Positions 1 to 64,000 of a stretch of 64,000 nt of DNA are shown here, one piece after another. Positions within the stretch are counted from its first letter, which is position 1, and each line of letters opens with the position of its first letter. Below the pieces are notes generated by a model. That model was not told the DNA's origin, made no database searches, and saw only the letters and a program-made list of their open reading frames with translations. The translations under genes were made by a program, and so were the position numbers. This stretch comes from an uncultured Spirochaetaceae bacterium (GTDB taxonomy: Bacteria > Spirochaetota > Spirochaetia > SZUA-6 > DRHE01). The stretch is taken from positions 2,992 to 66,991 of the forward strand of contig CAZPPB010000004.1 of NCBI GenBank assembly GCA_964588355.1, in the 5' to 3' direction.

Positions 1-1110
1 AGGGAATTGAGTATTGCCCGGCCACGAGGCCGCTCCCTCGCGCGCCGGGGCGTAGGCTTCCCACAGAGTGCCCTTCATGCCCTCGTCGGTATGCAGACCC
101 TCCAGGACGAAGTACAGATGCTTGATCGAGCACTCTCGAGCCAGCTCGAACTTTCCGTATTTTTCCAGTCCTTTGATGATCATATAGGTGAGGAACGGAA
201 AAACGGAACCGCGAAAGCCGTACCCCCTCTGGTCGAAGTCTTTTTCGTTGGCCGCCAGAGAAGGGAAGGGATTTTCCAATCCGAATGTCTTCGGATCGGT
301 CAGATGGGCGATCAATCCCTCCGCGCGAACCTCGTTTGGAATTTCCGCCAGCAGCGGCCAGAAAGAGGCAGCGGTTTTTACCTTTACCTGTTTCTCATCC
401 TTGTCGAGGTCGTAGTAGAAACGATCCCTGTCATTCCACATCAGAGAGCTGATGCGTGTCTTCAGAGAGAAGTAGGCTTTCTTGTATCGGTAGCTTATCT
501 CTTTGTCGTTGAGAATGTCCCCCAAAGCCGACATGTACAGGGCGTTGATGGCGACCTGGGTGTTGAAGTCGACCGGGTATTTCATGTTTTGCCGGGGACT
601 GTTGGTCATCACGGTTGCGGAAAGGGGAACGGCGTACAGGCCGTTTTCCTGTCTGCATACCCGCTCCAGCCAGGCAAAGTAACGCTCCAGGACGGGCATG
701 ATCTCCCGTACTCTCTTCTTGAGTCCAATTTTGTGGTAGATGTTGTACTCCGCCCAGGCGTACAGAGGCGGAAGGATGCCTTCGTGATTTTTCCTGCTGA
801 GTACGGGTTTGCCGTCTTTTATAGCGTATTCGCCTCGAATTGCGCCGTCGGCCTCCTGTTTATGATAGAAGTTGTCGAGCAGCGACAGCACGGGAAATAC
901 CCGATTGCTATAAACTAAAAAAAAAGTTGCCAGGATGGCTTCAAACTGATTGATCGACTCGGCGTCCGGATAGCTGAAATACTTGGGTTGGAGGCCGTTC
1001 TCGGAAGTCCCCCGCTTCCAGAAACCCTTGAGACGGTTGAAGGTATAATCGTACATATCGGTCAGGTCGTGATCGTAAAAATGCAGCTTCGGGAATTCCT
1101 TCTTACCCAC
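1..1110 (-). CDS. Glycoside hydrolase, six-hairpin (alpha/alpha)6-barrel type (GH63/GH37/mannosylglycerate-hydrolase-like). Partial: the 3' end runs off the window start.
   Basis: I translated the minus strand by hand and got an uninterrupted frame from about 1110 to 1 (…FKEVEVGKKEFPKLHFYDHDLTDMYDYTFNRLKGFWKRG…ASFWPLLAEIPNEVRAEGLIAHLTDPKTFGLENPFPSLAANEK…). A GTG at 1108-1110 is preceded by AAAGAGG. The ORF track does not list it because no stop falls inside the window. The family assignment is made by eye. Confidence 0.5.
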   Translation of the reverse strand, partial: MGKKEFPKLHFYDHDLTDMYDYTFNRLKGFWKRGTSENGLQPKYFSYPDAESINQFEAILATFFLVYSNRVFPVLSLLDNFYHKQEADGAIRGEYAIKDGKPVLSRKNHEGILPPLYAWAEYNIYHKIGLKKRVREIMPVLERYFAWLERVCRQENGLYAVPLSATVMTNSPRQNMKYPVDFNTQVAINALYMSALGDILNDKEISYRYKKAYFSLKTRISSLMWNDRDRFYYDLDKDEKQVKVKTAASFWPLLAEIPNEVRAEGLIAHLTDPKTFGLENPFPSLAANEKDFDQRGYGFRGSVFPFLTYMIIKGLEKYGKFELARECSIKHLYFVLEGLHTDEGMKGTLWEAYAPAREGAASWPGNTQFP

Positions 1111-1436
1111 TTCAACCTCTTTAAATCGACTAATACTTTGCTCTTTATTGTATCATCCCGGGGATGCACGTCAAATTTTTTACGGGAGGGTTTCGATCAC
1201 TTCCAGAGACGGCTGTCCGGATCGTTGTGTTTATGATGATACCATTTAAAAACGGCTCACAAACCAAAGATTGGCCGCTAAAGTCTTCTCTCAGAATATA
1301 TTACTGGTTTGTTGCGGTGTCAAGTTTTTTTCCTGCCCTCATCAAGGCGCATCGTCCCGCAGGTTCGGTCGCGGAGGCGGAGGGATTCTACCCATGGGTT
1401 GACACGGGCAGCGACCCTGTGTTCAATGGGCGTCAA

Positions 1437-1721
1437 ATGAAAGTCATGGAACGGGAAGAACTGGATATCACAGCTCATCTGGCTCGTCTGGAGCTGTCCG
1501 ATGAAGAAACCAAGCGATTCGAGCAGGCGGTTGTTCAAATGTTGGAGTACTTTTCGAAGATGAGAGAGTTCGATGTGGAAGGACTGCCCCCGACCGCCCA
1601 AATGACACAAACCAACCGAACCCGCAAAGATGCTGCAATCGTGAATGAAGATACCGAGGCAATCCTCGGCAACGCTCCCGAGCTCGAAGATCGTTTCATC
1701 GTTATTCCCAACGTTCTGTAA
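1437..1721 (+). CDS. gatC: Asp-tRNA(Asn)/Glu-tRNA(Gln) amidotransferase subunit C
   Basis: MKVMEREELDITAHLARLELSDEETKRFEQ… matches GatC in length (94 aa) and its N-terminal HLARLxLxxEE motif. It sits immediately upstream of gatA and gatB. The longer ORF listed from 1164 lacks any GatC-like N-terminus. The start is 1437 or 1446; neither ATG has a strong SD. Confidence 0.8.
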   Translation: MKVMEREELDITAHLARLELSDEETKRFEQAVVQMLEYFSKMREFDVEGLPPTAQMTQTNRTRKDAAIVNEDTEAILGNAPELEDRFIVIPNVL

Positions 1722-1808
1722 TCGAGGTCATTTCCAATACAGAGGAATCTGTGCGAGCATGCGCGGCCTAAACCACAGCGGATAGCCGAAATTGAGAGGG
1801 CTTGAATT

Positions 1809-3302
1809 TTGGACAAATCGGGACAGCCAAATTCCTGGAGTCGAGCGCTTGCCGACCCAGCACAGCGATCATCCTGGATGCAGTTCGTCCGCGATCGGGA
1901 CAAACAGATCCGGGCGTTCCTGCAGTTCGACCCTGAGCTCGGTCGGGAGATAGCCTCCGGAGCCGACTGCGACTCTTCCGAATCCAGCCGGACAGGTCCT
2001 TTGAGGGGAATCCCCTTCGCAGTCAAGGACAATATCGCCGTTCGCAGCTTCAAATTGACCTGCGGATCCAAACTGCTCGAAAATTTCGTTTCTCCCTACA
2101 CTGCCACGGCCGTGCAGAGGCTTTTGGAGCAGGGTGCGGTGCCTGTCGGCAAGACGAATCTCGATGAATTCGGAATGGGCTCTTCTACGGAAAACTCAGG
2201 ATTCGGCATGACCTACAATCCATGGGATCCGGCACGCGTGCCGGGCGGTTCCAGCGGCGGCTCCGCAGCCGCCGTGGCTGCCGGCATGGTTCCCTTTGCC
2301 CTCGGGTCCGACACCGGGGGCTCCGTTCGCCAGCCCGCTGCTTTCTGCGGAGTGTATGGACTCAAGCCCACCTACGGAGCTGTCTCCCGATTCGGGCTGG
2401 TGGCCTATGCCTCCTCACTGGAGATCATCGGCGTCATCGCCCGGGAGATTTCGGTGATCCGGGATGTGTTTTCGGCGATGCGGGGCAGGGACCCTCGGGA
2501 TCACAGCTCCGTCGTCTATCCCGAGGCCCAACCGGTACAGGGAAAACCCCTCACCGTGGGCGTACCGGATCTGGGATCGATTCCTCTCCATGAGGAGGTG
2601 CAGAGTTCCTGGGAGAAGACCCTGGACGTGTTGAAGAGCCTCGAGTATACCCTGAAAAAAATCGAACTGCCGACGTTGGACTACCTCGTTTCGGCGTACT
2701 ACGTCATCGCCTGTGCCGAAGCCAGCGCCAATTTGGCACGCTTCGACGGCGTTCGCTATGGAAACAGGAGCGCCGGCTTTTCAGGCAATCCCGAGCAGCT
2801 GGTCAAGTGGTCCCGCAGCCGTGGGTTGGGAGATGAGGTCAAACTTCGAATCCTCCTTGGAACCTTCGTGCTGCGCTCCGGGTTCCAGGACCAGTACTAC
2901 CTGCGGGCGCAGCGGATCCGCACGGCGATCCGCCGGGAGTTCGAAGGCGCCTTTTCCGGAGTCGATCTGATTCTCATGCCCGTCTATCCCTGCGGTCCGT
3001 TCAAGTGGGGCAGCGAGGGATTGGATCCCTTCTCCCAGAAGCTCTCCGACATCTTCACCTGCTCGGCCAACATGACAGGCCTGCCTGCCTTGAGTTTTCC
3101 CGCCTCGCTGGAGAATTCACTGCCCATCGGGATGCAGTTCCTGGCTCCCCCCTTTGCAGAAGAACGGCTCCTGCAGGCCTGTGAGCGGTTTGCCCGGGTG
3201 TTCCCGGTGCCGGCCTGCCCCCTGTACCAGCCATTGCAGTCGGCCGGAGGCAGCCGCGCCAAAGGCGGTAGCGCCCCTTCGGGAGCGCAAGGGAGGACTT
3301 AG
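1809..3302 (+). CDS. gatA: Glutamyl-tRNA(Gln) amidotransferase subunit A (amidase signature family)
   Basis: Amidase-signature blocks [10 protein letters not shown] and [14 protein letters not shown]…[12 protein letters not shown] are present. TTG start at 1809 with AGAGGG upstream. Length about 497 aa. Confidence 0.88.
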
Positions 3303-3307
3303 AACGG

Positions 3308-5692
3308 ATGTATCAGTCCTACGTCGGTTTGGAGATTCACATTCAACTGCTGACGCGAAGCAAGGTGTTCTGCAGCTGTCGGGCCGCCTTCGGAGAGGAA
3401 CCGAACAGCAACATATGTCCGGTTTGTATGGGCTACCCCGGGGTCCTGCCGGCCCTCAACGAAGAGGCGGTGCGGCAGGCCTACCTGGTCTGCCGTGCAT
3501 TGGAGTGTCGACTCAACGAGAGTGGGATCTTCGAGCGCAAGAACTACTTCTATCCCGACATGCCGAAGAACTACCAGATCTCCCAGTTCGCCTCCCCCTT
3601 CGGTGTGGAGGGCCATCTGGACCTGGAGTACCGCAAACGGAAGCGTCGCGTGAATATCAAAGAGGTGCATCTGGAGGAGGACGCAGGAAAGATGATCCAC
3701 GTCGGGGAGCTGTCCCTCCTGGACTACAACCGCGCCGGTACACCCCTGCTGGAGATCGTAACCATGCCCGACCTGGAGGTCGGAGAAGAGGCGGAGCTGT
3801 TTCTGCAAGCGTTTCGCCGTCTGGTTCGCTACCTCGGTGTCTGCGACGGCAACATGGAGGAAGGGTCCCTTCGCTGTGATGCCAATGTTTCGGTGAATCT
3901 GGAAGGTCAGGGGCTGGGAGCCAAGGTGGAGATCAAGAACCTCAACTCCTTCAAGTTTGTACGCAAAGCCCTCAACTTCGAGATCGAACGGCAGATAGAA
4001 ATTCTCGAACGGGGCGGCTCGCTCCCTCAGGAAACCCGGCTCTGGAATGAAAACCGGGACGTCACTGAGGGTATGAGAACCAAGGAGAGTGCCTTCGACT
4101 ATCGTTATTTCCCCGAACCGGATCTGCCTCCCTTTCATCCCGAAGAAAAGTTCCTCGAGTCCCTGGAAGCGGTGCTGGTGGAGCTGCCTCAGCCACGAAA
4201 AGCAAGATTCATGGAGCAGTACGGCATCGCCGAATCTCAGACGGATTTCATCTGTGAGGAAAGGAGTACGGCGGACTACTACGAACAAGTCGTAGGTTTG
4301 GGTGCCGATCCCCAGGCGGCCGCGCTGTGGTTGGCTGGGGACGTGCAGAAGATTCTCAAGAGAACCGCCGGGAACCTGACCGACTGTCCTCTGAGCCCCG
4401 AGCGTTTGGCCGAACTGCTCCGGCTTCTGGCTGCCCGCCGCATCCACGGTAAAATCGCCAAGCAGGTACTGGAGGTTATCTTCGCAGAGGATCGAAATCC
4501 CTCGGAGATCATAAAGGACCGTGGTTGGGAGCAGATTACCGACCTCAAAGAACTCGACCCGATCATCGGCCAGATCTTGAAGGAAAACGCCAAAGCGGTG
4601 CAGCAGGTCCGGGAAGGGGACTCCCGGCCATTGATTTACCTGGTCGGACAGATCATGAAGAAGACCTCGGGCAGAGCCGAACCGGGGTTGGTCAAGGTAC
4701 TGCTGAATGCCCGTTTCGAATTGTCTTTTGTCCAGGTGCTGTCCATGGGCGGTGCAATCGGGGGAACACGCACAGGGGCGGGGGAGGTTGCCGCCGGAGA
4801 TCTGAAGCAGGTTATCGACAAGCTGGGACGGGACAAGCGTTTGCCGAAGAACGTCCGTTTCGAAGAAATCGAGATCAGCCGGATCTTGAGTGAAGAGATC
4901 ACCCCGGAGGACTGGGCGGCCTTGATTGTCTCCCTGGACTCGTATTTGAAACAGGAGAACACCTCAGGTGTCGTCGTCGCCCATGGAACCGATACCCTGG
5001 CCTATACCGCGTCTCTGCTGTTCTGGTTGTTCCCTCGAGTTCCCATGCCCGTTGTGTTTACCGCGGCCCTGGATCCCCGGGACGCGGAGGAAGCGCTGAG
5101 CACCGCTATCCTGGCAGCCACGGAGCAGCCCCCCGGTGTCTACCTCAGCCTGGAAGGGAAAATTCTCTCTCCGTTGAATCTGAAGTTCGAGAAGGTCGCC
5201 CGGGATGCTTTCCGGAACTGGAACCTCGAGGAGCCGATGTTTACCAGCGGTTCCCTGCCCCTTCCTCCGCTGACCCTGACCGACAGGACCGGGCTGAGGG
5301 AGGCTCTGGAGCAGGCTATCAGCCGGGTGTGCATCCTGCAGGCGTATCCGGGAATGAAGGGGGATTATCTGATCGCCCTGATGAACGCGGGCGTGCGCTA
5401 TTTCATTCTGGAGCTCTATGACACGGGAACCGCCAATCTGCGGGAATCTCCATTTTCCCTGCGAAAAGCTTTTATAGAAGGCAAAACCAGGGGGGTCCAT
5501 TTCTTCTGCACCTCTCAGCAGGAGGGTATCGTGGATTTCTCCGGCTACGTCACCTCCCACGAGCTGTGGAGGGAGGGAGCCGTCCCCATGGGCTTTTTAA
5601 CCACTGAGAGCGCCTACACGCGTCTGCTGGCGGCAATGCTGTGTTGTGAGACCGAGGAAGAGGTGATCCACCTGATGGAGGAGTGCAGATGA
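3308..5692 (+). CDS. gatB: Asp/Glu-tRNA amidotransferase subunit B fused in frame to a C-terminal type-I L-asparaginase/GatD-like domain (aa ~472-794)
   Basis: Residues 1-~471 are a canonical GatB (MYQSYVGLEIHIQL…CPVCMGYPG…, ending …GRAEPGLVKVLLNARFEL). The single 794-aa ORF then continues without a stop into …GVVVAHGTDTLAYTASLL…FILELYDTGTAN…, which aligns by eye to E. coli AnsA/GatD blocks (HGTDTMAYTASAL; LILRSYGVGNAP). Confidence 0.85.
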   Translation: MYQSYVGLEIHIQLLTRSKVFCSCRAAFGEEPNSNICPVCMGYPGVLPALNEEAVRQAYLVCRALECRLNESGIFERKNYFYPDMPKNYQISQFASPFGVEGHLDLEYRKRKRRVNIKEVHLEEDAGKMIHVGELSLLDYNRAGTPLLEIVTMPDLEVGEEAELFLQAFRRLVRYLGVCDGNMEEGSLRCDANVSVNLEGQGLGAKVEIKNLNSFKFVRKALNFEIERQIEILERGGSLPQETRLWNENRDVTEGMRTKESAFDYRYFPEPDLPPFHPEEKFLESLEAVLVELPQPRKARFMEQYGIAESQTDFICEERSTADYYEQVVGLGADPQAAALWLAGDVQKILKRTAGNLTDCPLSPERLAELLRLLAARRIHGKIAKQVLEVIFAEDRNPSEIIKDRGWEQITDLKELDPIIGQILKENAKAVQQVREGDSRPLIYLVGQIMKKTSGRAEPGLVKVLLNARFELSFVQVLSMGGAIGGTRTGAGEVAAGDLKQVIDKLGRDKRLPKNVRFEEIEISRILSEEITPEDWAALIVSLDSYLKQENTSGVVVAHGTDTLAYTASLLFWLFPRVPMPVVFTAALDPRDAEEALSTAILAATEQPPGVYLSLEGKILSPLNLKFEKVARDAFRNWNLEEPMFTSGSLPLPPLTLTDRTGLREALEQAISRVCILQAYPGMKGDYLIALMNAGVRYFILELYDTGTANLRESPFSLRKAFIEGKTRGVHFFCTSQQEGIVDFSGYVTSHELWREGAVPMGFLTTESAYTRLLAAMLCCETEEEVIHLMEECR

Positions 5693-6993
5693 GGACGATG
5701 CTCGCACGGATCAACGAACATGCGGCTGAGGAGGTCGAGGTCCGGGGTTGGGTGCACCGTATCCGCGAGCTGGGGAAGATCTCCTTCATCCTGCTTCGGG
5801 ATGTGTCGGGAATGGCGCAGCTGGTCGTGGATGCGGGATCAAGTTCCGGGGAGGTTGCTCAGACCGCTTCCCGGCTGACCCTGGAATCGGTTATTTCAGC
5901 GCGGGGCAGGGTGGCTGAAAACGGCAAGGCTCCCGGCGGTTTCGAGGTTCAGGTTTCTGAGCTGGAGGTGGTAGCCAGGGCCGAGCCGGACCTGCCACTG
6001 GCGGTCAATCAGGACCCGGACAAGGTATCCCTGGATACGATTCTAGAGCACAGAATGATAAGCTTGCGGAATCCCAAGATCCTGTCGGTCTTCCGGCTTC
6101 AATCTTCGATCCTCGAGCTCTTTGCCGAGCACATGCGCAGCGAGGGGTTCACCGAGATCAAGACCTCCAAGCTGATCGGTACCGGGACAGAGGGAGGAAC
6201 CGGGCTTTTTGCCGTGGAGTACTTCGACACCAAGGTATTTCTGGCCCAGTCCCCCCAGTTCTACAAGCAGGCCATGGTTTCCTCGGGCCTGGAGCGGGTG
6301 TTCGAGATCGGCTGCGCCTACAGGGCGGAGAAGCATGAAACCCCGCGGCATCTCAACGAGTACGTGTCGCTGGACGTGGAGACCGCCTGGATCGAAAGCG
6401 AGCAGGATCTGATGGATCTGGAGGTGCGGATTCTCAAAACCATCTTCGAAGGCGTAGAGCGGGAAAATGCCGAGGTGCTGCAGCAGTGGCAGGCTGCCGT
6501 GCCCTCTGCCGAGCAGGTCGAGAACATCCCCCGGATTTCCCACGATGAAGCCAAAGAAACGATCAGCACTCTAGGCGGGAAAAAAGTCTACGAGGTCAAT
6601 CCTGAGGGCGAGCGGATTCTCTGCGACTGGGCGCTGAAGGAGCACGGTGTAGAAGCGGCGTTTATCTTCGGCTGGCCCAGAAAAAAACGTCCCTTCTACA
6701 CCTATCCCCTAGATGCCCGCACCACCATGTCCTTCGACCTTCTGTTCCGGGGGCTGGAGGTCACCACGGGGGGAAGACGCATCAATGAGTATCCCATGCT
6801 TCTGGAGAATATCGAGCTGTTCGGCCTGCAGCCGTCTTCACTGAGCGACTACATCCAGATCTTCAAGTACGGCTGCCCTCCCCACGGGGGCTTCGCCATC
6901 GGCCTGGAGAGGCTGACCCAGAAGATCCTGGGTCTGGCCAACGTCAAAGAGGCCTCCCTGTTCCCCAGGGATCGGCGCCGAATCAGGCCCTAG
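5689..6993 (+). CDS. aspS: Aspartyl-tRNA synthetase, archaeal/eukaryal type 2 (likely non-discriminating)
   Basis: 435 aa with no GAD insertion. Class II motifs are present (GFTEIKTSKLIG…FYKQ…GCAYRAE…GGFAIGLERL). The ATG at 5689 is preceded by GGAGGAG and overlaps the gatB stop, which suggests translational coupling. Adjacent to gatCAB. Confidence 0.85.
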   Translation: MRTMLARINEHAAEEVEVRGWVHRIRELGKISFILLRDVSGMAQLVVDAGSSSGEVAQTASRLTLESVISARGRVAENGKAPGGFEVQVSELEVVARAEPDLPLAVNQDPDKVSLDTILEHRMISLRNPKILSVFRLQSSILELFAEHMRSEGFTEIKTSKLIGTGTEGGTGLFAVEYFDTKVFLAQSPQFYKQAMVSSGLERVFEIGCAYRAEKHETPRHLNEYVSLDVETAWIESEQDLMDLEVRILKTIFEGVERENAEVLQQWQAAVPSAEQVENIPRISHDEAKETISTLGGKKVYEVNPEGERILCDWALKEHGVEAAFIFGWPRKKRPFYTYPLDARTTMSFDLLFRGLEVTTGGRRINEYPMLLENIELFGLQPSSLSDYIQIFKYGCPPHGGFAIGLERLTQKILGLANVKEASLFPRDRRRIRP

Positions 6994-7189
6994 AGGATCC
7001 GGGACTGAAGAAGGTTCCTGACTGACCGCTGCAGCGGCTTCCTGCGATGCAGATCCGGCCGCTGTCATCCACATCCACCTCTCCCGGGCTCGACAAGGAT
7101 GAGGCTCTGTACCGAGCGAAGCACCAGGAGCAGAAACCGGGTCCTCTGTGATTGACTCTCACGCGGATGAGCCGGTAATATGCCCTGAC

Positions 7190-9613
7190 ATGAGCAGTCT
7201 ACCCTTTGCCCAAATAGAAAAGAAGTGGCAGTCCTACTGGGAGGAGAACAGGACCTTCCGGGTCGAAGAGAAACCGGAAGTGCCGCCTGAGAAGCGGGTC
7301 TACGTCCTCGATATGTTTCCCTATCCCTCCTCGGCCGGGCTGCACGTCGGGCATCCGGAAGGCTACACGGCAACCGATATATACTGCCGCTTCCTGCGGA
7401 TGAAGGGCTATCACGTCCTTCATCCAATGGGCTTCGACAGCTTCGGGCTGCCGGCGGAAAACTACGCCATCAAACATGGGATCCAACCGAAGATCTCCAC
7501 GGGCGCCAATATCGAGCGTTTCCGCACGCAGATCAAGGCCCTGGGTTTCTCCTACGATTGGGACCGGGAGATCTCCACCCACGAGCCGGAGTACTACAGG
7601 TGGACCCAGTGGATCTTCCTGAAGATCTGGGAGCAGGGCCTGGCCTATGAGGCGGAGGCCCCGATCAACTGGTGTACCTCCTGCCTGACCGGACTGGCCA
7701 ATGAGGAGGTCAAGGACGGGCGCTGCGAGCGCTGCGGGTCCCAGGTCGAGCGCAGGGACCTCAGGCAGTGGCTGCTGAAGATCACGGCCTATGCCGAACG
7801 GCTGCTCCAGGATCTGGACAAGCTAGACTGGTCGGAGAGCCTCAAGCTGATGCAGCGCAACTGGATCGGCAAGAGCGTCGGCGCCAACGTGCACTTCCCT
7901 CTGGTCGACGGGGAGGGCACGATCGAGGTGTTCACCACCCGGCCGGATACCCTCTTCGGTGCCACCTATATGGTCCTGGCGCCGGAGCATCCGCTGGTCG
8001 ATAAGCTGACCACAGTCGAGCAGCGTGGGGCGGTGGATGAGTACATCCAACAGGCCCGTTTGAAGAGCGACCTGGAGCGTACCGACCTGGCCAAGGAGAA
8101 AACCGGCGTGTTCACCGGCGGGTATGCGGTCAATCCGATGAATGACGAAAAGATACCGGTCTGGATCTCCGACTACATCCTCATCTCCTACGGAACCGGC
8201 GCGATCATGGCCGTGCCCGCCCACGATCAGCGGGATTTCGAGTTCGCCGTGGAGTTCGCTCTGCCCATCGTCCAGGTCGTGTCCCGGGACGGCAGCGAGT
8301 ACGAGCTGACCGAGGCCGACGTGACCGACGGTGTTGCCATCAACTCCGGGCAGTTCGACGGCCTGAGCACCGTTGAGTTCAAAGAACGGATCATCCAGTG
8401 GCTGGAGGAACGGAACCTGGGAAGCAGGGCCGTCAACTACAAACTTCGAGACTGGGTTTTTTCCCGTCAGCGCTACTGGGGCGAGCCGATTCCCCTGGTC
8501 CACTGCGGGAAGTGCGGGATCGTTCCCGTTCCCTACGGCGAGCTGCCCCTGTTGCTCCCCGAGGTCAAGAGCTTTGCCCCCACGGGCACCGGAGAGTCCC
8601 CCCTGGTCGCCATCGAGGACTGGGTCAACACCGAGTGCCCCCGCTGCGGCAGCCCGGCCAAGAGGGAGACCAACACGATGCCCCAGTGGGCGGGTTCCTG
8701 CTGGTACTACATGCGCTATCTTGACCCCCACAACGACTCCGCCCTGGCTGCCAAAGACAAGCTGGAGTACTGGATGCCCGTGGACCTGTACGTCGGCGGT
8801 GCCGAGCATGCGGTGCTGCACCTGCTGTACGCGAGATTCTGGCAAAAAGTTCTCTACGACATCGGGGCGGTCAATACCGATGAACCCTTCATGCGTCTGG
8901 TGAATCAGGGCATGATCCTCGGCGAGGGGGGCGTGAAGATGTCCAAGAGCCTGGGCAACGTGATCAACCCGGACGAGGTCATTCACGACTACGGGGCGGA
9001 TGCCATGCGCATGTACGAGATGTTCATGGGACCGCTGGAAGTAGCCAAGCCCTGGTCCACAACGGGCATTGCGGGGATCAAGCGCTTCCTGGACCGGGTC
9101 TGGCGGCTGTCGGAGCAGGAGTTCGGCCAACAGGAGCCCCCGCGGGAACTTCTCAAGGTCCTGCACCAGACGATCCGAAAAGTGTCTATGGATACCGAAA
9201 CTCTGCAGTTCAACACGGCCATCGCCCAGATGATGATCTTCCTCAACGAAGCGGGAAAACACGAGGTACTGTACCGCAGCGTGTGGCAGCCCTTCGTGCT
9301 CATTCTGGCTCCCTACGCCCCGCATCTGGCGGAGGAGCTCTGGGAGAAGCTGGGAGAGAAGCCCTCCGTTGCCTACCAGCAGTATCCGGATTGGGACGAG
9401 GAGCTGATCAAAGAGGACACGGTGACCGTGGTATTCCAGATAAACGGAAAGATCCGCTCCCGGGAGGATCTGCCCGTCGGGCTGTCCAAGGCGGATCTGG
9501 AGCGCAGCGCCCTCGAGAATTCCCGTATCCAGGAGCTTCTGGCCGGCAAAAAGCCCGCAAAGATGATCGTAGTTGTCGACAAGCTTGTCAATCTGGTCGT
9601 ACCCTCGGCCTGA
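7190..9613 (+). CDS. leuS: Leucyl-tRNA synthetase
   Basis: Class I HIGH-like block ([16 protein letters not shown]) and KMSKS block ([11 protein letters not shown]) are present, with a typical LeuS N-terminus [17 protein letters not shown]. The start could instead be the GTG at 7148. Confidence 0.9.
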
Positions 9614-9643
9614 AGCTCTCTGTTCGGGGGTTTCCCTCAGCTG

Positions 9644-10777
9644 ATGATCGAACCGCAGGCCTACCGCCTTCGCCAGCAGAGGATCTTCGACACCCTCTCG
9701 GACAAGCAGGTCGAGGCCGCAGTCATCGTCGATCTGGAGGGTTTGCGCAATCAGTCTCTGCGCTATCTGTGCGGACAGCCCGGCGACGCCCTGCTGTTTC
9801 TCTTCGCCGGCGCAGAGAGCCTGCTCGTGCCCTGGGATGCGCCCCTGGCCCGCTCGCTGGCCACCGCTGATACCCTGGTTCCCTACGAACAGTTCGGGCG
9901 TTCGCTCTTCCGCTGCATAAAAACGATCGTGCAGGAACGACGGGTCAGGCGTGTGGACCTGTCGGCAATGCTCCCTTATCCCCTGGTCCGGGCTCTGATC
10001 GAGTCGCTTCCCGGAGTCGCGGTTGAATGCCGGCGGGACGGGATCGATGAGGCGGTCAACGTACTGCGAATGATAAAAGATCCCGGAGAAATTGAAGCGC
10101 TGCGGAGCGCTTGTGGGATCACGAATGGGTTGATCGGAATCGTACCCGGTTTTTTTGCCGACCGGCGTGAGGTGACCGAGTTGGAGCTGGCGATGTTCCT
10201 GGAAGCCGAGGCGCGCCGGCGGGGAGCGGAAGGCATGGGTTTCGACACCCTGGCCGCCTCAGGGCGGCGCAGCGGCGCAATCCACTGTTTCCCCAATTTC
10301 ACAGCCGAAGCGATTGCCCAGCAGGGGCTGGCCATCCTGGATTTTGGGGTGCGCTTCGCCGGATACACCAGTGATGTTACCCTTACCCTCACCCGGATTC
10401 CCCTCACCTCGAGACAGGGAGCCATGGTCGAGGCGGTCCTGGAGGCCTACGACCTGGCTTTGAACCTCTGCAGGCCCGGCGCCGACCCCGCTGATGTAGG
10501 CGAACGTGTACAGGAGCACTTCCAAACACGGGGATTCCACATGCCCCACTCTCTGGGTCACGGCATCGGGCTGGATGCCCATGAGGCGCCCTCGTTTCGA
10601 CGCACAGACTCGGTGTCGGGCGAAGAGCATCGACAGCGGCTTCAGCCCGGAATGGTTTTCACGATCGAACCGGGGTTGTACGATCCTGAAGCCGGGGGTG
10701 TGCGGCTGGAAAACGACCTGCTCTGCACAGAAAAGGGTGCCGAGGTTCTTACCACGGCACGCATATTGGATCTATAA
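9644..10777 (+). CDS. M24 family metallopeptidase (Xaa-Pro aminopeptidase/prolidase-like)
   Basis: Pita-bread fold metal-ligand block HSLGHGIGLDAHEAP, and the length (377 aa) fits the creatinase/prolidase N plus C domain architecture. Confidence 0.75.
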   Translation: MIEPQAYRLRQQRIFDTLSDKQVEAAVIVDLEGLRNQSLRYLCGQPGDALLFLFAGAESLLVPWDAPLARSLATADTLVPYEQFGRSLFRCIKTIVQERRVRRVDLSAMLPYPLVRALIESLPGVAVECRRDGIDEAVNVLRMIKDPGEIEALRSACGITNGLIGIVPGFFADRREVTELELAMFLEAEARRRGAEGMGFDTLAASGRRSGAIHCFPNFTAEAIAQQGLAILDFGVRFAGYTSDVTLTLTRIPLTSRQGAMVEAVLEAYDLALNLCRPGADPADVGERVQEHFQTRGFHMPHSLGHGIGLDAHEAPSFRRTDSVSGEEHRQRLQPGMVFTIEPGLYDPEAGGVRLENDLLCTEKGAEVLTTARILDL

Positions 10778-10825
10778 GCGCAGAGCCGGCGTTCACACAG
10801 GCGCGTCGGCTCGTAAGGAGAAACA

Positions 10826-11242
10826 GTGGTACACGGAAAAGAATTGGAACTGTCCACACAAGGCTTCTCGGATATCCTGGATATTACCTCCGCGGTCGAA
10901 GAGGCGGTAGGAGAATCCCGGGTAAGGGAAGGACTGGTGAACGTCGCGGTCATCGGCTCCACCGCCTCGATATCGACGATCGAATATGAGCCGGCCCTGG
11001 TAGAGGATTTGAAGGAACAGCTGGAAAAGCTCATTCCCCACACGCTGGCCAGCCGCCATTCCGCCACCTGGGGGGACGACAACGGTTTTTCCCATATGCG
11101 GGCTACCCTGATGGGGCCCAGCACGACGCTGGCGATCGCTGACGGCAGGATCGTGTTGGGAACCTGGCAGCAGATCGTGGTCATCGACCACGACAACCGC
11201 GCGCGAAAACGCAGGGTCCGCATACAGGTGATGGGGGAGTAA
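10826..11242 (+). CDS. YjbQ/UPF0047 family protein (secondary thiamine-phosphate synthase-like)
   Basis: 138 aa. The sequence (…GLVNVAVIGSTASISTIEYEPALVEDL…TWQQIVVIDHDN…) is typical of the YjbQ family. GTG start at 10826 with AAGGAG 5 nt upstream. Confidence 0.65.
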   Translation: MVHGKELELSTQGFSDILDITSAVEEAVGESRVREGLVNVAVIGSTASISTIEYEPALVEDLKEQLEKLIPHTLASRHSATWGDDNGFSHMRATLMGPSTTLAIADGRIVLGTWQQIVVIDHDNRARKRRVRIQVMGE

Positions 11243-11272
11243 TAGCTGCAGGCCGGTTGGGCGGCAGCGTCC

Positions 11273-12181
11273 CTATCGCCGGATCATGAGGGCAGTTTCC
11301 TCCTGGACATAGAGAAAGAAACAGGTGGTGGGGGGATTCCCAAAAAGACTGTGGGCTCCCAGAGATACGTCCTGCAGGAACAGTGAGCCGTCGGCGTCCG
11401 CCGGCACCTGGATACGGAAGGGGGATTCGAGGAACCAGCTGCCCTGCCCCGGCTGCAGCAGCAGATCCCGGCTGGGAGCAAGCCGGATGTCGGTCACGCG
11501 AAAAGTCTCAGCTGCCAGCCGGGCGCAGATCCGGTTCAGATCGAGTGCCCAGGGGTCTGCCTGACAGAGTAAGGACATTTCCCGGCTCAGCCGCGGGACG
11601 TCGATGGCAGAACAATCCACCCCCTGCCGCCAGAGACGGTACAGAACCTCCGCTGTCGCCCCCTCATGCCAACTGAGGCTGATGGCGTTGGTGATGTCGC
11701 AGTCCAGGGGATATACCCCCCCGGCGGGCGCAAGAGGCAGAGACTGCTCGGGAAGATTCGGATAGGCCAGAACCGGAAGGTAGAGGATTTTCGGCAGCTC
11801 GAGGTCAACGCCGGCACCGTTGTCGACCTGTTGTTCTTCGAAACCGCCGTTCTCGCTTGAAGGATAGACGATGCGGAAAGCCAGCTCGGGGAATGCTTCC
11901 CGCCAGTGCGGCGGGAGCGGAGGCAGGTGAACCGCCACGGACACGGTGGGGGAATAGAAGCTGCAGGAACAGAGCAGCTGCATCAGACAGACCAGTACCG
12001 CTGTTCCTGGAGCCGATGAGAGGCGGAAGGAAAGGGGCCGGCGACCGGTTGAGAGCTTCGGCAACGGATCGTACATTCTACAAGAATACAACGACCGGGA
12101 TTGGGGATATACTTCTATCAGTCGTTTGTAACACCAATCGTTCGTAAAACTCGGAGGCGCAATTATACCTTGATAACTCAA
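11273..12181 (-). CDS. Hypothetical protein (no recognisable domain). The true start is probably internal, near 11980-12080.
   Basis: It is the longest ORF in the region (302 aa), and the plus strand there has only short junk ORFs. The upstream 12050-12207 is AT-richer and looks intergenic. There is no recognisable motif. Confidence 0.35.
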   Translation of the reverse strand: MSYQGIIAPPSFTNDWCYKRLIEVYPQSRSLYSCRMYDPLPKLSTGRRPLSFRLSSAPGTAVLVCLMQLLCSCSFYSPTVSVAVHLPPLPPHWREAFPELAFRIVYPSSENGGFEEQQVDNGAGVDLELPKILYLPVLAYPNLPEQSLPLAPAGGVYPLDCDITNAISLSWHEGATAEVLYRLWRQGVDCSAIDVPRLSREMSLLCQADPWALDLNRICARLAAETFRVTDIRLAPSRDLLLQPGQGSWFLESPFRIQVPADADGSLFLQDVSLGAHSLFGNPPTTCFFLYVQEETALMIRR

Positions 12182-12207
12182 TACAGCTGCTCTATATTAG
12201 TGGCTAC

Positions 12208-14367
12208 ATGGTACCATTGAAGCAGCTGGAGGCCACGGTTACCCCTCTTCCCCGGGGCGGATACCTGGTGAACTCTCCTGAAGGATATATCCAATTCGGG
12301 TCTCCCCCGGAAACGATCAAAGACACAATGGCCCTGCCCGAGTCGGTCCCAAGGATCTTCGTCCTGCCCCGAGCCATGTTTGATTGGCGCAAGGGCATCA
12401 ACCTGGCCGACCTCGAGTTCCCCATCTACTACAACTTCTTTCTTCAACAGAAGAAAACCCGGGTTGTCTGTACCCGAGGTCAGGCCGCACGATTCATGAA
12501 AGCCCTGCAGCAGGCGCTGTTCGGACCCAAAGAGTTTTACATCGAGGGGGATGTGGTGGGTTCGGACGGGGGAAGATACGTGCCGGCCGTGGGCAGCGAG
12601 TTGAAATATTTCCGCGGCACGATCCGTTTTCGGGATGTCCTGGAGCTCTCGCTGTTCGACAAAGGCGATTTTTCCATCGGAAAGGTGCGTATCTCGATAG
12701 ACAGTAACGGGGATTTCGAGGTCTTCTTCGGGGCCAAAAAGACAGCCCACATTCCCGGGGTCATTCCCTGCAAGCCGATGTACCAGATCGGGCAGCGGCT
12801 GCCCGAACCCTACAAACCCCCGCTGTTCGGAGTAACCTGTCTGGGACCCAGCCACGGTTTCGATCCCACGGCCAACACTTCCGGCTACATCATCTGGCTG
12901 AATCACGCGGGAATCATGATCGATCCGCCGATCAACTCGACTGAGTGGCTGGAGTCCTCCAACGTGAATCCAAAGCTCATCGACAGCATCATCCTGACCC
13001 ATTGTCATGCGGATCATGATGCAGGAACCCTCCAGAAGATACTGGAAGAGGGCAAGATCACCGTATACTCCACCAAAACCGTCATGCGCAGCTTTCTCAA
13101 GAAGTACTCCTCCCTCACCGGAGAGCCGGTCTCCTATCTGGTTCGGCTGTTCGAGTTTCGACCCGTTTATATCGGAAAACCCGTCTTCATCCACGGCGGG
13201 CAGTTCAACTTCCACTACATGCTGCACTCCATCCCCACAATCGGTTTTACCCTGAAGTTCCAGGATCAGACCTTCGTCTATTCCTCCGATCATCAGGGCG
13301 ATCCGGTTGTGCAGAAGAAGCTGCTCGACCAGAAGGTGATCGACCAAGAGCGTTACCGGCAGCTGCAGAACTTTCCCTGGGACAGTGATGTGATTTATCA
13401 CGAATCGGGAATCGCGCCCCTGCACACACCGATCGCTTATCTGAACTCGCTGCCGAAAAAAATACAGAAGAAGACGGTTGTATACCATATCGCCAAGAAG
13501 GATTTCCCAAAAAACACGAGCCTTACCCTGGCCACCTTCGGTATCGAAAACACCCTCTACTTCAAGACCAAGGCTCCCGCGTACGAAAAAACCTACATGA
13601 TCTTGAACGCCCTGAAGCATCTCGATTTTTTCGAGACTCTGAACGTGGAAAAAACCCAGGAGTTCGTGACAATCGTCGAAGCCCGGAAGGTAAACAAGGG
13701 AGATCACATCATCCGCAAAGGGGAAGTCGGGAAGTACTTCTACATCATTCGCACGGGAAACGTCTCGATCAAGCAGGAGGGACTGATCGGCCGTAAGCTG
13801 CTCGGTACCTATGAGTACTTCGGTGAAGTAGCGCTTCTCAGTGAGGTTCCCCGAACCGCGGATGTGGTGGCCGAAACCGACGTTCTTCTCTATGCCATCG
13901 AGAAGGACAAATTCCTGAGTTTCATCCACGGGACCGATTTCGAGAAGACCCTTCGTCGTCTGATCGCCAATCGGAGTATCGAAACCTGGAATATCATGGA
14001 GGGCAGCACCTACCTGCAGCACCTGACCACCTTCCAGAAAACCTGGCTGGAATCGATCCTGGTGCCTAAAGAATTCGAAAAACCGGGGGATTTGATCAAA
14101 GAGGGGAAATCCCTGGAGCAGTTTTTCATAATCAGGGAAGGGGAGGTGGAGGTCAGCAGGGACGGACGGGTCGTGGCCGCTCTGGGCAGAGGTGACTGCA
14201 TCGGCGCCCTTCACAGGATTCACGGCGATGAAATGGCGGAATTCAGTGTCCGCCACAAAGCTCCGCTGTCCGTGTTCGCCGTGGAGAGAAACGATCTGCT
14301 CGATTTCCTGGAAGGCAATCCCGGGATCGGCATGAAGCTGGCCTACGACTACCAACTACGGGGATAG
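12208..14367 (+). CDS. Metallo-beta-lactamase-fold protein with two C-terminal cyclic-nucleotide-binding domains (putative class-II-like cNMP phosphodiesterase)
   Basis: MBL/class-II-PDE metal motif ILTHCHADHDAG. Two CNB (Crp-like) domains follow (…YFGEVALLSEVPRTADVVAETDVLLYAIEK… and …GDCIGALHRIHGDEMAEFSVRHKAPLSVFAVERNDL…). The overlapping 725-aa minus ORF (12178..14355) is an antisense shadow. Confidence 0.7.
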   Translation: MVPLKQLEATVTPLPRGGYLVNSPEGYIQFGSPPETIKDTMALPESVPRIFVLPRAMFDWRKGINLADLEFPIYYNFFLQQKKTRVVCTRGQAARFMKALQQALFGPKEFYIEGDVVGSDGGRYVPAVGSELKYFRGTIRFRDVLELSLFDKGDFSIGKVRISIDSNGDFEVFFGAKKTAHIPGVIPCKPMYQIGQRLPEPYKPPLFGVTCLGPSHGFDPTANTSGYIIWLNHAGIMIDPPINSTEWLESSNVNPKLIDSIILTHCHADHDAGTLQKILEEGKITVYSTKTVMRSFLKKYSSLTGEPVSYLVRLFEFRPVYIGKPVFIHGGQFNFHYMLHSIPTIGFTLKFQDQTFVYSSDHQGDPVVQKKLLDQKVIDQERYRQLQNFPWDSDVIYHESGIAPLHTPIAYLNSLPKKIQKKTVVYHIAKKDFPKNTSLTLATFGIENTLYFKTKAPAYEKTYMILNALKHLDFFETLNVEKTQEFVTIVEARKVNKGDHIIRKGEVGKYFYIIRTGNVSIKQEGLIGRKLLGTYEYFGEVALLSEVPRTADVVAETDVLLYAIEKDKFLSFIHGTDFEKTLRRLIANRSIETWNIMEGSTYLQHLTTFQKTWLESILVPKEFEKPGDLIKEGKSLEQFFIIREGEVEVSRDGRVVAALGRGDCIGALHRIHGDEMAEFSVRHKAPLSVFAVERNDLLDFLEGNPGIGMKLAYDYQLRG

Positions 14368-14372
14368 GTTTT

Positions 14373-16805
14373 TCAAGATCTTTCCAGCTCGATCCGATGA
14401 GCCTGCTCAAACAACGCGGCATGCGCGGGTTGGCAGGTGAAAACCACCAGCTGCTGTGTTTCGGCGAACCGGGCCAGGATGGCGGCTGCCCGCTGCTGCC
14501 TCTCCGGGTCCAGATCCACCAAAGGATCATCTAGGAGAAGAAACCCATCCTTCGGCCCGAGGAAAAACTCCGCCATGGCCAGACGAAGTGCCAATGCGAA
14601 CAGATCCTTCGTGCCCGCCGAAAGCAGATCGTAGGGAAGAACCCGGCCGTCCCTGCGAATCACCCCCGCGGGAAGAGCATCATCAGCGGGGACGTTTCGA
14701 TACCTGTCGTTGCTCAAGGTGGCCAGATAGCGGGACACCAGAGTGATGAACGGTTCATAGATCCCTCGGTCCAGCTGTTCGAGAAGCTCTGAGGTGGCCT
14801 TTTGGATCCGGACCAGGACCTCGGCTTTCTTCAACTGGCTGTTGAATTGTTCGCGAGCAGCCTCCATTCGCTGGGCCGCCTCTTCACTCGATTCGTCGGG
14901 AAGCAAAGCTTCGGCGTTACGGCAGTCACTGTCCAGACGGATCCGGTTCTGGGTAAGGGACTGAACCTCTTCGGCCAGCCGATTGTAGTCATCGAGAAGG
15001 GATTGAGTTTCCGTATAGCCTTCCGGAAGGGGGGCAAGGCCGTTTGTTTTCTCGGCGATCTCCAGTTTGGCGCCCCCGAATTCAGCGATTCGGGCGAACA
15101 GGCTGTCCTTGTCCCCATACTGTACTTGGAGGCTTTCGAGGGATCGCCGGATCTCCTCCAATTGGGATTGGAGACTCTGAAGCCGGTTGCGCTTGCCTAC
15201 GAGTTCTTCCAACACCTGGCTCTGCTCCCGACCAGGAGGGGTATCCGGACTTTCGCCGCGGGCCGCCTCCAGAGCTTCGAAGCTGTCGCTGCCCAGTTCC
15301 TGTTCATATACCGCTTTTGCCGTCCGGGCTTCGGCAAACCGCTCCTCGTAGCGCCGACTCGCTTCCACGGCTTCATCCACCGAAGAGACCTTCAGCTCCC
15401 CTAACAGTGCTGTGTGACGGGTTTTGGCCTGTTCGTATTGCTCTGCGATTTGCTCGAACTCTCCCTGCCCGGAGTAGACTTCCAAACTCCAGTTTGGATG
15501 ACGCATCTCGATCTTTCCGGAGGCCTCCACCGTCAGGCTCTTGCCCGCTGCCAGGTGCTGCTCCGCAGCTTCTTGCAGGTCTTTTTGGATCCCCACATCA
15601 ACCGCTTCCCGGGCGTGGAAGACCAGCGAGAGGTTTCCCGCCTGCGCAGCCGCCTGCAGCCGCTCGATCTGCGCCGCGCTGTCCCGAAGCCGGTCCAATT
15701 CCCGGCGGGGCAGAGGCAGCAATGAGCTCAGCTGTGATTCAGCCTGCTCCAGGCGTTGCCGCTTGTCTTGAAGTCGCCGGAACCGTTCTATGAGGTCCTT
15801 TCTGTCCAGATAGTTTTGGACCTGTTTTTTTTCCAATTCCAGAGCCTGCACCGATTGCTCCAGCTCGGGGATTTCCCGTTCCAGGGTTTCCCGGCGAAGG
15901 AGGTTTTTCGTCCAACCGTCATAGTCGGATTGCGCCTCCTTTAGGGAAAGCTCCGTTTCCTTGAGCCTGGCCTCGAGGACGCTGCGCTTTTGCGCGTCCT
16001 TCACCCCTGGCTCGATGCTCTTGAGCCGTTCCTGCTTCTCTGCCAGCTCCCGGTTGCAGCTTTCCAACTGGTCGGTGATCGTTCCGTAGGAGACTTCCTT
16101 TTCTTTGATCTCCTGAAAGTGCGATTCCGCATCTTCCAGGTCGTAATAAGCCCCCAAAACAGTTCCCTTTTCCCGGGTCCAGCGGGCCTCTCCGCCCCGC
16201 TTTTTCTCGGGCTGCTGCCGCTGCAGGTCCCAATGCCGAAGCTGCCCCTGGTAGCGGCTCTCCAGCGTTTCCTGGAACCGACCCACGGAAACCCCTTCGG
16301 TCTCCAGCACGCTGTGATGCAGCAGATCGGAGAGTCCGTACATCGTCTCCTTTTCCGTCTGCAGCTGTTCGAGGGTGGTCGCCAGACCGGATTGCCGGGT
16401 CAACAGGACCGTCCGCAGCGTTCCCGGATGAACCGGCAGGAGCGTCAGAAGATGTGCCTCAACTGCCGCCGCGTCGGCGAGTCGAGAACCGTCGGGAAGT
16501 TGTAGCTCCGCTTCCGTTTTTGCGCCCCAGCTTTTTTCGAGCCGGTAGGACTCGTCCGCCACCCGAAACTCCAAGGCGGCACAGACCGTGTCACCGCCGC
16601 CTATCGGAAGGAGAGGTTGGATCAGGTCTTGGAAGCTGCGTTTGTTGAGCTTTACCGGGGTCAGCAGGAGGTGCTGCAGAGCCCGGAAGAGGGTGGATTT
16701 CCCCGCCTCATTGGGTCCGAGAATGATATTAAGTCCCGGTTTCAACTCGATGCCCAGTGAGGCCAGCACGCCGAAAGAGGTGACCTGGAGAGTGGACAGA
16801 ATCAC
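14373..16805 (-). CDS. SbcC/Rad50-family AAA ATPase with long coiled coil (B. subtilis SbcE/YhaN-like)
   Basis: N-terminal Walker A (LNIILGPNEAGKSTLFRAL), a long central heptad-rich region, and C-terminal signature/Walker B (LLLDDPLVDLDPERQQ). It overlaps the upstream SbcD-like gene by 4 nt. Confidence 0.75.
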   Translation of the reverse strand: MILSTLQVTSFGVLASLGIELKPGLNIILGPNEAGKSTLFRALQHLLLTPVKLNKRSFQDLIQPLLPIGGGDTVCAALEFRVADESYRLEKSWGAKTEAELQLPDGSRLADAAAVEAHLLTLLPVHPGTLRTVLLTRQSGLATTLEQLQTEKETMYGLSDLLHHSVLETEGVSVGRFQETLESRYQGQLRHWDLQRQQPEKKRGGEARWTREKGTVLGAYYDLEDAESHFQEIKEKEVSYGTITDQLESCNRELAEKQERLKSIEPGVKDAQKRSVLEARLKETELSLKEAQSDYDGWTKNLLRRETLEREIPELEQSVQALELEKKQVQNYLDRKDLIERFRRLQDKRQRLEQAESQLSSLLPLPRRELDRLRDSAAQIERLQAAAQAGNLSLVFHAREAVDVGIQKDLQEAAEQHLAAGKSLTVEASGKIEMRHPNWSLEVYSGQGEFEQIAEQYEQAKTRHTALLGELKVSSVDEAVEASRRYEERFAEARTAKAVYEQELGSDSFEALEAARGESPDTPPGREQSQVLEELVGKRNRLQSLQSQLEEIRRSLESLQVQYGDKDSLFARIAEFGGAKLEIAEKTNGLAPLPEGYTETQSLLDDYNRLAEEVQSLTQNRIRLDSDCRNAEALLPDESSEEAAQRMEAAREQFNSQLKKAEVLVRIQKATSELLEQLDRGIYEPFITLVSRYLATLSNDRYRNVPADDALPAGVIRRDGRVLPYDLLSAGTKDLFALALRLAMAEFFLGPKDGFLLLDDPLVDLDPERQQRAAAILARFAETQQLVVFTCQPAHAALFEQAHRIELERS

Positions 16806-17953
16806 CGCTTCTGCTCCTGCATCAGGGTGTAGGCGGTCTGGAGAGCCTCGAAATCTTTCTGGGCGATCAGCTGTTTGAGCAGCCTGTAGGGAAAGGACCC
16901 TTCAGTGAACTCCGCCTCGACGTTCTGTTCGCTGATCCGCTCCAAAACTTCGCTGTCGTCGATCTGGGCGTAGAAATACGCTTTCTCCAATTCTGCCAGC
17001 TGCCGGCGGAGTTCGAACAGCTGTTCCGCCTCCAGACGTCCGCGAAGCTTCAGCTTCAGCAGGGTCTTGTCCGATTCCCCACTGTGGAGTTCTTTCACAA
17101 CACGCTGCAGATCGGCAAGCCTTTCCAGTGTGTGCTCTTCCCGAACGAAACGGTAGGTTCCGCTGGACAAGGACTCCAGGCGTATCTGCTTGTTTTCATC
17201 AGCTTCGATCATCCAGGCTGTTCCGCCGTGGCGGCAGTCGAAACCGTCGGGTTCGGGGGTTCCGGGTATCAACACAGCCGGGGAGGCGGCCGGGGCGACC
17301 TTGACCCTGTCTATTTCGGAAGGAAGCTGACGGTGAGTGTGCCCGATGATCCAGAGGTCGACGGGGGCTTCCTCCAGCTGCCTGCGGGTCATCGGAAAGT
17401 AGACCCCTTGAGTGTCCGGAGAAACTCCTTCGATGCTTCCGTGGGCCACACCGATGCGAAGCGTCCCCTGCCGGGCTTGCGGGTATTCACCCGGAGCTTC
17501 GGTGTCCCTCAGCCAGGATATGGCACTGTCCTTGCTGTGTTTGCTGTCGCAGGGACCTGCAAACAGATGGATATTCAGGTCGTAGTGGTTGAGATCATAG
17601 ATACGGCTGTCCTGCAGCAGCAGGATGCGATCCCCCGCTGCTTCGCTGAAGCGGGACCAGAGGGAGCTGGGGTTCCCGCTGTAGAAGTCATGGTTTCCCG
17701 GCAGTACAGCCGCCAGCCGGCCGTGAAAGCCATCGAGCAGTGCCACGGCGCGTCCTACATCCTTGGCGGAGACACTCACCCTGTCGAACAGATCGCCGGC
17801 GACAAGAAACAGATCGCAGTCCGACTGGTTTGCCCGATCCACGAGGCGTTTCAGCGAGAGAAAGCGGGCTTCCGCCAGCTGTTCCTGGACGTTCGGGTAT
17901 CCGGCGAACTTCATGCCCAGATGATAATCCGCGCTGGCTAATATCTTCACCAT
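16802..17953 (-). CDS. SbcD/Mre11-family metallophosphoesterase (DNA repair exonuclease, SbcF/YhaO-like)
   Basis: Calcineurin-like phosphoesterase motifs (ADYHLG…GDLFD…GNHDF…GHTHRQ). It is translationally coupled to the downstream ATPase gene. Confidence 0.8.
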   Translation of the reverse strand: MVKILASADYHLGMKFAGYPNVQEQLAEARFLSLKRLVDRANQSDCDLFLVAGDLFDRVSVSAKDVGRAVALLDGFHGRLAAVLPGNHDFYSGNPSSLWSRFSEAAGDRILLLQDSRIYDLNHYDLNIHLFAGPCDSKHSKDSAISWLRDTEAPGEYPQARQGTLRIGVAHGSIEGVSPDTQGVYFPMTRRQLEEAPVDLWIIGHTHRQLPSEIDRVKVAPAASPAVLIPGTPEPDGFDCRHGGTAWMIEADENKQIRLESLSSGTYRFVREEHTLERLADLQRVVKELHSGESDKTLLKLKLRGRLEAEQLFELRRQLAELEKAYFYAQIDDSEVLERISEQNVEAEFTEGSFPYRLLKQLIAQKDFEALQTAYTLMQEQKR

Positions 17954-18359
17954 AGGGTCACCGTGCTTTCAACAGTACTAACGGTGGAATGTAATTTCCT
18001 GATTCTATCAACTGGCCCGGGGGGGTACAAGGTTCAATGGGATTTGATCTTTGGAGATTTCTCGAAAACCGGACAGTGTCGGCCGGTTGCCTGAAAGACC
18101 GCATGGCTCGGCAGTTTCCTGCTTTTTATTTTGAACACGGAGCAGGCCCGGGGAAAGCGGGGATCCCAGGATACGTGAAAATGACGACATTGCAGGCAGT
18201 TGGGCGCCCGCGGAGGAGTTTCCATGGCTTGCCTTGATGCTGCCAAGCAGTATACCACGTTTTAAGGTTGATGGGGGATGCACCGGGAACAGAGAATCAA
18301 TTCATGTTCACTAAATTGATAATATTCATTATCTTTGGTTCACGTAAAGTGGAGATTCG

Positions 18360-18938
18360 ATGATGAACGAGCAGCCCGGTCGCACAGCGACCACCAATAC
18401 AGAAAATAGCGGCATGGAGACTGACGACAGCGCAGAAATCGCCACCCTGGGGGGCGGCTGCTTTTGGTGTATCGAGGCGGTTTATAATCGTATCGACGGG
18501 GTCAAGACAGTGGTGTCCGGTTATGCCGGTGGTCAGAAGGAGGATCCAACCTATGAGGAGGTCTGCTCAGGAACCACGGGGCATGCAGAGGTCGTACAGA
18601 TCCACTTCGATCCCAAGGTGATCACTTACGAGCAAATACTCGATCTGTTCTGGAAGGCCCACGACCCGACCACCCTCAATCGGCAGGGGACGGACGTGGG
18701 GACCCAGTACCGCTCGATCATCCTCTACAGCAGCCAGGCTCAACGAGGGGCGGCGGAACGCTCCAAAGCCAAAGCAGAGTCAACCTTCAATGAGCCGGTC
18801 GTGACCGAGATCGTGCCCCTATCCGGTTTCTATCCGGCGGAAAAATATCATCAGGATTACTACCGGAACAACCCGCATGCGGGCTACTGTTCCTTTGTGA
18901 TCAGACCGAAGCTGGAAAAACTCGGTCTGAACGGGTGA
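18360..18938 (+). CDS. msrA: Peptide methionine sulfoxide reductase A
   Basis: Catalytic block ATLGGGCFWCIEAVY and the overall MsrA sequence. GGAG lies 5 nt upstream of the ATG at 18360. Confidence 0.9.
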   Translation: MMNEQPGRTATTNTENSGMETDDSAEIATLGGGCFWCIEAVYNRIDGVKTVVSGYAGGQKEDPTYEEVCSGTTGHAEVVQIHFDPKVITYEQILDLFWKAHDPTTLNRQGTDVGTQYRSIILYSSQAQRGAAERSKAKAESTFNEPVVTEIVPLSGFYPAEKYHQDYYRNNPHAGYCSFVIRPKLEKLGLNG

Positions 18939-18995
18939 CGCTCTGTTCGTAGATCCGCAAGAAAGGCCAGGGGGCAATCCCAGGAGGGGACAGGC

Positions 18996-19059
18996 AAGAC
19001 TCCCTGGGGCGGCGAGCAGAGCATGCCCAACGGAGAAACCCCGGGGAGTCTTTATCTAT
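18996..19059. terminator. Putative bidirectional factor-independent terminator between convergent msrA and rbr
   Basis: AAGACTCCCTGGGG (18996-19009) pairs with CCCCGGGGAGTCTT (19039-19052), giving a 14-bp stem with one G-U. A TTATCTAT tract follows on the plus strand. The loop is unusually long (~29 nt). Confidence 0.35.
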
Positions 19060-19127
19060 GTGCAACGATCCGGCCGATGCCTATTGGGATCGTCTATTGC
19101 TCGGCAGGGAACGTAAATCGGCAGTGT

Positions 19128-19703
19128 CTACCAGTTCTCTGCCAGCAGCTCGTAGTAGGCCTGAGGATGAGCGCAGGCGGGACAAGACTTGGGGGCTTCT
19201 TCCCCTTCGTAGAGGTATCCGCAGTTGATGCAGCGCCACACTACTTTCTTGTCCTTCTTGAAGACCTTTCCGTTTTCGATGTTGGCCCGCAGGTCTTTGT
19301 AGCGCTTCTCGTGCTGTTTCTCGGCCACGGAGATGGCCTCGAAGACCGCAGCCACAGCGTCGAAGCCTTCCTCCCGGGCCGTCTTGGCGAAGCCGGGATA
19401 CATCGTACCCCACTCGTAGTTCTCTCCAGCAGCTGCCGCCTTGAGATTCTCCGCCGTGCTGGCGATCGTCCCGGCGGGAAAGGCTGCGCTCACTTCGGCT
19501 TCTCCGCCCTCGAGGAACTTGAAGAAGCGTTTGGCGTGCTCTTTCTCCTGATTCGCCGTTTCCTCAAAGATCATTGAAATCTGAACGAACCCTTCCTTGC
19601 GGGCCTGACCGGCGAAGTAAGTGTACCGGTTCCGGGCCTGGGACTCGCCGGCGAAGGCCGTAGTCAGATTCTTTTCTGTTTGAGTGCCTTTGACTGATTT
19701 CAT
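19128..19703 (-). CDS. rbr: Rubrerythrin
   Basis: [32 protein letters not shown]… (ferritin-like diiron domain) plus a C-terminal rubredoxin-like segment CINCGY…CPAC. The ATG at 19703 is preceded by AAGGAGAG. The ORF-track 5' extension to 19841 is non-homologous. Confidence 0.88.
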
Positions 19704-19717
19704 CGTGGCTCTCCTTA

Positions 19718-20143
19718 TTAAAGTTGTTTCTTGGGCGTAACACGCCCGTTGGGTTTTATTTTTCTGTCTCCGTCGACGCAATCCGGGCAAAAGCCGAAGT
19801 ACTCCGGTCGAGCATCTTGAATCTCTCGTTCCTGAACCCATGGATGGCTCGGATCCAGTTGAGGAAAATCCACTGCGAAGGGGATATCCTCGATCTTTCC
19901 GCAGGCCATGCAGCGGAAATGGCAGTGCTTTTCCGCGATGGGATCGAAGCGCTTCTGTCCGCAGTTCGTATGGAGGCGACGAATCATTCCCTGGGATGCC
20001 ATGAGTTCTAGATTGCGGTACACCGTTCCGAGGCTGATGTGAGGAAGCCGTTCCTTTACCCGCAGGTATACCTCATCGGCACTGGGGTGATTGCTGCAGA
20101 GGCGCAGCTCCTCCAGGATCACGGTCCGCTGTTCTGTTCTTCT
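19718..20143 (-). CDS. perR: Fur-family transcriptional regulator (PerR-like, adjacent to rubrerythrin)
   Basis: …[15 protein letters not shown]…HPSADEVY… (DNA-binding helix) and C-terminal metal sites [11 protein letters not shown]…GFCPDC. The start is ambiguous: TTG 20143, GTG 20200 or TTG 20212. The segment beyond 20143 is very AT-rich and contains an inverted repeat. Confidence 0.7.
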
Positions 20144-20168
20144 CAAAAATAAATTGCCTGTCGTGATT

Positions 20169-20185
20169 ATAGTAACGATTACTAT
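20169..20185. promoter_or_regulatory. Candidate Fur/PerR-type operator (7-3-7 inverted repeat ATAGTAA-CGA-TTACTAT) with an embedded TATAAT hexamer
   Basis: A nearly perfect AT-rich inverted repeat lies in an otherwise GC-rich genome, directly 5' of (or within the extreme N-terminus of) the Fur-family gene. A TATAAT on the minus strand overlaps it. Confidence 0.35.
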
Positions 20186-20286
20186 TATTAACGACTTCAC
20201 CTGGTTTGTCAAGCCTGGAGCGGACTTTTCGTGGAAAATGCTTGTCCTGATGCCGTGTTTTCACTACCTTTTTGGCGGAGGTATTT

Positions 20287-20823
20287 ATGAGAAAACCACT
20301 AATGTTTGTTCTCGCCGGCTTGATCCTAATTGCCGCCTCAGCCTATGCCACAACCGTTACCGCTGAGGAGTTTCGCCGGATGGGCCTTCAGCCTCCCAAA
20401 CAGAAAGTCGAGAGCATCGATTTCGAGCTTCAGGATCTGTCCGGTACAACCCGGCGTTTGAGCGACTTCAAAGGTAAGGTGGTATTCCTCAACTTCTGGG
20501 CTACCTGGTGCGGTCCCTGCCGCTTCGAAATGCCCTCCATGGAAAAGCTGTATCAACGCTTCAAAGCCAAGGGTCTGGTGGTCGTGGCCGTCAATCTCCA
20601 GGAGGACCGGGATTCTGCAAAACGTTTTGTGGAGGAGCACGAGTTGAGCTTTCCCGTGCTTCTGGACACCACGGGCCGCATCGGCGCCACCTACGGAGCC
20701 CGCAGTATCCCCACAACCTACCTCGTGGATCGCGCCGGTTTTGTCCTTGCCGGAACTATCGGAACCAGAGAGTGGGATACGGAGGACTACATTAGCCTAT
20801 TCGAAAAGCTTCTGGCCGAGTGA
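20287..20823 (+). CDS. TlpA/ResA-like thiol-disulfide oxidoreductase (thioredoxin fold) with N-terminal signal peptide
   Basis: Signal-like N-terminus MRKPLMFVLAGLILIAASAYA and the WCGPC active site. GGAGG lies 6 nt upstream of the ATG at 20287. It is divergent from the perR-rbr unit. Confidence 0.75.
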   Translation: MRKPLMFVLAGLILIAASAYATTVTAEEFRRMGLQPPKQKVESIDFELQDLSGTTRRLSDFKGKVVFLNFWATWCGPCRFEMPSMEKLYQRFKAKGLVVVAVNLQEDRDSAKRFVEEHELSFPVLLDTTGRIGATYGARSIPTTYLVDRAGFVLAGTIGTREWDTEDYISLFEKLLAE

Positions 20824-20873
20824 GCCGATGGCGGACCCCTGCCGACTGGGCGTTCCTGGGCGAACCTCCCGTT

Positions 20874-21989
20874 CTAAAACTCGAGAATCTTCACACAGAC
20901 CGGAGTCGGGGCGTCGGTGACCTGCCCGCTGAAGGTCAGTCGGCCGCTCCGGTGATCGATCCGGAAGCAAACAATAGTGTCGTCGTCCTGATTCGCCGCG
21001 AACAGAAACGTTCCACTCGGATCGATCGTGAAGTTGCGCGGTGTCTTCCCGCGGGTAGACTCATGGCCGATCAGGGCCAGCCCACCGGTCGAACCTTCTA
21101 TCCGGAAGATAGCGATGCTGTCGTGGCCTCGATTGGATGCGTAGAGAAACTGCCCCGTCGGATCGACCATGATATCCGCACAGCTACTGTTTCCCTGAAA
21201 AGCTTCCGGCAGCGTGGGCACGGTCTGGATTTCCTCCACAGTTCCCTTCTGTTCATCCCAACGCAGACTCACGATTGTCGAATCCAGCTCATTGATCAGG
21301 TAGGCAAAGCTTCCGCCTGGGTGGAACACGAAGTGCCGTGGTCCGGCTCCGGGTTTGGTTTCCAGCCAACCCTGCTCGTGGGTTTCCAGCTTGCCACGCT
21401 CGGGATCGAAGCGGTAGATCATCAGCTTGTCCAGGCCCAGGTCTGGAACGTAGGCGAAGCGGTTGGAGGCATCCAGGGTGACCGAGTGAGCATGGGGTCC
21501 GCTCTGGCGTACAGGATCGAGGCTCGAGCCTCGATCCTGGATGACCTCGGAGGCTTCCTCCAACCCGCCGTCTTTTCGAATCGGCAGCACCGCGATGCTC
21601 CCGCTGGCGAAGTTGGCCACCAGGGCGAATCTGCCGCCTCTGTCCACTGTGACATGACAGGGATCGGTGCCGTGGGTCGCCACCATGTTTATGAAATCCG
21701 GATGTCCGTCCTGCGGATCCAAAGTGAAGGCGCTTACCGTACCCGTGTCCTCTCCTTTATAGCTCTTGAGCTCGTTCACGGCGTAGAGAAAGCGGCGGTG
21801 GTGGTGAAAGGCCAGATACGACGGATTCTTGATCTCCCCGGCCGTGTAGCGCGGGGTGAGTGATCCGGTGGCAGGATCCATCGTGTAGATGTGGATCCCC
21901 TTACCCTGTCCTTCGAAGATTTCTCCCGTGCCGAAGAGGATCTTCTCCGTATAGGTTCCGACGTAGACCAGAAGTTCTCCATTCTCCAT
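20874..21989 (-). CDS. 7-bladed beta-propeller lactonase (6-phosphogluconolactonase/3-carboxymuconate cyclase family)
   Basis: Repeated propeller blades and family-typical sequence (…LYVGTY…IHIY…PSYLAFH…RFLYAVNEL…VYRFD…). The plus ORF 20820..21863 is a shadow. Confidence 0.65.
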   Translation of the reverse strand: MENGELLVYVGTYTEKILFGTGEIFEGQGKGIHIYTMDPATGSLTPRYTAGEIKNPSYLAFHHHRRFLYAVNELKSYKGEDTGTVSAFTLDPQDGHPDFINMVATHGTDPCHVTVDRGGRFALVANFASGSIAVLPIRKDGGLEEASEVIQDRGSSLDPVRQSGPHAHSVTLDASNRFAYVPDLGLDKLMIYRFDPERGKLETHEQGWLETKPGAGPRHFVFHPGGSFAYLINELDSTIVSLRWDEQKGTVEEIQTVPTLPEAFQGNSSCADIMVDPTGQFLYASNRGHDSIAIFRIEGSTGGLALIGHESTRGKTPRNFTIDPSGTFLFAANQDDDTIVCFRIDHRSGRLTFSGQVTDAPTPVCVKILEF

Positions 21990-22065
21990 ATCAAAAGCTC
22001 CTATTCAAGTGTGTTGACGATCCCTCGCCGAGCAAAGCGGGTCGCAAGCCGGGCAACGATCGGTG

Positions 22066-22584
22066 TCAGAACTCGATGCCCTTACGTGCCTGCACCCCGG
22101 CACTGTAGTAGTGTTTGATCTCCCGCATCTCGGTAACAAGGTCGGCCTGTTCGTAGAGCGCTTCCGGGATCTTCCGCCCGGTCAACACCAGCTCCACGCC
22201 GTCCGGTCTGGTGCGCAGCAGTTCCTCCACCTCCTCCAGAGAGATCAGCCGGTAGTGAATGGCGATGCCGATCTCATCGAGGATCAGCAGGTCGAATTTC
22301 CCGCTTTTCAGGACATCCTGGATCTCCTGCCACCCTTCCCGGGCCAGGCGTACGTCCTCCTCCGTGGGTTCGTCGCGGATGAAGCACTTGCGTCCGTATT
22401 GCCGGAGGGTGATCTGGGGTGCGAAGCGCTCGAGGGCTTCCAGTTCGCCGTAGAACATCCCTTTGACGAACTGAGCGATGAACACCTTCAGGCCCCGTCC
22501 CGCGGCCCTCAAGGACAAACCCAGGGCGGCGGTGGTCTTGCCCTTGCCGTTCCCCGTGTAGATCTGTACGAGTCCCTGTTTCAT
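22066..22584 (-). CDS. cobO: Cob(I)yrinic acid a,c-diamide adenosyltransferase (CobO/BtuR family)
   Basis: MKQGLVQIYTGNGKGKTTAALG… P-loop, and the characteristic ~170-aa CobA/BtuR sequence. Confidence 0.8.
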   Translation of the reverse strand: MKQGLVQIYTGNGKGKTTAALGLSLRAAGRGLKVFIAQFVKGMFYGELEALERFAPQITLRQYGRKCFIRDEPTEEDVRLAREGWQEIQDVLKSGKFDLLILDEIGIAIHYRLISLEEVEELLRTRPDGVELVLTGRKIPEALYEQADLVTEMREIKHYYSAGVQARKGIEF

Positions 22585-22665
22585 ATCCTTTGCGATTGTA
22601 GTCTGCCGGCGCTGATGCGTCTATTCCCCGAGGGAAAGTCCTTGAATCGATCCAGAAAGGCGGCG

Positions 22666-23523
22666 TTAGCACCGTCCCGATAGATCGTTTCCCGTGCGAC
22701 GCTGCTCCAGTCCGACCGGATACTCCAGGCGGAAGAAGGTGTGCCGATCGATGATCAGGATCAGGATCGCCGCGCAAAAGTACAGCACTGCCCCGATTGA
22801 TTTCGACAGCTGGCTGATGTAGAAGGCCTCGCCGATGAAGTTGATCATGAAGTGAAAGAACACGGCGGAGAGCACACTCCTGTTCGTGTGGAAGTAGATC
22901 CAGTTCATGATCACCGCCTGGGGGATCATGCTGGTGATGTAGAAGAACAGAGGGACGGGCTGGGAGAGAAGAGCCTGCTGATACGAGCTCGGAATGAAGA
23001 ACAGGGGTAGGTGCCACAGCGGCCAGATCACGCCGAAGAGGATGCTGGTCCAGAAGCCGTTCATGCGGCTGCGCAGGCTGTCGATGCCGTAGCCCCGCCA
23101 GCCCATCTCTTCGGGAAGGGGACCGTAGAGCAGGTGCAGGAGCACAAAGCCGAGTGGAGCGGCCAGCAGCCTGCCGTTCGGCTGCAGCTGGTCGAGAGTA
23201 TCCCCGAAGGCCAGTGAGAGGAGCACAGACAGGCCCATGAGCAGGGGAACGAACAGGAGCGTGATCGCCCACCAGAGACCGGGAATCAGGCTGGGATCAA
23301 TAGCTCTGCGCCAGAAGTCCCGGACCAGCTCGCGGTTTCTGGCTGTGTAGATCATGATCAGAGCTGCCGGTACGGCGCTGATTCCGGCTACGGCCATAAA
23401 GATAATGTTGAACTGGAACCATTTTCTGTTGATCCCGGCTACAGCCAGCCAGAGAGGGATCCAGGTGAGCAGGAAATCTATAAGAAAGAATCTGAAGGGT
23501 TTGTAGCGTGGTTTTGTACTCAT
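22666..23523 (-). CDS. CPBP family intramembrane metalloprotease (CAAX protease-like)
   Basis: CPBP motifs PEEMGWRG (EExxxR) and FFHFMINF (FxxxH) in a multi-TM hydrophobic protein. The ATG at 23523 has AAGGAA upstream and overlaps the stop of the upstream small lipoprotein gene (ATGA). Confidence 0.7.
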   Translation of the reverse strand: MSTKPRYKPFRFFLIDFLLTWIPLWLAVAGINRKWFQFNIIFMAVAGISAVPAALIMIYTARNRELVRDFWRRAIDPSLIPGLWWAITLLFVPLLMGLSVLLSLAFGDTLDQLQPNGRLLAAPLGFVLLHLLYGPLPEEMGWRGYGIDSLRSRMNGFWTSILFGVIWPLWHLPLFFIPSSYQQALLSQPVPLFFYITSMIPQAVIMNWIYFHTNRSVLSAVFFHFMINFIGEAFYISQLSKSIGAVLYFCAAILILIIDRHTFFRLEYPVGLEQRRTGNDLSGRC

Positions 23524-23714
23524 TTTTCGGATTCCTTTCCCGGCACCATGCACACCGCTGCTACGTGAAGGGTCTTGGTCGCCCCGGAGTCGTCGTACAC
23601 CAGGGGCGCACCGGAGATATCGTATAGGGACTGGATAATGGTGTCTTTGTTCCCGCAGGACACAAGCAGCGGGAAAAACAGTACGAAAACAAGGGTTCTT
23701 TTCACCGACGGCAT
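23520..23714 (-). CDS. Small putative lipoprotein (64 aa)
   Basis: MPSVKRTLVFVLFFPLLVSCGNKD… is a signal peptide with a lipobox-like LVSC. It is translationally coupled to the CPBP gene. Confidence 0.4.
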   Translation of the reverse strand: MPSVKRTLVFVLFFPLLVSCGNKDTIIQSLYDISGAPLVYDDSGATKTLHVAAVCMVPGKESEK

Positions 23715-23832
23715 CTTAGTGAAACCGGATCGCTGAATCAAGCGCCCGCCGGCAGGTCCGATCATAAATTATCGATGTAAAGCTCAATAATTACGAATTT
23801 ATTTTGTTATATTATAAATATTTCTCGTAATA

Positions 23833-23861
23833 TTGACAGAAACCACAATTATTCTTAAAAT
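23833..23861 (+). promoter_or_regulatory. Putative sigma70-type promoter of the lrp-gcv unit (-35 TTGACA 23833-23838, 17-nt spacer, -10 TAAAAT 23856-23861). Predicts a leaderless or near-leaderless lrp mRNA.
   Basis: A consensus -35 and a good -10 at optimal spacing in an AT-rich divergent intergenic region. The -10 ends only 8 nt before the lrp ATG at 23870. Confidence 0.35.
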
Positions 23862-23869
23862 GATGATCA

Positions 23870-24313
23870 ATGAAGATCGACCAGACCAACATCGGCATCA
23901 TCAGGCATCTGCGGGACGGCCGGAAGTCCTACAAGGAGATCGCCGACGACCTCTCGATCACGGAGAACACGGTGCGCTCCCGGGTTCAGCAGATGACCCG
24001 GGAGGGGGTGCTTTCCATCACGGGCCTGATCGATGCGCAGAAGGTTCCCGGGCACCGCATGGTGCTGGTGGGGATCAAGCTGGACACGATGAACCTGGTC
24101 AAGAAGGGGGAGGAGTTCAGCCGACTCAAAGGGGTCGTGTCGGTGGCCGTGGTCACCGGCCGCTACGACCTGATCCTCACGGTACTTCTGCGGGAGGACT
24201 TCGGATTGCTGGAGTTTTACACCCAGGAGGTGGACAAGATCGAGGAGGTCAGCTCTGCCGAGACCTTCGTCGTATACAAAGGGTACAATCTGGATGTACC
24301 CTATATCTTGTAG
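23870..24313 (+). CDS. Lrp/AsnC family transcriptional regulator
   Basis: MKIDQTNIGIIRHLRDGRKSYKEIADDLSITENTVRSRVQQM… (HTH_AsnC) plus a RAM/ligand-binding domain. 147 aa. Confidence 0.8.
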   Translation: MKIDQTNIGIIRHLRDGRKSYKEIADDLSITENTVRSRVQQMTREGVLSITGLIDAQKVPGHRMVLVGIKLDTMNLVKKGEEFSRLKGVVSVAVVTGRYDLILTVLLREDFGLLEFYTQEVDKIEEVSSAETFVVYKGYNLDVPYIL

Positions 24314-24342
24314 TTCAGGATCCCAAAGCACAGGAGGAATTC

Positions 24343-24735
24343 ATGGAGATACCCAAAGGTCTAAAATACGCCAAGACCCACGAATGGGTGCGGGTTGAGG
24401 GGGATGTGGCCTACATCGGCATCAGCGACTATGCGCAGGAGGAGCTGGGGGATATCGTGTACGTGGAAATACCCTCTGTCGGTGACAGCTACCAAAAGGG
24501 TGAAGAGGCGGCAACCGTCGAATCGGTCAAGGCGGCTTCAGCCATCTATACCCCCGTCGCCGGCACCGTAAAAGAGATCAATGCGGAACTCGAGGACACC
24601 CCCGAGTTGATCAATCAGAAGCCCTATCAGGCCTTCATCTTCGCCGTCCACTTCTCCGATGCCTCCGGGTTGGATGAGCTTTTGGATGCTGAGAGCTACC
24701 AGAAGCACGTGGAGCAGGAGAAGGCCAGTCACTAG
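24343..24735 (+). CDS. gcvH: Glycine cleavage system protein H (lipoyl carrier)
   Basis: MEIPKGLKYAKTHEWVRVEGDVAYIGISDYAQEELGDIVYVEIP… with the lipoyl-lysine context. AGGAGG 5 nt upstream. The ORF-track extension back to 23833 is an artefact. Confidence 0.9.
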   Translation: MEIPKGLKYAKTHEWVRVEGDVAYIGISDYAQEELGDIVYVEIPSVGDSYQKGEEAATVESVKAASAIYTPVAGTVKEINAELEDTPELINQKPYQAFIFAVHFSDASGLDELLDAESYQKHVEQEKASH

Positions 24736-24748
24736 AGGACCAAATTCT

Positions 24749-26095
24749 ATGATCGCTTATCTTCCCCATACCGAAGAGGACATCAAAACGATGCTCGAGG
24801 CGGCCGGCATCACCGACATCGAGCAGCTGTTCGCCGATGTGCCCCGTGACCTGGTTCTGCGCAAACCCCTTGGGATCCCGGAGGGAGTCTCCGAGTTCGA
24901 GGTGTACAGGCGGATGAAAGCCCTGGCGGCAGGAAACCGGGTGGAGCCTGTCAGCTTTCTCGGCTGCGGCAGCTACCAGCACATCATCCCAGCAGCTGTA
25001 GGGCATGCTCTCTCCCGCTCGGAGTTCTACACTTCCTACACGCCGTACCAGGCTGAGATGTCTCAGGGAATCCTTCAGGCCATCTTCGAGTTCCAGACCA
25101 TGATCTGCGAGCTGACCGGACTGGAGGTGTCCAATGCCTCCCTGTACGACGGACACACAGCCGTCAGCGAGGCGGCCGTCCTGGCCCTGAACAGCGTGCG
25201 CCGCTCGGACACCATCCTCTATTCGAGTACCCTTCACCCGTTCACCCGACAGGTGCTCAAGACCCATTTCGCCAACCTGCCGGTCAAACTCGAGGAGGTC
25301 CCCGCGGACAGAGGCACAACCGACCTGGAGGAGCTGGTTGAAAGGCTTCGGCCCGGAGTAGCGGGTGTGGTTCTTCAGAGCCCCAACACCCTCGGCTACA
25401 TCGAAGATCTGAGCGGCCTTGCCGACAAGGTACACGAAAACGGTTCCCTGCTGATCATCTCTGCCAATCCTCTTTCCCTGGGTCTGCTCAAACCGCCGGG
25501 GGAATGGGGTGCAGACATAGCGGTCGGGGATACTCAGCCCCTTGGGCTGCCGTCCTACTTCGGAGGACCCTCGGTGGGCTACATCGCGGCCACCGAAAAG
25601 CTGTTGCGCAAGATGCCCGGACGCATCGCCGGCCAGTCCCTGGACCAGGAGGGCGCTCGCGCCTTTCTGCTCACACTGCAGGCCCGGGAGCAGCACATCA
25701 AACGAGAGCGAGCCACTTCGAATATTTGCTCCAACCAGGCACTGGCCGCGCTGGCCACGACGGTGTATCTGGCCTCCCTGGGCAGACGGGGCATCCGGGA
25801 GGTTGCTGAACAGAATCTGCACAAGGCTCACTACCTCCACGGGCGACTGCTCGAACAGACGCCGGTAGAAGCACTGTACGACCAGCAGTTTTTCAACGAG
25901 TTCCCCGTGGTACTTCCCAGACCGGCCGCCGAGGTATTGCCCCGCATGGAGGAAGCGGGATTCTACGCCGGCGTGGAACTTCATCGCCTCGACCCGACGC
26001 TCCCGGAGGGGGCGCTGCTGATCGCTGTTACCGAACGGCGAACACGGGAGGAGATGGATGCATACGTGGAGGCAATGAAGGGGGCAATCCAATGA
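24749..26095 (+). CDS. gcvPA: Glycine dehydrogenase (decarboxylating) subunit 1
   Basis: [21 protein letters not shown]…[15 protein letters not shown]…[11 protein letters not shown]… is typical of GcvPA. About 448 aa. Confidence 0.9.
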
Positions 26096-27564
26096 GCGGA
26101 AAAGACAATCCTCTGATCTTCGAACTGAGCAAAACCGGGCGCCGCGGGTATCGGTTGCCCGATCTTGATGTCCCCGCCGGGCAGCCGGCTTCCCTGGTGG
26201 ATCCCCGGCTGCTGCGGCAACGGGCGCCGAATCTGCCGGAGGTGAGCGAAGTAGAGGTGATCCGGCACTACACCGCTCTGAGCCGCCGCAACTACGGCGT
26301 GGACCTGGGCTTCTATCCCCTGGGCTCCTGTACCATGAAGTACAACCCCAAGATCAACGAGGAGGTGGCGGCCTTCGAAGGATTTCAGCAGCTTCATCCT
26401 CTCCAGCCTGAAAGCGGCGCTCAGGGAACCATGGCGCTGATGCACGAGCTGCTTCGGCTCTTGAGTGAGGTCACCGGGATGTCCTGGGGCACGCTGCAGC
26501 CCTTTGCCGGAGCCCACGGAGAGTTCACGGGCATGAAGCTGTTCAAGGCCTGTTTCGAAAAGCGGGGTGAGACGGGCCGGACCAAGGTACTGGTTCCGGA
26601 TTCCGCCCACGGAACCAATCCCGCCTCGGCCCACCTGGCGGGATTCGAGGTGGTGGAGATCCACTCCGACAGCAGGGGCCTGGTTTCCGTGGAGAGTTTG
26701 AAGGAGCACCTGGATGAATCCCTGGCCGGCATCATGATGACGAATCCCAACACCCTCGGATTGTTCGAGGAGGATATCCTGGAGATCTCCAGGGCGATCC
26801 ATGACGTTGGGGGACTTCTGTACTACGACGGAGCCAATCTGAACGCAATCGTTGGCAAGGTTCGTCCGGGGGATATGGGCTTCGATGTGGTGCACCTCAA
26901 CCTGCACAAGACCTTCTCCACACCCCACGGAGGGGGAGGTCCGGGTGCGGGACCGGTACTGGTCTGCGAAACGCTTCTGCCTTTCCTGCCCGTGCCGGAT
27001 ATCGTGAAGAAAGACGACGGCTATCATTTTGAGGAGAACAGGCCGGATTCGATCGGCCGCCTGTCCGGATTCTACGGAAACGTGGCGGTGATGGTGAGAG
27101 CCTACGCCTACCTGCTCACCATGGGCCGGGATGGACTGGCCAGGGTAGGTGAGCTGTCCGTGTTGAACGCCAACTACCTGAAGGAGCGCCTCAAGGCGAG
27201 CTATGATCTTCCCTACGACAGGCTCTGCAAGCACGAGTTCGTGCTTTCCGCCCGGGGGCTAAAGGACAGGCTTGGAGTCACGGCTCTGGATGTGGCCAAG
27301 CGGCTGCTGGACTTCGGGATCCATCCGCCCACCGTATACTTTCCCCTGATCGTACAGGAGGCGCTGATGATCGAGCCCACGGAGACCGAGAGCCTCGAGG
27401 TATTGGATCGATTCGTCGAGGCCATGGAAACGATCGTTCGAGAAGCCGGGGAAAGCCCGCAGACCCTCAAGCAGGCCCCCAGCCGCACTCCGGTGCGCCG
27501 GATCGATGAGGTGCTGGCGGCCCGCAGACCGATCGTGCGCTGGCAACCGGGGCAGCAGTCATGA
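26092..27564 (+). CDS. gcvPB: Glycine dehydrogenase (decarboxylating) subunit 2 (PLP-binding)
   Basis: …[21 protein letters not shown]… PLP-lysine block. It has an ATGA overlap with gcvPA and a 4-nt overlap with the following gcvT. Confidence 0.9.
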
Positions 27565-30290
27565 AGCGCACCGGGTTATATGAAAAACATCTGGACCTGG
27601 GAGCTCGCCTGGTCGAGTTCGCCGGCTGGGAGATGCCCGTGCAGTATCCCACGGGCATCGTGGAGGAACACCTCCTGACCCGGAAGAGTGCCGGCTTGTT
27701 CGATATCTCCCACATGGGCCGTTTCCTCATCTCGGGAGGGGGGGCACTGGCTTTTCTTCAGCATGTCCTGACCAACAATGCGGCGGCCCTGGAGCCGGGC
27801 CAAGCGCAGTACACGATGATCCCCAACGCCGAGGGCGGGGCGGTGGATGACGCCTATCTGTACTGCCTGGACACCCCGGCGGAAAAGCGTGCGCAGAAGG
27901 CGCTGAGCGCCCGGGAATATCTCCTGGTCGTTAATGCCGCCAACCGGGACAAGGACTGGGACCATCTACAGTCCATGAAACGCGAGTTCCCCGGTGTGGA
28001 GCTGCGCGACCGCACCCGGGAACTGGCCATGCTCTCGCTGCAGGGGCCGGAATCCCGTAAGATTTTGATCGATCTGTTCGGGGAGGCGGCGCTGCCCGAG
28101 CCGGGGCGCAACAACCTGCTGAGGATTTCCCGCAACGGTCTGGAGCTTACTATCGCCCGGACCGGCTACACCGGAGAGCCGTTGGGCTTCGAGATTTTCG
28201 CACCCGCCGAAGCAGTTGCTGGACTTTGGGACGCCCTGCTGGAAGCCGGGGCGGCGCCGATCGGTCTCGGAGCCCGGGATACGCTCCGTCTGGAGGCCGG
28301 CCTGCCCCTCTACGGGCACGAACTGGGGATCGGTCCGGAAAACCGGGAGATCCCTATCTACTCCTGTCCCCTGGCCCGCTTTGCGGTGAGCCTGAGCGAG
28401 GCGAAGGGCCGGTTTGTCGGCAGGGAAGCCTTGGAGGAGCAGTTTGCGGCCTACAGGAGGATCGTCAAACACAACTACCCCCGGGATGGTGTGCGGAAGG
28501 GCGAACAGCCGCTGCCGCGGATTATCAGGCTGTTCGAGCTCAGGGATAGAGGGATCGCCCGCCAGGGGGCCGAGGTCTTTGTAGAAGATCGCCGGGTCGG
28601 TTGGGTGACCAGCGGAACCATGGCTCCCTACTGGATCTTCGAAGGAGAGGGATTGTGCAGTGTTCCTTCCGATCGCAGTGACCGCAGGGCAATCGGCATG
28701 GCGTTGATCGACAGCGGCATCGAAGAGCAGACCGAGATCCGGATCGATGTCCGGGGCAAACGACTCAGGGCGATCACCGTTGCCTATCTGCTGCGGGCCG
28801 AAGCTCCACCCATGGCCCGGCCGGTTCTCTGGACAGCGGCGGCGGAGATACCGGCGGCTGATACCCGGGCGGCACAGCCCGCTGCCGAGACCCGGGAGGA
28901 GGCCCGCCCCTACCCTCAGCGGGTACGGGAGCTGCTGGAGGGGAGCATAGAGAACACCCGCTGGCGGCAGCAGCGCTGCATCAACCTGATTCCCTCTGAG
29001 ATGACCCAGTCCTCTATGGCTCGATTGCTGTCGGTCATGGATCCCTCCTTCCGTTACGGGGAGCATAGGAAAGTCAAGGCCTTTTACGACGCCGAAGTGT
29101 TTTACTACCAGGGTACCGATTTCATCGATGCGGTGGAACGTGCTGTGGTCGAGGAGCTGCGTCGCTTCCTGGGCTGCCTGAGGGTCGAGACCCGGATAGT
29201 GAGCGGTCAGATGGCCAACATGGCCCTGTTCAGCGCCCTGGTTGACTACCTCAACCGGGACGACCGCAGGAGTGAGCCCCGTCGGATCCGGTCGATCATG
29301 AACAACCACATCATCAAAGGCGGTCATCTCAGCGCCCAGCCCATGGGCGCGTTGCGGGATTTCGTGGCCCGGGATCCAACTCGAGAAGCCCCCGGTGTCG
29401 TCAATTTTCCGGTCTGCCGGGATGACCCGTACAGGATCGATACTGAAGCGCTGCCGGAGCTTCTCGATCAGCACCGGCCGGAGCTGATCGTTCTGGGTAA
29501 GAGCATGATTCTGTATAGGGAACCGGTTCGGGAGATCCGCCGGATCCTGGATCAGCTGTCCTTGGACACGGTACTGATGTACGACATGGCTCACGTCCTC
29601 GGTTTGGCGGGGCCTCACTTCCAGGATCCTTTCGCAGATGGAGCCGACGTCGTCACCGGTTCGACCCACAAGACCTTCTTCGGGACCCAGCGGGGAATCG
29701 TGGCGGCGAATTGGGCGGAGGAAGACCCGGCCTACGAGCTGTGGGAGACGATCCAGCGGCGTACCTTCCCGGGGAGTGTTAGCAACCATCACCTGGGGAC
29801 TTTGCTAGGATTGCTTGTGGCCGCCTACGAGATGAACGCCTTCAAGGGAGAGTATCAGAAGGCGGTCATTGCCAATGCTAAGAGTTTTGCCCGTGCTCTC
29901 AACGATGCGGGACTCGCCGTTGCCGGGGATCCTGATGTGGGCTATACCGAGACGCACCAGGTGGTCGTCGAGCTGGGCTACTGCCGGGGTGTGGAGGCGG
30001 CCCGCCTTTTGGAGGAGAACAACATCATCGTCAACTTCCAGGCCTCTCCCCGGGAGGAGGGATTCACCGCTTCCGGAGCTCTGCGCATGGGGGTGTCCGA
30101 GATGACCCGCTTCGGGATGGGGCCGGGAGATTTCACGGCCCTGGCGGGATTGATCCGGGATGTGGTTCGGGACGGAAAAACCGTACAGGATCAGGTGGTT
30201 CAGCTGCGCAGCGGTTTTCGGGAGCTGCAATACTGTTTCTCCGGCGAAGAGCTGGAACGGCAGGTGGAGGAGTTGCACCGGCTGATCTAG
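27561..30290 (+). CDS. gcvT: Aminomethyltransferase (GcvT, aa 1-~413) fused in frame to a serine hydroxymethyltransferase-like fold-type-I PLP domain (aa ~456-909)
   Basis: N-terminus [29 protein letters not shown]…[11 protein letters not shown]… is GcvT. After a Pro/Ala-rich linker (…[36 protein letters not shown]…), the C-terminus has SHMT blocks by eye. These are LIPSEMTQS (SHMT LIASENFTS), [12 protein letters not shown] (VDMAHVAGLVAA) and [19 protein letters not shown] (VVTTTTHKTLRGPRGG, PLP lysine at aa 704). It is a single 909-aa ORF. Confidence 0.8.
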
Positions 30291-30386
30291 AGGCGAGGGG
30301 TGATTGCAGGGGCCCGCTGTCTCGACCTCTGGAAGGTTAGAGCAATTCGGGTTGGGACGATATGTGGCTGTGCAGAAGGAGAAATG

Positions 30387-31139
30387 ATGGGTGCAAAGAA
30401 AACCTGGCACGAAGAGGATACCTTCTGGAAGGAAACACTGCCGGTGCTGTTCCCGGACAGCCGAATACAGGAGGCACAGAAAGAGGTGGAGCAGATCCTC
30501 ACTCTGACCGAGATTCCGGCTGGGGCAGCCGTGCTGGATCTGTGCTGCGGTGTCGGCCGGCATTCCCTGGAGCTTGCCAGGAGGGGGTTTCGGGTGACCG
30601 GGGTGGATCGGACAAAGCAGTACCTGGACCTGGCGGCTTCCGAGGCTACGGCAGAAGCCCTGACCCTCGAACTGATTCAGCAAGATATGAGAACCTTCTG
30701 CAGGGAGGAGCGATTCGACGCGGTGCTCAACCTGTTCACGTCCTTCGGCTATTTCGAGGATCCCCGGGATGATCAACGAGTTGTAGCCAATATACATGCT
30801 TCTCTGCGAGCCGGCGGAGTGTTTGTGATGCAGCTGATGAGCAAAGAGGTGCTGGCCCGCATCTTCAGGCCCAGGGATTGGTACGAGCAGGAAGGGTTGC
30901 TGGTGCTGGAGGAGAGAAAGGTCAGGCAGAGCTGGTCCTGGATCGAGAGCCGCTGGACCCTGATCCGCGAAGGCCGACGGGTCGACCTGGACCTGTCCCA
31001 CCGTCTGTATTCGGCCTCGGAGCTTGCATCCCTGCTTCGGGAGCGCGGATTCGAGGAGGTTGTCGCCTACGGAGATTTCGACGGTTCCCCCTACGACGAA
31101 AAGGCCGACCGCCTGGTTGTCCTGGCCCGCAAACGGTAG
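30387..31139 (+). CDS. Class I SAM-dependent methyltransferase
   Basis: SAM motif I VLDLCCGVGRHSLELA and motif post-I. AAGGAG 5 nt upstream of the ATG at 30387 (an alternative ATG is at 30384). Confidence 0.7.
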   Translation: MGAKKTWHEEDTFWKETLPVLFPDSRIQEAQKEVEQILTLTEIPAGAAVLDLCCGVGRHSLELARRGFRVTGVDRTKQYLDLAASEATAEALTLELIQQDMRTFCREERFDAVLNLFTSFGYFEDPRDDQRVVANIHASLRAGGVFVMQLMSKEVLARIFRPRDWYEQEGLLVLEERKVRQSWSWIESRWTLIREGRRVDLDLSHRLYSASELASLLRERGFEEVVAYGDFDGSPYDEKADRLVVLARKR

Positions 31140-31299
31140 AGCAAGCAGTCAGTCCCGCCTAACTTTCCCTGATGCCGGTTGGATCATAGCCAGGGTTACT
31201 CCCGAAGGTTCGTTGAACAGGCTCGGATTGCTCTCCATCGCGGCCTCCTTGATCTTATCTCATGCCGAGTTGATGAGAGCCCTGTCCGTTCAGACCGTA

Positions 31300-31671
31300 T
31301 CAGTACAGAAAGGATGAAACCCTGTTGAGGAAATCCTCGGCACCGAAGGGTTTAAGAATCAGCCCCGCGCAGCCCGCCTCACGCATTGCAGGATCCTCCT
31401 CAGGGATTGAACCGGCGCTCAGGATCACCACCGGGATATCCGCAGTCTCGGGGTCGGATTTTAGGATCCTGGTCGCCTCCAGCCCGTTCAAACCCGGCAG
31501 TTGAAGGTCCATCAGCACCAGGTCCGGACGCTGCTCCCGGATGAGCTCGAGGGCCTGTTCGGCATCCACCGCTTCGATCACCCGGATCTTCCTCATGGTC
31601 AGGATCGTGCGGATGAGCTTACGGTTCAAAGGCGCATCGTCTACGACCAGTACGGTTTTATGGTCCAACAT
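31300..31671 (-). CDS. Single-domain response regulator (CheY-like receiver)
   Basis: MLDHKTVLVVDDAPLNRKLIRTIL…PDLVLMDLQLPGLNGLE…IPVVILSA. GGGAGGAAAG lies upstream of the ATG at 31671. The ORF-track N-terminal extension is spurious. Confidence 0.75.
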   Translation of the reverse strand: MLDHKTVLVVDDAPLNRKLIRTILTMRKIRVIEAVDAEQALELIREQRPDLVLMDLQLPGLNGLEATRILKSDPETADIPVVILSAGSIPEEDPAMREAGCAGLILKPFGAEDFLNRVSSFLY

Positions 31672-31715
31672 ATCCTGTTCTTTCCTCCCGCTTCCCACTA
31701 CTACGCGCCGGACTC

Positions 31716-33173
31716 TCAGCTTACATAATCTATCAGCTCGTCCACGACCCTTTTGTCGAGCTTTCCCGCCTTCACGTCCTCCTGGAGAATCTCGATCGCC
31801 TTCACCTTGGGCATCGCCGGGCGGTAGGGTCTCTCGGTGTTGAGGGCGTCGTAGATGTCCACCACGCACATGATCCGGGCCGCCAGGGAGATCTCATCTC
31901 CTTTGAGTCCGTCCGGATACGAGGAGCCGTCCAGCTTCTCGTGATGATGGCGGATGACATCCAGGGCCAGTCCGAGGTTCGATTTCATGGGCAGACAGAT
32001 CTGATATCCGATCTCCGGATGGGCTTTCATTTTTTTCCACTCGTCGGGCTCGAGTTTTCCGGGTTTGTTGAGGATCTCCTCGGCAATGCCGATCTTCCCG
32101 ACGTCGTGCAGTATTCCCCCCAGGCGAAGGGCGAATATCTCTTTATCATTGAGGCCCAACCTTTTCCCGAGGGCCTCGGCCATACTCGCCACCCGCTGGG
32201 TGTGTCCCAGCGTGTACTGGTCCTTGGCCTCGACGGCACCGGCCAGGGAGAACAGGGCGTTCTCCACACTGACCAGGTTCCTGTTCAGCTCTCTGACTCG
32301 AATCAGGGCACGGGTCCTGGCGAGGAGCTCCTCCCGGTTGGCCGGTTTGGAGAGAAACTCGTCCGCCCCGGCTTCGATGCCCCGTACTTTCGCCTGCAGA
32401 TCATCCAAAGCGGTGATCAGAATAACGGGAATGAAACGGGTATTTTCAATGGTCTTGACGCGTTTGCACACTTCGTAACCGTCCAGACCGGGCATCATGA
32501 TGTCGAGCAGTATCAGGTCCACCTCGCTCTTGCCAAGCAGAGTCAAGGCCTCCTCGCCGCTGTGGGCTGTGAGCACATCGTATCGCTGGGGAACCAGGTA
32601 TCCTTCCAGGAGCTTGATGTTTCGGCGGTCGTCATCCACGATGAGCACCCGCGGCCTATCGTCCCCCTGCTCCACGATCGGGCGGGCGAAGTAAAAAATC
32701 CGCCTGTTCGGCGTCCGCTGGGCCTGCCGTAGCGCCGACATGGTTTTATTGAGCAATCCCTCTCGGTCGGGAGCGTCGACCGGGAAGGAAGCCATGCCGA
32801 TGGAGAAGGTCAGCTCGTCGGAGAAGCGTCGTTCGACGGCTCTGCAAATGCGCTCCCCCGCAACATGGGCGACCTCCGCCGGCGTTTTCAGGAGCAGAAC
32901 AGCGTACAGGTCCTCATCGTAACGGCAGGCCAGATCCACATCCCGGATATTCCCTTCTATCAGGGTTCCCAGCTCCTGCAGGGTCTGTACATCCTCGGGT
33001 GGGTTTTCCGCCCGCAGCAGAGCTACGGTGAAGGGATCCCCGCTTCGCTGCGAGCGCAGGAACTCCCTGTCCAGCTCCAGAGCGAACAGCTCACGGGAGT
33101 ACAGGCCCGTTTCCGGATCGCCGTAACCGCCTCCGATTTTCCTCTTCTCGGTTCTTTCGAGATCCTCCGGCAT
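31716..33173 (-). CDS. HD-GYP c-di-GMP phosphodiesterase with N-terminal degenerate GGDEF-like domain and central REC domain
   Basis: HD-GYP blocks (HDVGKIG, HHEKLDGSSYPDGL). REC block (RVLIVDDD…LILLDIMMPGLDGYEV). The N-terminal ~160 aa resembles GGDEF, but the signature position reads RYDEDLYAV rather than RxGG(D/E)EF. Confidence 0.75.
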   Translation of the reverse strand: MPEDLERTEKRKIGGGYGDPETGLYSRELFALELDREFLRSQRSGDPFTVALLRAENPPEDVQTLQELGTLIEGNIRDVDLACRYDEDLYAVLLLKTPAEVAHVAGERICRAVERRFSDELTFSIGMASFPVDAPDREGLLNKTMSALRQAQRTPNRRIFYFARPIVEQGDDRPRVLIVDDDRRNIKLLEGYLVPQRYDVLTAHSGEEALTLLGKSEVDLILLDIMMPGLDGYEVCKRVKTIENTRFIPVILITALDDLQAKVRGIEAGADEFLSKPANREELLARTRALIRVRELNRNLVSVENALFSLAGAVEAKDQYTLGHTQRVASMAEALGKRLGLNDKEIFALRLGGILHDVGKIGIAEEILNKPGKLEPDEWKKMKAHPEIGYQICLPMKSNLGLALDVIRHHHEKLDGSSYPDGLKGDEISLAARIMCVVDIYDALNTERPYRPAMPKVKAIEILQEDVKAGKLDKRVVDELIDYVS

Positions 33174-34994
<1,821 letters not shown>

Positions 34995-35099
34995 CGATCT
35001 ACGAGGCGATTATAGACCGAAAAGCCTGAGATATAGTATCCCGTTGGTCGATAAAAGTCGCACCCTGATATCCGATAATCCGGCAGGTGAAGCCGGGAT

Positions 35100-35684
35100 T
35101 CAGCGGATGAAAATCGCGGCCAGAGGGATGAACACGCCGATCTTCACCAGCGCGGCCAGCAGGATGTAGACCCACGGACGGGCTTCCTTCATCCTGGCCA
35201 GTCCCAAGGCGATCAGAGCGATTTCCCAGATCGAGATCAGAGAGTGAATCAGGGGTGTGATTCCGCGTCCGTAGATATCGAGGGCGATCGAAACCCAATC
35301 GACCAGCCAGGTCACCGGCATCGGAATCAACAGGCCGAAGCCGATGACGTTGAGGATCCAATCGAAGTCGCTCTCCTTTCCCATTCCGCGGAGGATCAGG
35401 TGAACCAGCGCGCCGGCCAGTAGCCAGCAGGCAAGTCCGAACAGGGGCAGAAAGAAGATCTCCGCCGTGTAGTACTGATCGGCAGCCAGGAAAGCCAGGG
35501 AGGAGGGGTAGAAGGGCGTTCGCTCGAGTATCCGGAGGGCCAGAATCGATGTCAGAGCCGTGACCACGAAACGCAGCAGGATAGCCCACAATCCCCAGTA
35601 GGGTGCTGGTTTGGGCTGAAGCCTTTTGAACGCGCCGGTGGGGTTGTACAGGCCGTGAATCCATATTCGTAGAAAGCTCATCAT
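35100..35684 (-). CDS. Polytopic membrane protein (Yip1-domain-like)
   Basis: 194 aa with 4-5 predicted TM helices and no other motif. The family guess is made by eye only. Confidence 0.45.
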   Translation of the reverse strand: MMSFLRIWIHGLYNPTGAFKRLQPKPAPYWGLWAILLRFVVTALTSILALRILERTPFYPSSLAFLAADQYYTAEIFFLPLFGLACWLLAGALVHLILRGMGKESDFDWILNVIGFGLLIPMPVTWLVDWVSIALDIYGRGITPLIHSLISIWEIALIALGLARMKEARPWVYILLAALVKIGVFIPLAAIFIR

Positions 35685-35842
35685 CGGTCCGTCCAGGTTC
35701 AGTATAGATCAGACCTCGATTCGGTCAAAGGGGGTGACGGTTGATTTCCTTGTAAGGCGGCAAGAAGCGGTTATTCCCCCGCTTCAGCTCCCCCAACTCC
35801 TGGTCCTTGACCAGCAGCGGTTATGAGGGCAATGATCAGGGC

Positions 35843-36664
35843 ATGAGGAAATACGCTATCTGCAATGAACTTTTCGGTGACATGGATTTTGCCGACTCCT
35901 GTGCGCTGCTGCGGCGCTACGGATATCATGGAATAGAGATAGCTCCGTTCACCCTGTTTGACGACCCCGGCATCTTCACGTCTGCTCAGGTGTCCGAAAT
36001 CCGCCGCGTACTGGATGACCACGATCTGCAGTTCACCGGCCTGCATTGGCTGTTTCTCAAACCCGAGGCTCTTCATATCACGACCCCGGATGAGACGATT
36101 CGCCGTCGGTCCTGGGATCACCTGAAACGCCTGGTTGATCTTGCCGGACAGCTGGGCGGGGGTGTTCTGGTGTTGGGTTCCCCGAAACAACGCAGCAGTG
36201 TGGGCATCAGCCGGGAACAGGCTGCAGCCAACCTGGAAGCGGGCCTTGGCTCCCTGGCGGAATTTACGGTTCAGAGCAACTGCACGATCCTGTTGGAATC
36301 CCTTTCTTCCGACCAGACCGATGTGATCAATACCATGGCCGAAGCCGAACAGTCGATCAATCGGATCGGACACCCGGCGATCCGGGGTATCTTCGATTTC
36401 CACAACTGTGCGGATGAAGCGCAGAGCTGGGAACAGCTGATCGAAGTTCACTTCCCCATCATCCGTCATGTACACCTCAACGAGGTCAACGGCAGCTATC
36501 CCGGTACGGGAAGCTCCGACTTTCTGCCGGCTTTCGCGAAGTTGAAGGAGAAGGGATACGGCGGCTGGATCTCCCTGGAGATCTTTCATCTTCCTGAGGA
36601 CCCAGCCAAGGTTCTGCAGGAAACCAGGGATTTCCTCGATCGGATGGAAGAAGCGCTGGGCTAG
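35843..36664 (+). CDS. Sugar phosphate isomerase/epimerase (xylose-isomerase-like TIM barrel)
   Basis: MRKYAICNELFGD…GYHGIEIAP…LESLS…HVHLNEV…GWISLEIF pattern typical of the AP-endonuclease 2/xylose isomerase-like family. The ORF-track start 35807 is probably too early. Confidence 0.6.
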   Translation: MRKYAICNELFGDMDFADSCALLRRYGYHGIEIAPFTLFDDPGIFTSAQVSEIRRVLDDHDLQFTGLHWLFLKPEALHITTPDETIRRRSWDHLKRLVDLAGQLGGGVLVLGSPKQRSSVGISREQAAANLEAGLGSLAEFTVQSNCTILLESLSSDQTDVINTMAEAEQSINRIGHPAIRGIFDFHNCADEAQSWEQLIEVHFPIIRHVHLNEVNGSYPGTGSSDFLPAFAKLKEKGYGGWISLEIFHLPEDPAKVLQETRDFLDRMEEALG

Positions 36665-37753
36665 ATGAGAAGCGCGACAATCTGTGATCTTCACTGCGAC
36701 ACCGCCCAGCTCTGGCAGGCCGGTTCCTCCCTGGAGGACACCTCCCTGCATGTGAGCCTTCCCCATTTGATAGAGGCGGGCGTGGGGCTGCAGGTGTTTG
36801 CCGCCTACGTTCCGGCAGCCCTGCCCGAAGAACGGCGCTTCTCCTTCGCCTGTGAGACGATCGAACGCATCAAAGAGGAGATAGAAGGACATTCGGACCG
36901 GATCGTCATATGCCGCGGCGCCCGTGAAGTCACAGCGGCCGTGGATCAGGGCAAGATTGCCGCGCTGCTGTCCGTGGAAAACGGGGATGCCATCGAAGAG
37001 GATCTCGACAAGCTTCAGCAGTTTTATGGAATGGGCGTTCGGCTCATGACCCTCATTCATACCCGCAGCAACAGCTGGGTGATCTCCTCGAATGACAAGC
37101 AACCGGCCTTCGCTGGCCTCTCTCCATTCGGCCGAGAGGTAGTGGAAGCGATGAATCAACTGGGGATGATCGTCGACGTGTCCCATGTCCACGACCGGGC
37201 CGTGGAAAAGGTTTTGGAGCTGAGCAGCGCACCGATCGTGGCCTCCCACTCCTGCATGTACGGTCTATGTTCGATACCGCGGAACATCCAGGACGGGCTG
37301 ATCCGGGGTATCGCCGCCGGCGGGGGTGTGGTGGGTGTCAATTTTATGCCGGGGTTTCTGGACTGCGGCTACCGCAAGATTACCGAAAAGCGCTGCAAGG
37401 CCGTGTTCGACCGGCTCGATCGTCGGAGCGAACAAGCCGGCGCCGATGCCGCCGAACTCGGCAGATCCTGGATGAAGTACACCGAGGAATACGGCAGGGC
37501 GATCGGCTCGGAGAAGGTCCCTCTTGAGAAACTGTACGAACACATGGATTATCTGGTCGAAGTGGGCGGGGAGGAGGCAGCCGCCTTCGGCTCGGATTTC
37601 GACGGCATCCCCGACACCCCCATCGGGGTGGAGGATTGCCGGGGATTCAAGAATATTCGACAGGGCTTGAGGGAACGCGGTTATTCCCAGGATCGGCTGG
37701 AGAAGATCTGCTGGTCGAACTTCTTGCGGGTGCTGGGGGCGGTCTGCGGTTAG
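36665..37753 (+). CDS. Membrane dipeptidase (peptidase M19, renal-dipeptidase-like)
   Basis: N-terminal DLHCDT metal motif and an M19-typical sequence throughout. 362 aa. Confidence 0.72.
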   Translation: MRSATICDLHCDTAQLWQAGSSLEDTSLHVSLPHLIEAGVGLQVFAAYVPAALPEERRFSFACETIERIKEEIEGHSDRIVICRGAREVTAAVDQGKIAALLSVENGDAIEEDLDKLQQFYGMGVRLMTLIHTRSNSWVISSNDKQPAFAGLSPFGREVVEAMNQLGMIVDVSHVHDRAVEKVLELSSAPIVASHSCMYGLCSIPRNIQDGLIRGIAAGGGVVGVNFMPGFLDCGYRKITEKRCKAVFDRLDRRSEQAGADAAELGRSWMKYTEEYGRAIGSEKVPLEKLYEHMDYLVEVGGEEAAAFGSDFDGIPDTPIGVEDCRGFKNIRQGLRERGYSQDRLEKICWSNFLRVLGAVCG

Positions 37754-37781
37754 GGGGGAGGGGCATCGCCCCTTGTCGAGC

Positions 37782-39512
37782 CTATTCCCTGTCGGGGACG
37801 AGACCGGTTTGAGCGCTGTACAGCTCCGCGTACAGTCCAGGCTGTCCGACCAGCCCGTCATGGGTTCCCCGTTGTACGATACCGGTTTCCGCCAGAACGA
37901 TGATCTCATCGGCGTTGCGGATCGTCGAAAGGCGGTGGGCGATGATCAGGGTTGTACGTCCTACGATGAGCTTATCCAGTGCCTCCCGAATGATCATCTC
38001 CGTCTGCGTATCCAGGGAGCTGGTGGCTTCGTCCAGGACGAGGATACGCGGGTTTTTCAGGAAAGCCCGGGCTATGGAGATGCGCTGCTTCTGCCCCCCT
38101 GACAGTTTGATCCCTTTTTCGCCGATATGGGTATCGTAGCCGGCGGGAAGCTTGAGGATAAAGGAGTGGGCTCCGGCCTGTCCGGCGGCCTGCTGGATCT
38201 GTTCGACAGTTGCTCCGGGTTTGCCGTAGGCGATGTTGTCCCGTATCGTACCGGTGAACAGAAATACATCCTGCTGCACGATGCCGATCGCCGCCCTCAA
38301 GCTTTGCAGGCTCACCGTGCACACATCCATTCCGTCGATCAGCACCTGTCCGCCTTCCGGTTCGTAGAAACGGGGAATCAGGTGGCAGAAGGTGGTCTTG
38401 CCGGCCCCTGAAGGGCCCACCAGTGCAACGACGCTTCCCGGCTGGATCGTGAGATTCAAATTTTTCAGGACGTGACGATGCCTGTCGTAGCTGAAGGTGA
38501 CATCCTGGAAATCGATGCGCCCGGATCGGACCTGCAGCTCTACGGCCCCCGGAGCATCACGGATATCCGGTTCTTCGTCCATGATTTCGAAGAAGCGCCG
38601 CAGGCCTGCGTTCATGCGCTGAACCAACTCCACGGTCCGAGACAGACGTTCGATCGGTTCCAGATAGATCCCGATGTAGAACAGAAAGGCCACCAGAGTA
38701 CCCAGGCTCATGCTTCCGGCGATCACGAACAATCCTCCCGCTACGATGATCACCAGGCGGGATAGGTCTCTCATCAGAAACACCCCGCCGTAGAAGCTGC
38801 CGAGGATCCAGAGCACCGAGCGCCAGGATCGGTAGTAGGTCCTGTTCAAGCTGTCGAAGTTTTCCCGCTCCTGTTTTTCCCGGGTGAAAGATTGCATGAC
38901 CCTGATGCCGGAGATGATGTTTTCCACCTTGGCGTTGATCTCGGCGATGGCATCGTTGATGCCCTCGAAGCCCCGGCGGATGCGCCCGCCCAGTAAACCC
39001 GAATAAGCGGCCATAATGGGAATTGGAATCGAGCAGATCAGGGCCAGCTTCCAGTTCAATGCGAACAGCACGGAGTAGGACCCCAGGATCATTGTGACGG
39101 CCAGGAAGATATCCTCCGGCGCATGATTTACCGCGTCGGTCACTCTGCCGATGTCGTTGATCATCCGGGACATCAGTTCCCCGGTTTTTCGGTTGTCGAA
39201 GAAACGGAACGACAGGGTCTGCAGATGGTAGAACAGATCCCGTCGCATATCCTTCTCCATTTTGACAGCCATCAGGTGTCCGGCGTAGAGGGTGTAGAAG
39301 TTGCAGCCGTACTTGGCGAGCATCATCAGGGTGATCAGCAGACCGAGACGCAAGATACCCCTCAGATCCGCCTCCGGGATGAGGGAATCGACCACGATTT
39401 TCAGAAGATACGGCACGGCGATGGTGAGAGCGGAGACCAGGGCCACGGCGAGCAGATCGCTGGCCAGCAGGAACCGGTAGGGTTTGTAGTATGCCAGTAC
39501 CCGCCGAATCAT
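37782..39512 (-). CDS. ABC exporter, fused permease/ATP-binding protein (MsbA/type I exporter family)
   Basis: Six-TM N-terminal domain plus an NBD with Walker A GPSGAGKTT, signature LSGGQKQR and Walker B ILVLDEATS. Confidence 0.8.
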   Translation of the reverse strand: MIRRVLAYYKPYRFLLASDLLAVALVSALTIAVPYLLKIVVDSLIPEADLRGILRLGLLITLMMLAKYGCNFYTLYAGHLMAVKMEKDMRRDLFYHLQTLSFRFFDNRKTGELMSRMINDIGRVTDAVNHAPEDIFLAVTMILGSYSVLFALNWKLALICSIPIPIMAAYSGLLGGRIRRGFEGINDAIAEINAKVENIISGIRVMQSFTREKQERENFDSLNRTYYRSWRSVLWILGSFYGGVFLMRDLSRLVIIVAGGLFVIAGSMSLGTLVAFLFYIGIYLEPIERLSRTVELVQRMNAGLRRFFEIMDEEPDIRDAPGAVELQVRSGRIDFQDVTFSYDRHRHVLKNLNLTIQPGSVVALVGPSGAGKTTFCHLIPRFYEPEGGQVLIDGMDVCTVSLQSLRAAIGIVQQDVFLFTGTIRDNIAYGKPGATVEQIQQAAGQAGAHSFILKLPAGYDTHIGEKGIKLSGGQKQRISIARAFLKNPRILVLDEATSSLDTQTEMIIREALDKLIVGRTTLIIAHRLSTIRNADEIIVLAETGIVQRGTHDGLVGQPGLYAELYSAQTGLVPDRE

Positions 39513-40708
39513 GGGGTTGATGTATCGCCCCCGGTTTTCGATCGATGATGCTTGCGCTTCTTGTTGGCGTACATCGATTTGTCTGCAGCTATCAGCAGCG
39601 TGTTGAGATCCACCGGATTCTGAGGATCAAAGGTGGCCACTCCCATGCTGATGGAAAACGGATATGGCCGCTGCACTCGGCGATTATAGGATTCCAGGTT
39701 TTTCCTCAACCTGGCGAAAAGTACTTCCGCATTGATTTCAGGTTTTTCGGTGATGAGAATCACAAACTCGTCCCCGCCGATTCTGGATATGATATCGGAT
39801 TCTCTGAAACTCTGCCGCAGCAGTTGACCGGCGTCAACTATCACCCGATCACCTTCATGGTGTCCGAAGCCGTCGTTGATTTTTTTTAAACCGTCCAGGT
39901 CTGCCGAAACGAGTAGCATTCCCCGTTTTGTCCTGGTTGCGATCTTGATCTGCTGTTCCGCCAGGATGAAGAAACCTCTTCTGTTGTACAGACCGGTGAG
40001 TTCGTCTGATAGACTCAGCGTGCGTAATTCCTCCAGAACACGCTGCCGATCTTGAAGGTATTGATTCGCTCTGGAAACGCTGATAATCACTGCAATAAGG
40101 AGAATTGTCGCCATGCCGAACAGTACGGCGGAAGACAGGGTGATCAGGGATCTCACCTTTTGTTTTTCAGGAGTGATATTGTAATAGATCTCGAAAACAC
40201 CGGTCAGCCTCCCCTCGCGGACGATCGGAATATAGGCTTCCACAACGTCCGCGCTCATGTAACGGTTCTCGAGAGATCTGCCGCCCCTCTCCACCTCTTT
40301 CACAATTATTTCGGGTTCAGCCGTTAACCGGCGAAAATAGGGATCCTGATTCACCTCACCGATTTCTCCGGGTTCGCTGGAATAGAGGATCCGTCCCGAG
40401 GGAGAATAAATCACAAGGCGAACGAAATGGGCGTCCCTTTCGATCTGCCGGATCTGATCAATGGTCTGCCCGCTCAAAGTGCCCTTTTCCAGCGAGCGAT
40501 CCTCTGCGAATATGACCATGCCGAGGTATTTGGCGATTCCCGCTGCCTCATTCAGTGTGAGCTCTTCGAGCAGCCGGGTAATGCTGGGATACTGATGGAA
40601 GATCGTGAACAGAGGAAACAGGATGATCGTAACTATCGACACGATCACGATCGCCGTAAGAAACGAAGGTCTTAAATAGCCAATTCTGTCCGTGGCGTTG
40701 AGTTTCAT
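39509..40708 (-). CDS. Membrane-anchored diguanylate cyclase (two TM helices flanking a periplasmic sensor, plus GGDEF)
   Basis: An intact GGDEF active site RIGGDEFVIL, with the RxxD I-site context upstream. It overlaps the ABC exporter gene by 4 nt. Confidence 0.75.
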   Translation of the reverse strand: MKLNATDRIGYLRPSFLTAIVIVSIVTIILFPLFTIFHQYPSITRLLEELTLNEAAGIAKYLGMVIFAEDRSLEKGTLSGQTIDQIRQIERDAHFVRLVIYSPSGRILYSSEPGEIGEVNQDPYFRRLTAEPEIIVKEVERGGRSLENRYMSADVVEAYIPIVREGRLTGVFEIYYNITPEKQKVRSLITLSSAVLFGMATILLIAVIISVSRANQYLQDRQRVLEELRTLSLSDELTGLYNRRGFFILAEQQIKIATRTKRGMLLVSADLDGLKKINDGFGHHEGDRVIVDAGQLLRQSFRESDIISRIGGDEFVILITEKPEINAEVLFARLRKNLESYNRRVQRPYPFSISMGVATFDPQNPVDLNTLLIAADKSMYANKKRKHHRSKTGGDTSTP

Positions 40709-40720
40709 CTTGTTCTGTGA

Positions 40721-41122
40721 TCAATCAGGTTGGGTGAGCTCGGTCAGCACCTTGACGGAGGATTTGGGGTGGAGGAAGGCGACCCGGCTTCCGTGGGCTC
40801 CGCGGCGGGGTGTCTCGTCGATCATCCGCACCTGTTTTTGTTTCAGCTCGGCGATCTGCTTCTCGATATCATCCACCTGAAAGGAGATGTGATGCAACCC
40901 CTCTCCCCGGTTTTCGATAAAGGCGCAAATCGTGCTTTCCGGATCCGTCGGTTCTATCAGTTCGATCTGCACCTCCCCGACACGAAACACGGCCAGGCGC
41001 ACCTTCTGGTCCTGCACCACTTCCGTACCTCCGTACTCGAGATTCAACACGTCCCTGTAAAAGGCGATGTGTTCTTCCAGGGACTGTACGGCGATGGCTA
41101 TGTGGTTGATCTTGTTAATCAC
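40721..41122 (-). CDS. mce: Methylmalonyl-CoA epimerase (VOC/glyoxalase family)
   Basis: MINKINHIAIAV…GEGLHHISFQVDDIEK… is typical of the 133-aa epimerase. It is downstream of meaB, which is downstream of the mcm genes. Confidence 0.72.
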   Translation of the reverse strand: MINKINHIAIAVQSLEEHIAFYRDVLNLEYGGTEVVQDQKVRLAVFRVGEVQIELIEPTDPESTICAFIENRGEGLHHISFQVDDIEKQIAELKQKQVRMIDETPRRGAHGSRVAFLHPKSSVKVLTELTQPD

Positions 41123-42113
41123 CCGTTTTCTCCTTCAAAAAGTTGCGAATTTGTTCGTTGATCAGCGCGTACGGGCGGGCATCCCGGCGGTAGAGACGCT
41201 CGACCCACATGGGGAGTTGTTTGGAAACCTCTATGTGCACGTCCATCAGTTCGTGAACCTTGCGGTTCAGTATTCCCAGCAGTTCTCTCTCCAGGCGCAA
41301 GCGCCGTTTCTCCGCCAGCTTTCCGCAGCTCTCTGAGTTCCCCGCGTAGTCCTCGATCGCCTCCTGCAGCTGCTCGATTCCATCTTCGTGAACGGCGCTT
41401 GTCATCAGAATCGGATTGTCGACGCCCTGCGGGCCGATCCCTGTCGGGCCACCCCCCTCCCCGTCGTTTCCTGTGACGGAGCTTTTAAAGCTCAAGACGT
41501 ACTGCACCTCCGCAAGCAGCTTGTCCGCCCCGGACAGATCCTTTTTATTGATGACGAAGATGTCTGCGATCTCCATTATCCCGGCCTTCATTGCCTGGAT
41601 CTCATCGCCAGCCCCGGGCATCAGGACCAGGAGCACGATATCGGAGAGCTCCACGATCTTTATCTCAGCCTGTCCCACCCCGATCGTCTCTATGAAGATC
41701 GACTGGTAGCCGGCGGCGTCGAGCACCTTGATCACATCTCCGGTTGCCGCCGCTATTCCGCCCAGAAATCCCCGGGAGGCCATTGAGCGGATGAACACTC
41801 CCCCATCGGTGGCGTGGGTCTGCATACGTAGACGATCGCCCAGAATCGCCCCTCCGGAAAAAGGGGAGCTGGGGTCTACGGCGATCACCGCCACCCTGCG
41901 ACCCCGCTGTCGTTCCAGGGTGATCAGTCGGTCTACCAGGCTGCTCTTGCCGGCGCCGGGGCTGCCCGTTACCCCCAGGATCCGGGAGCGGCCGGTATAC
42001 GGGTAAAGGGCATCCACCAGGCCTTCGGCCTCCGGCTCCAGGTCTTCGATCATGGAGATGGTCCGGGCGATTGCCCGGAGGTTTCCGCGGCGGACCTCTG
42101 TAACAAGATCCAT
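41115..42113 (-). CDS. meaB: Methylmalonyl-CoA mutase-associated GTPase MeaB/ArgK
   Basis: GSPGAGKSSL P-loop, and the MeaB family sequence. Confidence 0.8.
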   Translation of the reverse strand: MDLVTEVRRGNLRAIARTISMIEDLEPEAEGLVDALYPYTGRSRILGVTGSPGAGKSSLVDRLITLERQRGRRVAVIAVDPSSPFSGGAILGDRLRMQTHATDGGVFIRSMASRGFLGGIAAATGDVIKVLDAAGYQSIFIETIGVGQAEIKIVELSDIVLLVLMPGAGDEIQAMKAGIMEIADIFVINKKDLSGADKLLAEVQYVLSFKSSVTGNDGEGGGPTGIGPQGVDNPILMTSAVHEDGIEQLQEAIEDYAGNSESCGKLAEKRRLRLERELLGILNRKVHELMDVHIEVSKQLPMWVERLYRRDARPYALINEQIRNFLKEKTGD

Positions 42114-42118
42114 AGCTT

Positions 42119-42526
42119 TCAGGAACCCTCCCGGGCGGACTCCAGGAACTCGACGATCTGTTTGGTGGTGGTGCCCGGTCCGAAGATCGCAGCCACCCCC
42201 TTGTCTTTGAGAGAGGGAATATCTTCCTCCGGGATGATACCGCCGCCGAATACGATGATATCTTCGGCGCCATTCGCTGCCAGCAGATCCACTACTCGAG
42301 GGAACAGCTCGTTGTGGGCGCCGGACAGAAGGCTCAAGCCCACGAAATCCACGTCCTCCTGGATCGCCGTCTGCACGATTGCCTCGGGAGATTGCCGGAT
42401 CCCTGTGTAGATTACCTCGTATCCCTCGTCGCGCAGCGCCCGGGCTATAAACTTGGCGCCCCGGTCATGACCGTCCAATCCGGGTTTGGCAATGAGAATC
42501 CTTGTTTTGGTTGCCGTCATCCTCAT
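42119..42526 (-). CDS. Methylmalonyl-CoA mutase, small cobalamin-binding subunit
   Basis: The B12-binding domain [30 protein letters not shown] contains the DxHxxG motif. ~135 aa. Start at ATG 42526 or 42520. Confidence 0.75.
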
Positions 42527-42530
42527 CTCC

Positions 42531-44198
42531 TCACAGCACAATCGTTTCTCTGTGTTCGCCGAACTCCTCCCGCAGCAGCTGACAGATCTCTCCCAAGGTG
42601 GCGTACTCCTTGACAGCTTCGAGAATCAGGGGCAGCAGATTGACGCTCTTGCGTTTCGCTCCCTCCTGCAGCTTTTCCAGGGCGTCCTGCACACGGGAAG
42701 CGTCGCGCTTCGCTTTGACTCGGGAGAGCTTTTCGATCTGGAGCTGGCGAACCGCCGGATCGACCCGCAGAAGTTCTTGAGGTTTTTTCTCCTCCATCTG
42801 GAATTTGTTTATCCCGACCACGACCCGCTCGCCTCTTTCGATGTCCTTCTGAGTACGGAAGGCGGATTCCTGGATCTGCTTCTGGACGTAGCCCTTCAAG
42901 ATGGATGGAATCATGCCGCCCAGGGCTTCGATTCTGTCGATATACTGCCAGACCTCCAGCTCGATACGATCGGTAAGCGCCTCCAGGCAGTAGGACCCGG
43001 CCAGGGGATCCACGGTGGAGGTTACCCCGGACTCGTAGGCCAGAATCTGCTGGGTGCGCAAGGAAAGGCGTACCGATTCCTCCGCAGGCAGGGCCAGGGC
43101 TTCTTCCCGGCTGTTCGTGTGCAGACTCTGGGTTCCTCCCAGAACGGCGGCCAGGGCCTGGATTGCCACCCGGACGATGTTGTTGTCCGGCTGTTGGGCG
43201 GTTAGGGTCGAACCCCCGGTCTGGGTGTGGAAGCGCAGCATTGTGGATTTCGGCTTGGTGGCCTGAAATCGTTCCTTCATGATCCGCGCCCATATCCGGC
43301 GCGCTGCCCGGAACTTGGCCACCTCTTCGAGCAGATCGTTGTGGGCATTGAAGAAGAATGAAAGCCGGCCCGCGAAATCATCCACGTCCAGTCCTGCCTT
43401 GACGGCAGCACGGACGTACTCGATCCCATTGGCCAGGGTAAAAGCCACTTCCTGAGAGGCGTCGCTGCCGGCTTCCCGGATGTGGTAACCGGAGATGCTG
43501 ATAGTATTCCACAGGGGAACTTCCCCGCTGCAGTAGGCGAATATGTCGGTAATCAGACGCATCGAAGGTTCGGGGGGAAAGATGTAGGTTCCCCGAGCCA
43601 CGTATTCTTTCAGGATGTCATTTTGGATCGTGCCCCGCAGCTTTTCCTTCCCCACTCCCTGTTTCTCGGCCACGGCGATGTACATAGCCAGGAGGATGGC
43701 AGCCGGCGCATTGATGGTCATGGAGGTTGAGATCTTGTCCAGCGGGATGCCGTCGAAGAGGATCTCCAGGTCTTTCAAGGTGTCGATAGCCACCCCGACC
43801 TTCCCGACCTCTCCTTCGGCCCGGGGATCGTCGGAGTCGTAGCCGATCTGGGTAGGCAGATCGAAGGCTACCGAGAGCCCGGTCTGTCCCTGTTCCAGCA
43901 GGTAACGATACCGCCGGTTCGACTCCTCGGCGGTGGCGAAGCCGGCGTACTGGCGCATGGTCCAAAGCCGACCCCGGTACATGGTGGGGTGTACCCCACG
44001 GGTATACGGATACTGCCCGGGAAACCCCAGTTTTTCCAGGTACTCAGCCTCGGAGAAGCCTTCGGGAAGGTAAAGCCGATCCACCGGCTTGTCCGATCCG
44101 GTAACGAACTCACTCCTTCGTTCCGGATGACGGCTGATCAGCGCTTCGACGGCCTCCCGCTCCCATTCTTCTTTTTGTTTTTCGATCTCCTCGGGCAT
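42531..44198 (-). CDS. Methylmalonyl-CoA mutase, large catalytic (TIM-barrel) subunit of split enzyme
   Basis: MCM N-terminal domain sequence (…[25 protein letters not shown]…). ATG at 44198 with GGGGAGG upstream. The ORF-track start 44213 lies in the RBS. Confidence 0.8.
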
Positions 44199-44234
44199 GC
44201 CCTGCCTCCCCATTTTGGCCGGCGAGATAGATGT

Positions 44235-44912
44235 TCAGTACTCCAGGCTCTCTCCGATTGGCAGCACGCGGGCTTTTTGGCCTTTGGCCTGAACCTGTTT
44301 TACGAACTCCCCGGGTTCTACATCGATGACCTCGAAGGTCTTGAAGTGCATCGGCAGGTACAATCCGGCCTGGAGGAATTCCGCCGCCATAACCGCATCC
44401 TCGATTCCCATCGTGAAGTTGTCTCCGATAGGCAGAGCAGCCAGGTCGATCTTGTTCATCTGGCCGATCAATTTCATATCGTAGAACAGTCCGGTGTCAC
44501 CCGCGTGATAGAAGGTCTTTCCATCCATGGTGACGAGAAAACCGCAGGGATTTCCCGTGCAGGTACCGTCCGGTGCGAGCGAGCCGTGATGCGCAATCGT
44601 CAGCTTGACCCTGCCGAAGGGGAACTCATGAGCGCCGCCGATGTGCATCGGGTGTATCTGGGCTCCCTTTCCGGAGCAGTAGATGGCCAGCTCATTCGGT
44701 GCCACGATGGTGGCGTTGTTGGCCTTGGCGATCTCGATTCCGTCTCCCAGATGGTCACCGTGGCCGTGGGTCAGCAGGACATAGTCGACTTCGATTTCTT
44801 CCGGGCCGGCTGTGGCCAAGGGATTGCCGGATAGAAATGGATCAATTACTATCCGCCCTTTCGAACCTTCCACGGTGAACGCTGAGTGTCCCAAATAGGT
44901 TATCCGGGGCAT
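44235..44912 (-). CDS. Metal-dependent hydrolase of the metallo-beta-lactamase fold (UPF0173-like)
   Basis: LLTHGHGDHLGD motif, 225 aa. Confidence 0.7.
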   Translation of the reverse strand: MPRITYLGHSAFTVEGSKGRIVIDPFLSGNPLATAGPEEIEVDYVLLTHGHGDHLGDGIEIAKANNATIVAPNELAIYCSGKGAQIHPMHIGGAHEFPFGRVKLTIAHHGSLAPDGTCTGNPCGFLVTMDGKTFYHAGDTGLFYDMKLIGQMNKIDLAALPIGDNFTMGIEDAVMAAEFLQAGLYLPMHFKTFEVIDVEPGEFVKQVQAKGQKARVLPIGESLEY

Positions 44913-44957
44913 AGCTTACTCCTTTCGATCTATTATATCGCAATCTTCGGGGCTGGG

Positions 44958-45857
44958 TTAGGCTATCGAAACCGCCCCCAGAATGGAATTGTATTTGATG
45001 GTGTCGCTGTCGGAGCGAGAGCTCAAGACCACGGGTACTTTGGCGCCGATAGTCAAGGCGGCGATTTTGGCGTCTGTAAGAAAAGCCAGGGTCTTGTAGA
45101 AGATGTTGGCCGCTTCGATATCCGGCATGAGCAGAACATCCGCGTCCCCCCCTACCTCCGTCCGGATTCCCTTTGTCTCACAGGATTTGCGGGATAGGGC
45201 ATTGTCCAGAGCAAAGGGTCCATCCACGATACAGCCGGAAATCTGACCGCGTTCGGACATCTTGCTCAGCAGGGCTGCATCCACAGTAACGGGCATCGCG
45301 ATCGGATTGACCTTCTCCACCGCTGCGATCACCGCCACCTTTGGTTTCTTAATGCCCAATTTGTGAGCCACGTAGATCAGGTTTTCGATGATCGCCACTT
45401 TGGTGTTCAGATCCGGGGCGATATTGATCCCCGGATCGGACATGAGCAGCAGTTTCGGGTACTTGTCGATCTGGATGATCGATACGTGGGACAATACGCT
45501 GGGACCTCGAAGCCCGCCGTGGCGATGGAGGATCGCCCGCATGATCACCGCCGTAGGGGTTCGCCCCTTCATCAGCACCGCCGCTTCCCCCTCACGCACC
45601 AGCTCGACCGCCCTTTCGGCGCACTGCTGCTCTCCATCCGCCGGCTCGATGCGGAAGCGGGAAAGATCCATGCCCTCCCTCTCGGCAATCTCGGCTATGG
45701 CCTGCTGGTTGCCCACCAGGATCGGTTCAACGATTCCCTTTCCGGCGGCCATGATCACAGCCTTGAGCGCATCCACCTCTTCAGCCATGGCCAGGGCGAG
45801 TTTTCGGGAAGGTTTTGTTTTTGCCTGGGCTTCGAGCTCTTCGAATGTTCGGATCAT
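44958..45857 (-). CDS. ptb: Phosphate butyryltransferase/phosphate acyltransferase (Pta/Ptb family)
   Basis: Family-typical sequence (…AVLMKGR…LSHVSIIQIDKYPKLLLMSDPGINI…IVDGPFALDNALS…). 299 aa. Confidence 0.72.
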   Translation of the reverse strand: MIRTFEELEAQAKTKPSRKLALAMAEEVDALKAVIMAAGKGIVEPILVGNQQAIAEIAEREGMDLSRFRIEPADGEQQCAERAVELVREGEAAVLMKGRTPTAVIMRAILHRHGGLRGPSVLSHVSIIQIDKYPKLLLMSDPGINIAPDLNTKVAIIENLIYVAHKLGIKKPKVAVIAAVEKVNPIAMPVTVDAALLSKMSERGQISGCIVDGPFALDNALSRKSCETKGIRTEVGGDADVLLMPDIEAANIFYKTLAFLTDAKIAALTIGAKVPVVLSSRSDSDTIKYNSILGAVSIA

Positions 45858-45973
45858 CTATTTTCAACAAAAACGATACTACCGCTTCAGTATGCCGTCA
45901 AGAACATCGCTATTGACCCGCTGCCGGCATCAATGATATGAGAGCGAAATACCGACGACATATCGAGGATCGC

Positions 45974-46174
45974 GGCGTGATAACGGCAAAGGGCAAACAG
46001 CTGGATTGGCATGAAGGACTAACGGTCCGGGAGGTTCTGGACATCCTGGGCTACAACTTTCCATCCGTGCTCGTACGGGTCAACGGCACAATCGTTCGGC
46101 GAAAAGCTTGGGACAGCGCTGTTGTACCTGATGAGGCGCAGGTCGAAGTTCGACCGATTATTGCCGGAGGCTGA
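45974..46174 (+). CDS. thiS: ThiS/MoaD-family sulfur-carrier protein (C-terminal GG)
   Basis: …VLVRVNGTIVRRKAWDSAVVPDEAQVEVRPIIAGG* is the ThiS beta-grasp signature with a diglycine C-terminus. GTG at 45974 with GAGGA upstream gives 66 aa. The ORF track starts at 45938. Confidence 0.55.
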   Translation, partial: GVITAKGKQLDWHEGLTVREVLDILGYNFPSVLVRVNGTIVRRKAWDSAVVPDEAQVEVRPIIAGG

Positions 46175-46208
46175 GACTACGGGACCTCAAAACCGCTGTG
46201 CCAATCCG

Positions 46209-47354
46209 CTATACCCCCTGTAGGATCTGATCCAGGAATCGGGCAATCGCGGTAGAACCGTTTTCCATGGTGATATCCTCGTAAGCCTTTTCACACTCCT
46301 GCAGGCCGTAACCGCCCAAAAACCAGTCCACGATCTGGGAGAGCTTGCGTGGCATATTCCCGGCGTAGTAGCCCAGACGATTGTCCACTACGAATTTGAT
46401 GTTCGGGTTTTCACTGAGCTGGGCGCTCTCGAAGAATATAATCGGTTTTTTCATCGACAGCACTTCCCAGGTGGTTGCCGGGCCGGGTTTGATGAGACAG
46501 AAGTCCGAGGCGTAGATCAGTTCGTTGATATTTTCCTGGAAACCGAGAGCCAGGACTCTGGTCTTTTGATCCGGTGAACCGAAATCCTGTACCAACTGAT
46601 TGCGCAGTTGTTCGTTCTTCCCGGTCACGGCGATCACGTTGAGTGTAAATTCCTTTTGGACAAGGGTCTCGATCATCCTGTAGATCGATCCGATTCCCTC
46701 GCTGCCCAGGGTTACCAGAAGGGTTTTTCGCTGATCGTCGAGGTCGAGAGAATCGAGTATTTCCGTCTTGCTGCGCTTGATTTCGAAAAAGCTGCGGCGC
46801 ACGGGGTAAGGGAAAAGGTGCAGTTTTTCCCGGGGGAATTTTTTCTTCAGCAGCTTTTTTTCGGCCTGTTTCGAGGCAACGATGTAGTGATCTACGTTTT
46901 TGAGGTACCAGTAGGAATCGAAGTCGAAGATCTCGGTCAGATAGTTGATGAGGATCGGTCCGATTTCGTAGGTTTTTCTGATATGGGCTATGGACATCGT
47001 GTTGAAGTAGTGGGTTGAGAAGACCAGATCGGGTTTTTCATTGTAGAGGTAGCGCATCACGTGTTTGCTGAACCGATCGCGCAGCAGTTTGTAGATCTGG
47101 ATGTTTACCGGCCCGGTGATGAAATCGAAGGTCTGGATGCCTTTGGTCAGGTCCGGGTGCTTCAGTAGGTACTTCCAAGCCTTCTTATGGAACTCGTCCA
47201 GATCCGTACCCCCAATGTCCTTCATGAAATCAAGGACCTTGATCTGATACTTCCCGGGGAATAGTTCCTCCAGGGACTCCATCACCGCCAGGGCGGGTGT
47301 TTTGTGACCACCGCCGGCCTCGATCATCGCAAAATGTATCTTCTTACCTGCCAC
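46209..47354 (-). CDS. Glycosyltransferase of the MGDG synthase/diacylglycerol glycosyltransferase family (GT28-like)
   Basis: MAGKKIHFAMIEAGGGHKTPALAV… N-terminus plus a C-terminal GT-B domain (…FCLIKPGPATTWEVLSMKKPIIF…). Local GC is lower than the surroundings. Confidence 0.65.
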   Translation of the reverse strand: MAGKKIHFAMIEAGGGHKTPALAVMESLEELFPGKYQIKVLDFMKDIGGTDLDEFHKKAWKYLLKHPDLTKGIQTFDFITGPVNIQIYKLLRDRFSKHVMRYLYNEKPDLVFSTHYFNTMSIAHIRKTYEIGPILINYLTEIFDFDSYWYLKNVDHYIVASKQAEKKLLKKKFPREKLHLFPYPVRRSFFEIKRSKTEILDSLDLDDQRKTLLVTLGSEGIGSIYRMIETLVQKEFTLNVIAVTGKNEQLRNQLVQDFGSPDQKTRVLALGFQENINELIYASDFCLIKPGPATTWEVLSMKKPIIFFESAQLSENPNIKFVVDNRLGYYAGNMPRKLSQIVDWFLGGYGLQECEKAYEDITMENGSTAIARFLDQILQGV

Positions 47355-47465
47355 AATCTCTCCGTTGGAGTTTTGATAAACTGCAGTGCCTCTCTTCGAA
47401 TATTATAAGCTGATCAGGCTTATTTTCAAAGGCAAAACCAGCTATATTGAAGCTGAGCAGCGGCT

Positions 47466-48305
47466 ATGGAAGCAAAGGCAATGGTGGTGACCGATCTGGA
47501 CGGGACCCTGTTCCAGAAAGACCACCGGATCAGCGCACGCAACTATCAGACTCTATTGGATCTGGGAGAGCGGGGGATCATCCGGGTGATCGCAACGGGA
47601 CGGCACCTGTTTTCCGCCCACAAGGTGCTGCCTCCCGGTTTTCCGATCGATTTTCTCGTTTTTTCCTCGGGAGCGGGGATCCTGGCCTGGCCGCGGCAGG
47701 AGTTGTTGTACAGCTCCTCGATGAGCCAGGAGGAAGTTTTCCTGGCCTTTGCCTCCCTGTCGCGCCGCTCTTTGGACTTCATGGTGCATCGGCCCATACC
47801 GGAGAACCATCATTTTTTCTTCTTCCCGTCGGGGAAGCCGAATCCGGATTTCGAAGCACGGTGCAGGCTGTACAAGGATTTCGCAATCCCAGGACGGCCC
47901 CAACAGATTCCTTCGGGGGAAGCCTGCCAGTTGGTGGCGATAGAGCCGCATTTTCGCACGGTTTCCAACTACCCGGAGATCCGCGGGGAGTTGGATTGCC
48001 TGGCGGTGGTGCGCACCACCTCGCCGCTGGATGGGCGGTCCCGCTGGATAGAGGTTTTCTCCAAAGAGGTCTCGAAAGCCCGGGCTTCCAGCCGGATCGC
48101 CCGTGATTTGGAGATCCGGGAACAGAGGGTGATGGCGATCGGCAATGACTATAACGATTTGGATCTACTGAAATGGGCGGCGCGCAGCTTCGTGGTGAAC
48201 GATGCACCCCGGGAGCTTCTCAGCCTCTTTCCGACGGTAAGCTCCGGTGATGAGTCCGATTTCAGCGATGCCGTTTCTCTGTGGCTGGAGGAGACACTAC
48301 TGTGA
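47466..48305 (+). CDS. HAD-superfamily hydrolase (Cof-like, subfamily IIB)
   Basis: Motif I VVTDLDGTL and motif IV GNDYND. 279 aa. Confidence 0.7.
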   Translation: MEAKAMVVTDLDGTLFQKDHRISARNYQTLLDLGERGIIRVIATGRHLFSAHKVLPPGFPIDFLVFSSGAGILAWPRQELLYSSSMSQEEVFLAFASLSRRSLDFMVHRPIPENHHFFFFPSGKPNPDFEARCRLYKDFAIPGRPQQIPSGEACQLVAIEPHFRTVSNYPEIRGELDCLAVVRTTSPLDGRSRWIEVFSKEVSKARASSRIARDLEIREQRVMAIGNDYNDLDLLKWAARSFVVNDAPRELLSLFPTVSSGDESDFSDAVSLWLEETLL

Positions 48306-48330
48306 GAACCGGGGGAGAGAAGCGGCCGGT

Positions 48331-48861
48331 TCAATCGCTGCCCCGAGCTGCAGCTTTGTACAGATTCCGTATATCCATCATGATCCCCAGGTACTCGTCG
48401 CTCCGGTAATCCGGATAAGTCCATTCCAATGGCCGGAAGCGGCCCTTTTCGTACATCAGTGTAACCTCGGCGAACACACCGTCGGCCAGGGGAATCCGAT
48501 GGGAGCCATCCTTGCTCGATGCTAAAACGAAACGGCTGAGGTTGAGCAGCCCCGGGTCGATGTTCACCTTGCGCTTCCCCGCCTCGGTGAAGCGGTTTTC
48601 CAACACGTTCGTCTGGGTTTTAATTTGACTCAGGGTGCCGGGATCGACGAGCCGGAGGAAGGAAATGAAGAAGCGGGTGATGGGAGTCCCCATTTCTTCG
48701 TCGTAGTAGTGGGTGTAGGAAAAGGGCAGATCAACACTCGTGTAGTCGATCGGGCCGTAGCGCGCTTGGAGAGCTTGGAGAAGGGAATAACGCATCTGTG
48801 TACGGGAAATGAGAATCGGCATCACCAGTTTTTCCGGTTTGAACCTGGTTATCTGCCCCAT
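48331..48861 (-). CDS. Hypothetical protein (possibly DUF4416 family)
   Basis: 176 aa (MGQITRFKPEKLVMPILISR…NIDPGLLNL…HRIPLADGVFAEVTL…). The family call is from memory of the motif pattern only. Confidence 0.45.
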   Translation of the reverse strand: MGQITRFKPEKLVMPILISRTQMRYSLLQALQARYGPIDYTSVDLPFSYTHYYDEEMGTPITRFFISFLRLVDPGTLSQIKTQTNVLENRFTEAGKRKVNIDPGLLNLSRFVLASSKDGSHRIPLADGVFAEVTLMYEKGRFRPLEWTYPDYRSDEYLGIMMDIRNLYKAAARGSD

Positions 48862-48925
48862 GTCGATATCCCCACATCTGCGAAGAGCTTGTCCACGTAC
48901 AGATCTATAATCTATACTCCTGTAT

Positions 48926-50302
48926 ATGCCAGAATCCGCAGGCTTTCAAGCGCAACTGGAAGCGGCGGTCGAAGCCAAGCGTCGCTTTCTCGAGGAAAAC
49001 ACCCTTCCCCGGCTTAAAGAGAGCTTTCGATTATTCCAGACCCTTTTCGAAAATCTGTACAACATTCTGCAGCGCAAAGCCCTGATTCAGGAGGATCCCT
49101 ACAAGTACGAGCAGAAAATATCGGAGATCGAGGTCCCCCCCAAGGGAGACATCCTGGATATGGAGAAAAGTGAAAAACTCAGTCAAAGGATGAGTGCCCT
49201 TCATGCCCAACTGGAATTTTTGAATACCTATCAATTCAGTTTGGACTTCATAGATCTGCAGCGGGTGCGGCGGATCATTGAGTTGACGCAGTACATCACC
49301 TGGACGAACCTCAGCGAGACCTCTCCGGATGCGACTACCGCGGTTTTGGCGGAGACACTGGGCAAGATCCGCCCGGGCAGCGACAACGTATCCACCGGGA
49401 TTATCTCTACTTCCCTCACCCAGATGCAGAGGCTGTCTAGAACCATCCTGGCTCAGCTCAAGGAGATCCTCGGATTTCTGCGACAGAGCTACAAGCTGAT
49501 GCTCCGGCAGCAGGTTCTCGATTCCGTGCGGCAGAAATTGGAGACTGTCTATGCGGTCAGCGCGGACAAAGCATACGAGAGACTCAAAGCTAGATTTGCA
49601 GCGACCATGAAGGGAAAGCCCTTTTACCGGGATCTGGCGAATGAGCTACTGAAGGAGGAGTTTTCCAAAGACGCTTCGCAGCTGCAGAACAAAGCCCTCT
49701 CTGCGCTGAGAGTAACCAAAGAAGAGCCTGCAGACATTCAGAAGAAAATGGACTACAGGGTCATTCTCATGGAGGCGGTTCGCCTGATTCTGCCTGCCAG
49801 AGATCGTCTCCAGGATACGCTGCGTAAGATTCTGGCAAACCGGGAGCTGCTGGGAAAGATCAGGCACGGTCTGAGGGGAAGGCTTCGTTCCTGGCTGCAG
49901 AGGAGGTTTCAAAACCGTGAACAGAGTTGGACTGTGGAGATCCGCTTTTTTGATTCCCGGAGTTCCACCACCCAAATCGAGTCGATCGACTTCCAGAAAT
50001 TTGTCGAGAGCGTGCGCAGGAAGATCTCCCTCTTCGATGCGTTGAGTCAGCCGGACAGCACTTCCTTCGCCCGCCTGAGCGAAGCCTCGGAGCAGCAGGT
50101 CGACACGTTTCTCAAGAAGAATATCGGGGAGCTGCAGTTGGTGTACAGACGGCTGCAGGGGCTGAACGTGCTCATTTCCTGCATGCCCTGCCTTCCCAGG
50201 TGGGTAAACGCTAGTGAAAAATCACAGCATTATGAGTATGTCTGGCTCAAAGAACAGGAGGTTCGGTTACAACAGCTGGGAGTCTCCGGACCGCCGAAAT
50301 GA
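48926..50302 (+). CDS. Hypothetical protein, 458 aa, predicted all-alpha/coiled-coil, no recognisable domain
   Basis: A long clean ORF with Leu/Arg/Gln/Glu-rich helical composition. It is convergent with the DAHPS-PDT gene (7-nt gap). Confidence 0.45.
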   Translation: MPESAGFQAQLEAAVEAKRRFLEENTLPRLKESFRLFQTLFENLYNILQRKALIQEDPYKYEQKISEIEVPPKGDILDMEKSEKLSQRMSALHAQLEFLNTYQFSLDFIDLQRVRRIIELTQYITWTNLSETSPDATTAVLAETLGKIRPGSDNVSTGIISTSLTQMQRLSRTILAQLKEILGFLRQSYKLMLRQQVLDSVRQKLETVYAVSADKAYERLKARFAATMKGKPFYRDLANELLKEEFSKDASQLQNKALSALRVTKEEPADIQKKMDYRVILMEAVRLILPARDRLQDTLRKILANRELLGKIRHGLRGRLRSWLQRRFQNREQSWTVEIRFFDSRSSTTQIESIDFQKFVESVRRKISLFDALSQPDSTSFARLSEASEQQVDTFLKKNIGELQLVYRRLQGLNVLISCMPCLPRWVNASEKSQHYEYVWLKEQEVRLQQLGVSGPPK

Positions 50303-50309
50303 AACTCTC

Positions 50310-52214
50310 CTACACGGTGTACAGGCCCAGAGTGCGCAGCGTTTCCGTAACCCCCGACAGTTCCTCCAGGGCGTCCTGGAACGCATTCTCCTCCTCAGGG
50401 ATATCGACATCCACGTAGAACATCTCTTCCCAGGGTTTGCCGGCAATAGGCCTTGATTCCAGCTTCACCATGTTGATGCTGCGCTCGGCCAGCACCTGGA
50501 GCACGCTGAACAGGGATCCCGGCGTATTGGCAGTGGAAAATACCAGGGAAGCCCGATTGGCTTTTCCCCCTCGGCCCTCGGCCAGGGCCAGCTCTTCCCG
50601 GGCGATGATCACGAAGCGGGTATAGTTTTGGCTGTCCGTCTCGATTCCCTCTTTGAGCACCTTCATCTTGTGAACCTTGGCCGCGTCCGAGCTGGCGATG
50701 CCGGCGTTTCCCTTGTTTCCCTGCTCGGCGATAAAGGCGATCGATCCGGCGGTATCGTAGAAGGGGATTTTCTCCCACGCCGGGTAAGCGTCCAGGAAAC
50801 GGGAACATTGGGACAGCCCTTGAGGGTGGGAGTATACCCGCCTGATGTCTTTCAGCTGCGCCTCGGGCAACCCGATGAGATTGTGGATGATCCGGATTGT
50901 TTTTTCACCTACGATGCGGATATCCGGATACTGCAGCAGAAGATCGTAATTCTGATGTATGGAGCCGGTCAGGGTGTTCTCGATCGGGATGATCCCGTAG
51001 TGGCACCTTCCCGTTAGCACCGATTCGAAGACATCCCGGAACTCCTTGAGCGGCAGGGACTGAACCGAGTCGGGGAAATAGCGCAGCAGCGCGTTTTCGC
51101 TGAACGCGCCGGGCTCACCCTGGAAAGCGACCTTGAGCGATCCTTCTTCGCTCGACACGGCCGGAGTGTAGGGGGGCACCCGGGGAAGTTCCTCCGGAAG
51201 CCGGGCAAGCTCCTTGCTCAACACCGGGGTCAGAGCCTGTATGTCCCGCATCAGCTTTTCAAACTGCTCGGGGTACAGTGACTGAGGACCGTCGGAGAGA
51301 GCCTTCTGCGGATCGGTGTGCACCTCCACGATCAGTCCGTCGGCGCCGGCGGCCACTGCAGCCAGGGCCATAGGAATGACCTTGGCCCGTATGCCCGTAC
51401 CGTGGCTCGGGTCCACCAGGATCGGCAGATGACTGAGCTTCTTCACAACCGGGATGGCGGAGATATCCAGGGTGTTGCGGGTATAAGTTTCGAAGGTCCG
51501 AATACCCCGTTCGCAGAGCATCACGTAGTCGGTCCCGTGGGCCAGCAGGTATTCGGCGGACATCAGCAGATCCTGTATCGTGGCGGCCGGCCCTCTCTTC
51601 AGCAGCACCGGTTTGTGCAGGGCTCCGACGGTTTTCAGCAGCTCGAAGTTCTGCATGTTTCGGGCGCCGATTTGCAGGATGTCCGTGTATGCGGCGAACA
51701 TCTCCGTGTGCTCCGGAGTGACGATCTCCGAGATCACGGGCATTCCGTTCGCCTCTCCGGCTTCCTTTAAGTACTTCAGCCCCTCTTCCCCCAGACCCTG
51801 AAAGGCGTAGGGGGAGCTCCTGGGTTTGTAGGCTCCGCCCCGCAGGATAACTGCGCCGGATTCCCGCACCAGGGAAGCGACTTCCAGAATCTGCTGGCGG
51901 GACTCCACCGAACAGGGGCCGGCGATGACGGCGATCCGGGAACCCCCTATCTTCACCGGCCCAACGGGTATAGAGGTGTCCTCTTTTTTGAACTCCCGGG
52001 AAGCCAGTTTGTACGGCTTTGTGATAGGGATGACCCGGGCCACACCGGGGAGGATCTCCACCTGCCTAAGGTCAATGGGAATGATGCCGACAGCCCCCAG
52101 AATCGTTTCTTCCTCGCCCTGGATCTCCCGGATTCGAAAACCCTTGTCTTCGAGGAACGAAACGATGTGCAACTTGTCCGAGGGATTGATGTTGTGTTCG
52201 AGGACGACGATCAT
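50310..52214 (-). CDS. Bifunctional 3-deoxy-7-phosphoheptulonate (DAHP) synthase (type I-beta with N-terminal ferredoxin-like domain, aa 1-~345) / prephenate dehydratase with ACT domain (aa ~355-634)
   Basis: The N-terminal half closely resembles the Thermotoga-type DAHPS (MIVVLEH…AGPCSVES…[19 protein letters not shown]…ILVDPSH…VEVH). The C-terminal half is PDT plus ACT ([17 protein letters not shown]…[10 protein letters not shown]…TRFVII…[19 protein letters not shown]). It is one continuous 634-aa ORF. Confidence 0.8.
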
Positions 52215-52870
52215 GAGGGCAGATTCACCAGGACCTCGGCGATCTCTCCGTTGTCGGTGAGCATCTGTTCGAATGATTCGAGGAGTTTCCTCTCGTTGTC
52301 CAGGATCTTGGCTACGAAATGCAGCGTGCTGTATGGTGTGCCTCGGCGTACCCCGTTGACACCGGCATTGTACATGGCCAGAGCCACCACTTCGTTTTTA
52401 CCGACATCAATACAGTAGCGGAAATGGGCCAGACCGTGCTCGGCGTTGGTCTGGGGATTGTAGAACTGTTCCTCCTTCAGGTTGGGGAACGTCCGGGAGT
52501 TCAACTGAAACAGCCCCCGATCCACCGAGTTGGAGTTGTAATTCAACGCTCGTACCCGATATGAGCTCTCAACCCAGGCGAGTGAGAACGCCAGAGGCAG
52601 GGAGATGTCATTGCTGTCCGCTGCCGCCAGGATTGCATCGGTGATTTCAACGTCGGCGGTTTCCCGGTTGTAGAAGTTCTCCACCAGGGGTCGGGTCAGC
52701 TCGTTTCTGTACAGATACAGGCCCGGATCCACTTCCTCGGGTTTCTCGGAAAGCAGAAACTCGATCGTCTCCGGAGTGAGTATACCGGGGTAGGCCGCTT
52801 CCCCGTTGTTCACACTCCCCGAGCAGGAGAGAAAAATGACAGCAATGAGCGAATACACAACATTTTTCAT
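52211..52870 (-). CDS. Lytic transglycosylase-domain lipoprotein (SLT/GEWL-like)
   Basis: Signal peptide plus lipobox (IFLSCSG). Transglycosylase block AWVESSY…RGLFQLNS…YNAG. It overlaps the upstream gene start by 4 nt. Confidence 0.6.
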   Translation of the reverse strand: MKNVVYSLIAVIFLSCSGSVNNGEAAYPGILTPETIEFLLSEKPEEVDPGLYLYRNELTRPLVENFYNRETADVEITDAILAAADSNDISLPLAFSLAWVESSYRVRALNYNSNSVDRGLFQLNSRTFPNLKEEQFYNPQTNAEHGLAHFRYCIDVGKNEVVALAMYNAGVNGVRRGTPYSTLHFVAKILDNERKLLESFEQMLTDNGEIAEVLVNLPS

Positions 52871-52966
52871 AGTTTTTCTCTTAAGCGGGCTTTAGTTACT
52901 GATTTTCAAGGGAAAAGTCAAGTGCATTGCGCGCTCCGACGGCGCAACCACACGGCCGGAGCAGCT

Positions 52967-54040
52967 CTATCCTTGTACAGTAATCCGATTTCGGCCCATC
53001 TCTTTGGACTGATACAATGCTTTATCCGCCTCCGCTATCAACTGGGAGGCGGAGCGAATGCGGGCCGGTTTGAACTCAGCCACACCCATTGACACGGTCA
53101 CGAACAGAGACTCCTCTTCACCGCTGAAGGAGTGCTGCTCTATGGTTTTACGGATGCGTTCGGCCACCACCGCCGCACCTTTGGAGTTGACTTCGGGCAG
53201 AATGACCGCAAACTCCTCCCCTCCGTAGCGGGCGGTGAAGTCGATCGTGCGCACCGATGCCCGCAGGATTTTCGCGATTTCCTTGATGATTGTATCTCCC
53301 TGCAGATGCCCGTAGGTGTCGTTGAATTTCTTGAAGTGATCAATGTCGAACATGATCAGGGACAGAGTCGTTCCGTAACGGTGAGCTCTGGCGATCTCCT
53401 CTTCCAGGTCTTGCCGGAAAAAGTGGTGGGAGAACAATTTGGTCATTGTGTCTGTAGTCGCCTGCCAGAACAGATTGGCGTTTTCTATGGCGATCGAAGC
53501 AAAACGGATGATTTGGGTGACGTACTGGATGTCCAGAAGGGAATAGGATCCGCCGTCCTGCTTCGAAGGCAGAAGAATGAGCCCGCAGACACCCTTATCG
53601 GTTCTCAAGGGAACGATTATATCCGGCTGAATGATTTCGAACTGTCGAACGACCGTTTTGTCACGAAAATTCTCTTTGAAGTAGGCGAAAGATATCTGAT
53701 TGTATTCATTTTCTCCGAGAAACGAAAGAATCGTGTCAATAGAGGAGATCTTCAGGTCCAGTTTACCCTGCTTCAAGCCCTTGAAGTGGAAGAGATGGGG
53801 CAGGTTCTCATCGAGTTCGTTCGGTAGGATGCAGGTTACCGTGGTAGGTTGGAATTTGGCTACGAAGCTCAGCACGACGTTTCTAATGATGTTTTCCACA
53901 TCCAGCTGAGCCGTGATCTGCGAGGCGATTTCGATGATCTCTTTCAGTTCCTGGTTTCCCAATTCCAGGTGCATCTGATGGAGTTCTTGTTCGCTGCTCA
54001 TTGCGCTATGCATTATATTCGCAAAGCTATCCCGTGCCAA
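52967..54040 (-). CDS. GAF-domain diguanylate cyclase (GAF + GGDEF)
   Basis: Intact GGDEF (RYGGEEFAVIL) preceded by a GAF-like region. The start is ambiguous: TTG 54040, ATG 54013 or ATG 54001. AT-rich. Confidence 0.7.
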   Translation of the reverse strand: MARDSFANIMHSAMSSEQELHQMHLELGNQELKEIIEIASQITAQLDVENIIRNVVLSFVAKFQPTTVTCILPNELDENLPHLFHFKGLKQGKLDLKISSIDTILSFLGENEYNQISFAYFKENFRDKTVVRQFEIIQPDIIVPLRTDKGVCGLILLPSKQDGGSYSLLDIQYVTQIIRFASIAIENANLFWQATTDTMTKLFSHHFFRQDLEEEIARAHRYGTTLSLIMFDIDHFKKFNDTYGHLQGDTIIKEIAKILRASVRTIDFTARYGGEEFAVILPEVNSKGAAVVAERIRKTIEQHSFSGEEESLFVTVSMGVAEFKPARIRSASQLIAEADKALYQSKEMGRNRITVQG

Positions 54041-54193
54041 GCTGACGGATGCTCCGGTGCTATGGGCGAACGAGTAAACTAGTTAAACCAGGGAATTTAA
54101 AACATACGGGTTTGCACGCTGTCCGAAACGGGGAGAGGTTCCGGAATGCTCGAGATCCCTCTAGGAGGGCAAGGTCTTCCATGATCCTTCCTC

Positions 54194-55231
54194 TCATTCC
54201 GCAGAAATTAGAGCAATCCCCTGCTGTTCAGCCAAAGCGTTTAGTGTTTCAAGTAGCTCTTCCTCTATCGGAATTCCCGTGTGTTCGGATTCCTGCAGGT
54301 TGTGCACGACCCGATGGCCGGGTAGGCGGATATTGTTGAATCCAGGACGCACGCGGCTGTTTAGCATATGTGCTTTGAATCGCTCAATCTCTTTGTAGTA
54401 GTACTCGTCTCCAGCGAACGCCTTGGGGTCAATTACGGTCAGTCCTGCGGATTGACTCGTTTTTGTTTCCGGATTGTTACACTCCCCCCCGGCCAGAGCG
54501 GCGATACCCTCAGCCCAAAGGGACATCCCATACCCCTTGTAGCCGAAATGGGCACCACCTATGAACAGCACAGATCCTCCCTCAAAAGCGACCTTTGGGT
54601 CCGTGCTGAGATTCCCTTTAGCATCGAGAAAGATCGGTTCGGGCGCTTGCTGACCGTTTTGGACCATCCGTTTGGTCTTGCCCATGGAAATCGTGGTCGT
54701 GGAGAAGTCGGATATAACCGGATCTCCCTTGGTGGGAAAAGCCATGGCAATGGGATTGGTGGAGAACTTAGCATCTATCCCGCCATACGGCGCTGCGTCC
54801 CGACATGTCGTGGTTTGAGCCCAGAGCTGGGCCATATAGCCCTGCTGTGTAAGGGAGTGAAGATACGGTCCCAGCGCTCCAAACCAGCAGCACTTTCTGA
54901 CCGTAACCATGGCCACACCTTGTTTTGAGGCTTTTTCCACGGCGACTTTCTTTGCCACGCTCAGTGCCAACTGAGCGAAGCCATAGTTGCCGTCAATGAC
55001 CGCAGTGGCTCCGGATTCTTTGATCACCTCCGGTTCGGCAGACGGGTCTATTGGCTCCGGGATGTTTTGATTGAAATAAGGAAACACCGCCATACCGTGA
55101 GTGTGGATACCCATGGCCTGAGTTTTTACGGCAATCTCGGCGATGGTTTGGGCGTTCTGTTCTGAAACCCCCTTGTTTTTCAAGAACTCAACACCAAATT
55201 TAATCAGGGTTTCTTTCGAACAGCGTTTCAT
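54194..55231 (-). CDS. Ldh_2 family (malate/L-lactate/L-sulfolactate dehydrogenase type 2) oxidoreductase
   Basis: MKRCSKETLIKFGVEFLKNKGVSEQNAQTIAEIAVKTQAMGIHTHGMAV… is a typical Ldh_2 N-terminus. ATG at 55231 with GGGAGGAAG upstream. The ORF-track extension to 55612 is Gly/Arg-rich junk. Confidence 0.7.
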   Translation of the reverse strand: MKRCSKETLIKFGVEFLKNKGVSEQNAQTIAEIAVKTQAMGIHTHGMAVFPYFNQNIPEPIDPSAEPEVIKESGATAVIDGNYGFAQLALSVAKKVAVEKASKQGVAMVTVRKCCWFGALGPYLHSLTQQGYMAQLWAQTTTCRDAAPYGGIDAKFSTNPIAMAFPTKGDPVISDFSTTTISMGKTKRMVQNGQQAPEPIFLDAKGNLSTDPKVAFEGGSVLFIGGAHFGYKGYGMSLWAEGIAALAGGECNNPETKTSQSAGLTVIDPKAFAGDEYYYKEIERFKAHMLNSRVRPGFNNIRLPGHRVVHNLQESEHTGIPIEEELLETLNALAEQQGIALISAE

Positions 55232-56415
55232 ACTTCCTCCCTTGCTCGATTCACGATACTCCGCCAGTCGTTCCAGTCGTCGACCGACAGATCGTCGGTA
55301 ATGCCGCTGATCGACAGGATGTATCCTCTCTCGGCCACCTCCGATAGACTGCAGGCCCGACGGATTACAAACTGTACCTCCTCCATCGTATGGCGATACA
55401 AATCCCCCACGCATCCTCCGCAGAAAACGAAATGTTTCCCAAACCGCCGCACCAGTTCCGGCAGGTTCGGGTTTTCCTCCCAATCGAAGGGATTGATGAT
55501 GTCGATCCCGATAGCCGCCAGATCCGGAAGCAGCGGGGCGATGTTTCCATGGGAATGGAGATGGATGAATGCCCCCCGGCCGTGAACCCTCCGTGTAAGT
55601 TCGTCGTACCACGGAAGGAAGAACTCGCGGAAGAGCTCCGGCGACATCAGCAATCCGTCTGCGTTTCCCAGATCATCACAGACATTGATGATCTCCACCC
55701 CGCTGTCCAGGAGCATCTCAACGGCATCGAGATTCATGGCGGCCAGAGTACTTGTTAACCGTTTGATGAAATCCGGTTTCAGCAGCATATTAACCATGGT
55801 GTCCTGGAAATCCATGAATGAATTGTGGACTCCGGAGAAGAAACCCTGGATCACGCCGGTGGTCGCGAAACCAGCGGCCTTGAAATATCGACAGTCCGCT
55901 TCGATATCCTGGAACCGTTCGGCGTTCTTCATATTGGGGAGCTCGAGGGTTTCCAGGTCCGCTTCGGTCTGTACCGGAAAGTGGTAGTACATGATCGAGT
56001 GGGGATTGTAGCCGTGTTTTCGCCGGCACCCCCCCTCGTATTCGAGGATTTTATATTCCGATGTGCGTTCGATCACCACCGGCTGAATCTCCCCCGGTCC
56101 GCCGTGCCCAAAGGGGAAAACCGCACCCTTTCCGGTCCCCAGTGTCGCCATGTCCATGTACCGGGCCATTCGCACGGCTTGGTCGCGGCTGTCCGAAGTG
56201 CGGGGGTCGGGAGAGAATCGGTCCCTTGGGGGTTCATCTGAAGGAATACAGTACGTGTTTTCATCATAGCAGTCGGCCGGAACGAGCTTGTGCATCGTTT
56301 TTACATCCCAAAATCCGATGGGATCGATGATCTTTCCGTCTTCGACGACCACGGATCCCGTTTCGATCATCCGGAACGGTGTGATCACTTTCCCGTCAAT
56401 GATTGCCGTCTTCAT
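55228..56415 (-). CDS. Uroporphyrinogen-decarboxylase (URO-D) family protein (MtaA/CmuA-like methyltransferase/decarboxylase fold)
   Basis: 395 aa with URO-D-like C-terminal blocks (…FIHLHSHGN…GIDIINPFD…). It overlaps the downstream Ldh_2 gene by 4 nt. The family call is by eye. Confidence 0.55.
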   Translation of the reverse strand: MKTAIIDGKVITPFRMIETGSVVVEDGKIIDPIGFWDVKTMHKLVPADCYDENTYCIPSDEPPRDRFSPDPRTSDSRDQAVRMARYMDMATLGTGKGAVFPFGHGGPGEIQPVVIERTSEYKILEYEGGCRRKHGYNPHSIMYYHFPVQTEADLETLELPNMKNAERFQDIEADCRYFKAAGFATTGVIQGFFSGVHNSFMDFQDTMVNMLLKPDFIKRLTSTLAAMNLDAVEMLLDSGVEIINVCDDLGNADGLLMSPELFREFFLPWYDELTRRVHGRGAFIHLHSHGNIAPLLPDLAAIGIDIINPFDWEENPNLPELVRRFGKHFVFCGGCVGDLYRHTMEEVQFVIRRACSLSEVAERGYILSISGITDDLSVDDWNDWRSIVNRAREEV

Positions 56416-56541
56416 AATAGTCTTCCTTGTGTAGTCTTTCCCGAGAGTTCTCTATTATACTCAAGGATCGAGGTGATTAGCGAGCGTTGTCCAGGAGGAT
56501 ATCGCCGGCAGCCGCGATCGAAACCGCGACGGAGAGATCAA

Positions 56542-57396
56542 ATGGCAGAAGACAAGTTGAAGATCTTAGTTATCGGTGCTCATCCCGATGACGCGGATGT
56601 CCGCTGCGGGGGTTTGGCTCTGAAATACATCGCTCAGGGACATACTGTCAAGTTCTTGAGCACAACAAACGGCGACACGGGGCATCACAAAATCGGGGGT
56701 GTCGAGCTGGCTCGTCGGCGCTACGCAGAAGCCCAGGCAGCGGCCCGGGCGGCTGGGCTGGCGGAGTATGAGATCCTGGATCTGCACAATGGTGAGCTGG
56801 AGCCCTCGGTGGCCAATCGCAAGTTGATTATCCGGATTATCCGGGAATACAATCCGGATCTGATCATCACCCACAGGCCGAATGACTATCATCCCGATCA
56901 TCGCTATACCTCACAGCTTGTCCAGGATGCCTCTTACATCGTTACGGTGCCCAACATGGTGGCTTTGACCGAAATTCTGCTACGGACCCCCAAGATCTGC
57001 TATATGCACGATCGATTCCGTAAGCCCCTTCCGTTTCAGCCCGATGTCGTGGTGGGTATCGATGAGGTGATCGAGAAAAAGGTAGAGATGATGCACTGCC
57101 ACGAATCACAGTTCTACGAGTGGCTTCCCTTTAACCAGGGAATCTCCGGCCAGGTGCCTGCCGATTCGGAACAGCGAAAGAGGTGGCTGGCTTCCTGGCG
57201 AATGCCGTATTTTGAAAACATTGCCAACGAATATCGGCAGGTTCTGATTGAGCTGTACGGCGAAGAGCAGGGGCGCGCAGTGCGCTACGCCGAAGCCTTT
57301 GAAGGGTGCGAGTATGGAGCCGGATTTGAAAAGAAGGATATTCCGCGGCTGTTTCCTTTTTTTTCGATGAGTGAGGAATGGAGACATGATTATTGA
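56542..57396 (+). CDS. PIG-L/LmbE family N-acetylglucosaminyl deacetylase
   Basis: MAEDKLKILVIGAHPDDADVRCGG…HRPNDYHPDH is the LmbE zinc-binding signature (HPDD…H…D…H). GGAGAG lies 5 nt upstream of the ATG at 56542. Confidence 0.72.
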   Translation: MAEDKLKILVIGAHPDDADVRCGGLALKYIAQGHTVKFLSTTNGDTGHHKIGGVELARRRYAEAQAAARAAGLAEYEILDLHNGELEPSVANRKLIIRIIREYNPDLIITHRPNDYHPDHRYTSQLVQDASYIVTVPNMVALTEILLRTPKICYMHDRFRKPLPFQPDVVVGIDEVIEKKVEMMHCHESQFYEWLPFNQGISGQVPADSEQRKRWLASWRMPYFENIANEYRQVLIELYGEEQGRAVRYAEAFEGCEYGAGFEKKDIPRLFPFFSMSEEWRHDY

Positions 57397-58345
57397 TTTC
57401 CACACCCATGTGGGAGATCATCGCACCCCAGAGCGGATGGACCGTTTACCCGTCACCTGGGAGGGGCTTATTGAACGCCTGGATGAAGAAGGAATCGACA
57501 AGGCGGTGGTGCTCCCCTCGGGGGTATCTCCGGAAAGTATAAAAGCCCCCGTCCTTTTCTGCCCGCACGGGGATCTCCTCAGTCAGCTTAAATCAGCCCG
57601 GGAGTATTCGGATCGGATCATTGCTTTCGGAAATCTCGATCCCCGGATGGGCTGCCTCGGAAATCTTGAGTCGCACCAAGTCGACAATCCGCCAGATGCC
57701 GATTTCTCCTGGATCCTGAAACGGTTCCGGGACTTCGGTTGCGTCGGCATCGGTGAAATTACCGCCAACATCGCCGTGGATGATCCCAGGGTTATCAGTC
57801 TTTTGCGCCAATGCGCTGATTTTAACCTTCCCGTGCTGTTTCACTGCACAGGCCCCGGGCGAGGTGTATATGGATTGTATGACGAAATCGGTCTTCCCCG
57901 CCTGGAGAGATTGCTGCAGGCTGTTCCTGATACCACGGTGATCGGTCATGCGCCGGGCTTTTGGGCGGAAATCGAAGGAGATATCACAGCGGAAATGAAA
58001 TTCATCTATCCCACCGGGCCGATTCGCAAGGAAGGAGCTCTGAGCCGTCTGCTGCGAAGCTATCCCAATTTGTACGCCGATATCTCTGCCAACAGCGGTT
58101 TCAACGCTATCAGCCGTGACAAGGCTTTTGGTGTAAGCTTCCTCACGGAATTCCAGGACAGGATTCTGTTCGGCACAGATGTGTGTTTCGGCGGTGTAGA
58201 TGGAAGGATGCCCCATCTGGGATATCTGCGTACACTTCGTGAAGAGAGCCAGATAACCTCCGAGGTGTTCGATAAAATCGCGGGAGGAAATGCCCTGAAA
58301 ATCCTCACTCTCTACGTCTCCGATTCGAAAGCGGGGAAGGAATGA
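57386..58345 (+). CDS. Amidohydrolase-2 family TIM-barrel metal-dependent hydrolase
   Basis: MIIDFHTHVG… N-terminal HxH plus downstream His/Asp ligands (…FHCTGP…IGHAPGF…FGTDV…). Confidence 0.62.
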   Translation: MIIDFHTHVGDHRTPERMDRLPVTWEGLIERLDEEGIDKAVVLPSGVSPESIKAPVLFCPHGDLLSQLKSAREYSDRIIAFGNLDPRMGCLGNLESHQVDNPPDADFSWILKRFRDFGCVGIGEITANIAVDDPRVISLLRQCADFNLPVLFHCTGPGRGVYGLYDEIGLPRLERLLQAVPDTTVIGHAPGFWAEIEGDITAEMKFIYPTGPIRKEGALSRLLRSYPNLYADISANSGFNAISRDKAFGVSFLTEFQDRILFGTDVCFGGVDGRMPHLGYLRTLREESQITSEVFDKIAGGNALKILTLYVSDSKAGKE

Positions 58346-58349
58346 GCTG

Positions 58350-61049
58350 ATGAGGGCTCCTAAATATTCGATTATCCTGGCTGCAGGCAAGGGGACCCGG
58401 ATGCAGTCCGCCGATCTTCACAAAGTTTGTTTCCCCATCGACGGGAAGGCAGCCATCAACAGAAGCCTGGAGACCTACAATGCCTGCGGCATTGCCCACC
58501 ACATAGTCGTGGTCGGCGTCATGGCTGCGCAGGTCATGGACACCGTGACGGCGGAGAATGTGATCTATGCCTATCAGGCCGAGCAGCTGGGGACGGCTCA
58601 TGCCGCGCGCCAGGGAGCCAAGGTACTGCGGGCACTGAGTGACCGGGCAGAGGTTCTGATCGTAGCCGGAGACCGTTTGATCGAGCCCCAGGTTCTCGAG
58701 CAGCTGTTCGACCTGTTCTACACCCAGGACTGCGACCTGGCCTTCCTGGCTCTGCCGCGGGGACGCACCACAAACCTGGGCAGGATTCTGCTTCACACCG
58801 ATGGGTCCGTGCTGGCTGACGTGGAGGCCGCGGACATCCGGCAGCGTCGGATTTACAGGGAGTTCCGCGGGGAAGCGGAGAAGGGCGGTGTCCTTTCCCG
58901 GCTGCAAATGCTCGAGCGGATCCGGGGGCAGTTCAGCGACCGGAAGGCCGCCGACGCTTTCGGAGAGCTATGGAAGATGCTGATCGAAGAACAGGGGGAA
59001 GTGACGGCTGAAGAAGTACTGAGGCTTATCCCTGAAGAGTTGACCCGTTTTGATTTTCTCGATCGGGAGAACAGGCCTATCAGTTTGAGGCCCGAAGAGA
59101 TCGAAAACATCCGGCTGTACAACAGCTCTGTCTATCTGGTAAAGACGCAGGCTCTCGAGTTCGTGCTCGAGCGGCTCGACAATAGAAACGCCCAGAGGGA
59201 AGAGTATCTGCCGGATATGATAACCATCCTGAGCCAGTCACGGGATGCCGACGGCAGGGAGTTTGTGGTCAGAGCCCTCGAGGTGGAGGATGAGCACGCC
59301 GTGATGGCCTTCAACAATCCCGCCGAACTCCTCGAGATCGAAGCTACAATCCAGGCCAGGATCAAGCAGCAGCTGACTCCTTCCCTTTCTGAAGGGACCC
59401 ACTTCCGCCGGATCGGCGAATGGTTAAGTGCATTCCGGGATGCAGCGGCGGGAAAAACGAGTTCCGGCGAGCTGGTGCGGGAGTTGGAACGGCTGTACGG
59501 TCAGGATGAGGTTTTTCTGGGCGGGCGCATCCACGAATACGTCCGTCTGCTCGAGTACGCGGCTTCGGTTGTCGATCCGGACGAACCGGTATTGATTGTC
59601 CGCTCTCCCGGCCGGGTCAACCTGATGGGCCGCCACGTGGATCATCAGGGTGGACACTGCAATCTGATGACTATCGGCTATGAGACCATAGTCGTGATCC
59701 GACCCCGCCAGGACGACAGAATTTGCCTGTACAATCTGGAACGGGAACGCTTCCCGGATCGACGGTTCTCTATCGGCGAGCTGATTTCCGAGCTTCCCTG
59801 GGATGACTGGATTTCCCTAATCAACAGTGAGAAGGTGTCTCACCTGGTTTTGAATGCGGGGGGAGACTGGTCCCAGTACATCAAGGCCGCCGCCCTGCGG
59901 CTGCAGAAGAAGTTTTCCGATCGCAGGCTGTGCGGGGCGGACCTGGTGGTCAGCGGTAATATTCCCATCGCCGCGGGTTTGAGTTCCTCCTCAGCCCTGG
60001 TGGTGGCTGCGGCCGAAGCCCTGGTGACGGTCAACAGCTTGAACACATTTCCCGCGCAGTTTGTGGATCTCTGCGGCCAGGGAGAATGGTTCGTGGGAAC
60101 CCGTGGAGGCAGTGCCGATCATGCGGCCATCAAGTACGGTCAGCGGGGCAAGGTCGTAAAAGTCACCTTTTTCGAATTTTCCGTCGAGGATATCCTTCCC
60201 TTTCCTCAAGGTCATGCCCTGTTGGTGTGCGATTCCGGGATACAGGCACGGAAAACCACGAATGCCAAGGACCAATTCAACCATCGGGTCGCCTGCTTCC
60301 GGATCGGCACCCTGTTGATCAAGAAGTACTTCCCCCAGTACGCTGCGTTGATTCAACATCTCCGTGATGTCAATTCACGGACTCTCAACATCCCTCTCAG
60401 CTGGATCTACAAGATCCTTCTCCACCTTCCCGAGAGAATCACGCGGGGGGAGCTCGGCAAACTCATTCCTCCGGAAGAGTTACAGCCCCTGTTCGACAGT
60501 CACGAGGAACCGGCGGATGGGATCTATCCGATCCGGGGGGTGGTACTCTATGGATTGGCCGAGTGCGAACGCGCCCGTCGCTTCGCCGATGCCCTGAGGG
60601 AGGCCAATCTGGAGGAAATCGGACGGCTGATGAATGTCTCCCACGATGGAGATCGGATCGTCCGCCTGCGCCCCGGGGGTGATGTGGTGCCCCATGCTTC
60701 ACCAACCGGCAACAGCCACCTGCTCGGTCTGATCGATGATCTGGAAAGCGGGGATCTCGAAAGGGTGATGAGAGCCCAGCTGCAGTGGCAGCCCGGAGAT
60801 TACCATTGCAGCATTTCGGAAATCGACAGGATGGTCGATATTTCTCTGGGCGTCGACGGTGTCCTGGGAGCCCAACTGGCAGGAGCGGGCCTGGGGGGGT
60901 GCATGATGCTGCTGGTTCATGAAAAGGCGATCCCGGCTGTCTGCTCGGCGCTGGGCGAGCGGTACTACCGCCCTGAGGGTAAACCGGTGTCGATCCTACA
61001 CTGCCGGCCGATCAGCGGGAGCAGCGTGCTGTTTACAAGGACAGAATAG
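58350..61049 (+). CDS. Bifunctional sugar-1-phosphate nucleotidyltransferase (N-terminal, aa 1-~330) / GHMP-family sugar kinase (C-terminal, aa ~395-899); Fkp-like salvage enzyme
   Basis: N-terminus IILAAGKGTRM (GxGTR nucleotidyltransferase motif). C-terminus has the galactokinase-type signature PGRVNLMGRHVDHQGG, the GHMP ATP motif PIAAGLSSSSALVVAAAEAL, and a C-terminal GAGLGGCMMLL. GGGGAAGGAA upstream of the ATG at 58350. Confidence 0.75.
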   Translation: MRAPKYSIILAAGKGTRMQSADLHKVCFPIDGKAAINRSLETYNACGIAHHIVVVGVMAAQVMDTVTAENVIYAYQAEQLGTAHAARQGAKVLRALSDRAEVLIVAGDRLIEPQVLEQLFDLFYTQDCDLAFLALPRGRTTNLGRILLHTDGSVLADVEAADIRQRRIYREFRGEAEKGGVLSRLQMLERIRGQFSDRKAADAFGELWKMLIEEQGEVTAEEVLRLIPEELTRFDFLDRENRPISLRPEEIENIRLYNSSVYLVKTQALEFVLERLDNRNAQREEYLPDMITILSQSRDADGREFVVRALEVEDEHAVMAFNNPAELLEIEATIQARIKQQLTPSLSEGTHFRRIGEWLSAFRDAAAGKTSSGELVRELERLYGQDEVFLGGRIHEYVRLLEYAASVVDPDEPVLIVRSPGRVNLMGRHVDHQGGHCNLMTIGYETIVVIRPRQDDRICLYNLERERFPDRRFSIGELISELPWDDWISLINSEKVSHLVLNAGGDWSQYIKAAALRLQKKFSDRRLCGADLVVSGNIPIAAGLSSSSALVVAAAEALVTVNSLNTFPAQFVDLCGQGEWFVGTRGGSADHAAIKYGQRGKVVKVTFFEFSVEDILPFPQGHALLVCDSGIQARKTTNAKDQFNHRVACFRIGTLLIKKYFPQYAALIQHLRDVNSRTLNIPLSWIYKILLHLPERITRGELGKLIPPEELQPLFDSHEEPADGIYPIRGVVLYGLAECERARRFADALREANLEEIGRLMNVSHDGDRIVRLRPGGDVVPHASPTGNSHLLGLIDDLESGDLERVMRAQLQWQPGDYHCSISEIDRMVDISLGVDGVLGAQLAGAGLGGCMMLLVHEKAIPAVCSALGERYYRPEGKPVSILHCRPISGSSVLFTRTE

Positions 61050-61149
61050 CATCCAGGTCCGCGGACGGGCGCACCGGCAATGTTGCCAGGCGATTCGTCA
61101 ATCTCTTACAATACTGTGGGACCGCAGACAAAACCGAGAGGGTAGACCC

Positions 61150-61716
61150 ATGCGAAAGCTGATTCAGCAGTACGCCAAAGATCTGACCGCCGGACGTCTG
61201 GCTTCCGGATACGAACATTCCTATCGTATCTACCAATTGGCCAGAAAGATCGGCGAAGGGATGGAGTATGACGACGAAGTGCTCCACGCAGCCTGTTTTC
61301 TTCACGATATCGAGATGAGCTCCGGGCATCCGACCAGCTCGGCGGAGAAAGCCAGGGCGATTCTCGGGGAAACCGGATTCATGTCGGGCAAGATCGAGGA
61401 GGTGTATCAGGCCATCCTCCATCATATGCCGGGTGAAGAGGGCAAGCCGCCCGGGGAAGAGCCGTCGATTGAGGGCAAACTCCTCCACGACGCAAATCTC
61501 CTGGAAACCGTCGGCGCGATCGGCCTGATCAGGTTGTCCATCGGTTCTTTTTTCTGGCACCATCTCAAAACAATGGGCGAGGTGATCGAGCTGCTCAAGC
61601 GCTGGCGGGGATACGCTGAAACGTTCTTCTTTCCCAGGGCCCGGAGGCTGGCCAAGAAGCGGATCGAATTCCTCGACCAGGCCATCACCAGGTTCGAAGA
61701 GGAGCTGGCCCTGTAG
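61150..61716 (+). CDS. HD-domain metal-dependent phosphohydrolase
   Basis: …HSYRIYQLARKIGEG…AACFLHDIE… is an HD motif. GAGAGGG lies upstream of the ATG at 61150. The ORF-track start 60919 overlaps the previous gene and is Arg-rich junk. Confidence 0.6.
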   Translation: MRKLIQQYAKDLTAGRLASGYEHSYRIYQLARKIGEGMEYDDEVLHAACFLHDIEMSSGHPTSSAEKARAILGETGFMSGKIEEVYQAILHHMPGEEGKPPGEEPSIEGKLLHDANLLETVGAIGLIRLSIGSFFWHHLKTMGEVIELLKRWRGYAETFFFPRARRLAKKRIEFLDQAITRFEEELAL

Positions 61717-61771
61717 GATCGCGAGCAGGTCTTGACAAGGGCTCGGCCAATCATTAGTTCTAAGGGATACT

Positions 61772-63325
61772 ATGTCTCGTCAACAGCTGATCAAAGAACT
61801 ACATCCTCTTGAAATTCGGGTCTTGCTGCATTTCAAGCGCGGGGATTCTATCACCCCCGAGCGTCTGCAGCAGGAGCTGGACTATAAAGCGGGTCAGAGC
61901 AACCAGGCCTTCTCCTGGCTGGAAGCGAAGCAGCTGATCGAGGAAACCGAGCGGAGGAAGGTTACCGAGTACTCGATTACCGACCTGGGAATGGAGTACA
62001 GGGAGAAGGGCACCCCGGAGGAGCGCCTGCTGGCTCTGGTCCGGGACGACGAAAAAAGCCGCCTGAGTCTGCCGGAGATCGCTCAGAAACTCGAGCTGGA
62101 GAACAGGGATGTGGGTTCGGCCTTCGGGGCGCTGTCAAAGCGCGGCCTGCTGGCTATGGATGAAGAAAAGCGGGTCGTGACGGGCGAGGATTCATCTGGA
62201 GCCGCTTTGACGGATGTCCGGGAGCTGCTGCGGCGATTCGACGACCGGACGAAGATAACCGAGCAGGATCTGGCGGAGGAGCAGAAAGCCCTGATCCAGT
62301 CTTTGAGCCGCAAGCGCGGGGCGGATAAGGGAATGTTTCGAGTGGTGGAGCGGGAGCAGGTTGCCTATCGTTTGACCCCGGCGGGACTGCAGGCGGCTGA
62401 AGAGCTTCGCCGGGCCGGCATGAGCGGGGAGGAGATTGGGCAGATCACGCCGGAGATTCTCCGCAGCGGTGATTGGAAAAACGCCTCTTTTCGTTCCTAC
62501 AACATCAACACACCTCCGCAGCGGGTGCTCCTGGGACGGAAGAATCCTTACGTGGAGTTTTTAGAGGAGCTGAAGGACAAGTTGAACTCCCTGGGTTTCG
62601 AAGAATTCGACGGACCCCTGCTGGAAACGGAGTTCTGGAACTGTGACGCCCTGTTCATGCCTCAGTTTCACGCTGCCCGGGACATTCATGACGTTTACTA
62701 CATCAAGAATCCGACTCACGCCAAGGAGATCGAACAGCCCTATCTGGATCAGGTGGCCGCCTGCCACGAGAACGGCTGGGACACGGGCAGTCTGGGCTGG
62801 CGTTATCCCTTCGACAGGAACTTCACCCGGCGCCTGATCCTGCGCAGCCAGGGAACCGTGCTGTCCGCCAAAACACTGCCGCGGGCCAGGGTCCCGGGCC
62901 GTTACTTCGGGGTGGTGCGCTGCTTCCGCTACGACAAGGTCGACGCCACTCACCTGGCGGATTTCTACCAGACCGAGGGCATCGCACTGGGGGAGCGGGT
63001 AAATCTGAAAACCCTCCTGGGTCTGCTCAAGATGTTCGCCGTGGAGGTGGCCGGGGCCGAGGAGTACAGGTTTGTTCCCGGATACTTCCCCTTCACCGAA
63101 CCCTCCGTGGAGATCCACATCCGCCACCCCAAATTGGGCTGGTTCGAGTTGGGGGGATCGGGGATATTCCGGCCTGAGGTTACCAAACCCCTGGGGATCG
63201 AGGTGCCGGTGGCGGCCTGGGGGTTGGGGATCGACCGCATGGCCCTGGTTGCTCTGGGCCTGAACGACCTGCGGGATCTGTTTACCCCGGATATCGAGCA
63301 GGTGCGACTGAGGAGACGGAGATAA
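61772..63325 (+). CDS. pheS: Phenylalanyl-tRNA synthetase alpha subunit, archaeal/eukaryal type
   Basis: 517 aa with long N-terminal winged-helix repeats and class II catalytic motifs (…FRPEVTKPLGI…GLGIDRMALV…). The length and N-terminal extension are characteristic of the archaeal-type enzyme, as found in spirochaetes. Confidence 0.85.
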   Translation: MSRQQLIKELHPLEIRVLLHFKRGDSITPERLQQELDYKAGQSNQAFSWLEAKQLIEETERRKVTEYSITDLGMEYREKGTPEERLLALVRDDEKSRLSLPEIAQKLELENRDVGSAFGALSKRGLLAMDEEKRVVTGEDSSGAALTDVRELLRRFDDRTKITEQDLAEEQKALIQSLSRKRGADKGMFRVVEREQVAYRLTPAGLQAAEELRRAGMSGEEIGQITPEILRSGDWKNASFRSYNINTPPQRVLLGRKNPYVEFLEELKDKLNSLGFEEFDGPLLETEFWNCDALFMPQFHAARDIHDVYYIKNPTHAKEIEQPYLDQVAACHENGWDTGSLGWRYPFDRNFTRRLILRSQGTVLSAKTLPRARVPGRYFGVVRCFRYDKVDATHLADFYQTEGIALGERVNLKTLLGLLKMFAVEVAGAEEYRFVPGYFPFTEPSVEIHIRHPKLGWFELGGSGIFRPEVTKPLGIEVPVAAWGLGIDRMALVALGLNDLRDLFTPDIEQVRLRRRR

Positions 63326-63328
63326 GCC

Positions 63329-64000
63329 ATGCCGAAGATCGAACTGCAGGAGGCGAGCTTCTTCGAAATGCTCGGGATCCGGCCCACTCAACAGGAGTTT
63401 GCCGAACTGCTCGAGGTGGCCAAGGCGGAGATCGACGACTGGCAGCCTGATGAGAACAGCCTGAAAGTCGAGCTAAACGACACCAACCGGCCGGATCTCT
63501 GGTCCGGTCCCGGCCTGGTGCGGCAGTTGCGGGCCTTTCGAGAGGGAAGGGTGCCGCAGTATGACTTCCTGTCGAAGCAGGGCGACCCCTGCGAGAGCGC
63601 TGAGCGGGTCATCCAGGTGGACAAGGTGTTGAGGGAGATCCGTCCCTACATCGCCGCCTTCATTGCCAGAGGGGTGCCGGTCACCGACGCCATGCTGGTG
63701 GAGATGATCAACTCCCAGGAGAAGCTCTGCTGGAACTACGGGCGCAAGCGCAGCACCATCGCCATGGGGGTGTACCGGGCCGACCTGATGAAGTTCCCGG
63801 TGCACTACCGGGCCGCGGATCCGGATGCAACTCGGTTTACTCCCCTCGATTACAGCTGGGAGATGTCCCTTCGGGAGATCCTCAAGACCCATCCCAAGGG
63901 CCAGGAGTTCGGCTGGATCATCGAAAACTTCGAGCGTTTTCCCTACCTGGAGGACGACCAGGGGCAGACGTTGAGCATGCCCCCGATCATCAACAGCGCC
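63329..64000 (+). CDS. pheT: Phenylalanyl-tRNA synthetase beta subunit, archaeal type (partial, continues past window end)
   Basis: The ATG at 63329, 4 nt after the pheS stop, is preceded by GGAG. The open frame to the window end translates MPKIELQEASFFEMLGI…ELNDTNRPDLWS…, which is typical of archaeal-type PheT. Confidence 0.75.
   Translation, partial: MPKIELQEASFFEMLGIRPTQQEFAELLEVAKAEIDDWQPDENSLKVELNDTNRPDLWSGPGLVRQLRAFREGRVPQYDFLSKQGDPCESAERVIQVDKVLREIRPYIAAFIARGVPVTDAMLVEMINSQEKLCWNYGRKRSTIAMGVYRADLMKFPVHYRAADPDATRFTPLDYSWEMSLREILKTHPKGQEFGWIIENFERFPYLEDDQGQTLSMPPIINSA

Follow-up and report, generated by a model that had tools for sequence, protein, structure and literature searches.

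In an uncultured Spirochaetaceae bacterium, GatB continues within one reading frame into a complete type I asparaginase fold which, to judge from its aligned residues, is a conserved pseudo-asparaginase and not a second source of ammonia. Since the catalytic threonine is missing, this module probably builds or regulates an enzyme complex instead of supplying ammonia. The explanation tentatively preferred here is that the complete but non-working module at the 3' end of gatB may act as a dimerising scaffold for the asparagine transamidosome, possibly with the ability to bind a ligand.

The two amidotransferases that depend on tRNA are commonly presented as alternatives: (i) GatCAB, which takes its ammonia from an amidase; and (ii) archaeal GatDE, which takes it from an asparaginase. 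The bacterial GatCAB described here carries both folds. Its asparaginase fold, apparently silenced yet strongly conserved, lies exactly between GatB and the co-translated non-discriminating AspRS (ND-AspRS). This arrangement would provide a natural and widespread pseudoenzyme for the study of transamidosome assembly or regulation, and could point to a way in which asparagine synthesis on tRNA is put under feedback control. In any case, the annotation needs correcting, since these proteins are now named plain 'GatB' or 'asparaginase'.

The fusion gene and its operon

The fusion is encoded by a single open reading frame (ORF) of 794 amino acids, with no internal stop or frameshift, in the window, that is, the whole stretch of 64,000 nucleotides that was analysed (Table 1). 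The sequence-only reading had proposed that GatB runs without a stop into an AnsA-like domain, and the Pfam scan bears this out: GatB_N, GatB_Yqey, Asparaginase and Asparaginase_C were all found in this ORF. The two-gene alternative that it had raised, with a stop or frameshift at nt ~4700-4760, has no counterpart among the relatives, every full-length one of which reads through. The fusion is indeed lineage-wide: the same architecture occurs in at least 120 cluster representatives (61-100% identity) and in two further groups. A single-protein scan of genome contigs gave six close relatives, too few for a broad taxonomy, and the taxon names of relatives are those of the source annotations. For the residue counts below, group 1 is the window's own group (147 sequences), group 2 is that of Treponema, and group 3 is a second group with intact GatB (12 sequences); 103 free-standing relatives were used for comparison.

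Table 1. Coordinates of the fusion gene, its parts and its neighbours in the window.
Feature	Position	Strand	Evidence and remarks
MGH1-like/trehalase-like glycoside hydrolase, 5' part	1..1152	-	Pfam MGH1-like_GH 8e-31; runs off window start
gatC	1437..1721	+	Pfam GatC 3e-15; ATG at 1437
gatA (amidase-type glutaminase)	1809..3302	+	Pfam Amidase 1e-133; true start may be ATG 1878
gatB::asparaginase-like fusion ORF	3308..5692	+	794 aa; Pfam, NCBIfam, relatives, AlphaFold2 model
GatB cradle (kinase/transamidase) domain, aa 5-283	3320..4156	+	Pfam GatB_N 1e-111; residues intact
GatB helical/YqeY tail domain, aa 323-468	4274..4711	+	Pfam GatB_Yqey 5e-39
Junction, ~3 residues, aa 470-472	4715..4723	+	Between last YqeY helix (459-469) and first asparaginase strand (473-480); model secondary structure and sequence
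Asparaginase-fold N-terminal domain, aa 475-640	4730..5227	+	Pfam Asparaginase 2.4e-25
Ala483 codon GCA at catalytic nucleophile position (Thr11 of P. furiosus asparaginase)	4754..4756	+	Alignments
Ser528-Glu529-Glu530 (LSEE), matching substrate-binding Ser and neighbours	4889..4897	+	Alignment
HGTDT block, aa 559-563; second-triad Thr561 and Asp562 kept	4982..4996	+	Alignment
Lys626, probable triad-Lys equivalent	5183..5185	+	HMMER: paired with the Lys of four solved asparaginases; MAFFT: one column off
Asparaginase-fold C-terminal domain, aa 673-789, with ELYDTGTAN and CTSQQ motifs	5324..5674	+	Pfam Asparaginase_C 2e-9, above cut-off
aspS, archaeal-type non-discriminating AspRS, no GAD domain	5689..6993	+	ATG overlaps gatB stop (ATGA, 5689-5692); alternative GTG start 5683

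That an error of sequencing or assembly merged two adjacent genes has a practically negligible probability. The junction is read through, and its sequence conserved, in more than 260 independent cluster representatives (NCBI, JGI, ENA and Logan), a breadth of assemblies which already refutes this explanation. Nothing in the window speaks for it; one relative, L006, does contain pseudo-fusions made by frameshifts, and there a 1464-aa ORF looked like a triple fusion of GatB, asparaginase and AspRS. Tblastn shows gatA, gatB::asparaginase and aspS each broken across frames in L006 and, in consequence, its triple fusion is attributed to frameshift errors of that assembly.

The N-terminal 470 amino acids are those of an orthodox bacterial GatB. 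They score 595 bits with the NCBIfam GatB equivalog NF004012, thus reaching its curated threshold (cut-off 338), and 538 bits with TIGR00133 (cut-off 315), and their fold matches solved GatB chains (3ip4, 2g5i, 3kfu, 4wj3); for the cradle domain, Foldseek gives a target-normalised TM of 0.83-0.93 with GatB structures. Residues E9, H11, K78, E123, E124, D125, E149 and N193 are present and invariant among 115 relatives, 114 of which also keep D191. From these intact catalytic residues, GatB is predicted to be a tRNA-dependent kinase/transamidase. In known GatB proteins, the YqeY tail, which binds the tRNA D-loop, is the last part (~475 aa), whereas the window protein goes on for 320 aa as an asparaginase fold, a combination for which neither NCBIfam nor Pfam has a model. 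The full-length AlphaFold2 model has a mean pLDDT of 90.5 and a pTM of 0.65, the latter leaving the placement of the module relative to GatB uncertain.

Both GatC and an amidase-type GatA are encoded immediately upstream. GatA keeps its catalytic motifs (FAVKDN, GGSSGGS and a third motif, standing for Lys, cis-Ser and Ser; read by eye from the translation) and is always co-encoded with the fusion in the transamidation operon. Downstream, AspS reaches 516 bits with the NCBIfam aspartate--tRNA(Asn) ligase model (cut-off 353) and 407 bits with aspS_nondisc (cut-off 368). The order gatC-gatA-gatB::asparaginase-aspS is conserved in the window and at loci L007, L009, L012, L018 and L020, whose fusion proteins are 38-63% identical to that of the window. 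The start of aspS overlaps the gatB stop in the window, L007, L009, L012 and L018, and follows it after a 21-nt gap in L020. A divergent neighbour, the MGH1-like gene, anchors the synteny and is also found at L007, L009, L020, L021 and the Treponema loci L011 and L015-L017. Among the 30 larger window ORFs that were scanned, none encodes AsnRS, GlnRS or asparagine synthetase.

The same operon occurs at the same locus without the module in Spirochaetia bacterium 38H-sp (L021) and in L022. Hence, the module is an add-on at the GatB-AspRS junction and, being dispensed with in at least two lineages, it is not essential to the gatCAB-aspS system. Other parts of this pathway have been hard-wired by gene fusion, as in AspRS-GatC (NF009460) and GlnRS-YqeY (NF011291), both models appearing as weak partial matches. 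But while those fusions join functional pathway parts, the fold added here is, by its residues, catalytically dead and comes from outside the GatCAB pathway. The sequence-only reading knew of no description of this architecture. A search of the literature for a GatB-asparaginase fusion found no paper describing it; in public databases the protein is already present under generic names, including that of the cultured Treponema brennaborense.

The asparaginase-fold module and its missing nucleophile

Modelled on its own (pLDDT 93.6, pTM 0.93), the module is predicted to fold as a two-domain asparaginase, and it resembles Thermococcales asparaginases with a Foldseek TM of ~0.8 (normalised to the target). 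The Pfam domains and the Foldseek matches thus answer the doubt, raised in the sequence-only reading, that the C-terminal region might not be asparaginase-like at all. The module shares with type I L-asparaginases (P. furiosus 4q0m, T. kodakarensis 5ot0 and E. coli AnsA) the two-domain fold and the HGTDT, Ser and Lys positions, the HGTDT block lying where it had been reported (nt ~4982). Unlike them, it has Ala in place of the nucleophile Thr, lacks the lid-loop Tyr in the alignments and is not free-standing. Its nearest free-standing relatives (~30-35% identity) form an uncurated bacterial subfamily with LSEN and ELYxSGT motifs, and share LSE[EN] and ELY..GT with it; Glu at position 529 is the commonest residue in free-standing relatives too (62/103).

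The module falls short of the curated scores for type I asparaginases (99-103 bits with TIGR00519, cut-off 260.5; 66-70 bits with PRK09461, cut-off 376). With the GatD models (cut-offs 310 and 324) it reaches 88-91 bits, while the true GatD proteins P0245 and P0221 reach 471-502 bits. An origin from GatD was therefore considered and rejected: the GatD score is no better than that with type I asparaginase models, and the match begins only at GatD position ~57-78, which means that the GatD N-domain is absent. The earlier label 'GatD/AnsA-like' was right as to the asparaginase likeness; ordinary type I asparaginases are at least as near to the module as GatD is. Three differences from archaeal GatDE can be distinguished: (i) GatD stands as a subunit by itself and has an additional N-terminal domain, while the module is fused C-terminally and has no such domain; (ii) GatD works with GatE and without GatA, while the module belongs to a bacterial GatB with GatA encoded upstream; and (iii) GatD uses a Thr nucleophile to supply ammonia (PMC2330236), while the module has Ala483.

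The motif SMGGAIGG, from which the sequence-only reading had concluded that both catalytic threonines were replaced, was located at aa 479-486, with Ala483 at the nucleophile position. The first T of a TGGT in the style of E. coli takes no part in catalysis, and its presence varies among active enzymes (MGGT in P. furiosus and in one GatD); in consequence, only one catalytic Thr is lost and not two. The alignments, in giving Ala483, also dispose of the suggestion that the nucleophile might be present after all. As for the rest of the triads, Thr561, Asp562 and Lys626 are kept, the Lys column differing between HMMER and MAFFT.

This substitution is general. The nucleophile position is Ala in 142 of the 147 group 1 sequences (~97%) and in 12/12 of group 3, as opposed to Thr in 98 of 103 free-standing relatives; a single group 1 sequence has Thr. 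In Treponema, where GatB is dead, the position drifts among Ala, Thr and Ser; Ala replaces the nucleophile specifically where GatB is, by its residues, functional. Around it, Ser528 is invariant in all groups, and Thr561 and Asp562 in the whole of group 1 (147/147), where position 626 is Lys in 121 sequences and Arg in 26 (18%). Group 3 has Leu for Thr561 in all 12 sequences and has also lost the Lys.

Purifying selection acts on the module no less strongly than on the tRNA-binding tail of GatB. Its dN/dS is 0.07-0.15 (five unsaturated comparisons), and its C-terminal subdomain has 72% mean identity within group 1, second only to the cradle domain, the YqeY tail having 61%. Together with the residue counts, this strong selection sustains the earlier proposal of a pseudo-asparaginase with a putative structural or regulatory role.

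The other proposal, a second ammonia-generating site in a GatCAB that already has GatA, now appears highly improbable. An active glutaminase or asparaginase with a non-canonical nucleophile would here feed GatB as GatD feeds GatE, and the complete fold and the retained Thr561-Asp562-Lys626 in the window protein are consistent with it. However, the nucleophile is gone, there is no lid Tyr, Lys gives way to Arg in part of group 1 and the second Thr to Leu in group 3, and GatA is intact and always present. Asparaginases mutated from Thr to Ala are essentially inactive; such mutants serve, in fact, as substrate traps.

Possible roles of the module

According to the preferred reading, ammonia would still come from GatA, and the module would have kept the intimate homodimer which, to our knowledge, is common to all asparaginase-fold proteins. 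If so, it would form a built-in protein scaffold pairing two GatCAB units, which would match the dimeric AspRS of the asparagine transamidosome. Two published systems offer analogies: (i) GatDE, an alpha2-beta2 enzyme, is built around a homodimer of GatD (PMC2330236); and (ii) the Thermus transamidosome, whose ND-AspRS is also of the archaeal type, depends for its stability on a scaffold tRNA that is not a substrate (PMC3367201). The Thermus thermophilus complex has the same components, its ND-AspRS likewise having no GAD domain, and is stabilised by an extra scaffold element (PMC3367201). But whereas that element is a tRNA, here it would be a protein module at the GatB C-terminus, in a putative complex.

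The pocket of the module may have a use of its own. In GatD and the asparaginases, catalysis relies on a Thr nucleophile plus a Thr-Lys-Asp triad (PMC2330236). The retention of Ser528, Thr561, Asp562 and Lys or Arg at 626 suggests that the module may also take up, but not hydrolyse, a ligand that resembles Asn or Asp, and the strictness with which group 1 keeps the first three, beyond what a pure scaffold needs, favours ligand binding. The same substitution at the same position was made in the laboratory in B. licheniformis T13A and guinea-pig T19A; these are top or near-top structural matches of the module and, according to the titles of 7c8x and 5dnc, were crystallised with bound Asn that was still intact. 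Unlike those engineered proteins, the module has acquired Ala naturally and keeps it across ~97% of the lineage.

Alternatively, the module could be primarily a ligand sensor, its pocket binding free Asn (or Asp, Gln or Glu) without hydrolysis and its occupancy tuning GatCAB or AspRS allosterically, so that asparagine made on tRNA would be under end-product control. This is considered somewhat unlikely. It would agree with the fact that group 1 is changed at the nucleophile only, with Ser528, Thr561 and Asp562 invariant and a basic residue at 626, and with the intact Asn trapped in Thr-to-Ala asparaginase crystals (7c8x, 5dnc). The near-uniform Ala of group 1, compared with the drift in Treponema, looks like selection against a hydroxyl and not like mere decay, and the partner enzyme is an ND-AspRS of the same structural type as that of the Thermus Asn-transamidosome. 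Against it, the domain is kept in group 3 despite the loss of Thr561 and the Lys, and the lid-loop Tyr is missing.

The dead domain might instead be a docking handle which heterodimerises with a free-standing, active asparaginase-fold protein and so tethers a GatD-like ammonia source or some other partner, a decidedly improbable arrangement. A candidate partner exists in the group 3 loci L012-L014. There, a gene directly upstream of gatC, overlapping it and belonging to the same operon, encodes a protein of 655 aa which has both asparaginase domains (N and C) and whose TGGT motif is intact. As a general partner this protein was rejected: it occurs only in L012-L014 and is absent from L018, a further group 3 locus, from the window operon, L007, L009 and L020, and from all group 1 loci.

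The Treponema orthologue

Treponemataceae, including T. brennaborense (CP002696), have at this locus an orthologue of 777-800 aa, whose entries are named 'asparaginase domain-containing protein' or 'Asn/Gln amidotransferase'. The architecture is orthologous to that of the window protein, with 35-47% identity depending on the region; when groups 1 and 2 are compared, conservation is highest in the asparaginase-like part (47% in the C-terminal domain). Unlike the window protein, the Treponema orthologue has replaced its GatB catalytic residues (H11 by Arg, E149 by Arg, and N193 by Tyr or Phe) and lost FERKNYFYPD; furthermore, its locus has no gatC, gatA or aspS.

The fact that the fused protein is kept despite these losses points to a function independent of transamidation or AspRS. 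Accordingly, the GatB tail and the module could together be a tRNA- or metabolite-binding unit with a role of its own, the link to GatCAB being secondary; this is judged improbable. The Treponemataceae and the high conservation of the asparaginase-like part between groups 1 and 2 argue for it; against it stand the GatB residues of the window's group, invariant or nearly so, and a textbook transamidation operon.

A broader proposal, quite unlikely as it stands, combines scaffold and sensor. The dead pocket would be a receptor for Asn, the end product; paired domains would hold two GatCAB units on the dimeric ND-AspRS, and Asn bound at the interface would throttle aspartylation or transamidation. 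In Treponema, the sensor and the tRNA-binding tail would have survived the loss of the catalytic machinery as a stand-alone regulator. Were this true, it would be the first case of tRNA-dependent amino-acid synthesis under allosteric feedback regulation. In any case, the Treponema protein is uncharacterised and conserved, and both of its halves are without their original chemistry.

The fused protein and its three groups

The sequence-only reading had proposed that GatB continues without a stop into an asparaginase-like domain (the module). This is borne out by a single uninterrupted ORF encoding 794 aa, in which four Pfam domains score above gathering: (i) GatB_N (aa 5-283); (ii) GatB_Yqey (aa 323-468); (iii) Asparaginase (aa 475-640); and (iv) Asparaginase_C (aa 673-789). 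Among NCBIfam models, the first 470 aa match the GatB equivalog (595 bits versus a cut-off of 338), and the remainder gives weak matches to type I asparaginase and GatD models (88-103 bits versus cut-offs of 260-324). The N-terminal half belongs to the GatB family. The C-terminal half shares the fold of active asparaginases but lacks their defining nucleophile, and it departs from GatD in score, N-terminal domain and nucleophile.

AlphaFold2 models the full-length protein with a pLDDT of 90.5 and a pTM of 0.65, and the asparaginase-like domain alone with values of 93.6 and 0.93. In Foldseek comparisons, the N-terminal half resembles solved GatB chains (target TM 0.83-0.93) and the C-terminal half Thermococcales asparaginases (TM about 0.8). 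In the model, about three linker residues separate the last YqeY helix (459-469) from the first asparaginase strand (473-480).

Relatives were sought in a collection of 5.8 billion proteins. Among the matches listed, at least 120 cluster representatives, drawn from NCBI, JGI, ENA and Logan, carry all four Pfam domains (750-821 aa, 61-100% identity to the window protein), the named carriers being Spirochaetia, Spirochaetales or Spirochaetaceae MAGs. With the asparaginase-like part as query, an exhaustive HMMER search returned 34 representatives below 1e-30, almost all of them fusions of about 800 aa or their fragments; the next matches, after a gap, are free-standing asparaginases (about 1e-24, about 30% identity). 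The fusion is genuine and occurs widely. It is already in public databases under generic names; no curated family covering it was found in Pfam or NCBIfam, and no published description in a full-text literature search. An apparent triple fusion with AspRS, a 1464-aa ORF (923-5317 of locus L006) seemingly joining the GatA C-terminus, GatB, the asparaginase-like domain and AspRS, was rejected as a frameshift artefact: the locus is a long-read MAG contig with indel errors, and tblastn found each gene split across frames.

Three groups of fusion proteins can be differentiated: (i) group 1, which includes the window protein (147 representatives, Spirochaetia), keeps E149 and N193 of GatB in all members and H11 in 142, the other five being gapped; (ii) group 2 (117 representatives, Treponema/Treponemataceae, including T. 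brennaborense; named 'asparaginase domain-containing protein' at NCBI) has degenerate GatB catalytic residues, with H11 replaced by Arg in 115/117, E149 by Arg, D191 by Asn and N193 by Tyr or Phe, and the FERKNYFYPD and DYRYFPEPD motifs gone; and (iii) group 3 (12 metagenomic representatives) has these catalytic residues intact.

The operon with and without the module

Features of the window discussed in the text
Feature	Position	Strand	Remark
Trehalase-like glycoside hydrolase, MGH1-like	1-1152	-	runs off window start
gatC	1437-1721	+	upstream of gatA
gatA	1809-3302	+	Lys, GGSSGGS and GSDTGGS motifs read by eye
gatB::asn	3308-5692	+	GatB fused to the module
Ala483 codon (GCA)	4754-4756	+	within SMGGAIGG; nucleophile position by alignment
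HGTDT block	4982-4996	+	asparaginase-like part
aspS	start at 5689-5692	+	ATG overlaps gatB stop (ATGA); leuS next
Two ORFs, 301 and 724 aa	11273-14355	-	no Pfam match
SbcC-like ATPase	14373-16805
Metallophosphoesterase	16802-17953
gcvH	23833-24735
gcvP subunit	26092-27564
GCV_T-SHMT ORF	27561-30290	+	909 aa
DAHP synthase-prephenate dehydratase ORF	50310-52214	-	633 aa
Nucleotidyltransferase-GHMP kinase ORF	58350-61049	+	899 aa

A 303-aa plus-strand ORF at 7-918 is probably spurious, the true gene there being the minus-strand hydrolase. Since the window AspRS (436 aa, without a GAD domain) passes both curated aspartate--tRNA(Asn) ligase models (516 bits versus 353; 407 versus 368), it is, judging from its sequence, an archaeal-type non-discriminating enzyme. 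The order gatC-gatA-gatB::asn-aspS is kept in the relatives' loci L007, L009, L020, L012 and L018, whose GatB is 38-63% identical to that of the window; the overlap of aspS with the gatB stop recurs in each of them but L020, where the gap is 21 nt.

Two lineages provide natural 'minus-domain' controls. In Spirochaetia bacterium 38H-sp (L021), gatC-gatA-gatB-aspS lies at the same locus, beside the same hydrolase gene, but gatB (6001-7425) encodes a GatB of 474 aa without the asparaginase-like domain. The same operon, also without the module, is found in the closest unfused relatives of group 3 (L022; gatB 6001-7437), and across the two lineages GatB has 474-478 aa. As both lineages have the operon without it, the module was a later addition to the 3' end of a gatB that already stood in a gatCAB-aspS operon.

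In Treponema (L011 and L015-L017, including CP002696), a degenerate fusion lies beside the same hydrolase gene, and gatC, gatA and aspS are absent from that locus. The T. brennaborense fusion (CP002696) occupies 10001-12334 of L016, and its Treponemataceae orthologues have 777-800 aa. Although neither half appears to have kept its original chemistry, the protein is conserved in the 117 cluster representatives of the group.

In a subset of group 3 loci (L012-L014), a 655-aa protein (4276-6243 in L012) is encoded directly upstream of gatC, overlapping it. It matches asparaginase N- and C-domains in an unusual order, with HGTDT (about aa 180) preceding an intact TGGT (about aa 305). The N-terminal sequence (RVYFIDDD...) resembles a receiver domain, and a 252-aa protein without Pfam match precedes the 655-aa protein. 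Given this restricted occurrence, it was dropped as a general partner.

Loss of the nucleophile and role of the module

[quoted passage not shown] The sequence-only reading had located HGTDT exactly and had read SMGGAIGG at the first Thr block, but had counted both Thr of TGGT as replaced. The nucleophile position is Ala483. Only one catalytic Thr is missing: the first T of TGGT, as it stands in E. coli, has no catalytic role, and MGGT occurs in active enzymes such as the P. furiosus asparaginase.

The nucleophile position is occupied by Ala in 142 of the 147 group 1 proteins (Ser 2, Thr 1, Arg 1, Val 1) and in 12/12 of group 3, hence wherever GatB is functional, whereas it is Thr in 98/103 free-standing homologues. 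In group 1, Ser528, Thr561 and Asp562 are invariant and Lys626 is K121/R26; in group 3, Thr561 is Leu in 12/12 and the Lys is not kept. The free-standing homologues retain the second Thr in 98/103, Asp in 99/103 and Lys in 85/103. No counterpart of the P. furiosus lid-loop Tyr was found in the module alignments. LSE[EN] and ELY..GT are also carried by free-standing relatives, so these motifs derive from a bacterial type I / GatD-like subfamily and did not arise with the fusion.

Of the two proposals of the sequence-only reading, a second ammonia-generating site is very unlikely, because the nucleophile is missing, Lys and the second Thr are not strictly kept, and GatA is always present and intact alongside functional GatB. 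On these alignments, the other proposal, a pseudo-asparaginase, stands.

The module is probably functional, though not as an asparaginase. In comparisons with five close relatives that have unsaturated dS, dN/dS is 0.07-0.15 for the asparaginase-like part, 0.02-0.07 for the cradle domain and 0.11-0.17 for the tail. Mean pairwise identity within group 1 is 81% (GatB cradle), 61% (YqeY tail), 60% (asparaginase N-subdomain) and 72% (C-subdomain); between groups 1 and 2 it is 35%, 38%, 44% and 47%, which makes the asparaginase-like part the most conserved region between them.

A role as dimerising scaffold is favoured, in which the module would pair as an asparaginase-type intimate dimer. Such a dimer underlies all known asparaginase-fold proteins, and in canonical enzymes the C-subdomain forms much of the interface. 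The scaffold is preferred because (i) the fold is dimeric; (ii) within group 1 only the cradle is better conserved than the C-subdomain, which ranks first in the comparison of groups 1 and 2; and (iii) the module persists in group 3 despite lost pocket residues. In addition, it lies between GatB and the co-translated AspRS, taken as dimeric. In the alpha2-beta2 enzyme GatDE, the GatD dimer makes up the core (PMC2330236), and in Thermus, the transamidosome built with an AspRS of the same type is stable only when an additional tRNA serves as scaffold (PMC3367201).

Ligand binding competes seriously with the scaffold reading or may complement it: the nucleophile is all that differs in group 1, through the substitution by which laboratory enzymes are made to trap intact Asn in crystals (7c8x, 5dnc), and Ala is held there at 97%, versus drift in Treponema (Ala 60, Thr 38, Ser 18 of 117), where the second triad is mostly retained. 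Loss of the pocket residues in group 3 favours the scaffold. As the Treponema relic shows, retention of the fused protein does not require transamidation, and this lowers confidence in transamidosome-only explanations.

Other ORFs in the window

The GCV_T-SHMT ORF, with aminomethyltransferase (aa 6-255) and serine hydroxymethyltransferase (aa 463-864) domains, adjoins gcvH and the gcvP subunit gene and looks like another enzyme fusion. The 633-aa ORF combines a DAHP synthase ferredoxin-like domain, DAHP_synth_1, prephenate dehydratase and ACT; in L009, a gene truncated by the end of the locus also carries these DAHP synthase and prephenate dehydratase domains. The 899-aa ORF encodes a nucleotidyltransferase (NTP_transf_3) together with a galactokinase-like GHMP kinase in one protein, and the 301- and 724-aa ORFs lie directly downstream of the SbcC-like ATPase and metallophosphoesterase genes.

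Follow-up and report, generated by a model that had tools for sequence, protein, structure and literature searches.

Serine, CO2 and NH3 are formed from two molecules of glycine during photorespiration by the successive action of glycine decarboxylase and serine hydroxymethyltransferase (SHMT). The reactions of the decarboxylase T-protein (GcvT; EC 2.1.2.10) and of SHMT (EC 2.1.2.1) are both reversible, and a single common cofactor pair links them: tetrahydrofolate (THF) and 5,10-methylene-THF, the pterin ring of which is buried in both protein folds. The DD motif of T-proteins holds the catalytic Asp, and in SHMT the residues Glu57 and Tyr65 (E. coli numbering) are required for the folate-dependent reaction. 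Precedents for consecutive folate steps on a single polypeptide, with substrate channeling, are found in the protozoan DHFR-TS and in formiminotransferase-cyclodeaminase.

Two further systems bear on the locus presented here. The SHMT of Methanocaldococcus jannaschii (4BHD/4UQV) uses tetrahydromethanopterin (PMC3697235), and SHMT, T-protein and H-protein have been combined in vitro to make aminomethyl-lipoyl-H for [FeFe]-hydrogenase maturation (PMC11736057).

Here we analyze a 64,000-nucleotide stretch of DNA from an uncultured Spirochaetaceae bacterium (hereafter the window), where a T-protein and an intact archaeal-type SHMT are confirmed to be encoded by one uninterrupted gene. The database label for such proteins is "GcvT" only, and a literature search found no paper describing a GcvT-SHMT fusion.

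Results

The fusion gene lies at 27561..30290 on the plus strand and encodes, from an ATG start, 909 residues followed by a stop codon, with no internal stops in its translation. Pfam recognizes GCV_T at aa 6-255 (2e-76), GCV_T_C at aa 324-356 and SHMT at aa 463-864 (6e-34; 117.7 bits vs. a gathering score of 27), the C-terminal half covering positions 12-398 of the 399 in the SHMT profile PF00464. This bears out the first-pass annotation, which had read the protein as GcvT, a linker and an SHMT-like domain with its PLP lysine. The protein, modeled as a predicted AlphaFold2 monomer rather than a solved structure (overall pLDDT of 82.6), has three parts: a GcvT (aminomethyltransferase) domain at aa 1-412 (27561..28796), a flexible Ala/Pro/Arg/Glu-rich linker at aa 413-446 (28797..28898), and a PLP domain of archaeal SHMT-type fold running from about aa 447 to aa 909 (28899..30287), all on the plus strand. 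The disordered linker falls below pLDDT 50 and is poorly conserved in sequence; residues 413-455 contain 13 Ala and 7 Pro among 43, and the anchors at aa 412 and aa 465 are spaced 39 to 84 residues apart across 175 homologues. A 608-residue antisense ORF (27966..29792) runs opposite the gene and is taken to be a putative shadow ORF of the G+C-rich fusion gene.

By profile, fold and motifs, the N-terminal half is a complete T-protein, with predicted aminomethyl transfer to THF. The fusion protein exceeds the cutoffs of both NCBIfam GcvT models (NF001567, 321.1 vs. 300; TIGR00528, 257.2 vs. 235.85), and among solved sequences the GcvT half is matched best by 1WOO and 1YX2 (about 5e-55). Its predicted model, with pLDDT mostly above 85 across aa 1-412, reproduces the three-domain T-protein fold of 1WOO, 1YX2 and 3A8I with target TM-scores of 0.86-0.88. 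It further carries the DD (D96/D97), RTGYTGE, GFE and GLGARD (R239) motifs, with D97 aligned to D96 of the Thermotoga maritima protein, and residues D96, D97, R200, G202, Y203, G205, F210, E211, G235-R239 and R243 are invariant in all 61 sequences compared.

For the C-terminal half, profiles, sequence and fold all return SHMT, and not another fold-type-I family, as the best match, as the first-pass annotation had proposed. The closest solved sequence is M. jannaschii SHMT (4BHD), matched over its full length at 1e-42, and the predicted fold superposes on it with a TM-score of 0.84 (0.76-0.84 for SHMT structures generally, by Foldseek). E. coli GlyA is matched at about 1e-22 by phmmer and has no tblastn match at 1e-5; the divergence from GlyA that had been noted earlier is mostly accounted for by archaeal-type ancestry. 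With 235.4 bits, the domain misses the cutoff of 335 set for the NCBI curated SHMT model NF000586, as does a stand-alone member of its clade, P0128 (239.8), and we therefore file it as an archaeal-type domain of SHMT fold instead of a canonical GlyA. It shares with M. jannaschii SHMT the residues S226, Q235, S262 and N263 (E. coli numbering), and in a neighbor-joining tree, which carries no bootstrap support, the fused clade nests among M. jannaschii-like sequences.

The active site is preserved throughout. Each of the 14 residues checked for PLP binding, substrate binding and catalysis is constant across 175 family members: not only the PLP set K704, D675, H589, H678, S648, H703, S548 and G549 (in E. 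coli Lys229, Asp200, His126, His203, Ser175, His228 and Ser97-Gly98, respectively), but also the substrate and folate-step set R842, S479, E501, Y499, Y515 and Y516 (Arg363, Ser35, Glu57, Tyr55, Tyr64 and Tyr65). The 19-residue PLP block quoted at first reading is present in the translation, with K704 encoded at 29670-29672, and loss of the lysine was seen in none of the 175 sequences. The suggestion that the folate-binding NRYYGG block is not conserved is not supported, for the equivalents of Tyr55, Glu57, Tyr64 and Tyr65 are all in place and the block differs only by a seven-residue insertion. Moreover, identity to the window protein is higher in the SHMT half than in the GcvT half in each of 174 comparisons (median 68% vs. 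60%), and the SHMT half is under strong purifying selection. Together, the intact residues and the higher conservation leave unsupported the earlier proposal that the domain may be non-catalytic. In one family representative, P0132, which is present in two samples, K229, E57, H126 and H203 are lost with the domain kept, a sequence pattern which shows that the fold can persist without catalysis.

The clade also has features of its own. At the position of the pterin-contacting Asn347 (E. coli numbering), all 175 sequences have Gln (Gln827 here); this Gln is common to nearly all fused representatives and to the four stand-alone clade members, and Asn347 is kept by most other archaeal-type SHMTs. 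The loop between Glu57 and Tyr64 counts 13 residues instead of 6, an extension of seven, and position 37 is Met or Gln. The Gln replacement and the enlarged loop mean that cofactor handling may differ from that of canonical SHMT. Given the folate-type T domain and mostly bacterial hosts, the carrier would be THF rather than tetrahydromethanopterin. In the monomer model, confidence is low at aa 496-513 and 584-594, loops that require a partner subunit, and the SHMT half probably dimerizes like other SHMTs, which are obligate homodimers whose active sites form at the subunit interface.

Within its operon, the fusion gene takes the part of the T component; the gene order is Lrp/AsnC regulator, gcvH, gcvPA, gcvPB, fusion and methyltransferase, all on the plus strand, which makes the proposed tie to glycine cleavage stronger than could be seen at first reading. 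Shortly before the regulator gene, AT-rich sequence contains a putative sigma-70-like promoter (TTGACA-17-TAAAAT, 23833..23861, plus strand), identified by consensus match only (11 of 12 positions), and a search of the promoter region for a glycine riboswitch or any other Rfam family found nothing. The cluster's first gene encodes a 147-residue Lrp/AsnC-family transcriptional regulator (23870..24313; Pfam HTH_AsnC-type and AsnC_trans_reg), kept in the same position with 89-93% identity in four Spirochaetaceae loci (L002, L003, L004 and L078). It is followed by gcvH for the 130-residue lipoyl-carrier H-protein (24343..24735; PRK01202, 162 vs. 117; TIGR00527, 151 vs. 116), with an AGGAGG ribosome-binding site before its start codon, and by the genes for the two glycine dehydrogenase (decarboxylating) subunits: gcvPA (subunit 1, 24749..26095, 448 aa, start read from sequence; PRK00451, 579 vs. 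364) and gcvPB (subunit 2, 26092..27564, 490 aa; PRK04366, 753 vs. 441). The latter shares 4 nt with gcvPA and, at its other end, 4 nt (ATGA) with the fusion gene, which is, on sequence grounds, translationally coupled to it. Downstream, a 250-residue class-I SAM-dependent methyltransferase (30387..31139 by the JGI gene call, with the ORF open from 30300; Pfam Methyltransf_25, _11 and _23) may be the operon's last gene. It is kept downstream of the fusion in loci L001, L004, L072 and L078 and matches glycine/sarcosine N-methyltransferase weakly over the full length (67 bits vs. a cutoff of 350).

The architecture is widespread. A genome scan found it in no fewer than 107 species genomes of bacteria and archaea, and among the matches listed there are more than 120 full-length homologues, with the same two-domain layout in 120 of 120 at 59-92% identity. 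Carriers include Spirochaetaceae, Desulfobacterota (among them the cultured Desulfoluna limicola), gut Clostridia, Planctomycetota and contigs with archaeal marker genes, and most belong to anaerobic lineages.

Gene neighborhoods were surveyed in 80 related loci. H- and P-protein genes accompany the fusion in 28 of them. The gene order of the window is repeated in 7 related loci, and the fusion stands in the gcvT slot upstream of gcvH-gcvPA-gcvPB in 21 loci from Clostridia, in clusters that also feature LplA and Lpd genes. About 50 loci from Desulfobacterota, Planctomycetota and Thermoleophilia have no glycine cleavage gene within 10 kb of the fusion. In two Oscillospiraceae loci a plain gcvT sits directly upstream of it, a hint that the fusion does not just stand in for the T-protein, and one lineage (P0094) encodes GcvPB-GcvT-SHMT as a single protein. 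In the cluster of the stand-alone clade member P0128 are genes for formate dehydrogenase, a Kbl-like enzyme and GcvPA; P0128 comes directly after NuoF-like and FdhA genes and near gcvPA, a setting that places the SHMT clade in glycine and one-carbon metabolism.

Discussion

With the domain identities, the intact catalytic residues of both halves, the place in the operon and the broad taxonomic range in hand, we consider it moderately probable, judging from sequence, that the fusion is bifunctional, with THF and methylene-THF cycling from one half to the other (2 Gly <-> Ser + CO2 + NH3 + 2[H]). The P-protein (GcvPA/GcvPB) would decarboxylate glycine and load the aminomethyl group on lipoyl-GcvH; the N-terminal GcvT domain would transfer the aminomethyl carbon to THF, giving NH3 and 5,10-methylene-THF; and the C-terminal archaeal-type SHMT would combine the latter with a second glycine to yield serine, regenerating THF for the T domain. 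The 34-residue flexible tether would keep the two folate sites together at 1:1 stoichiometry and allow a small, local pool of folate to cycle from one to the other, and the net reaction, 2 Gly + NAD+ + H2O <-> Ser + CO2 + NH4+ + NADH, would be reversible. Here we infer both activities, the folate cycling and the physiological direction.

Since the pterin ring is buried in both folds, true channeling would need the folate head group to dissociate, and nothing was seen in the fusion protein to indicate a tunnel, an electrostatic path or an anchored folate tail. A bolder version of the same idea, which we hold to be rather unlikely, is that of a self-contained glycine-to-serine synthase: a bound and probably polyglutamylated folate would swing between the T and SHMT sites like a prosthetic group, with the Gln at position 347 and the enlarged Glu57-Tyr64 loop as hand-over adaptations and a (T-SHMT)2 dimer forming the heart of a physical GCS-SHMT metabolon. 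If true, a swinging folate would make this the first natural covalent coupling of glycine cleavage and SHMT, as well as a ready-made module for the engineering of the reductive glycine pathway and of photorespiratory bypasses.

The two domains could also work in parallel and not in series, both running in the same direction against the free folate pool, in which case the fusion would secure co-expression and the hand-over of glycine but not of folate. In a producing version, serine would be split to glycine and methylene-THF and glycine broken down to CO2 and NH3 with a further methylene-THF, for use in the methyl branch or in formate production; in a consuming one, the reductive glycine pathway would build serine from CO2, NH3 and two methylene-THF. 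The reversibility of both reactions and the location of P0128 after NuoF-like and FdhA genes are in keeping with this, as are the hosts, largely anaerobes of the Desulfobacterota and Clostridia, lineages for which the Wood-Ljungdahl pathway and the reductive glycine pathway are under discussion (PMC12827605). However, the fused partners would then exchange no intermediate favored by proximity, glycine going to or from the separate P-protein, which makes a covalent link kept across several phyla harder to explain; nor does any folD, fhs or formate dehydrogenase gene recur as a neighbor of the fusion across the 80 loci, and we regard parallel operation as an unlikely arrangement. Very improbable, in our estimate, is a role as H-protein loader under reducing conditions, where SHMT would place the serine carbon on THF and a reversed T domain would use NH4+ to form aminomethyl-lipoyl-H, for supply of the dithiomethylamine ligand of [FeFe]-hydrogenase or for glycine synthesis. 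SHMT and T-protein with H-protein, serine and NH4+ do substitute for lysate in [FeFe]-hydrogenase maturation (PMC11736057), the carriers are mostly of anaerobic lineages, and the Desulfobacterota gene lies apart from P-protein genes; but the 80 loci show no recurrent hydE, hydF, hydG or hydA cluster alongside the fusion, and in the window and in Clostridia it is embedded with P-protein genes, the product of which yields aminomethyl-lipoyl-H directly from glycine. As it is the chemistry of folate cycling reversed, such loading would in any case constitute a physiological sub-case and not a different enzyme.

A further alternative is that the C-terminal domain may not be a working SHMT but may catalyze another PLP reaction (as a folate-independent aldolase or a transaldolase), use another one-carbon acceptor, or serve mainly as a dimerization scaffold for the T domain. 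The missed NF000586 cutoff, the invariant Gln at 347, the Met or Gln at 37, the enlarged loop and the degenerate P0132 all speak for it, and third among the best matches to solved sequences is the threonine transaldolase 7K34. Against it stand the invariance of Glu57, Tyr65 and all PLP and carboxylate ligands and the better conservation of this half than of the T domain, and we find it quite improbable. In particular, the domain does not reach the cutoff of the fluorothreonine transaldolase model TIGR04506 (140 bits vs. 650), and the 7K34 match (3e-25) covers only aa 171-427 of the domain, compared with the stronger full-length match to M. jannaschii SHMT. To an artefact, in which adjacent gcvT and shmt-like genes were joined by frameshift or misassembly, we give practically no credence. 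No support for it was found, and the MAG loci L072, L074 and L077 show the opposite, a fusion gene broken into two frames. An identical protein is encoded on a second, independent JGI contig, the ORF is continuous throughout the homologues and species genomes counted above, and the linker stays in frame at variable length over 175 sequences; the independent contig and wide conservation effectively refute an artefactual origin, and the single ORF first read in the window, intact in more than 100 genomes, is no product of sequencing error.

The fusion protein can be set beside several known systems; the best query-normalized TM-score of any PDB chain against the full fusion model is about 0.41. 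With GcvT (EC 2.1.2.10; T. maritima 1WOO, B. subtilis 1YX2, E. coli 3A8I) it shares a complete 412-residue T-protein and gcvH, gcvPA and gcvPB neighbors, yet its roughly 500 additional C-terminal residues, linker and PLP domain, are absent from all solved T-proteins. The SHMT half has the fold and catalytic residues of E. coli GlyA (1DFO), to which its kinship is distant, and carries the signatures of the M. jannaschii enzyme: STHKTFFG, Gln for E. coli Arg235, and FPGxVSNHHL. It differs from the latter in being joined to a folate-type T-protein, in its Gln at 347, its 13- instead of 6-residue Glu57-Tyr64 loop and two further insertions, in forming its own neighbor-joining clade, and in its mostly bacterial hosts, which would be expected to use THF.

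Dimethylglycine oxidase (1PJ5), the alpha subunit of sarcosine oxidase and TMAO demethylase (9Q59), enzymes of a kind found among the profile, sequence and fold matches of the fusion, likewise join a GcvT-fold THF module to a second catalytic domain; there the partner makes the one-carbon unit, whereas here a genuine T-protein is paired with an SHMT that would consume or supply methylene-THF. DHFR-TS and formiminotransferase-cyclodeaminase set a precedent for passing an intermediate between two folate sites, albeit with unrelated folds and reactions. The [FeFe]-hydrogenase maturation mix couples the same pair of activities via methylene-THF, there artificially and with separate E. coli proteins (PMC11736057). 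Closest in net chemistry are plant mitochondrial glycine decarboxylase and SHMT, with the same cycling of folate between T-protein and SHMT as is proposed for the fusion: in plants the proteins are separate, whereas here they are covalently joined, in mostly anaerobic prokaryotes.

An intact GcvT-SHMT fusion within a glycine cleavage operon

The gcvT::shmt gene (27561..30290, forward strand) is a single ORF of 909 codons that starts at an ATG and, as the first-pass annotation had read it, crosses the junction between its T-protein (GcvT, aa 1-412) and serine hydroxymethyltransferase-fold (SHMT, aa ~447-909) halves without an internal stop. Pfam profiles bear out both domain assignments, with GCV_T at aa 6-255 (2e-76), GCV_T_C at aa 324-356 and SHMT at aa 463-864 (6e-34, profile positions 12-398 of 399). 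Two NCBIfam GcvT models score over their curated cutoffs (321.1 vs. 300 and 257.2 vs. 235.85), and the general SHMT model scores 235.4, under its cutoff of 335. The PLP-lysine block quoted in that annotation is likewise present, with the lysine itself, K704, encoded at 29670-29672.

T-proteins from T. maritima (1WOO, 5e-55) and from B. subtilis (1YX2) are the best solved sequence matches to the GcvT half, and the N-terminal half of the AlphaFold2 model (overall pLDDT 82.6, pTM 0.79) superposes on T-proteins with target TM-scores of 0.86-0.88. Its DD motif (D96/D97, where D97 aligns with T. maritima D96), RTGYTGE, GFE (E211) and GLGARD (R239) are invariant in all 61 aligned family members. The Ala/Pro-rich linker that follows (13 Ala and 7 Pro among the 43 residues of aa 413-455) is disordered in the model (pLDDT <50, aa 413-446) and variable in length, conserved anchor positions lying 39-84 residues apart across fusion homologues. 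A structure search with the model returned no PDB chain that spans both halves.

The gene sits in a forward-strand operon, downstream of a σ70-like promoter (23833-23861, an 11/12 consensus match), that opens with an Lrp/AsnC regulator gene (23870-24313) and continues with gcvH (24343-24735), gcvPA (24749-26095) and gcvPB (26092-27564), all three gcv products exceeding their curated NCBIfam cutoffs. Four-nucleotide overlaps at gcvPA/gcvPB and at gcvPB/fusion, the latter an ATGA, indicate translational coupling at both boundaries. The glycine riboswitch is a common gcv control element in other bacteria; no Rfam family, the glycine riboswitch included, was detected in the whole window at the gathering threshold or at 23400-24800 in a sensitive scan. 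Directly 3' of the fusion, a class-I SAM methyltransferase gene (30387-31139, forward strand, the ORF being open from 30300) weakly resembles glycine/sarcosine N-methyltransferase over its full length (67 bits vs. a cutoff of 350) and is retained at this position in four Spirochaetaceae-type loci (L001, L004, L072 and L078); judged from sequence, it may provide a further glycine-related step in the operon. Tblastn with E. coli GlyA and both fusion domains revealed no second glyA or gcvT in the 64-kb window.

Two long antisense ORFs, one of 485 aa within gcvPA (24635-26092, reverse strand) and one of 608 aa within the fusion gene (27966-29792, reverse strand), are interpreted as shadow ORFs of G+C-rich genes. 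Reverse-strand signalling genes follow 3' of the operon (31716-34994 and 39509-40708), encoding a response regulator that combines a partial GGDEF match with an HD domain of the HD-GYP type, a 7TM-PAS histidine kinase and, separately, a GGDEF protein. Farther on lies a methylmalonyl-CoA mutase (MCM) cluster (41115-45857, reverse strand) unrelated to the fusion, which comprises the MCM catalytic and B12-binding subunits, the MeaB GTPase, a metallo-beta-lactamase-fold protein and a phosphate acyltransferase.

The SHMT half belongs to a distinct, M. jannaschii-like subclade

The closest solved relative of the SHMT half is M. jannaschii SHMT (4BHD/4UQV; 1e-42 over the full length, model TM-score 0.84), an enzyme whose carrier is tetrahydromethanopterin (PMC3697235). 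Bacterial GlyA proteins match much more weakly, the E. coli enzyme (1DFO) at ~1e-22. A quick distance tree, neighbour-joining without bootstrap, groups the fused SHMT domains and four stand-alone proteins (P0128, P0133, P0151 and P0178) in a single clade, placed within the M. jannaschii-like SHMTs and well apart from E. coli GlyA.

For residue-level comparison, E. coli GlyA numbering was placed on an alignment of 175 fusion proteins using a reference sequence that agreed with 25 residue numbers from the literature. All 175 keep the equivalents of S35, Y55, E57, Y64, Y65, S97 and G98, as well as those of H126, S175, D200, H203, H228, K229 and R363. The folate-binding NRYYGG block, initially reported as not conserved, is thus retained in equivalent form through Y55, E57, Y64 and Y65: in the window protein it reads Y499-x-E501 ... 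Y515-Y516-Q-G, with seven extra residues between. Relative to E. coli GlyA, the changes T226S, R235Q and G262S/G263N are common to the fused domain and M. jannaschii SHMT, whereas an invariant N347Q, the replacement of N37 by Met or Gln, and an enlarged 57-64 loop of 10-19 residues instead of the usual 6 are specific to the fused clade. In each of 174 comparisons with the window protein, identity is also higher over the SHMT half than over the GcvT half (medians 68% and 60%), which argues for a constrained, working active site.

One family member departs from this pattern. P0132, a protein recovered from two samples (L089 3132-5801 and L090 760-3429) and encoded next to lipopolysaccharide genes (LpxK, Glyco_transf_9), has an intact GcvT half and an SHMT half that lacks the PLP lysine (THK to HHT) along with the Glu57, His126 and His203 equivalents. 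By its residues it looks like a pseudo-enzyme form of the fusion, and, given its recurrence, at least one lineage can retain the fold in the absence of catalysis.

The fusion is widespread and recurs in gcv operons

The arrangement is no artefact: a second, independent metagenome contig from JGI encodes an identical fusion protein, and all 120 listed homologues (59-92% identity) carry both GCV_T and SHMT, so that it is shared by orthologues, a point the first-pass annotation had left to be checked. With one genome scanned per GTDB species, a fusion relative turned up in at least 107 genomes, and the 80 loci we retrieved have the same two-domain layout as the window protein. Among 1.84 billion cluster representatives searched, the most divergent fused forms share only 36% identity over the SHMT half. 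Complete genomes with the fusion include those of Desulfoluna limicola ASN36 (NZ_AP024488.1), Spirochaetaceae bin59 (CP070696.1), an Anaerovoracaceae (OY782829.1) and a Desulfobacteraceae (OZ245369.1). Labelled hosts, where MAG taxon labels may contain binning errors, include Spirochaetaceae MAGs with window-like proteins (75-85% identical), many Desulfobacterota (among them the cultured Desulfoluna limicola ASN36, Desulfobacula, Desulfosarcina and an Olavius symbiont), about two dozen Clostridia (one Anaerovoracaceae, the others chiefly gut-metagenome Oscillospiraceae), as well as Planctomycetota, one Thermoleophilia MAG and one bin labelled Gemmatimonadota. The locus of the last (L072) encodes a protein 78% identical to that of the window and is syntenic with the Spirochaetaceae loci. 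In three MAG loci (L072, L074 and L077) the gene is broken over two reading frames, probably through assembly errors or as pseudogenes. Flanking genes of the deep-branching P0137, P0143, P0145, P0177 and P0211 are housekeeping only; P0137 and P0211 (L083/L084 and L087) adjoin genes of archaeal type, one of them TYW3 and PTH2, the other diphthamide synthase. The fusion thus probably also occurs in Archaea, and these neighbours, together with the archaeal-type SHMT half, raise the possibility of an archaeal origin.

Seven Spirochaetaceae-type loci share the order (Lrp-)gcvH-gcvPA-gcvPB-fusion(-methyltransferase). The order in 20 Clostridia loci, fusion-gcvH-gcvPA-gcvPB, puts the fusion in the usual gcvT slot, with LplA and Lpd genes also present in the clusters, and the Anaerovoracaceae locus reads gcvH-gcvPA-gcvPB-Lpd-fusion. 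P0094 (1368 aa, 11 member sequences) goes further and unites GcvPB, GcvT and SHMT in one polypeptide; given the ATGA overlap of the gcvPB stop and fusion start in the window, a single small change could create a similar read-through. Two Oscillospiraceae MAG loci, L052 (10001-13920) and L056 (10001-13871), have a plain gcvT, ~50% identical to fusion aa 1-423, immediately 5' of the complete fusion gene and hence two T domains in tandem; apart from these two, tblastn picked up no further glyA or gcvT in the flanks (up to ±10 kb) of the 80 loci.

No glycine cleavage system (GCS) gene lies within up to 10 kb of the fusion in about 50 Desulfobacterota, Planctomycetota and Thermoleophilia loci, and the genes around it there give no metabolic clue. 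Recurrent Desulfobacterota neighbours were considered as a possible metabolic link and rejected: they include DnaJ-like and DUF3786 genes, the latter divergently adjoining the fusion in 16 Desulfobacula-type loci (e.g., L026 5147-5758, reverse strand), and others that we take by eye to encode NUDIX, MFS, OsmC, PilZ, PEPCK, PHP, PutA, a GntR-type regulator and a transposase, none of them metabolically linked. Some recurrent neighbour ORF clusters were discarded as antisense shadow ORFs.

Discussion

The simplest reading of the sequence and its context is that the fusion would be a bifunctional T-protein/SHMT that supplies the GCS of this operon with its T component. The T domain would convert tetrahydrofolate (THF) to methylene-THF and the SHMT domain would return methylene-THF to THF while turning a second glycine into serine, such that one cofactor pair would join both halves in a reversible reaction.

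Three other readings are less likely. Both domains could instead run in parallel, feeding or draining the folate pool together, as in serine catabolism or a reductive glycine pathway. Mild support comes from P0128, a stand-alone member of the fused SHMT clade (485 aa, 53% identical, Gln in place of Asn347). Its cluster (L082 1056-12154, a single low-coverage contig) shows translational coupling of the P0128 gene to genes for a formate dehydrogenase of the NAD type (NuoF-like and FdhA), followed downstream by SDR/epimerase-family, Kbl-like glycine C-acetyltransferase, CysK-like and gcvPA genes. The fusion could also operate in reverse and use serine and ammonium to load aminomethyl-lipoyl-H, for which the separate SHMT and T-protein of defined [FeFe]-hydrogenase maturation set a precedent (PMC11736057); no hyd genes recur beside the fusion in the neighbourhoods of the retrieved loci. 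Lastly, the PLP domain could act as a scaffold or in a reaction other than that of SHMT, to which P0132 lends support by keeping the fold without K229, E57, H126 and H203 beside an intact T domain.

Each half of the protein belongs to a well-known family, and the combined fusion is not a new category. It occurs widely, is uncharacterised and under-annotated, and has an SHMT subclade of its own. Full-text searching found no literature that describes a natural GcvT-SHMT fusion, and the database names recorded for these proteins are all "aminomethyltransferase" or "GcvT". As a consequence, the SHMT is overlooked in metabolic reconstructions of the carriers, mouse-gut Oscillospiraceae, sulfate reducers and marine archaea among them, and serine/glycine interconversion may there be wrongly called absent or dependent on glyA only.

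Glycine, serine and one-carbon metabolism centre on two enzymes, the GCS and SHMT, and their coupling underlies plant photorespiration as well as the reductive glycine pathway, now engineered for formate/CO2 assimilation. A natural covalent fusion offers a handle on the old question of whether methylene-THF can be handed from T-protein to SHMT before equilibrating with bulk folate. The chemistry proposed here is that of the photorespiratory GDC-SHMT couple. Fused consecutive folate enzymes are known from DHFR-TS and FTCD, and GcvT-like folate modules fused to other catalytic domains from dimethylglycine oxidase, sarcosine oxidase and TMAO demethylase.

What the first reader, a model, noticed from the sequence alone, without database searches (positions are those of the whole stretch)
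50310..52214. DAHP synthase fused to prephenate dehydratase + ACT domain (the chorismate-mutase step is skipped)
Known aromatic-pathway fusions are CM-DAHPS, CM-PDT (the P-protein) and CM-PDH. Here a Thermotoga-like type I-beta DAHPS with its N-terminal ferredoxin-like regulatory domain is fused to PDT+ACT. The ACT domain is the Phe sensor of PDT. Attaching it to the first committed enzyme would put both the entry step and the Phe-branch step under one allosteric module. That would be a neat, apparently unusual wiring.
Basis: partly seen in the sequence, partly recalled or inferred. Interest (0 to 1): 0.55.

Follow-up and report, generated by a model that had tools for sequence, protein, structure and literature searches.

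The report
DAHP synthase–prephenate dehydratase fusion enzyme
One intact gene joins the first enzyme of aromatic amino-acid synthesis to the phenylalanine-branch enzyme; the design is widespread in spirochaetes and sulfate reducers but I found no study of it, so it is a real, moderately interesting variant rather than a rarity.

Summary
Window 50310-52214 (-) is one uninterrupted 634-aa frame. It encodes a ferredoxin-like regulatory domain, a type I-beta DAHP synthase barrel, a ~16-residue disordered linker, prephenate dehydratase (PDT) and an ACT domain. All catalytic and ligand motifs of both halves are intact.

It is not an artefact. The same collinear protein is in about 35 of 41 genomes of the order, and the rest hold contig-cut pieces. 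It also occurs in some Treponema and Sphaerochaeta and in many Desulfobacterota.

In all 41 genomes the fusion is the only PDT. In 39 of 41 a second, free-standing DAHP synthase exists; here it is type I-alpha. Chorismate mutase is always a separate gene; here it is AroH-type.

The best reading is a bifunctional enzyme that serves as a Phe-branch DAHP synthase isozyme with two sensor domains, not one.

Direct allosteric cross-talk between the halves is unproven. The linker varies in length and sequence. A Spirochaeta africana lineage keeps a catalytically dead DAHPS half on a live PDT, which hints at a non-catalytic role.

Other fusions of the two enzymes exist, including the reverse order (with or without CM) and Clostridial forms. 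No paper on this architecture was found. First readers of this scan noted the same fusion in other genomes.

The parts
52017..52214 (-). Ferredoxin-like (ACT-like) regulatory domain of type I-beta DAHP synthase, residues 1-66
   Evidence: PF18152 at 45 bits, over its cut-off of 27. It aligns to T. maritima DAHPS residues 1-66. Positions R29/E30/I31, G33, E35-T37, G40-G43, D48 and R50 are conserved among spirochaete fusions.
51210..52013 (-). Type I-beta DAHP synthase (beta/alpha)8 barrel, residues 68-335
   Evidence: PF00793 at 267 bits and TIGR01361 at 386 bits. It is 50-53% identical to 1rzm/4grs. C101, KPR130-132, [23 protein letters not shown]271, E297-V-H299 and S307-D308 are invariant or nearly so in 58 fusions. 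The model matches 3pg8 with TM 0.97.
51144..51191 (-). Disordered inter-enzyme linker, residues 342-357
   Evidence: AF2 pLDDT is below 50. Column conservation is 0.20. The length between the anchors P331 and G366 is 27-68 residues, median 34, and the sequence is unrelated among lineages.
50592..51131 (-). Prephenate dehydratase catalytic domain, residues 362-541
   Evidence: PF00800 at 200 bits. It is about 39% identical to C. tepidum PDT 2qmx, E 6e-54. The T532-R-F motif is invariant. It is the only PDT in the genome.
50313..50549 (-). C-terminal ACT domain of PDT, residues 556-634 (stop codon at 50310-50312)
   Evidence: PF01842 at 33 bits. E586-S-R-P589 and G566-x-L568 are invariant in the fusions. 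It aligns to the ACT domain of L-Phe-bound 2qmx.
52211..52870 (-). Upstream lytic-transglycosylase (SLT) gene; its stop codon overlaps the fusion's ATG (ATGA), so it is probably co-transcribed. Context, not part of the enzyme.
   Evidence: PF01464 at 49 bits. The overlap is seen in the sequence. The same SLT-fusion order occurs in L018 (Marispirochaeta) and L025.

Best explanation
This is a genuine bifunctional enzyme. The N-terminal half is a Thermotoga-type DAHP synthase with its own ferredoxin-like sensor domain; it condenses PEP and erythrose-4-phosphate, the pathway's entry step. The C-terminal half converts prephenate to phenylpyruvate, the committed Phe step, and carries the usual Phe-binding ACT domain. 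The two halves are joined by a flexible tether. Chorismate mutase and the six trunk enzymes are encoded elsewhere. The fusion is the cell's only PDT, while a second free-standing DAHP synthase exists. The fusion therefore most likely acts as a Phe-branch DAHP synthase isozyme. It is made in fixed 1:1 ratio with PDT and probably co-assembles with it (a DAHPS tetramer core with PDT-ACT dimers). An aromatic amino acid would shut it down at two sensors, the FL domain for the barrel and the ACT domain for PDT. Shown here: the architecture, intact motifs, conservation and gene inventory. Inferred: both activities, the effectors and the oligomer. Open: whether the halves talk to each other.
For: The frame is intact and has four domains. 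The DAHPS metal ligands and PEP motif, and the PDT TRF and ACT ESRP motifs, are conserved against solved structures and invariant in 58 fusions from two phyla. The N-half is more conserved than the C-half between phyla, 58% against 49%. The AF2 model has pLDDT 87 and pTM 0.71; the halves match 1rzm (TM 0.83) and 2qmx (TM 0.87). A full-length fusion is in about 35 of 41 genomes across 8 families of the order; the rest are contig-cut. There is exactly one PDT per genome, always the fusion. A second DAHPS is present in 39 of 41: type I-alpha in 28, otherwise a free FL-DAHPS I-beta. A separate CM is present in 38 of 41. TyrA is present. Chorismate synthase is present in 9 of 9 congeners.
Against: No activity or effector was measured. 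The effector of the FL domain is unknown. From my memory of the T. maritima work, the two residues that contact the Tyr hydroxyl (H29, S31) are R and I here; I have not checked this. The gene's neighbours are not aromatic-pathway genes: SLT, GGDEF and DUF4416. The isozyme reading rests on gene counts in MAGs that are 68-99% complete. The own assembly lacks chorismate synthase, which I read as an assembly gap.
Confidence: 0.6

Rival explanations
1. Shared-sensor wiring. The PDT-ACT half is itself the allosteric module of the DAHPS barrel. Phe bound at ACT, or prephenate bound in the PDT site, changes how the halves pack and gates DAHPS. This would resemble the way the fused CM domain gates DAH7PS in Geobacillus and Prevotella.
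For: In type I-beta DAH7PS, fused CM domains at either end do exactly this, and in Prevotella the two activities depend on each other (PMC8408635). The Spirochaeta africana lineage and five other cluster representatives keep a full-length DAHPS half that has lost its catalytic residues, on a live PDT. There the N-half is 46-64% identical among members and the C-half 73-79%. This suggests the barrel has a non-catalytic role for PDT. DAHPS and PDT were fused independently at least three times.
Against: The linker varies in length (27-68 residues) and has no conserved sequence; its core is predicted to be disordered. The FL domain, the proven gate in T. maritima, is retained and conserved, so a second gate is not needed. 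No direct evidence of contact between the halves was obtained.
Confidence: 0.25
2. The DAHPS half of this protein is a pseudo-enzyme, or serves only as a scaffold or sensor for PDT. The free type I-alpha DAHPS carries all the flux.
For: Such decayed forms exist in other lineages. Song et al. 2005 called the Shewanella I-beta domain a pseudogene (PMC1173090). A second DAHPS is almost always present.
Against: In this protein and in 58 relatives every metal ligand and PEP-binding residue is invariant. The barrel is the best-conserved part of the protein.
Confidence: 0.07
3. The enzyme feeds a specialised phenylpyruvate-derived product rather than housekeeping Phe synthesis.
For: The neighbours are not aromatic-pathway genes. 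A Ldh_2-family dehydrogenase lies nearby both here and in a Desulfarculaceae locus.
Against: It is the sole PDT in all 41 genomes searched. No biosynthetic cluster surrounds it. The synteny is with cell-wall and unknown-function genes.
Confidence: 0.05
4. It is an artefact: two adjacent genes were merged by a sequencing or assembly error.
For: A Clostridiales MAG has DAHPS and PDT as in-frame neighbours 12 nt apart (L085), so a single base error could mimic a fusion.
Against: The same uninterrupted frame is in more than 120 independent clusters, in closed chromosomes and in two phyla.
Confidence: 0.01

Closest known systems
Thermotoga maritima DAH7PS (FL/ACT-like domain + type I-beta barrel; PDB 1rzm, 3pg9)
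   Same: The N-terminal 335 residues are collinear with it and 50% identical. They share the FL domain, the metal ligands and the KPR motif, and the model matches at TM 0.83.
   Different: The T. maritima enzyme ends after the barrel. Here a linker and a complete PDT-ACT follow. From memory and unchecked, the FL residues that contact the Tyr hydroxyl (H29, S31) are R and I here.
Monofunctional prephenate dehydratase with ACT domain (Chlorobium tepidum PDT, PDB 2qmx, L-Phe bound)
   Same: Residues 362-633 align end to end with it (E 6e-54) and carry the TRF and ESRP motifs. The model matches at TM 0.87.
   Different: That protein stands alone. Here PDT-ACT is the C-terminal half of a DAHP synthase.
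DAH7PS-CM fusions: C-terminal CM (Prevotella nigrescens, Porphyromonas gingivalis) and N-terminal CM (Bacillus, Listeria, Geobacillus; PDB 5j6f, 3nvt)
   Same: A type I-beta barrel is fused to a downstream aromatic-pathway enzyme that does not use its product. [quoted passage not shown]
   Different: The partner here is PDT-ACT, one step further down the Phe branch, not CM. The FL domain is kept as well. Reciprocal allostery is shown for the CM fusions and is untested here.
P-protein (CM-PDT-ACT, E. coli PheA) and the reverse-order (CM-)PDT-ACT-DAHPS proteins (Shewanella aroQ-pheA-aroA I-beta in PMC1173090; Acidobacteriota and Calditrichaceae forms P0134, P0132)
   Same: PDT-ACT is fused to another aromatic-pathway enzyme. 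The reverse-order forms join the same two enzymes.
   Different: This protein has no CM domain and the opposite domain order, and its DAHPS carries an FL domain. The DAHPS domains of the reverse-order forms fall in other parts of the tree, so they arose by independent fusions.

Membership tests
Type I-beta DAHP synthase (PF00793; TIGR01361; NF006421) | A (beta/alpha)8 barrel that matches the family models over their cut-offs | tested here: met
   PF00793 scores 267 bits (cut-off 25.5). TIGR01361 scores 386 bits (cut-off 268). NF006421 scores 473 bits (cut-off 335). Foldseek matches 3pg8 at TM 0.97.
Type I-beta DAHP synthase (PF00793; TIGR01361; NF006421) | Metal ligands Cys-His-Glu-Asp and the KPR(S/T) PEP-binding motif | tested here: met
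   C101, H271, E297, D308 and K130-P-R-S align to the equivalent residues of 1rzm. They are invariant or present in at least 90% of related fusions.
Type I-beta DAHP synthase (PF00793; TIGR01361; NF006421) | N-terminal ferredoxin-like regulatory domain (Thermotoga subclass) | tested here: met
   PF18152 scores 45 bits (cut-off 27) over residues 1-66.
Type I-beta DAHP synthase (PF00793; TIGR01361; NF006421) | DAHP synthase activity and feedback inhibition | not testable with these tools
   This needs an enzyme assay.
Prephenate dehydratase with ACT domain (PF00800 + PF01842) | PDT catalytic domain with the catalytic Thr in the TRF motif | tested here: met
   PF00800 scores 200 bits (cut-off 25.2). 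T532-R-F is invariant. The domain aligns to 2qmx.
Prephenate dehydratase with ACT domain (PF00800 + PF01842) | C-terminal ACT domain with the ESRP and GxL ligand motifs | tested here: met
   PF01842 scores 33 bits (cut-off 27). E586-S-R-P and G566-x-L568 are invariant.
Prephenate dehydratase with ACT domain (PF00800 + PF01842) | NCBIfam equivalog score for the whole protein | tested here: inconclusive
   PRK11898 scores 215 bits against a cut-off of 219. PRK11899 scores 224 bits against 359. The first is just under its cut-off. Those models were built on free-standing PDTs.
P-protein (CM-PDT-ACT) | N-terminal AroQ chorismate mutase domain | tested here: not met
   There is no CM_2 or CM_1 match in the protein, and no CM_2 anywhere in the genome. 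PRK10622 matches only its PDT part, 205 bits against a cut-off of 577.
Bifunctional DAH7PS/CM (AroA(Q), PniDAH7PS type) | AroQ CM domain fused to the barrel | tested here: not met
   PRK12595 matches only its barrel part, profile positions 95-356. There is no CM domain.
Reverse-order (CM-)PDT-ACT-DAHPS proteins (Shewanella type) | PDT-ACT lies N-terminal to a DAHPS barrel that lacks an FL domain | tested here: not met
   The order here is FL-DAHPS-PDT-ACT. The barrels of the reverse-order forms group elsewhere in the tree.

The most novel reading that the evidence does not exclude
The PDT-ACT half works as a second, end-product- or prephenate-sensing gate on the DAHPS barrel. The entry step of the pathway would then be controlled by two covalently attached sensors, FL and PDT-ACT, with combined logic. 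PDT activity would in turn depend on the barrel. That dependence would explain why some lineages keep a catalytically dead barrel on a live PDT. This would be a new kind of reciprocal allostery between the first enzyme and a branch enzyme of a pathway.
Probability: 0.25. Interest if true: 0.6.

Novelty: new variant of a known kind. Interest (0 to 1): 0.4.

Why it matters
Type I-beta DAHP synthases are a textbook case of allostery gained by bolting on domains, either the FL/ACT-like domain or CM at either end. This family adds a third partner, PDT-ACT, while keeping the FL domain. It gives a natural protein with two sensor domains and two active sites that lie eight reactions apart in the pathway. 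It is common: it occurs throughout one spirochaete order, in termite-gut, rumen and human-gut Treponema, and in many sulfate reducers. Public annotation nevertheless names only one of its two halves: '3-deoxy-7-phosphoheptulonate synthase' here, and 'prephenate dehydratase' for the decayed form in Spirochaeta africana. Automatic metabolic reconstructions may therefore miss one of the two steps. The live-barrel and dead-barrel lineages together form a ready-made natural experiment on whether the halves depend on each other.

Tried and rejected
- **Complex prediction** of residues 1-340 against 358-634 gave no verdict (score 0.00). It counts neither for nor against contact.
I read neighbour genes of distant fusions from ORF lists plus Pfam instead.
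- **Literature:** four full-text searches found no paper on a natural DAHPS-PDT fusion. The Light & Anderson 2013 review (PMC3610045) is not held. Searches for the T. maritima FL-domain residues led nowhere, so that point rests on memory.
- **Internal start codon** that would give a free PDT: the window has GGAGG-N10-GTG at V346, but relatives do not share it, not even the 88%-identical one. I rejected it as a conserved feature.
- **Riboswitch, attenuator or T-box:** Rfam found nothing in the whole window.
- **'No chorismate mutase in the lineage':** I considered this when CM_2 and CM_1 were both missing in four families. I rejected it after finding a yeast/plant-type CM in all ten of those genomes.
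- **'No chorismate synthase':** it is absent from this assembly but present in 9 of 9 congeners, so this is an assembly gap.
- **PDT-half tree**: it is too poorly resolved to prove that the two halves share one history. Collinear and reverse-order forms are mostly separate.

Full report
**What is there.** The ORF at 50310..52214 on the minus strand is one uninterrupted 634-aa frame.
- Pfam places four domains in order: DAHP_snth_FXD at 1-66, DAHP_synth_1 at 87-324, PDT at 362-541 and ACT at 556-619. All four are over their gathering scores.
- NCBIfam gives a full-length match to the FL-type I-beta DAHP synthase model NF006421 over residues 1-335 (473 bits). It also gives PDT models over 360-633. 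No model covers both halves.
- No chorismate mutase (CM) domain is present.
- The ATG overlaps the stop codon of an upstream SLT-domain gene (ATGA). The other neighbours are a GGDEF protein, a Ldh_2 dehydrogenase, a DUF4416 protein and a HAD hydrolase. None is an aromatic-pathway gene.
- Rfam finds no RNA element in the window.

**Are both halves intact?**
- Against T. maritima DAHPS (1rzm, 4grs) the N-half is 50-53% identical over residues 1-332. It keeps the metal ligands (C101, H271, E297, D308) and the KPRS phosphate/PEP motif.
- Against L-Phe-bound Chlorobium PDT (2qmx) the C-half aligns end to end. It keeps the TRF motif and the ACT ESRP and GxL motifs.
- In an alignment of 58 full-length fusions from Spirochaetota, Desulfobacterota and unplaced MAGs these residues are invariant or nearly so. 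The barrel is the best-conserved region.
- An AlphaFold2 model built on 44 sequences has mean pLDDT 87.4 and pTM 0.71. Only residues 342-357 in the linker have a long stretch below 50.
- Foldseek matches the halves to 1rzm (TM 0.83) and 2qmx (TM 0.87). No solved structure spans both.

**Is the fusion real and how widespread is it?**
- More than 120 clusters at 72-96% identity have the same length and domains.
- All 41 genomes sampled from the order (8 families, 22 genera) match. About 35 carry the full 1-632/634 span in one frame at 62-91% identity. The rest are cut by contig ends.
- In an even sample of 200 further genomes of the phylum, the full fusion is in only 8, all of the same class. 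The other classes carry the free FL-DAHPS alone.
- Named records place it in Spirochaetaceae, including closed chromosome CP070696.1 at 88% identity. It is also in Marispirochaeta associata, Sphaerochaetaceae and several Treponema, including T. berlinense.
- At 48-54% identity it is in Desulfobacula, Desulfotignum, Desulfobacter, Desulfarculaceae and Syntrophobacteraceae, and in one Atribacterota MAG.

**Other ways the two enzymes are joined.** A search of 1.84 billion cluster representatives shows further architectures:
- PDT-ACT-DAHPS in Calditrichaceae.
- CM_2-PDT-ACT-DAHPS in Acidobacteriota and others. This is the arrangement Song et al. 2005 noted in Shewanella (PMC1173090).
- A Clostridial FL-DAHPS-PDT without ACT (L082).
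- In a Clostridiales MAG, the two genes as in-frame neighbours 12 nt apart (L085).

In a quick ML tree of the barrel, the collinear Spirochaetota, Desulfobacterota and Atribacterota fusions form one group (63 rows, SH-aLRT 93). Desulfobacterota form a clade within it (99). The Clostridial and reverse-order forms fall elsewhere. This implies at least three independent fusions. The PDT-half tree is compatible with this but poorly resolved.

**Genomic bookkeeping.** The own assembly is 3.94 Mb in 255 contigs, 94.8% complete.
- It has exactly one PDT, the fusion.
- It has a second DAHP synthase of type I-alpha on contig C55 (TIGR00034, 462 bits).
- It has no AroQ CM. It does have an AroH CM on C137 (TIGR01796, 97 bits against a cut-off of 82).
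- It has a TyrA.
- Chorismate synthase is missing from this assembly. It is present in all nine congeners, so I read this as an assembly gap.

Across the 41 genomes of the order:
- Each has one PDT, always the fusion.
- 28 have the type I-alpha DAHPS. Those that lack it have a free FL-DAHPS I-beta about 50% identical to the fusion. So 39 of 41 have a second DAHPS. The two exceptions are 70-73% complete.
- 28 have AroH CM. The ten genomes of four families that lack it all have a ~245-aa yeast/plant-type CM (TIGR01802).

The CM step is therefore always encoded separately. The fusion is never the only DAHPS but is always the only PDT.

**How it most likely works.**
- *Shown here:* the architecture, the motif integrity, the conservation and the inventory above.
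- *From established knowledge:* in T. maritima the FL domains pair on Tyr binding and cap the barrel. PDT ACT domains bind Phe at their dimer interface and inhibit PDT. The first point is from my own knowledge of the Parker and Kretsinger work. The second is supported by 2qmx and 6vh5 being Phe complexes.
- *Inferred:* the protein is a bifunctional enzyme and a Phe-branch DAHPS isozyme. It is made 1:1 with PDT and has two sensors.

**Whether the halves communicate is open.**
- *Against tight coupling:* the spacing between the conserved anchors P331 and G366 ranges from 27 to 68 residues. The sequence there is unrelated among lineages, and the core is predicted to be disordered.
- *For some dependence:* in the Spirochaeta africana lineage (P0175, P0308-P0311) and in five other cluster representatives the barrel has lost C101, KPR, H271, H299 and D308. 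It is nevertheless kept at full length on a PDT-ACT with intact motifs. The N-halves are 46-64% identical among members and the C-halves 73-79%. A dead domain that is retained suggests a structural or regulatory role.
- *By analogy:* CM domains fused to either end of I-beta barrels act as prephenate-sensing gates. In Prevotella the two activities are interdependent (PMC8408635).

**Novelty.**
- Full-text searches found no paper that describes or characterises a natural DAHPS-PDT fusion.
- A 2021 specialist paper lists only CM as an enzyme fused to I-beta DAH7PS.
- The sequences themselves are abundant in public databases but are annotated with only one of their two functions.
- First readers of this scan flagged the same architecture in several other genomes.
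- I class it as a new variant of a known kind, the modular type I-beta DAHP synthases. It is of moderate interest.

Noticed in passing
relatives G022-G025, G029-G032, G036, G037; loci L093:1447-2184(-), L094:1099-1836(+): Four families of the same order lack AroH CM. All ten of their genomes carry a ~245-aa yeast/plant-type chorismate mutase (TIGR01802, 120-195 bits). That model rings in none of the 14 control prokaryote genomes. The same genomes hold a longer, divergent chorismate synthase (~305-316 bits).
   Followed up: partly
proteins P0175, P0308 (Spirochaeta africana), P0309-P0311; also P0131, P0182, P0156, P0197, P0240: These are collinear fusions in which the DAHPS half has lost all metal and PEP ligands yet is kept at full length on a PDT-ACT with intact motifs. 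This looks like a pseudo-enzyme domain. NCBI names them only 'prephenate dehydratase'.
   Followed up: partly
L085:2206-4062 and L082:3884-5560: A Clostridiales MAG has FL-DAHPS and PDT as separate in-frame genes 12 nt apart, the unfused state. Clostridiaceae MAGs have FL-DAHPS-PDT without an ACT domain, which is an independent fusion.
   Followed up: partly
window 52211-52870 (-), 48331-48861 (-); L018, L025: The gene order SLT lytic transglycosylase, then fusion, then DUF4416 is shared with Marispirochaeta and another Spirochaetia MAG. The SLT stop codon overlaps the fusion's start codon (ATGA). I have no functional link to offer.
   Followed up: partly
window 54194-55612 (-); L062:6364-7416 (-): A Ldh_2-family (malate/L-lactate dehydrogenase-like) gene lies near the fusion both here and in a Desulfarculaceae chromosome. 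This may be chance.
   Followed up: no
window 51179-51199 (-): The linker coding sequence holds GGAGG, 10 nt, then an in-frame GTG (V346). That could give a free PDT-ACT. Relatives do not share it, so it is probably chance.
   Followed up: yes
window 48926-50302 (+): A 458-aa ORF between the fusion and DUF4416, on the opposite strand, has no Pfam match.
   Followed up: no
own genome G000: Chorismate synthase (PF01264) is not found in this 94.8%-complete assembly. It is present in all nine congeners, so this is most likely an assembly gap.
   Followed up: yes
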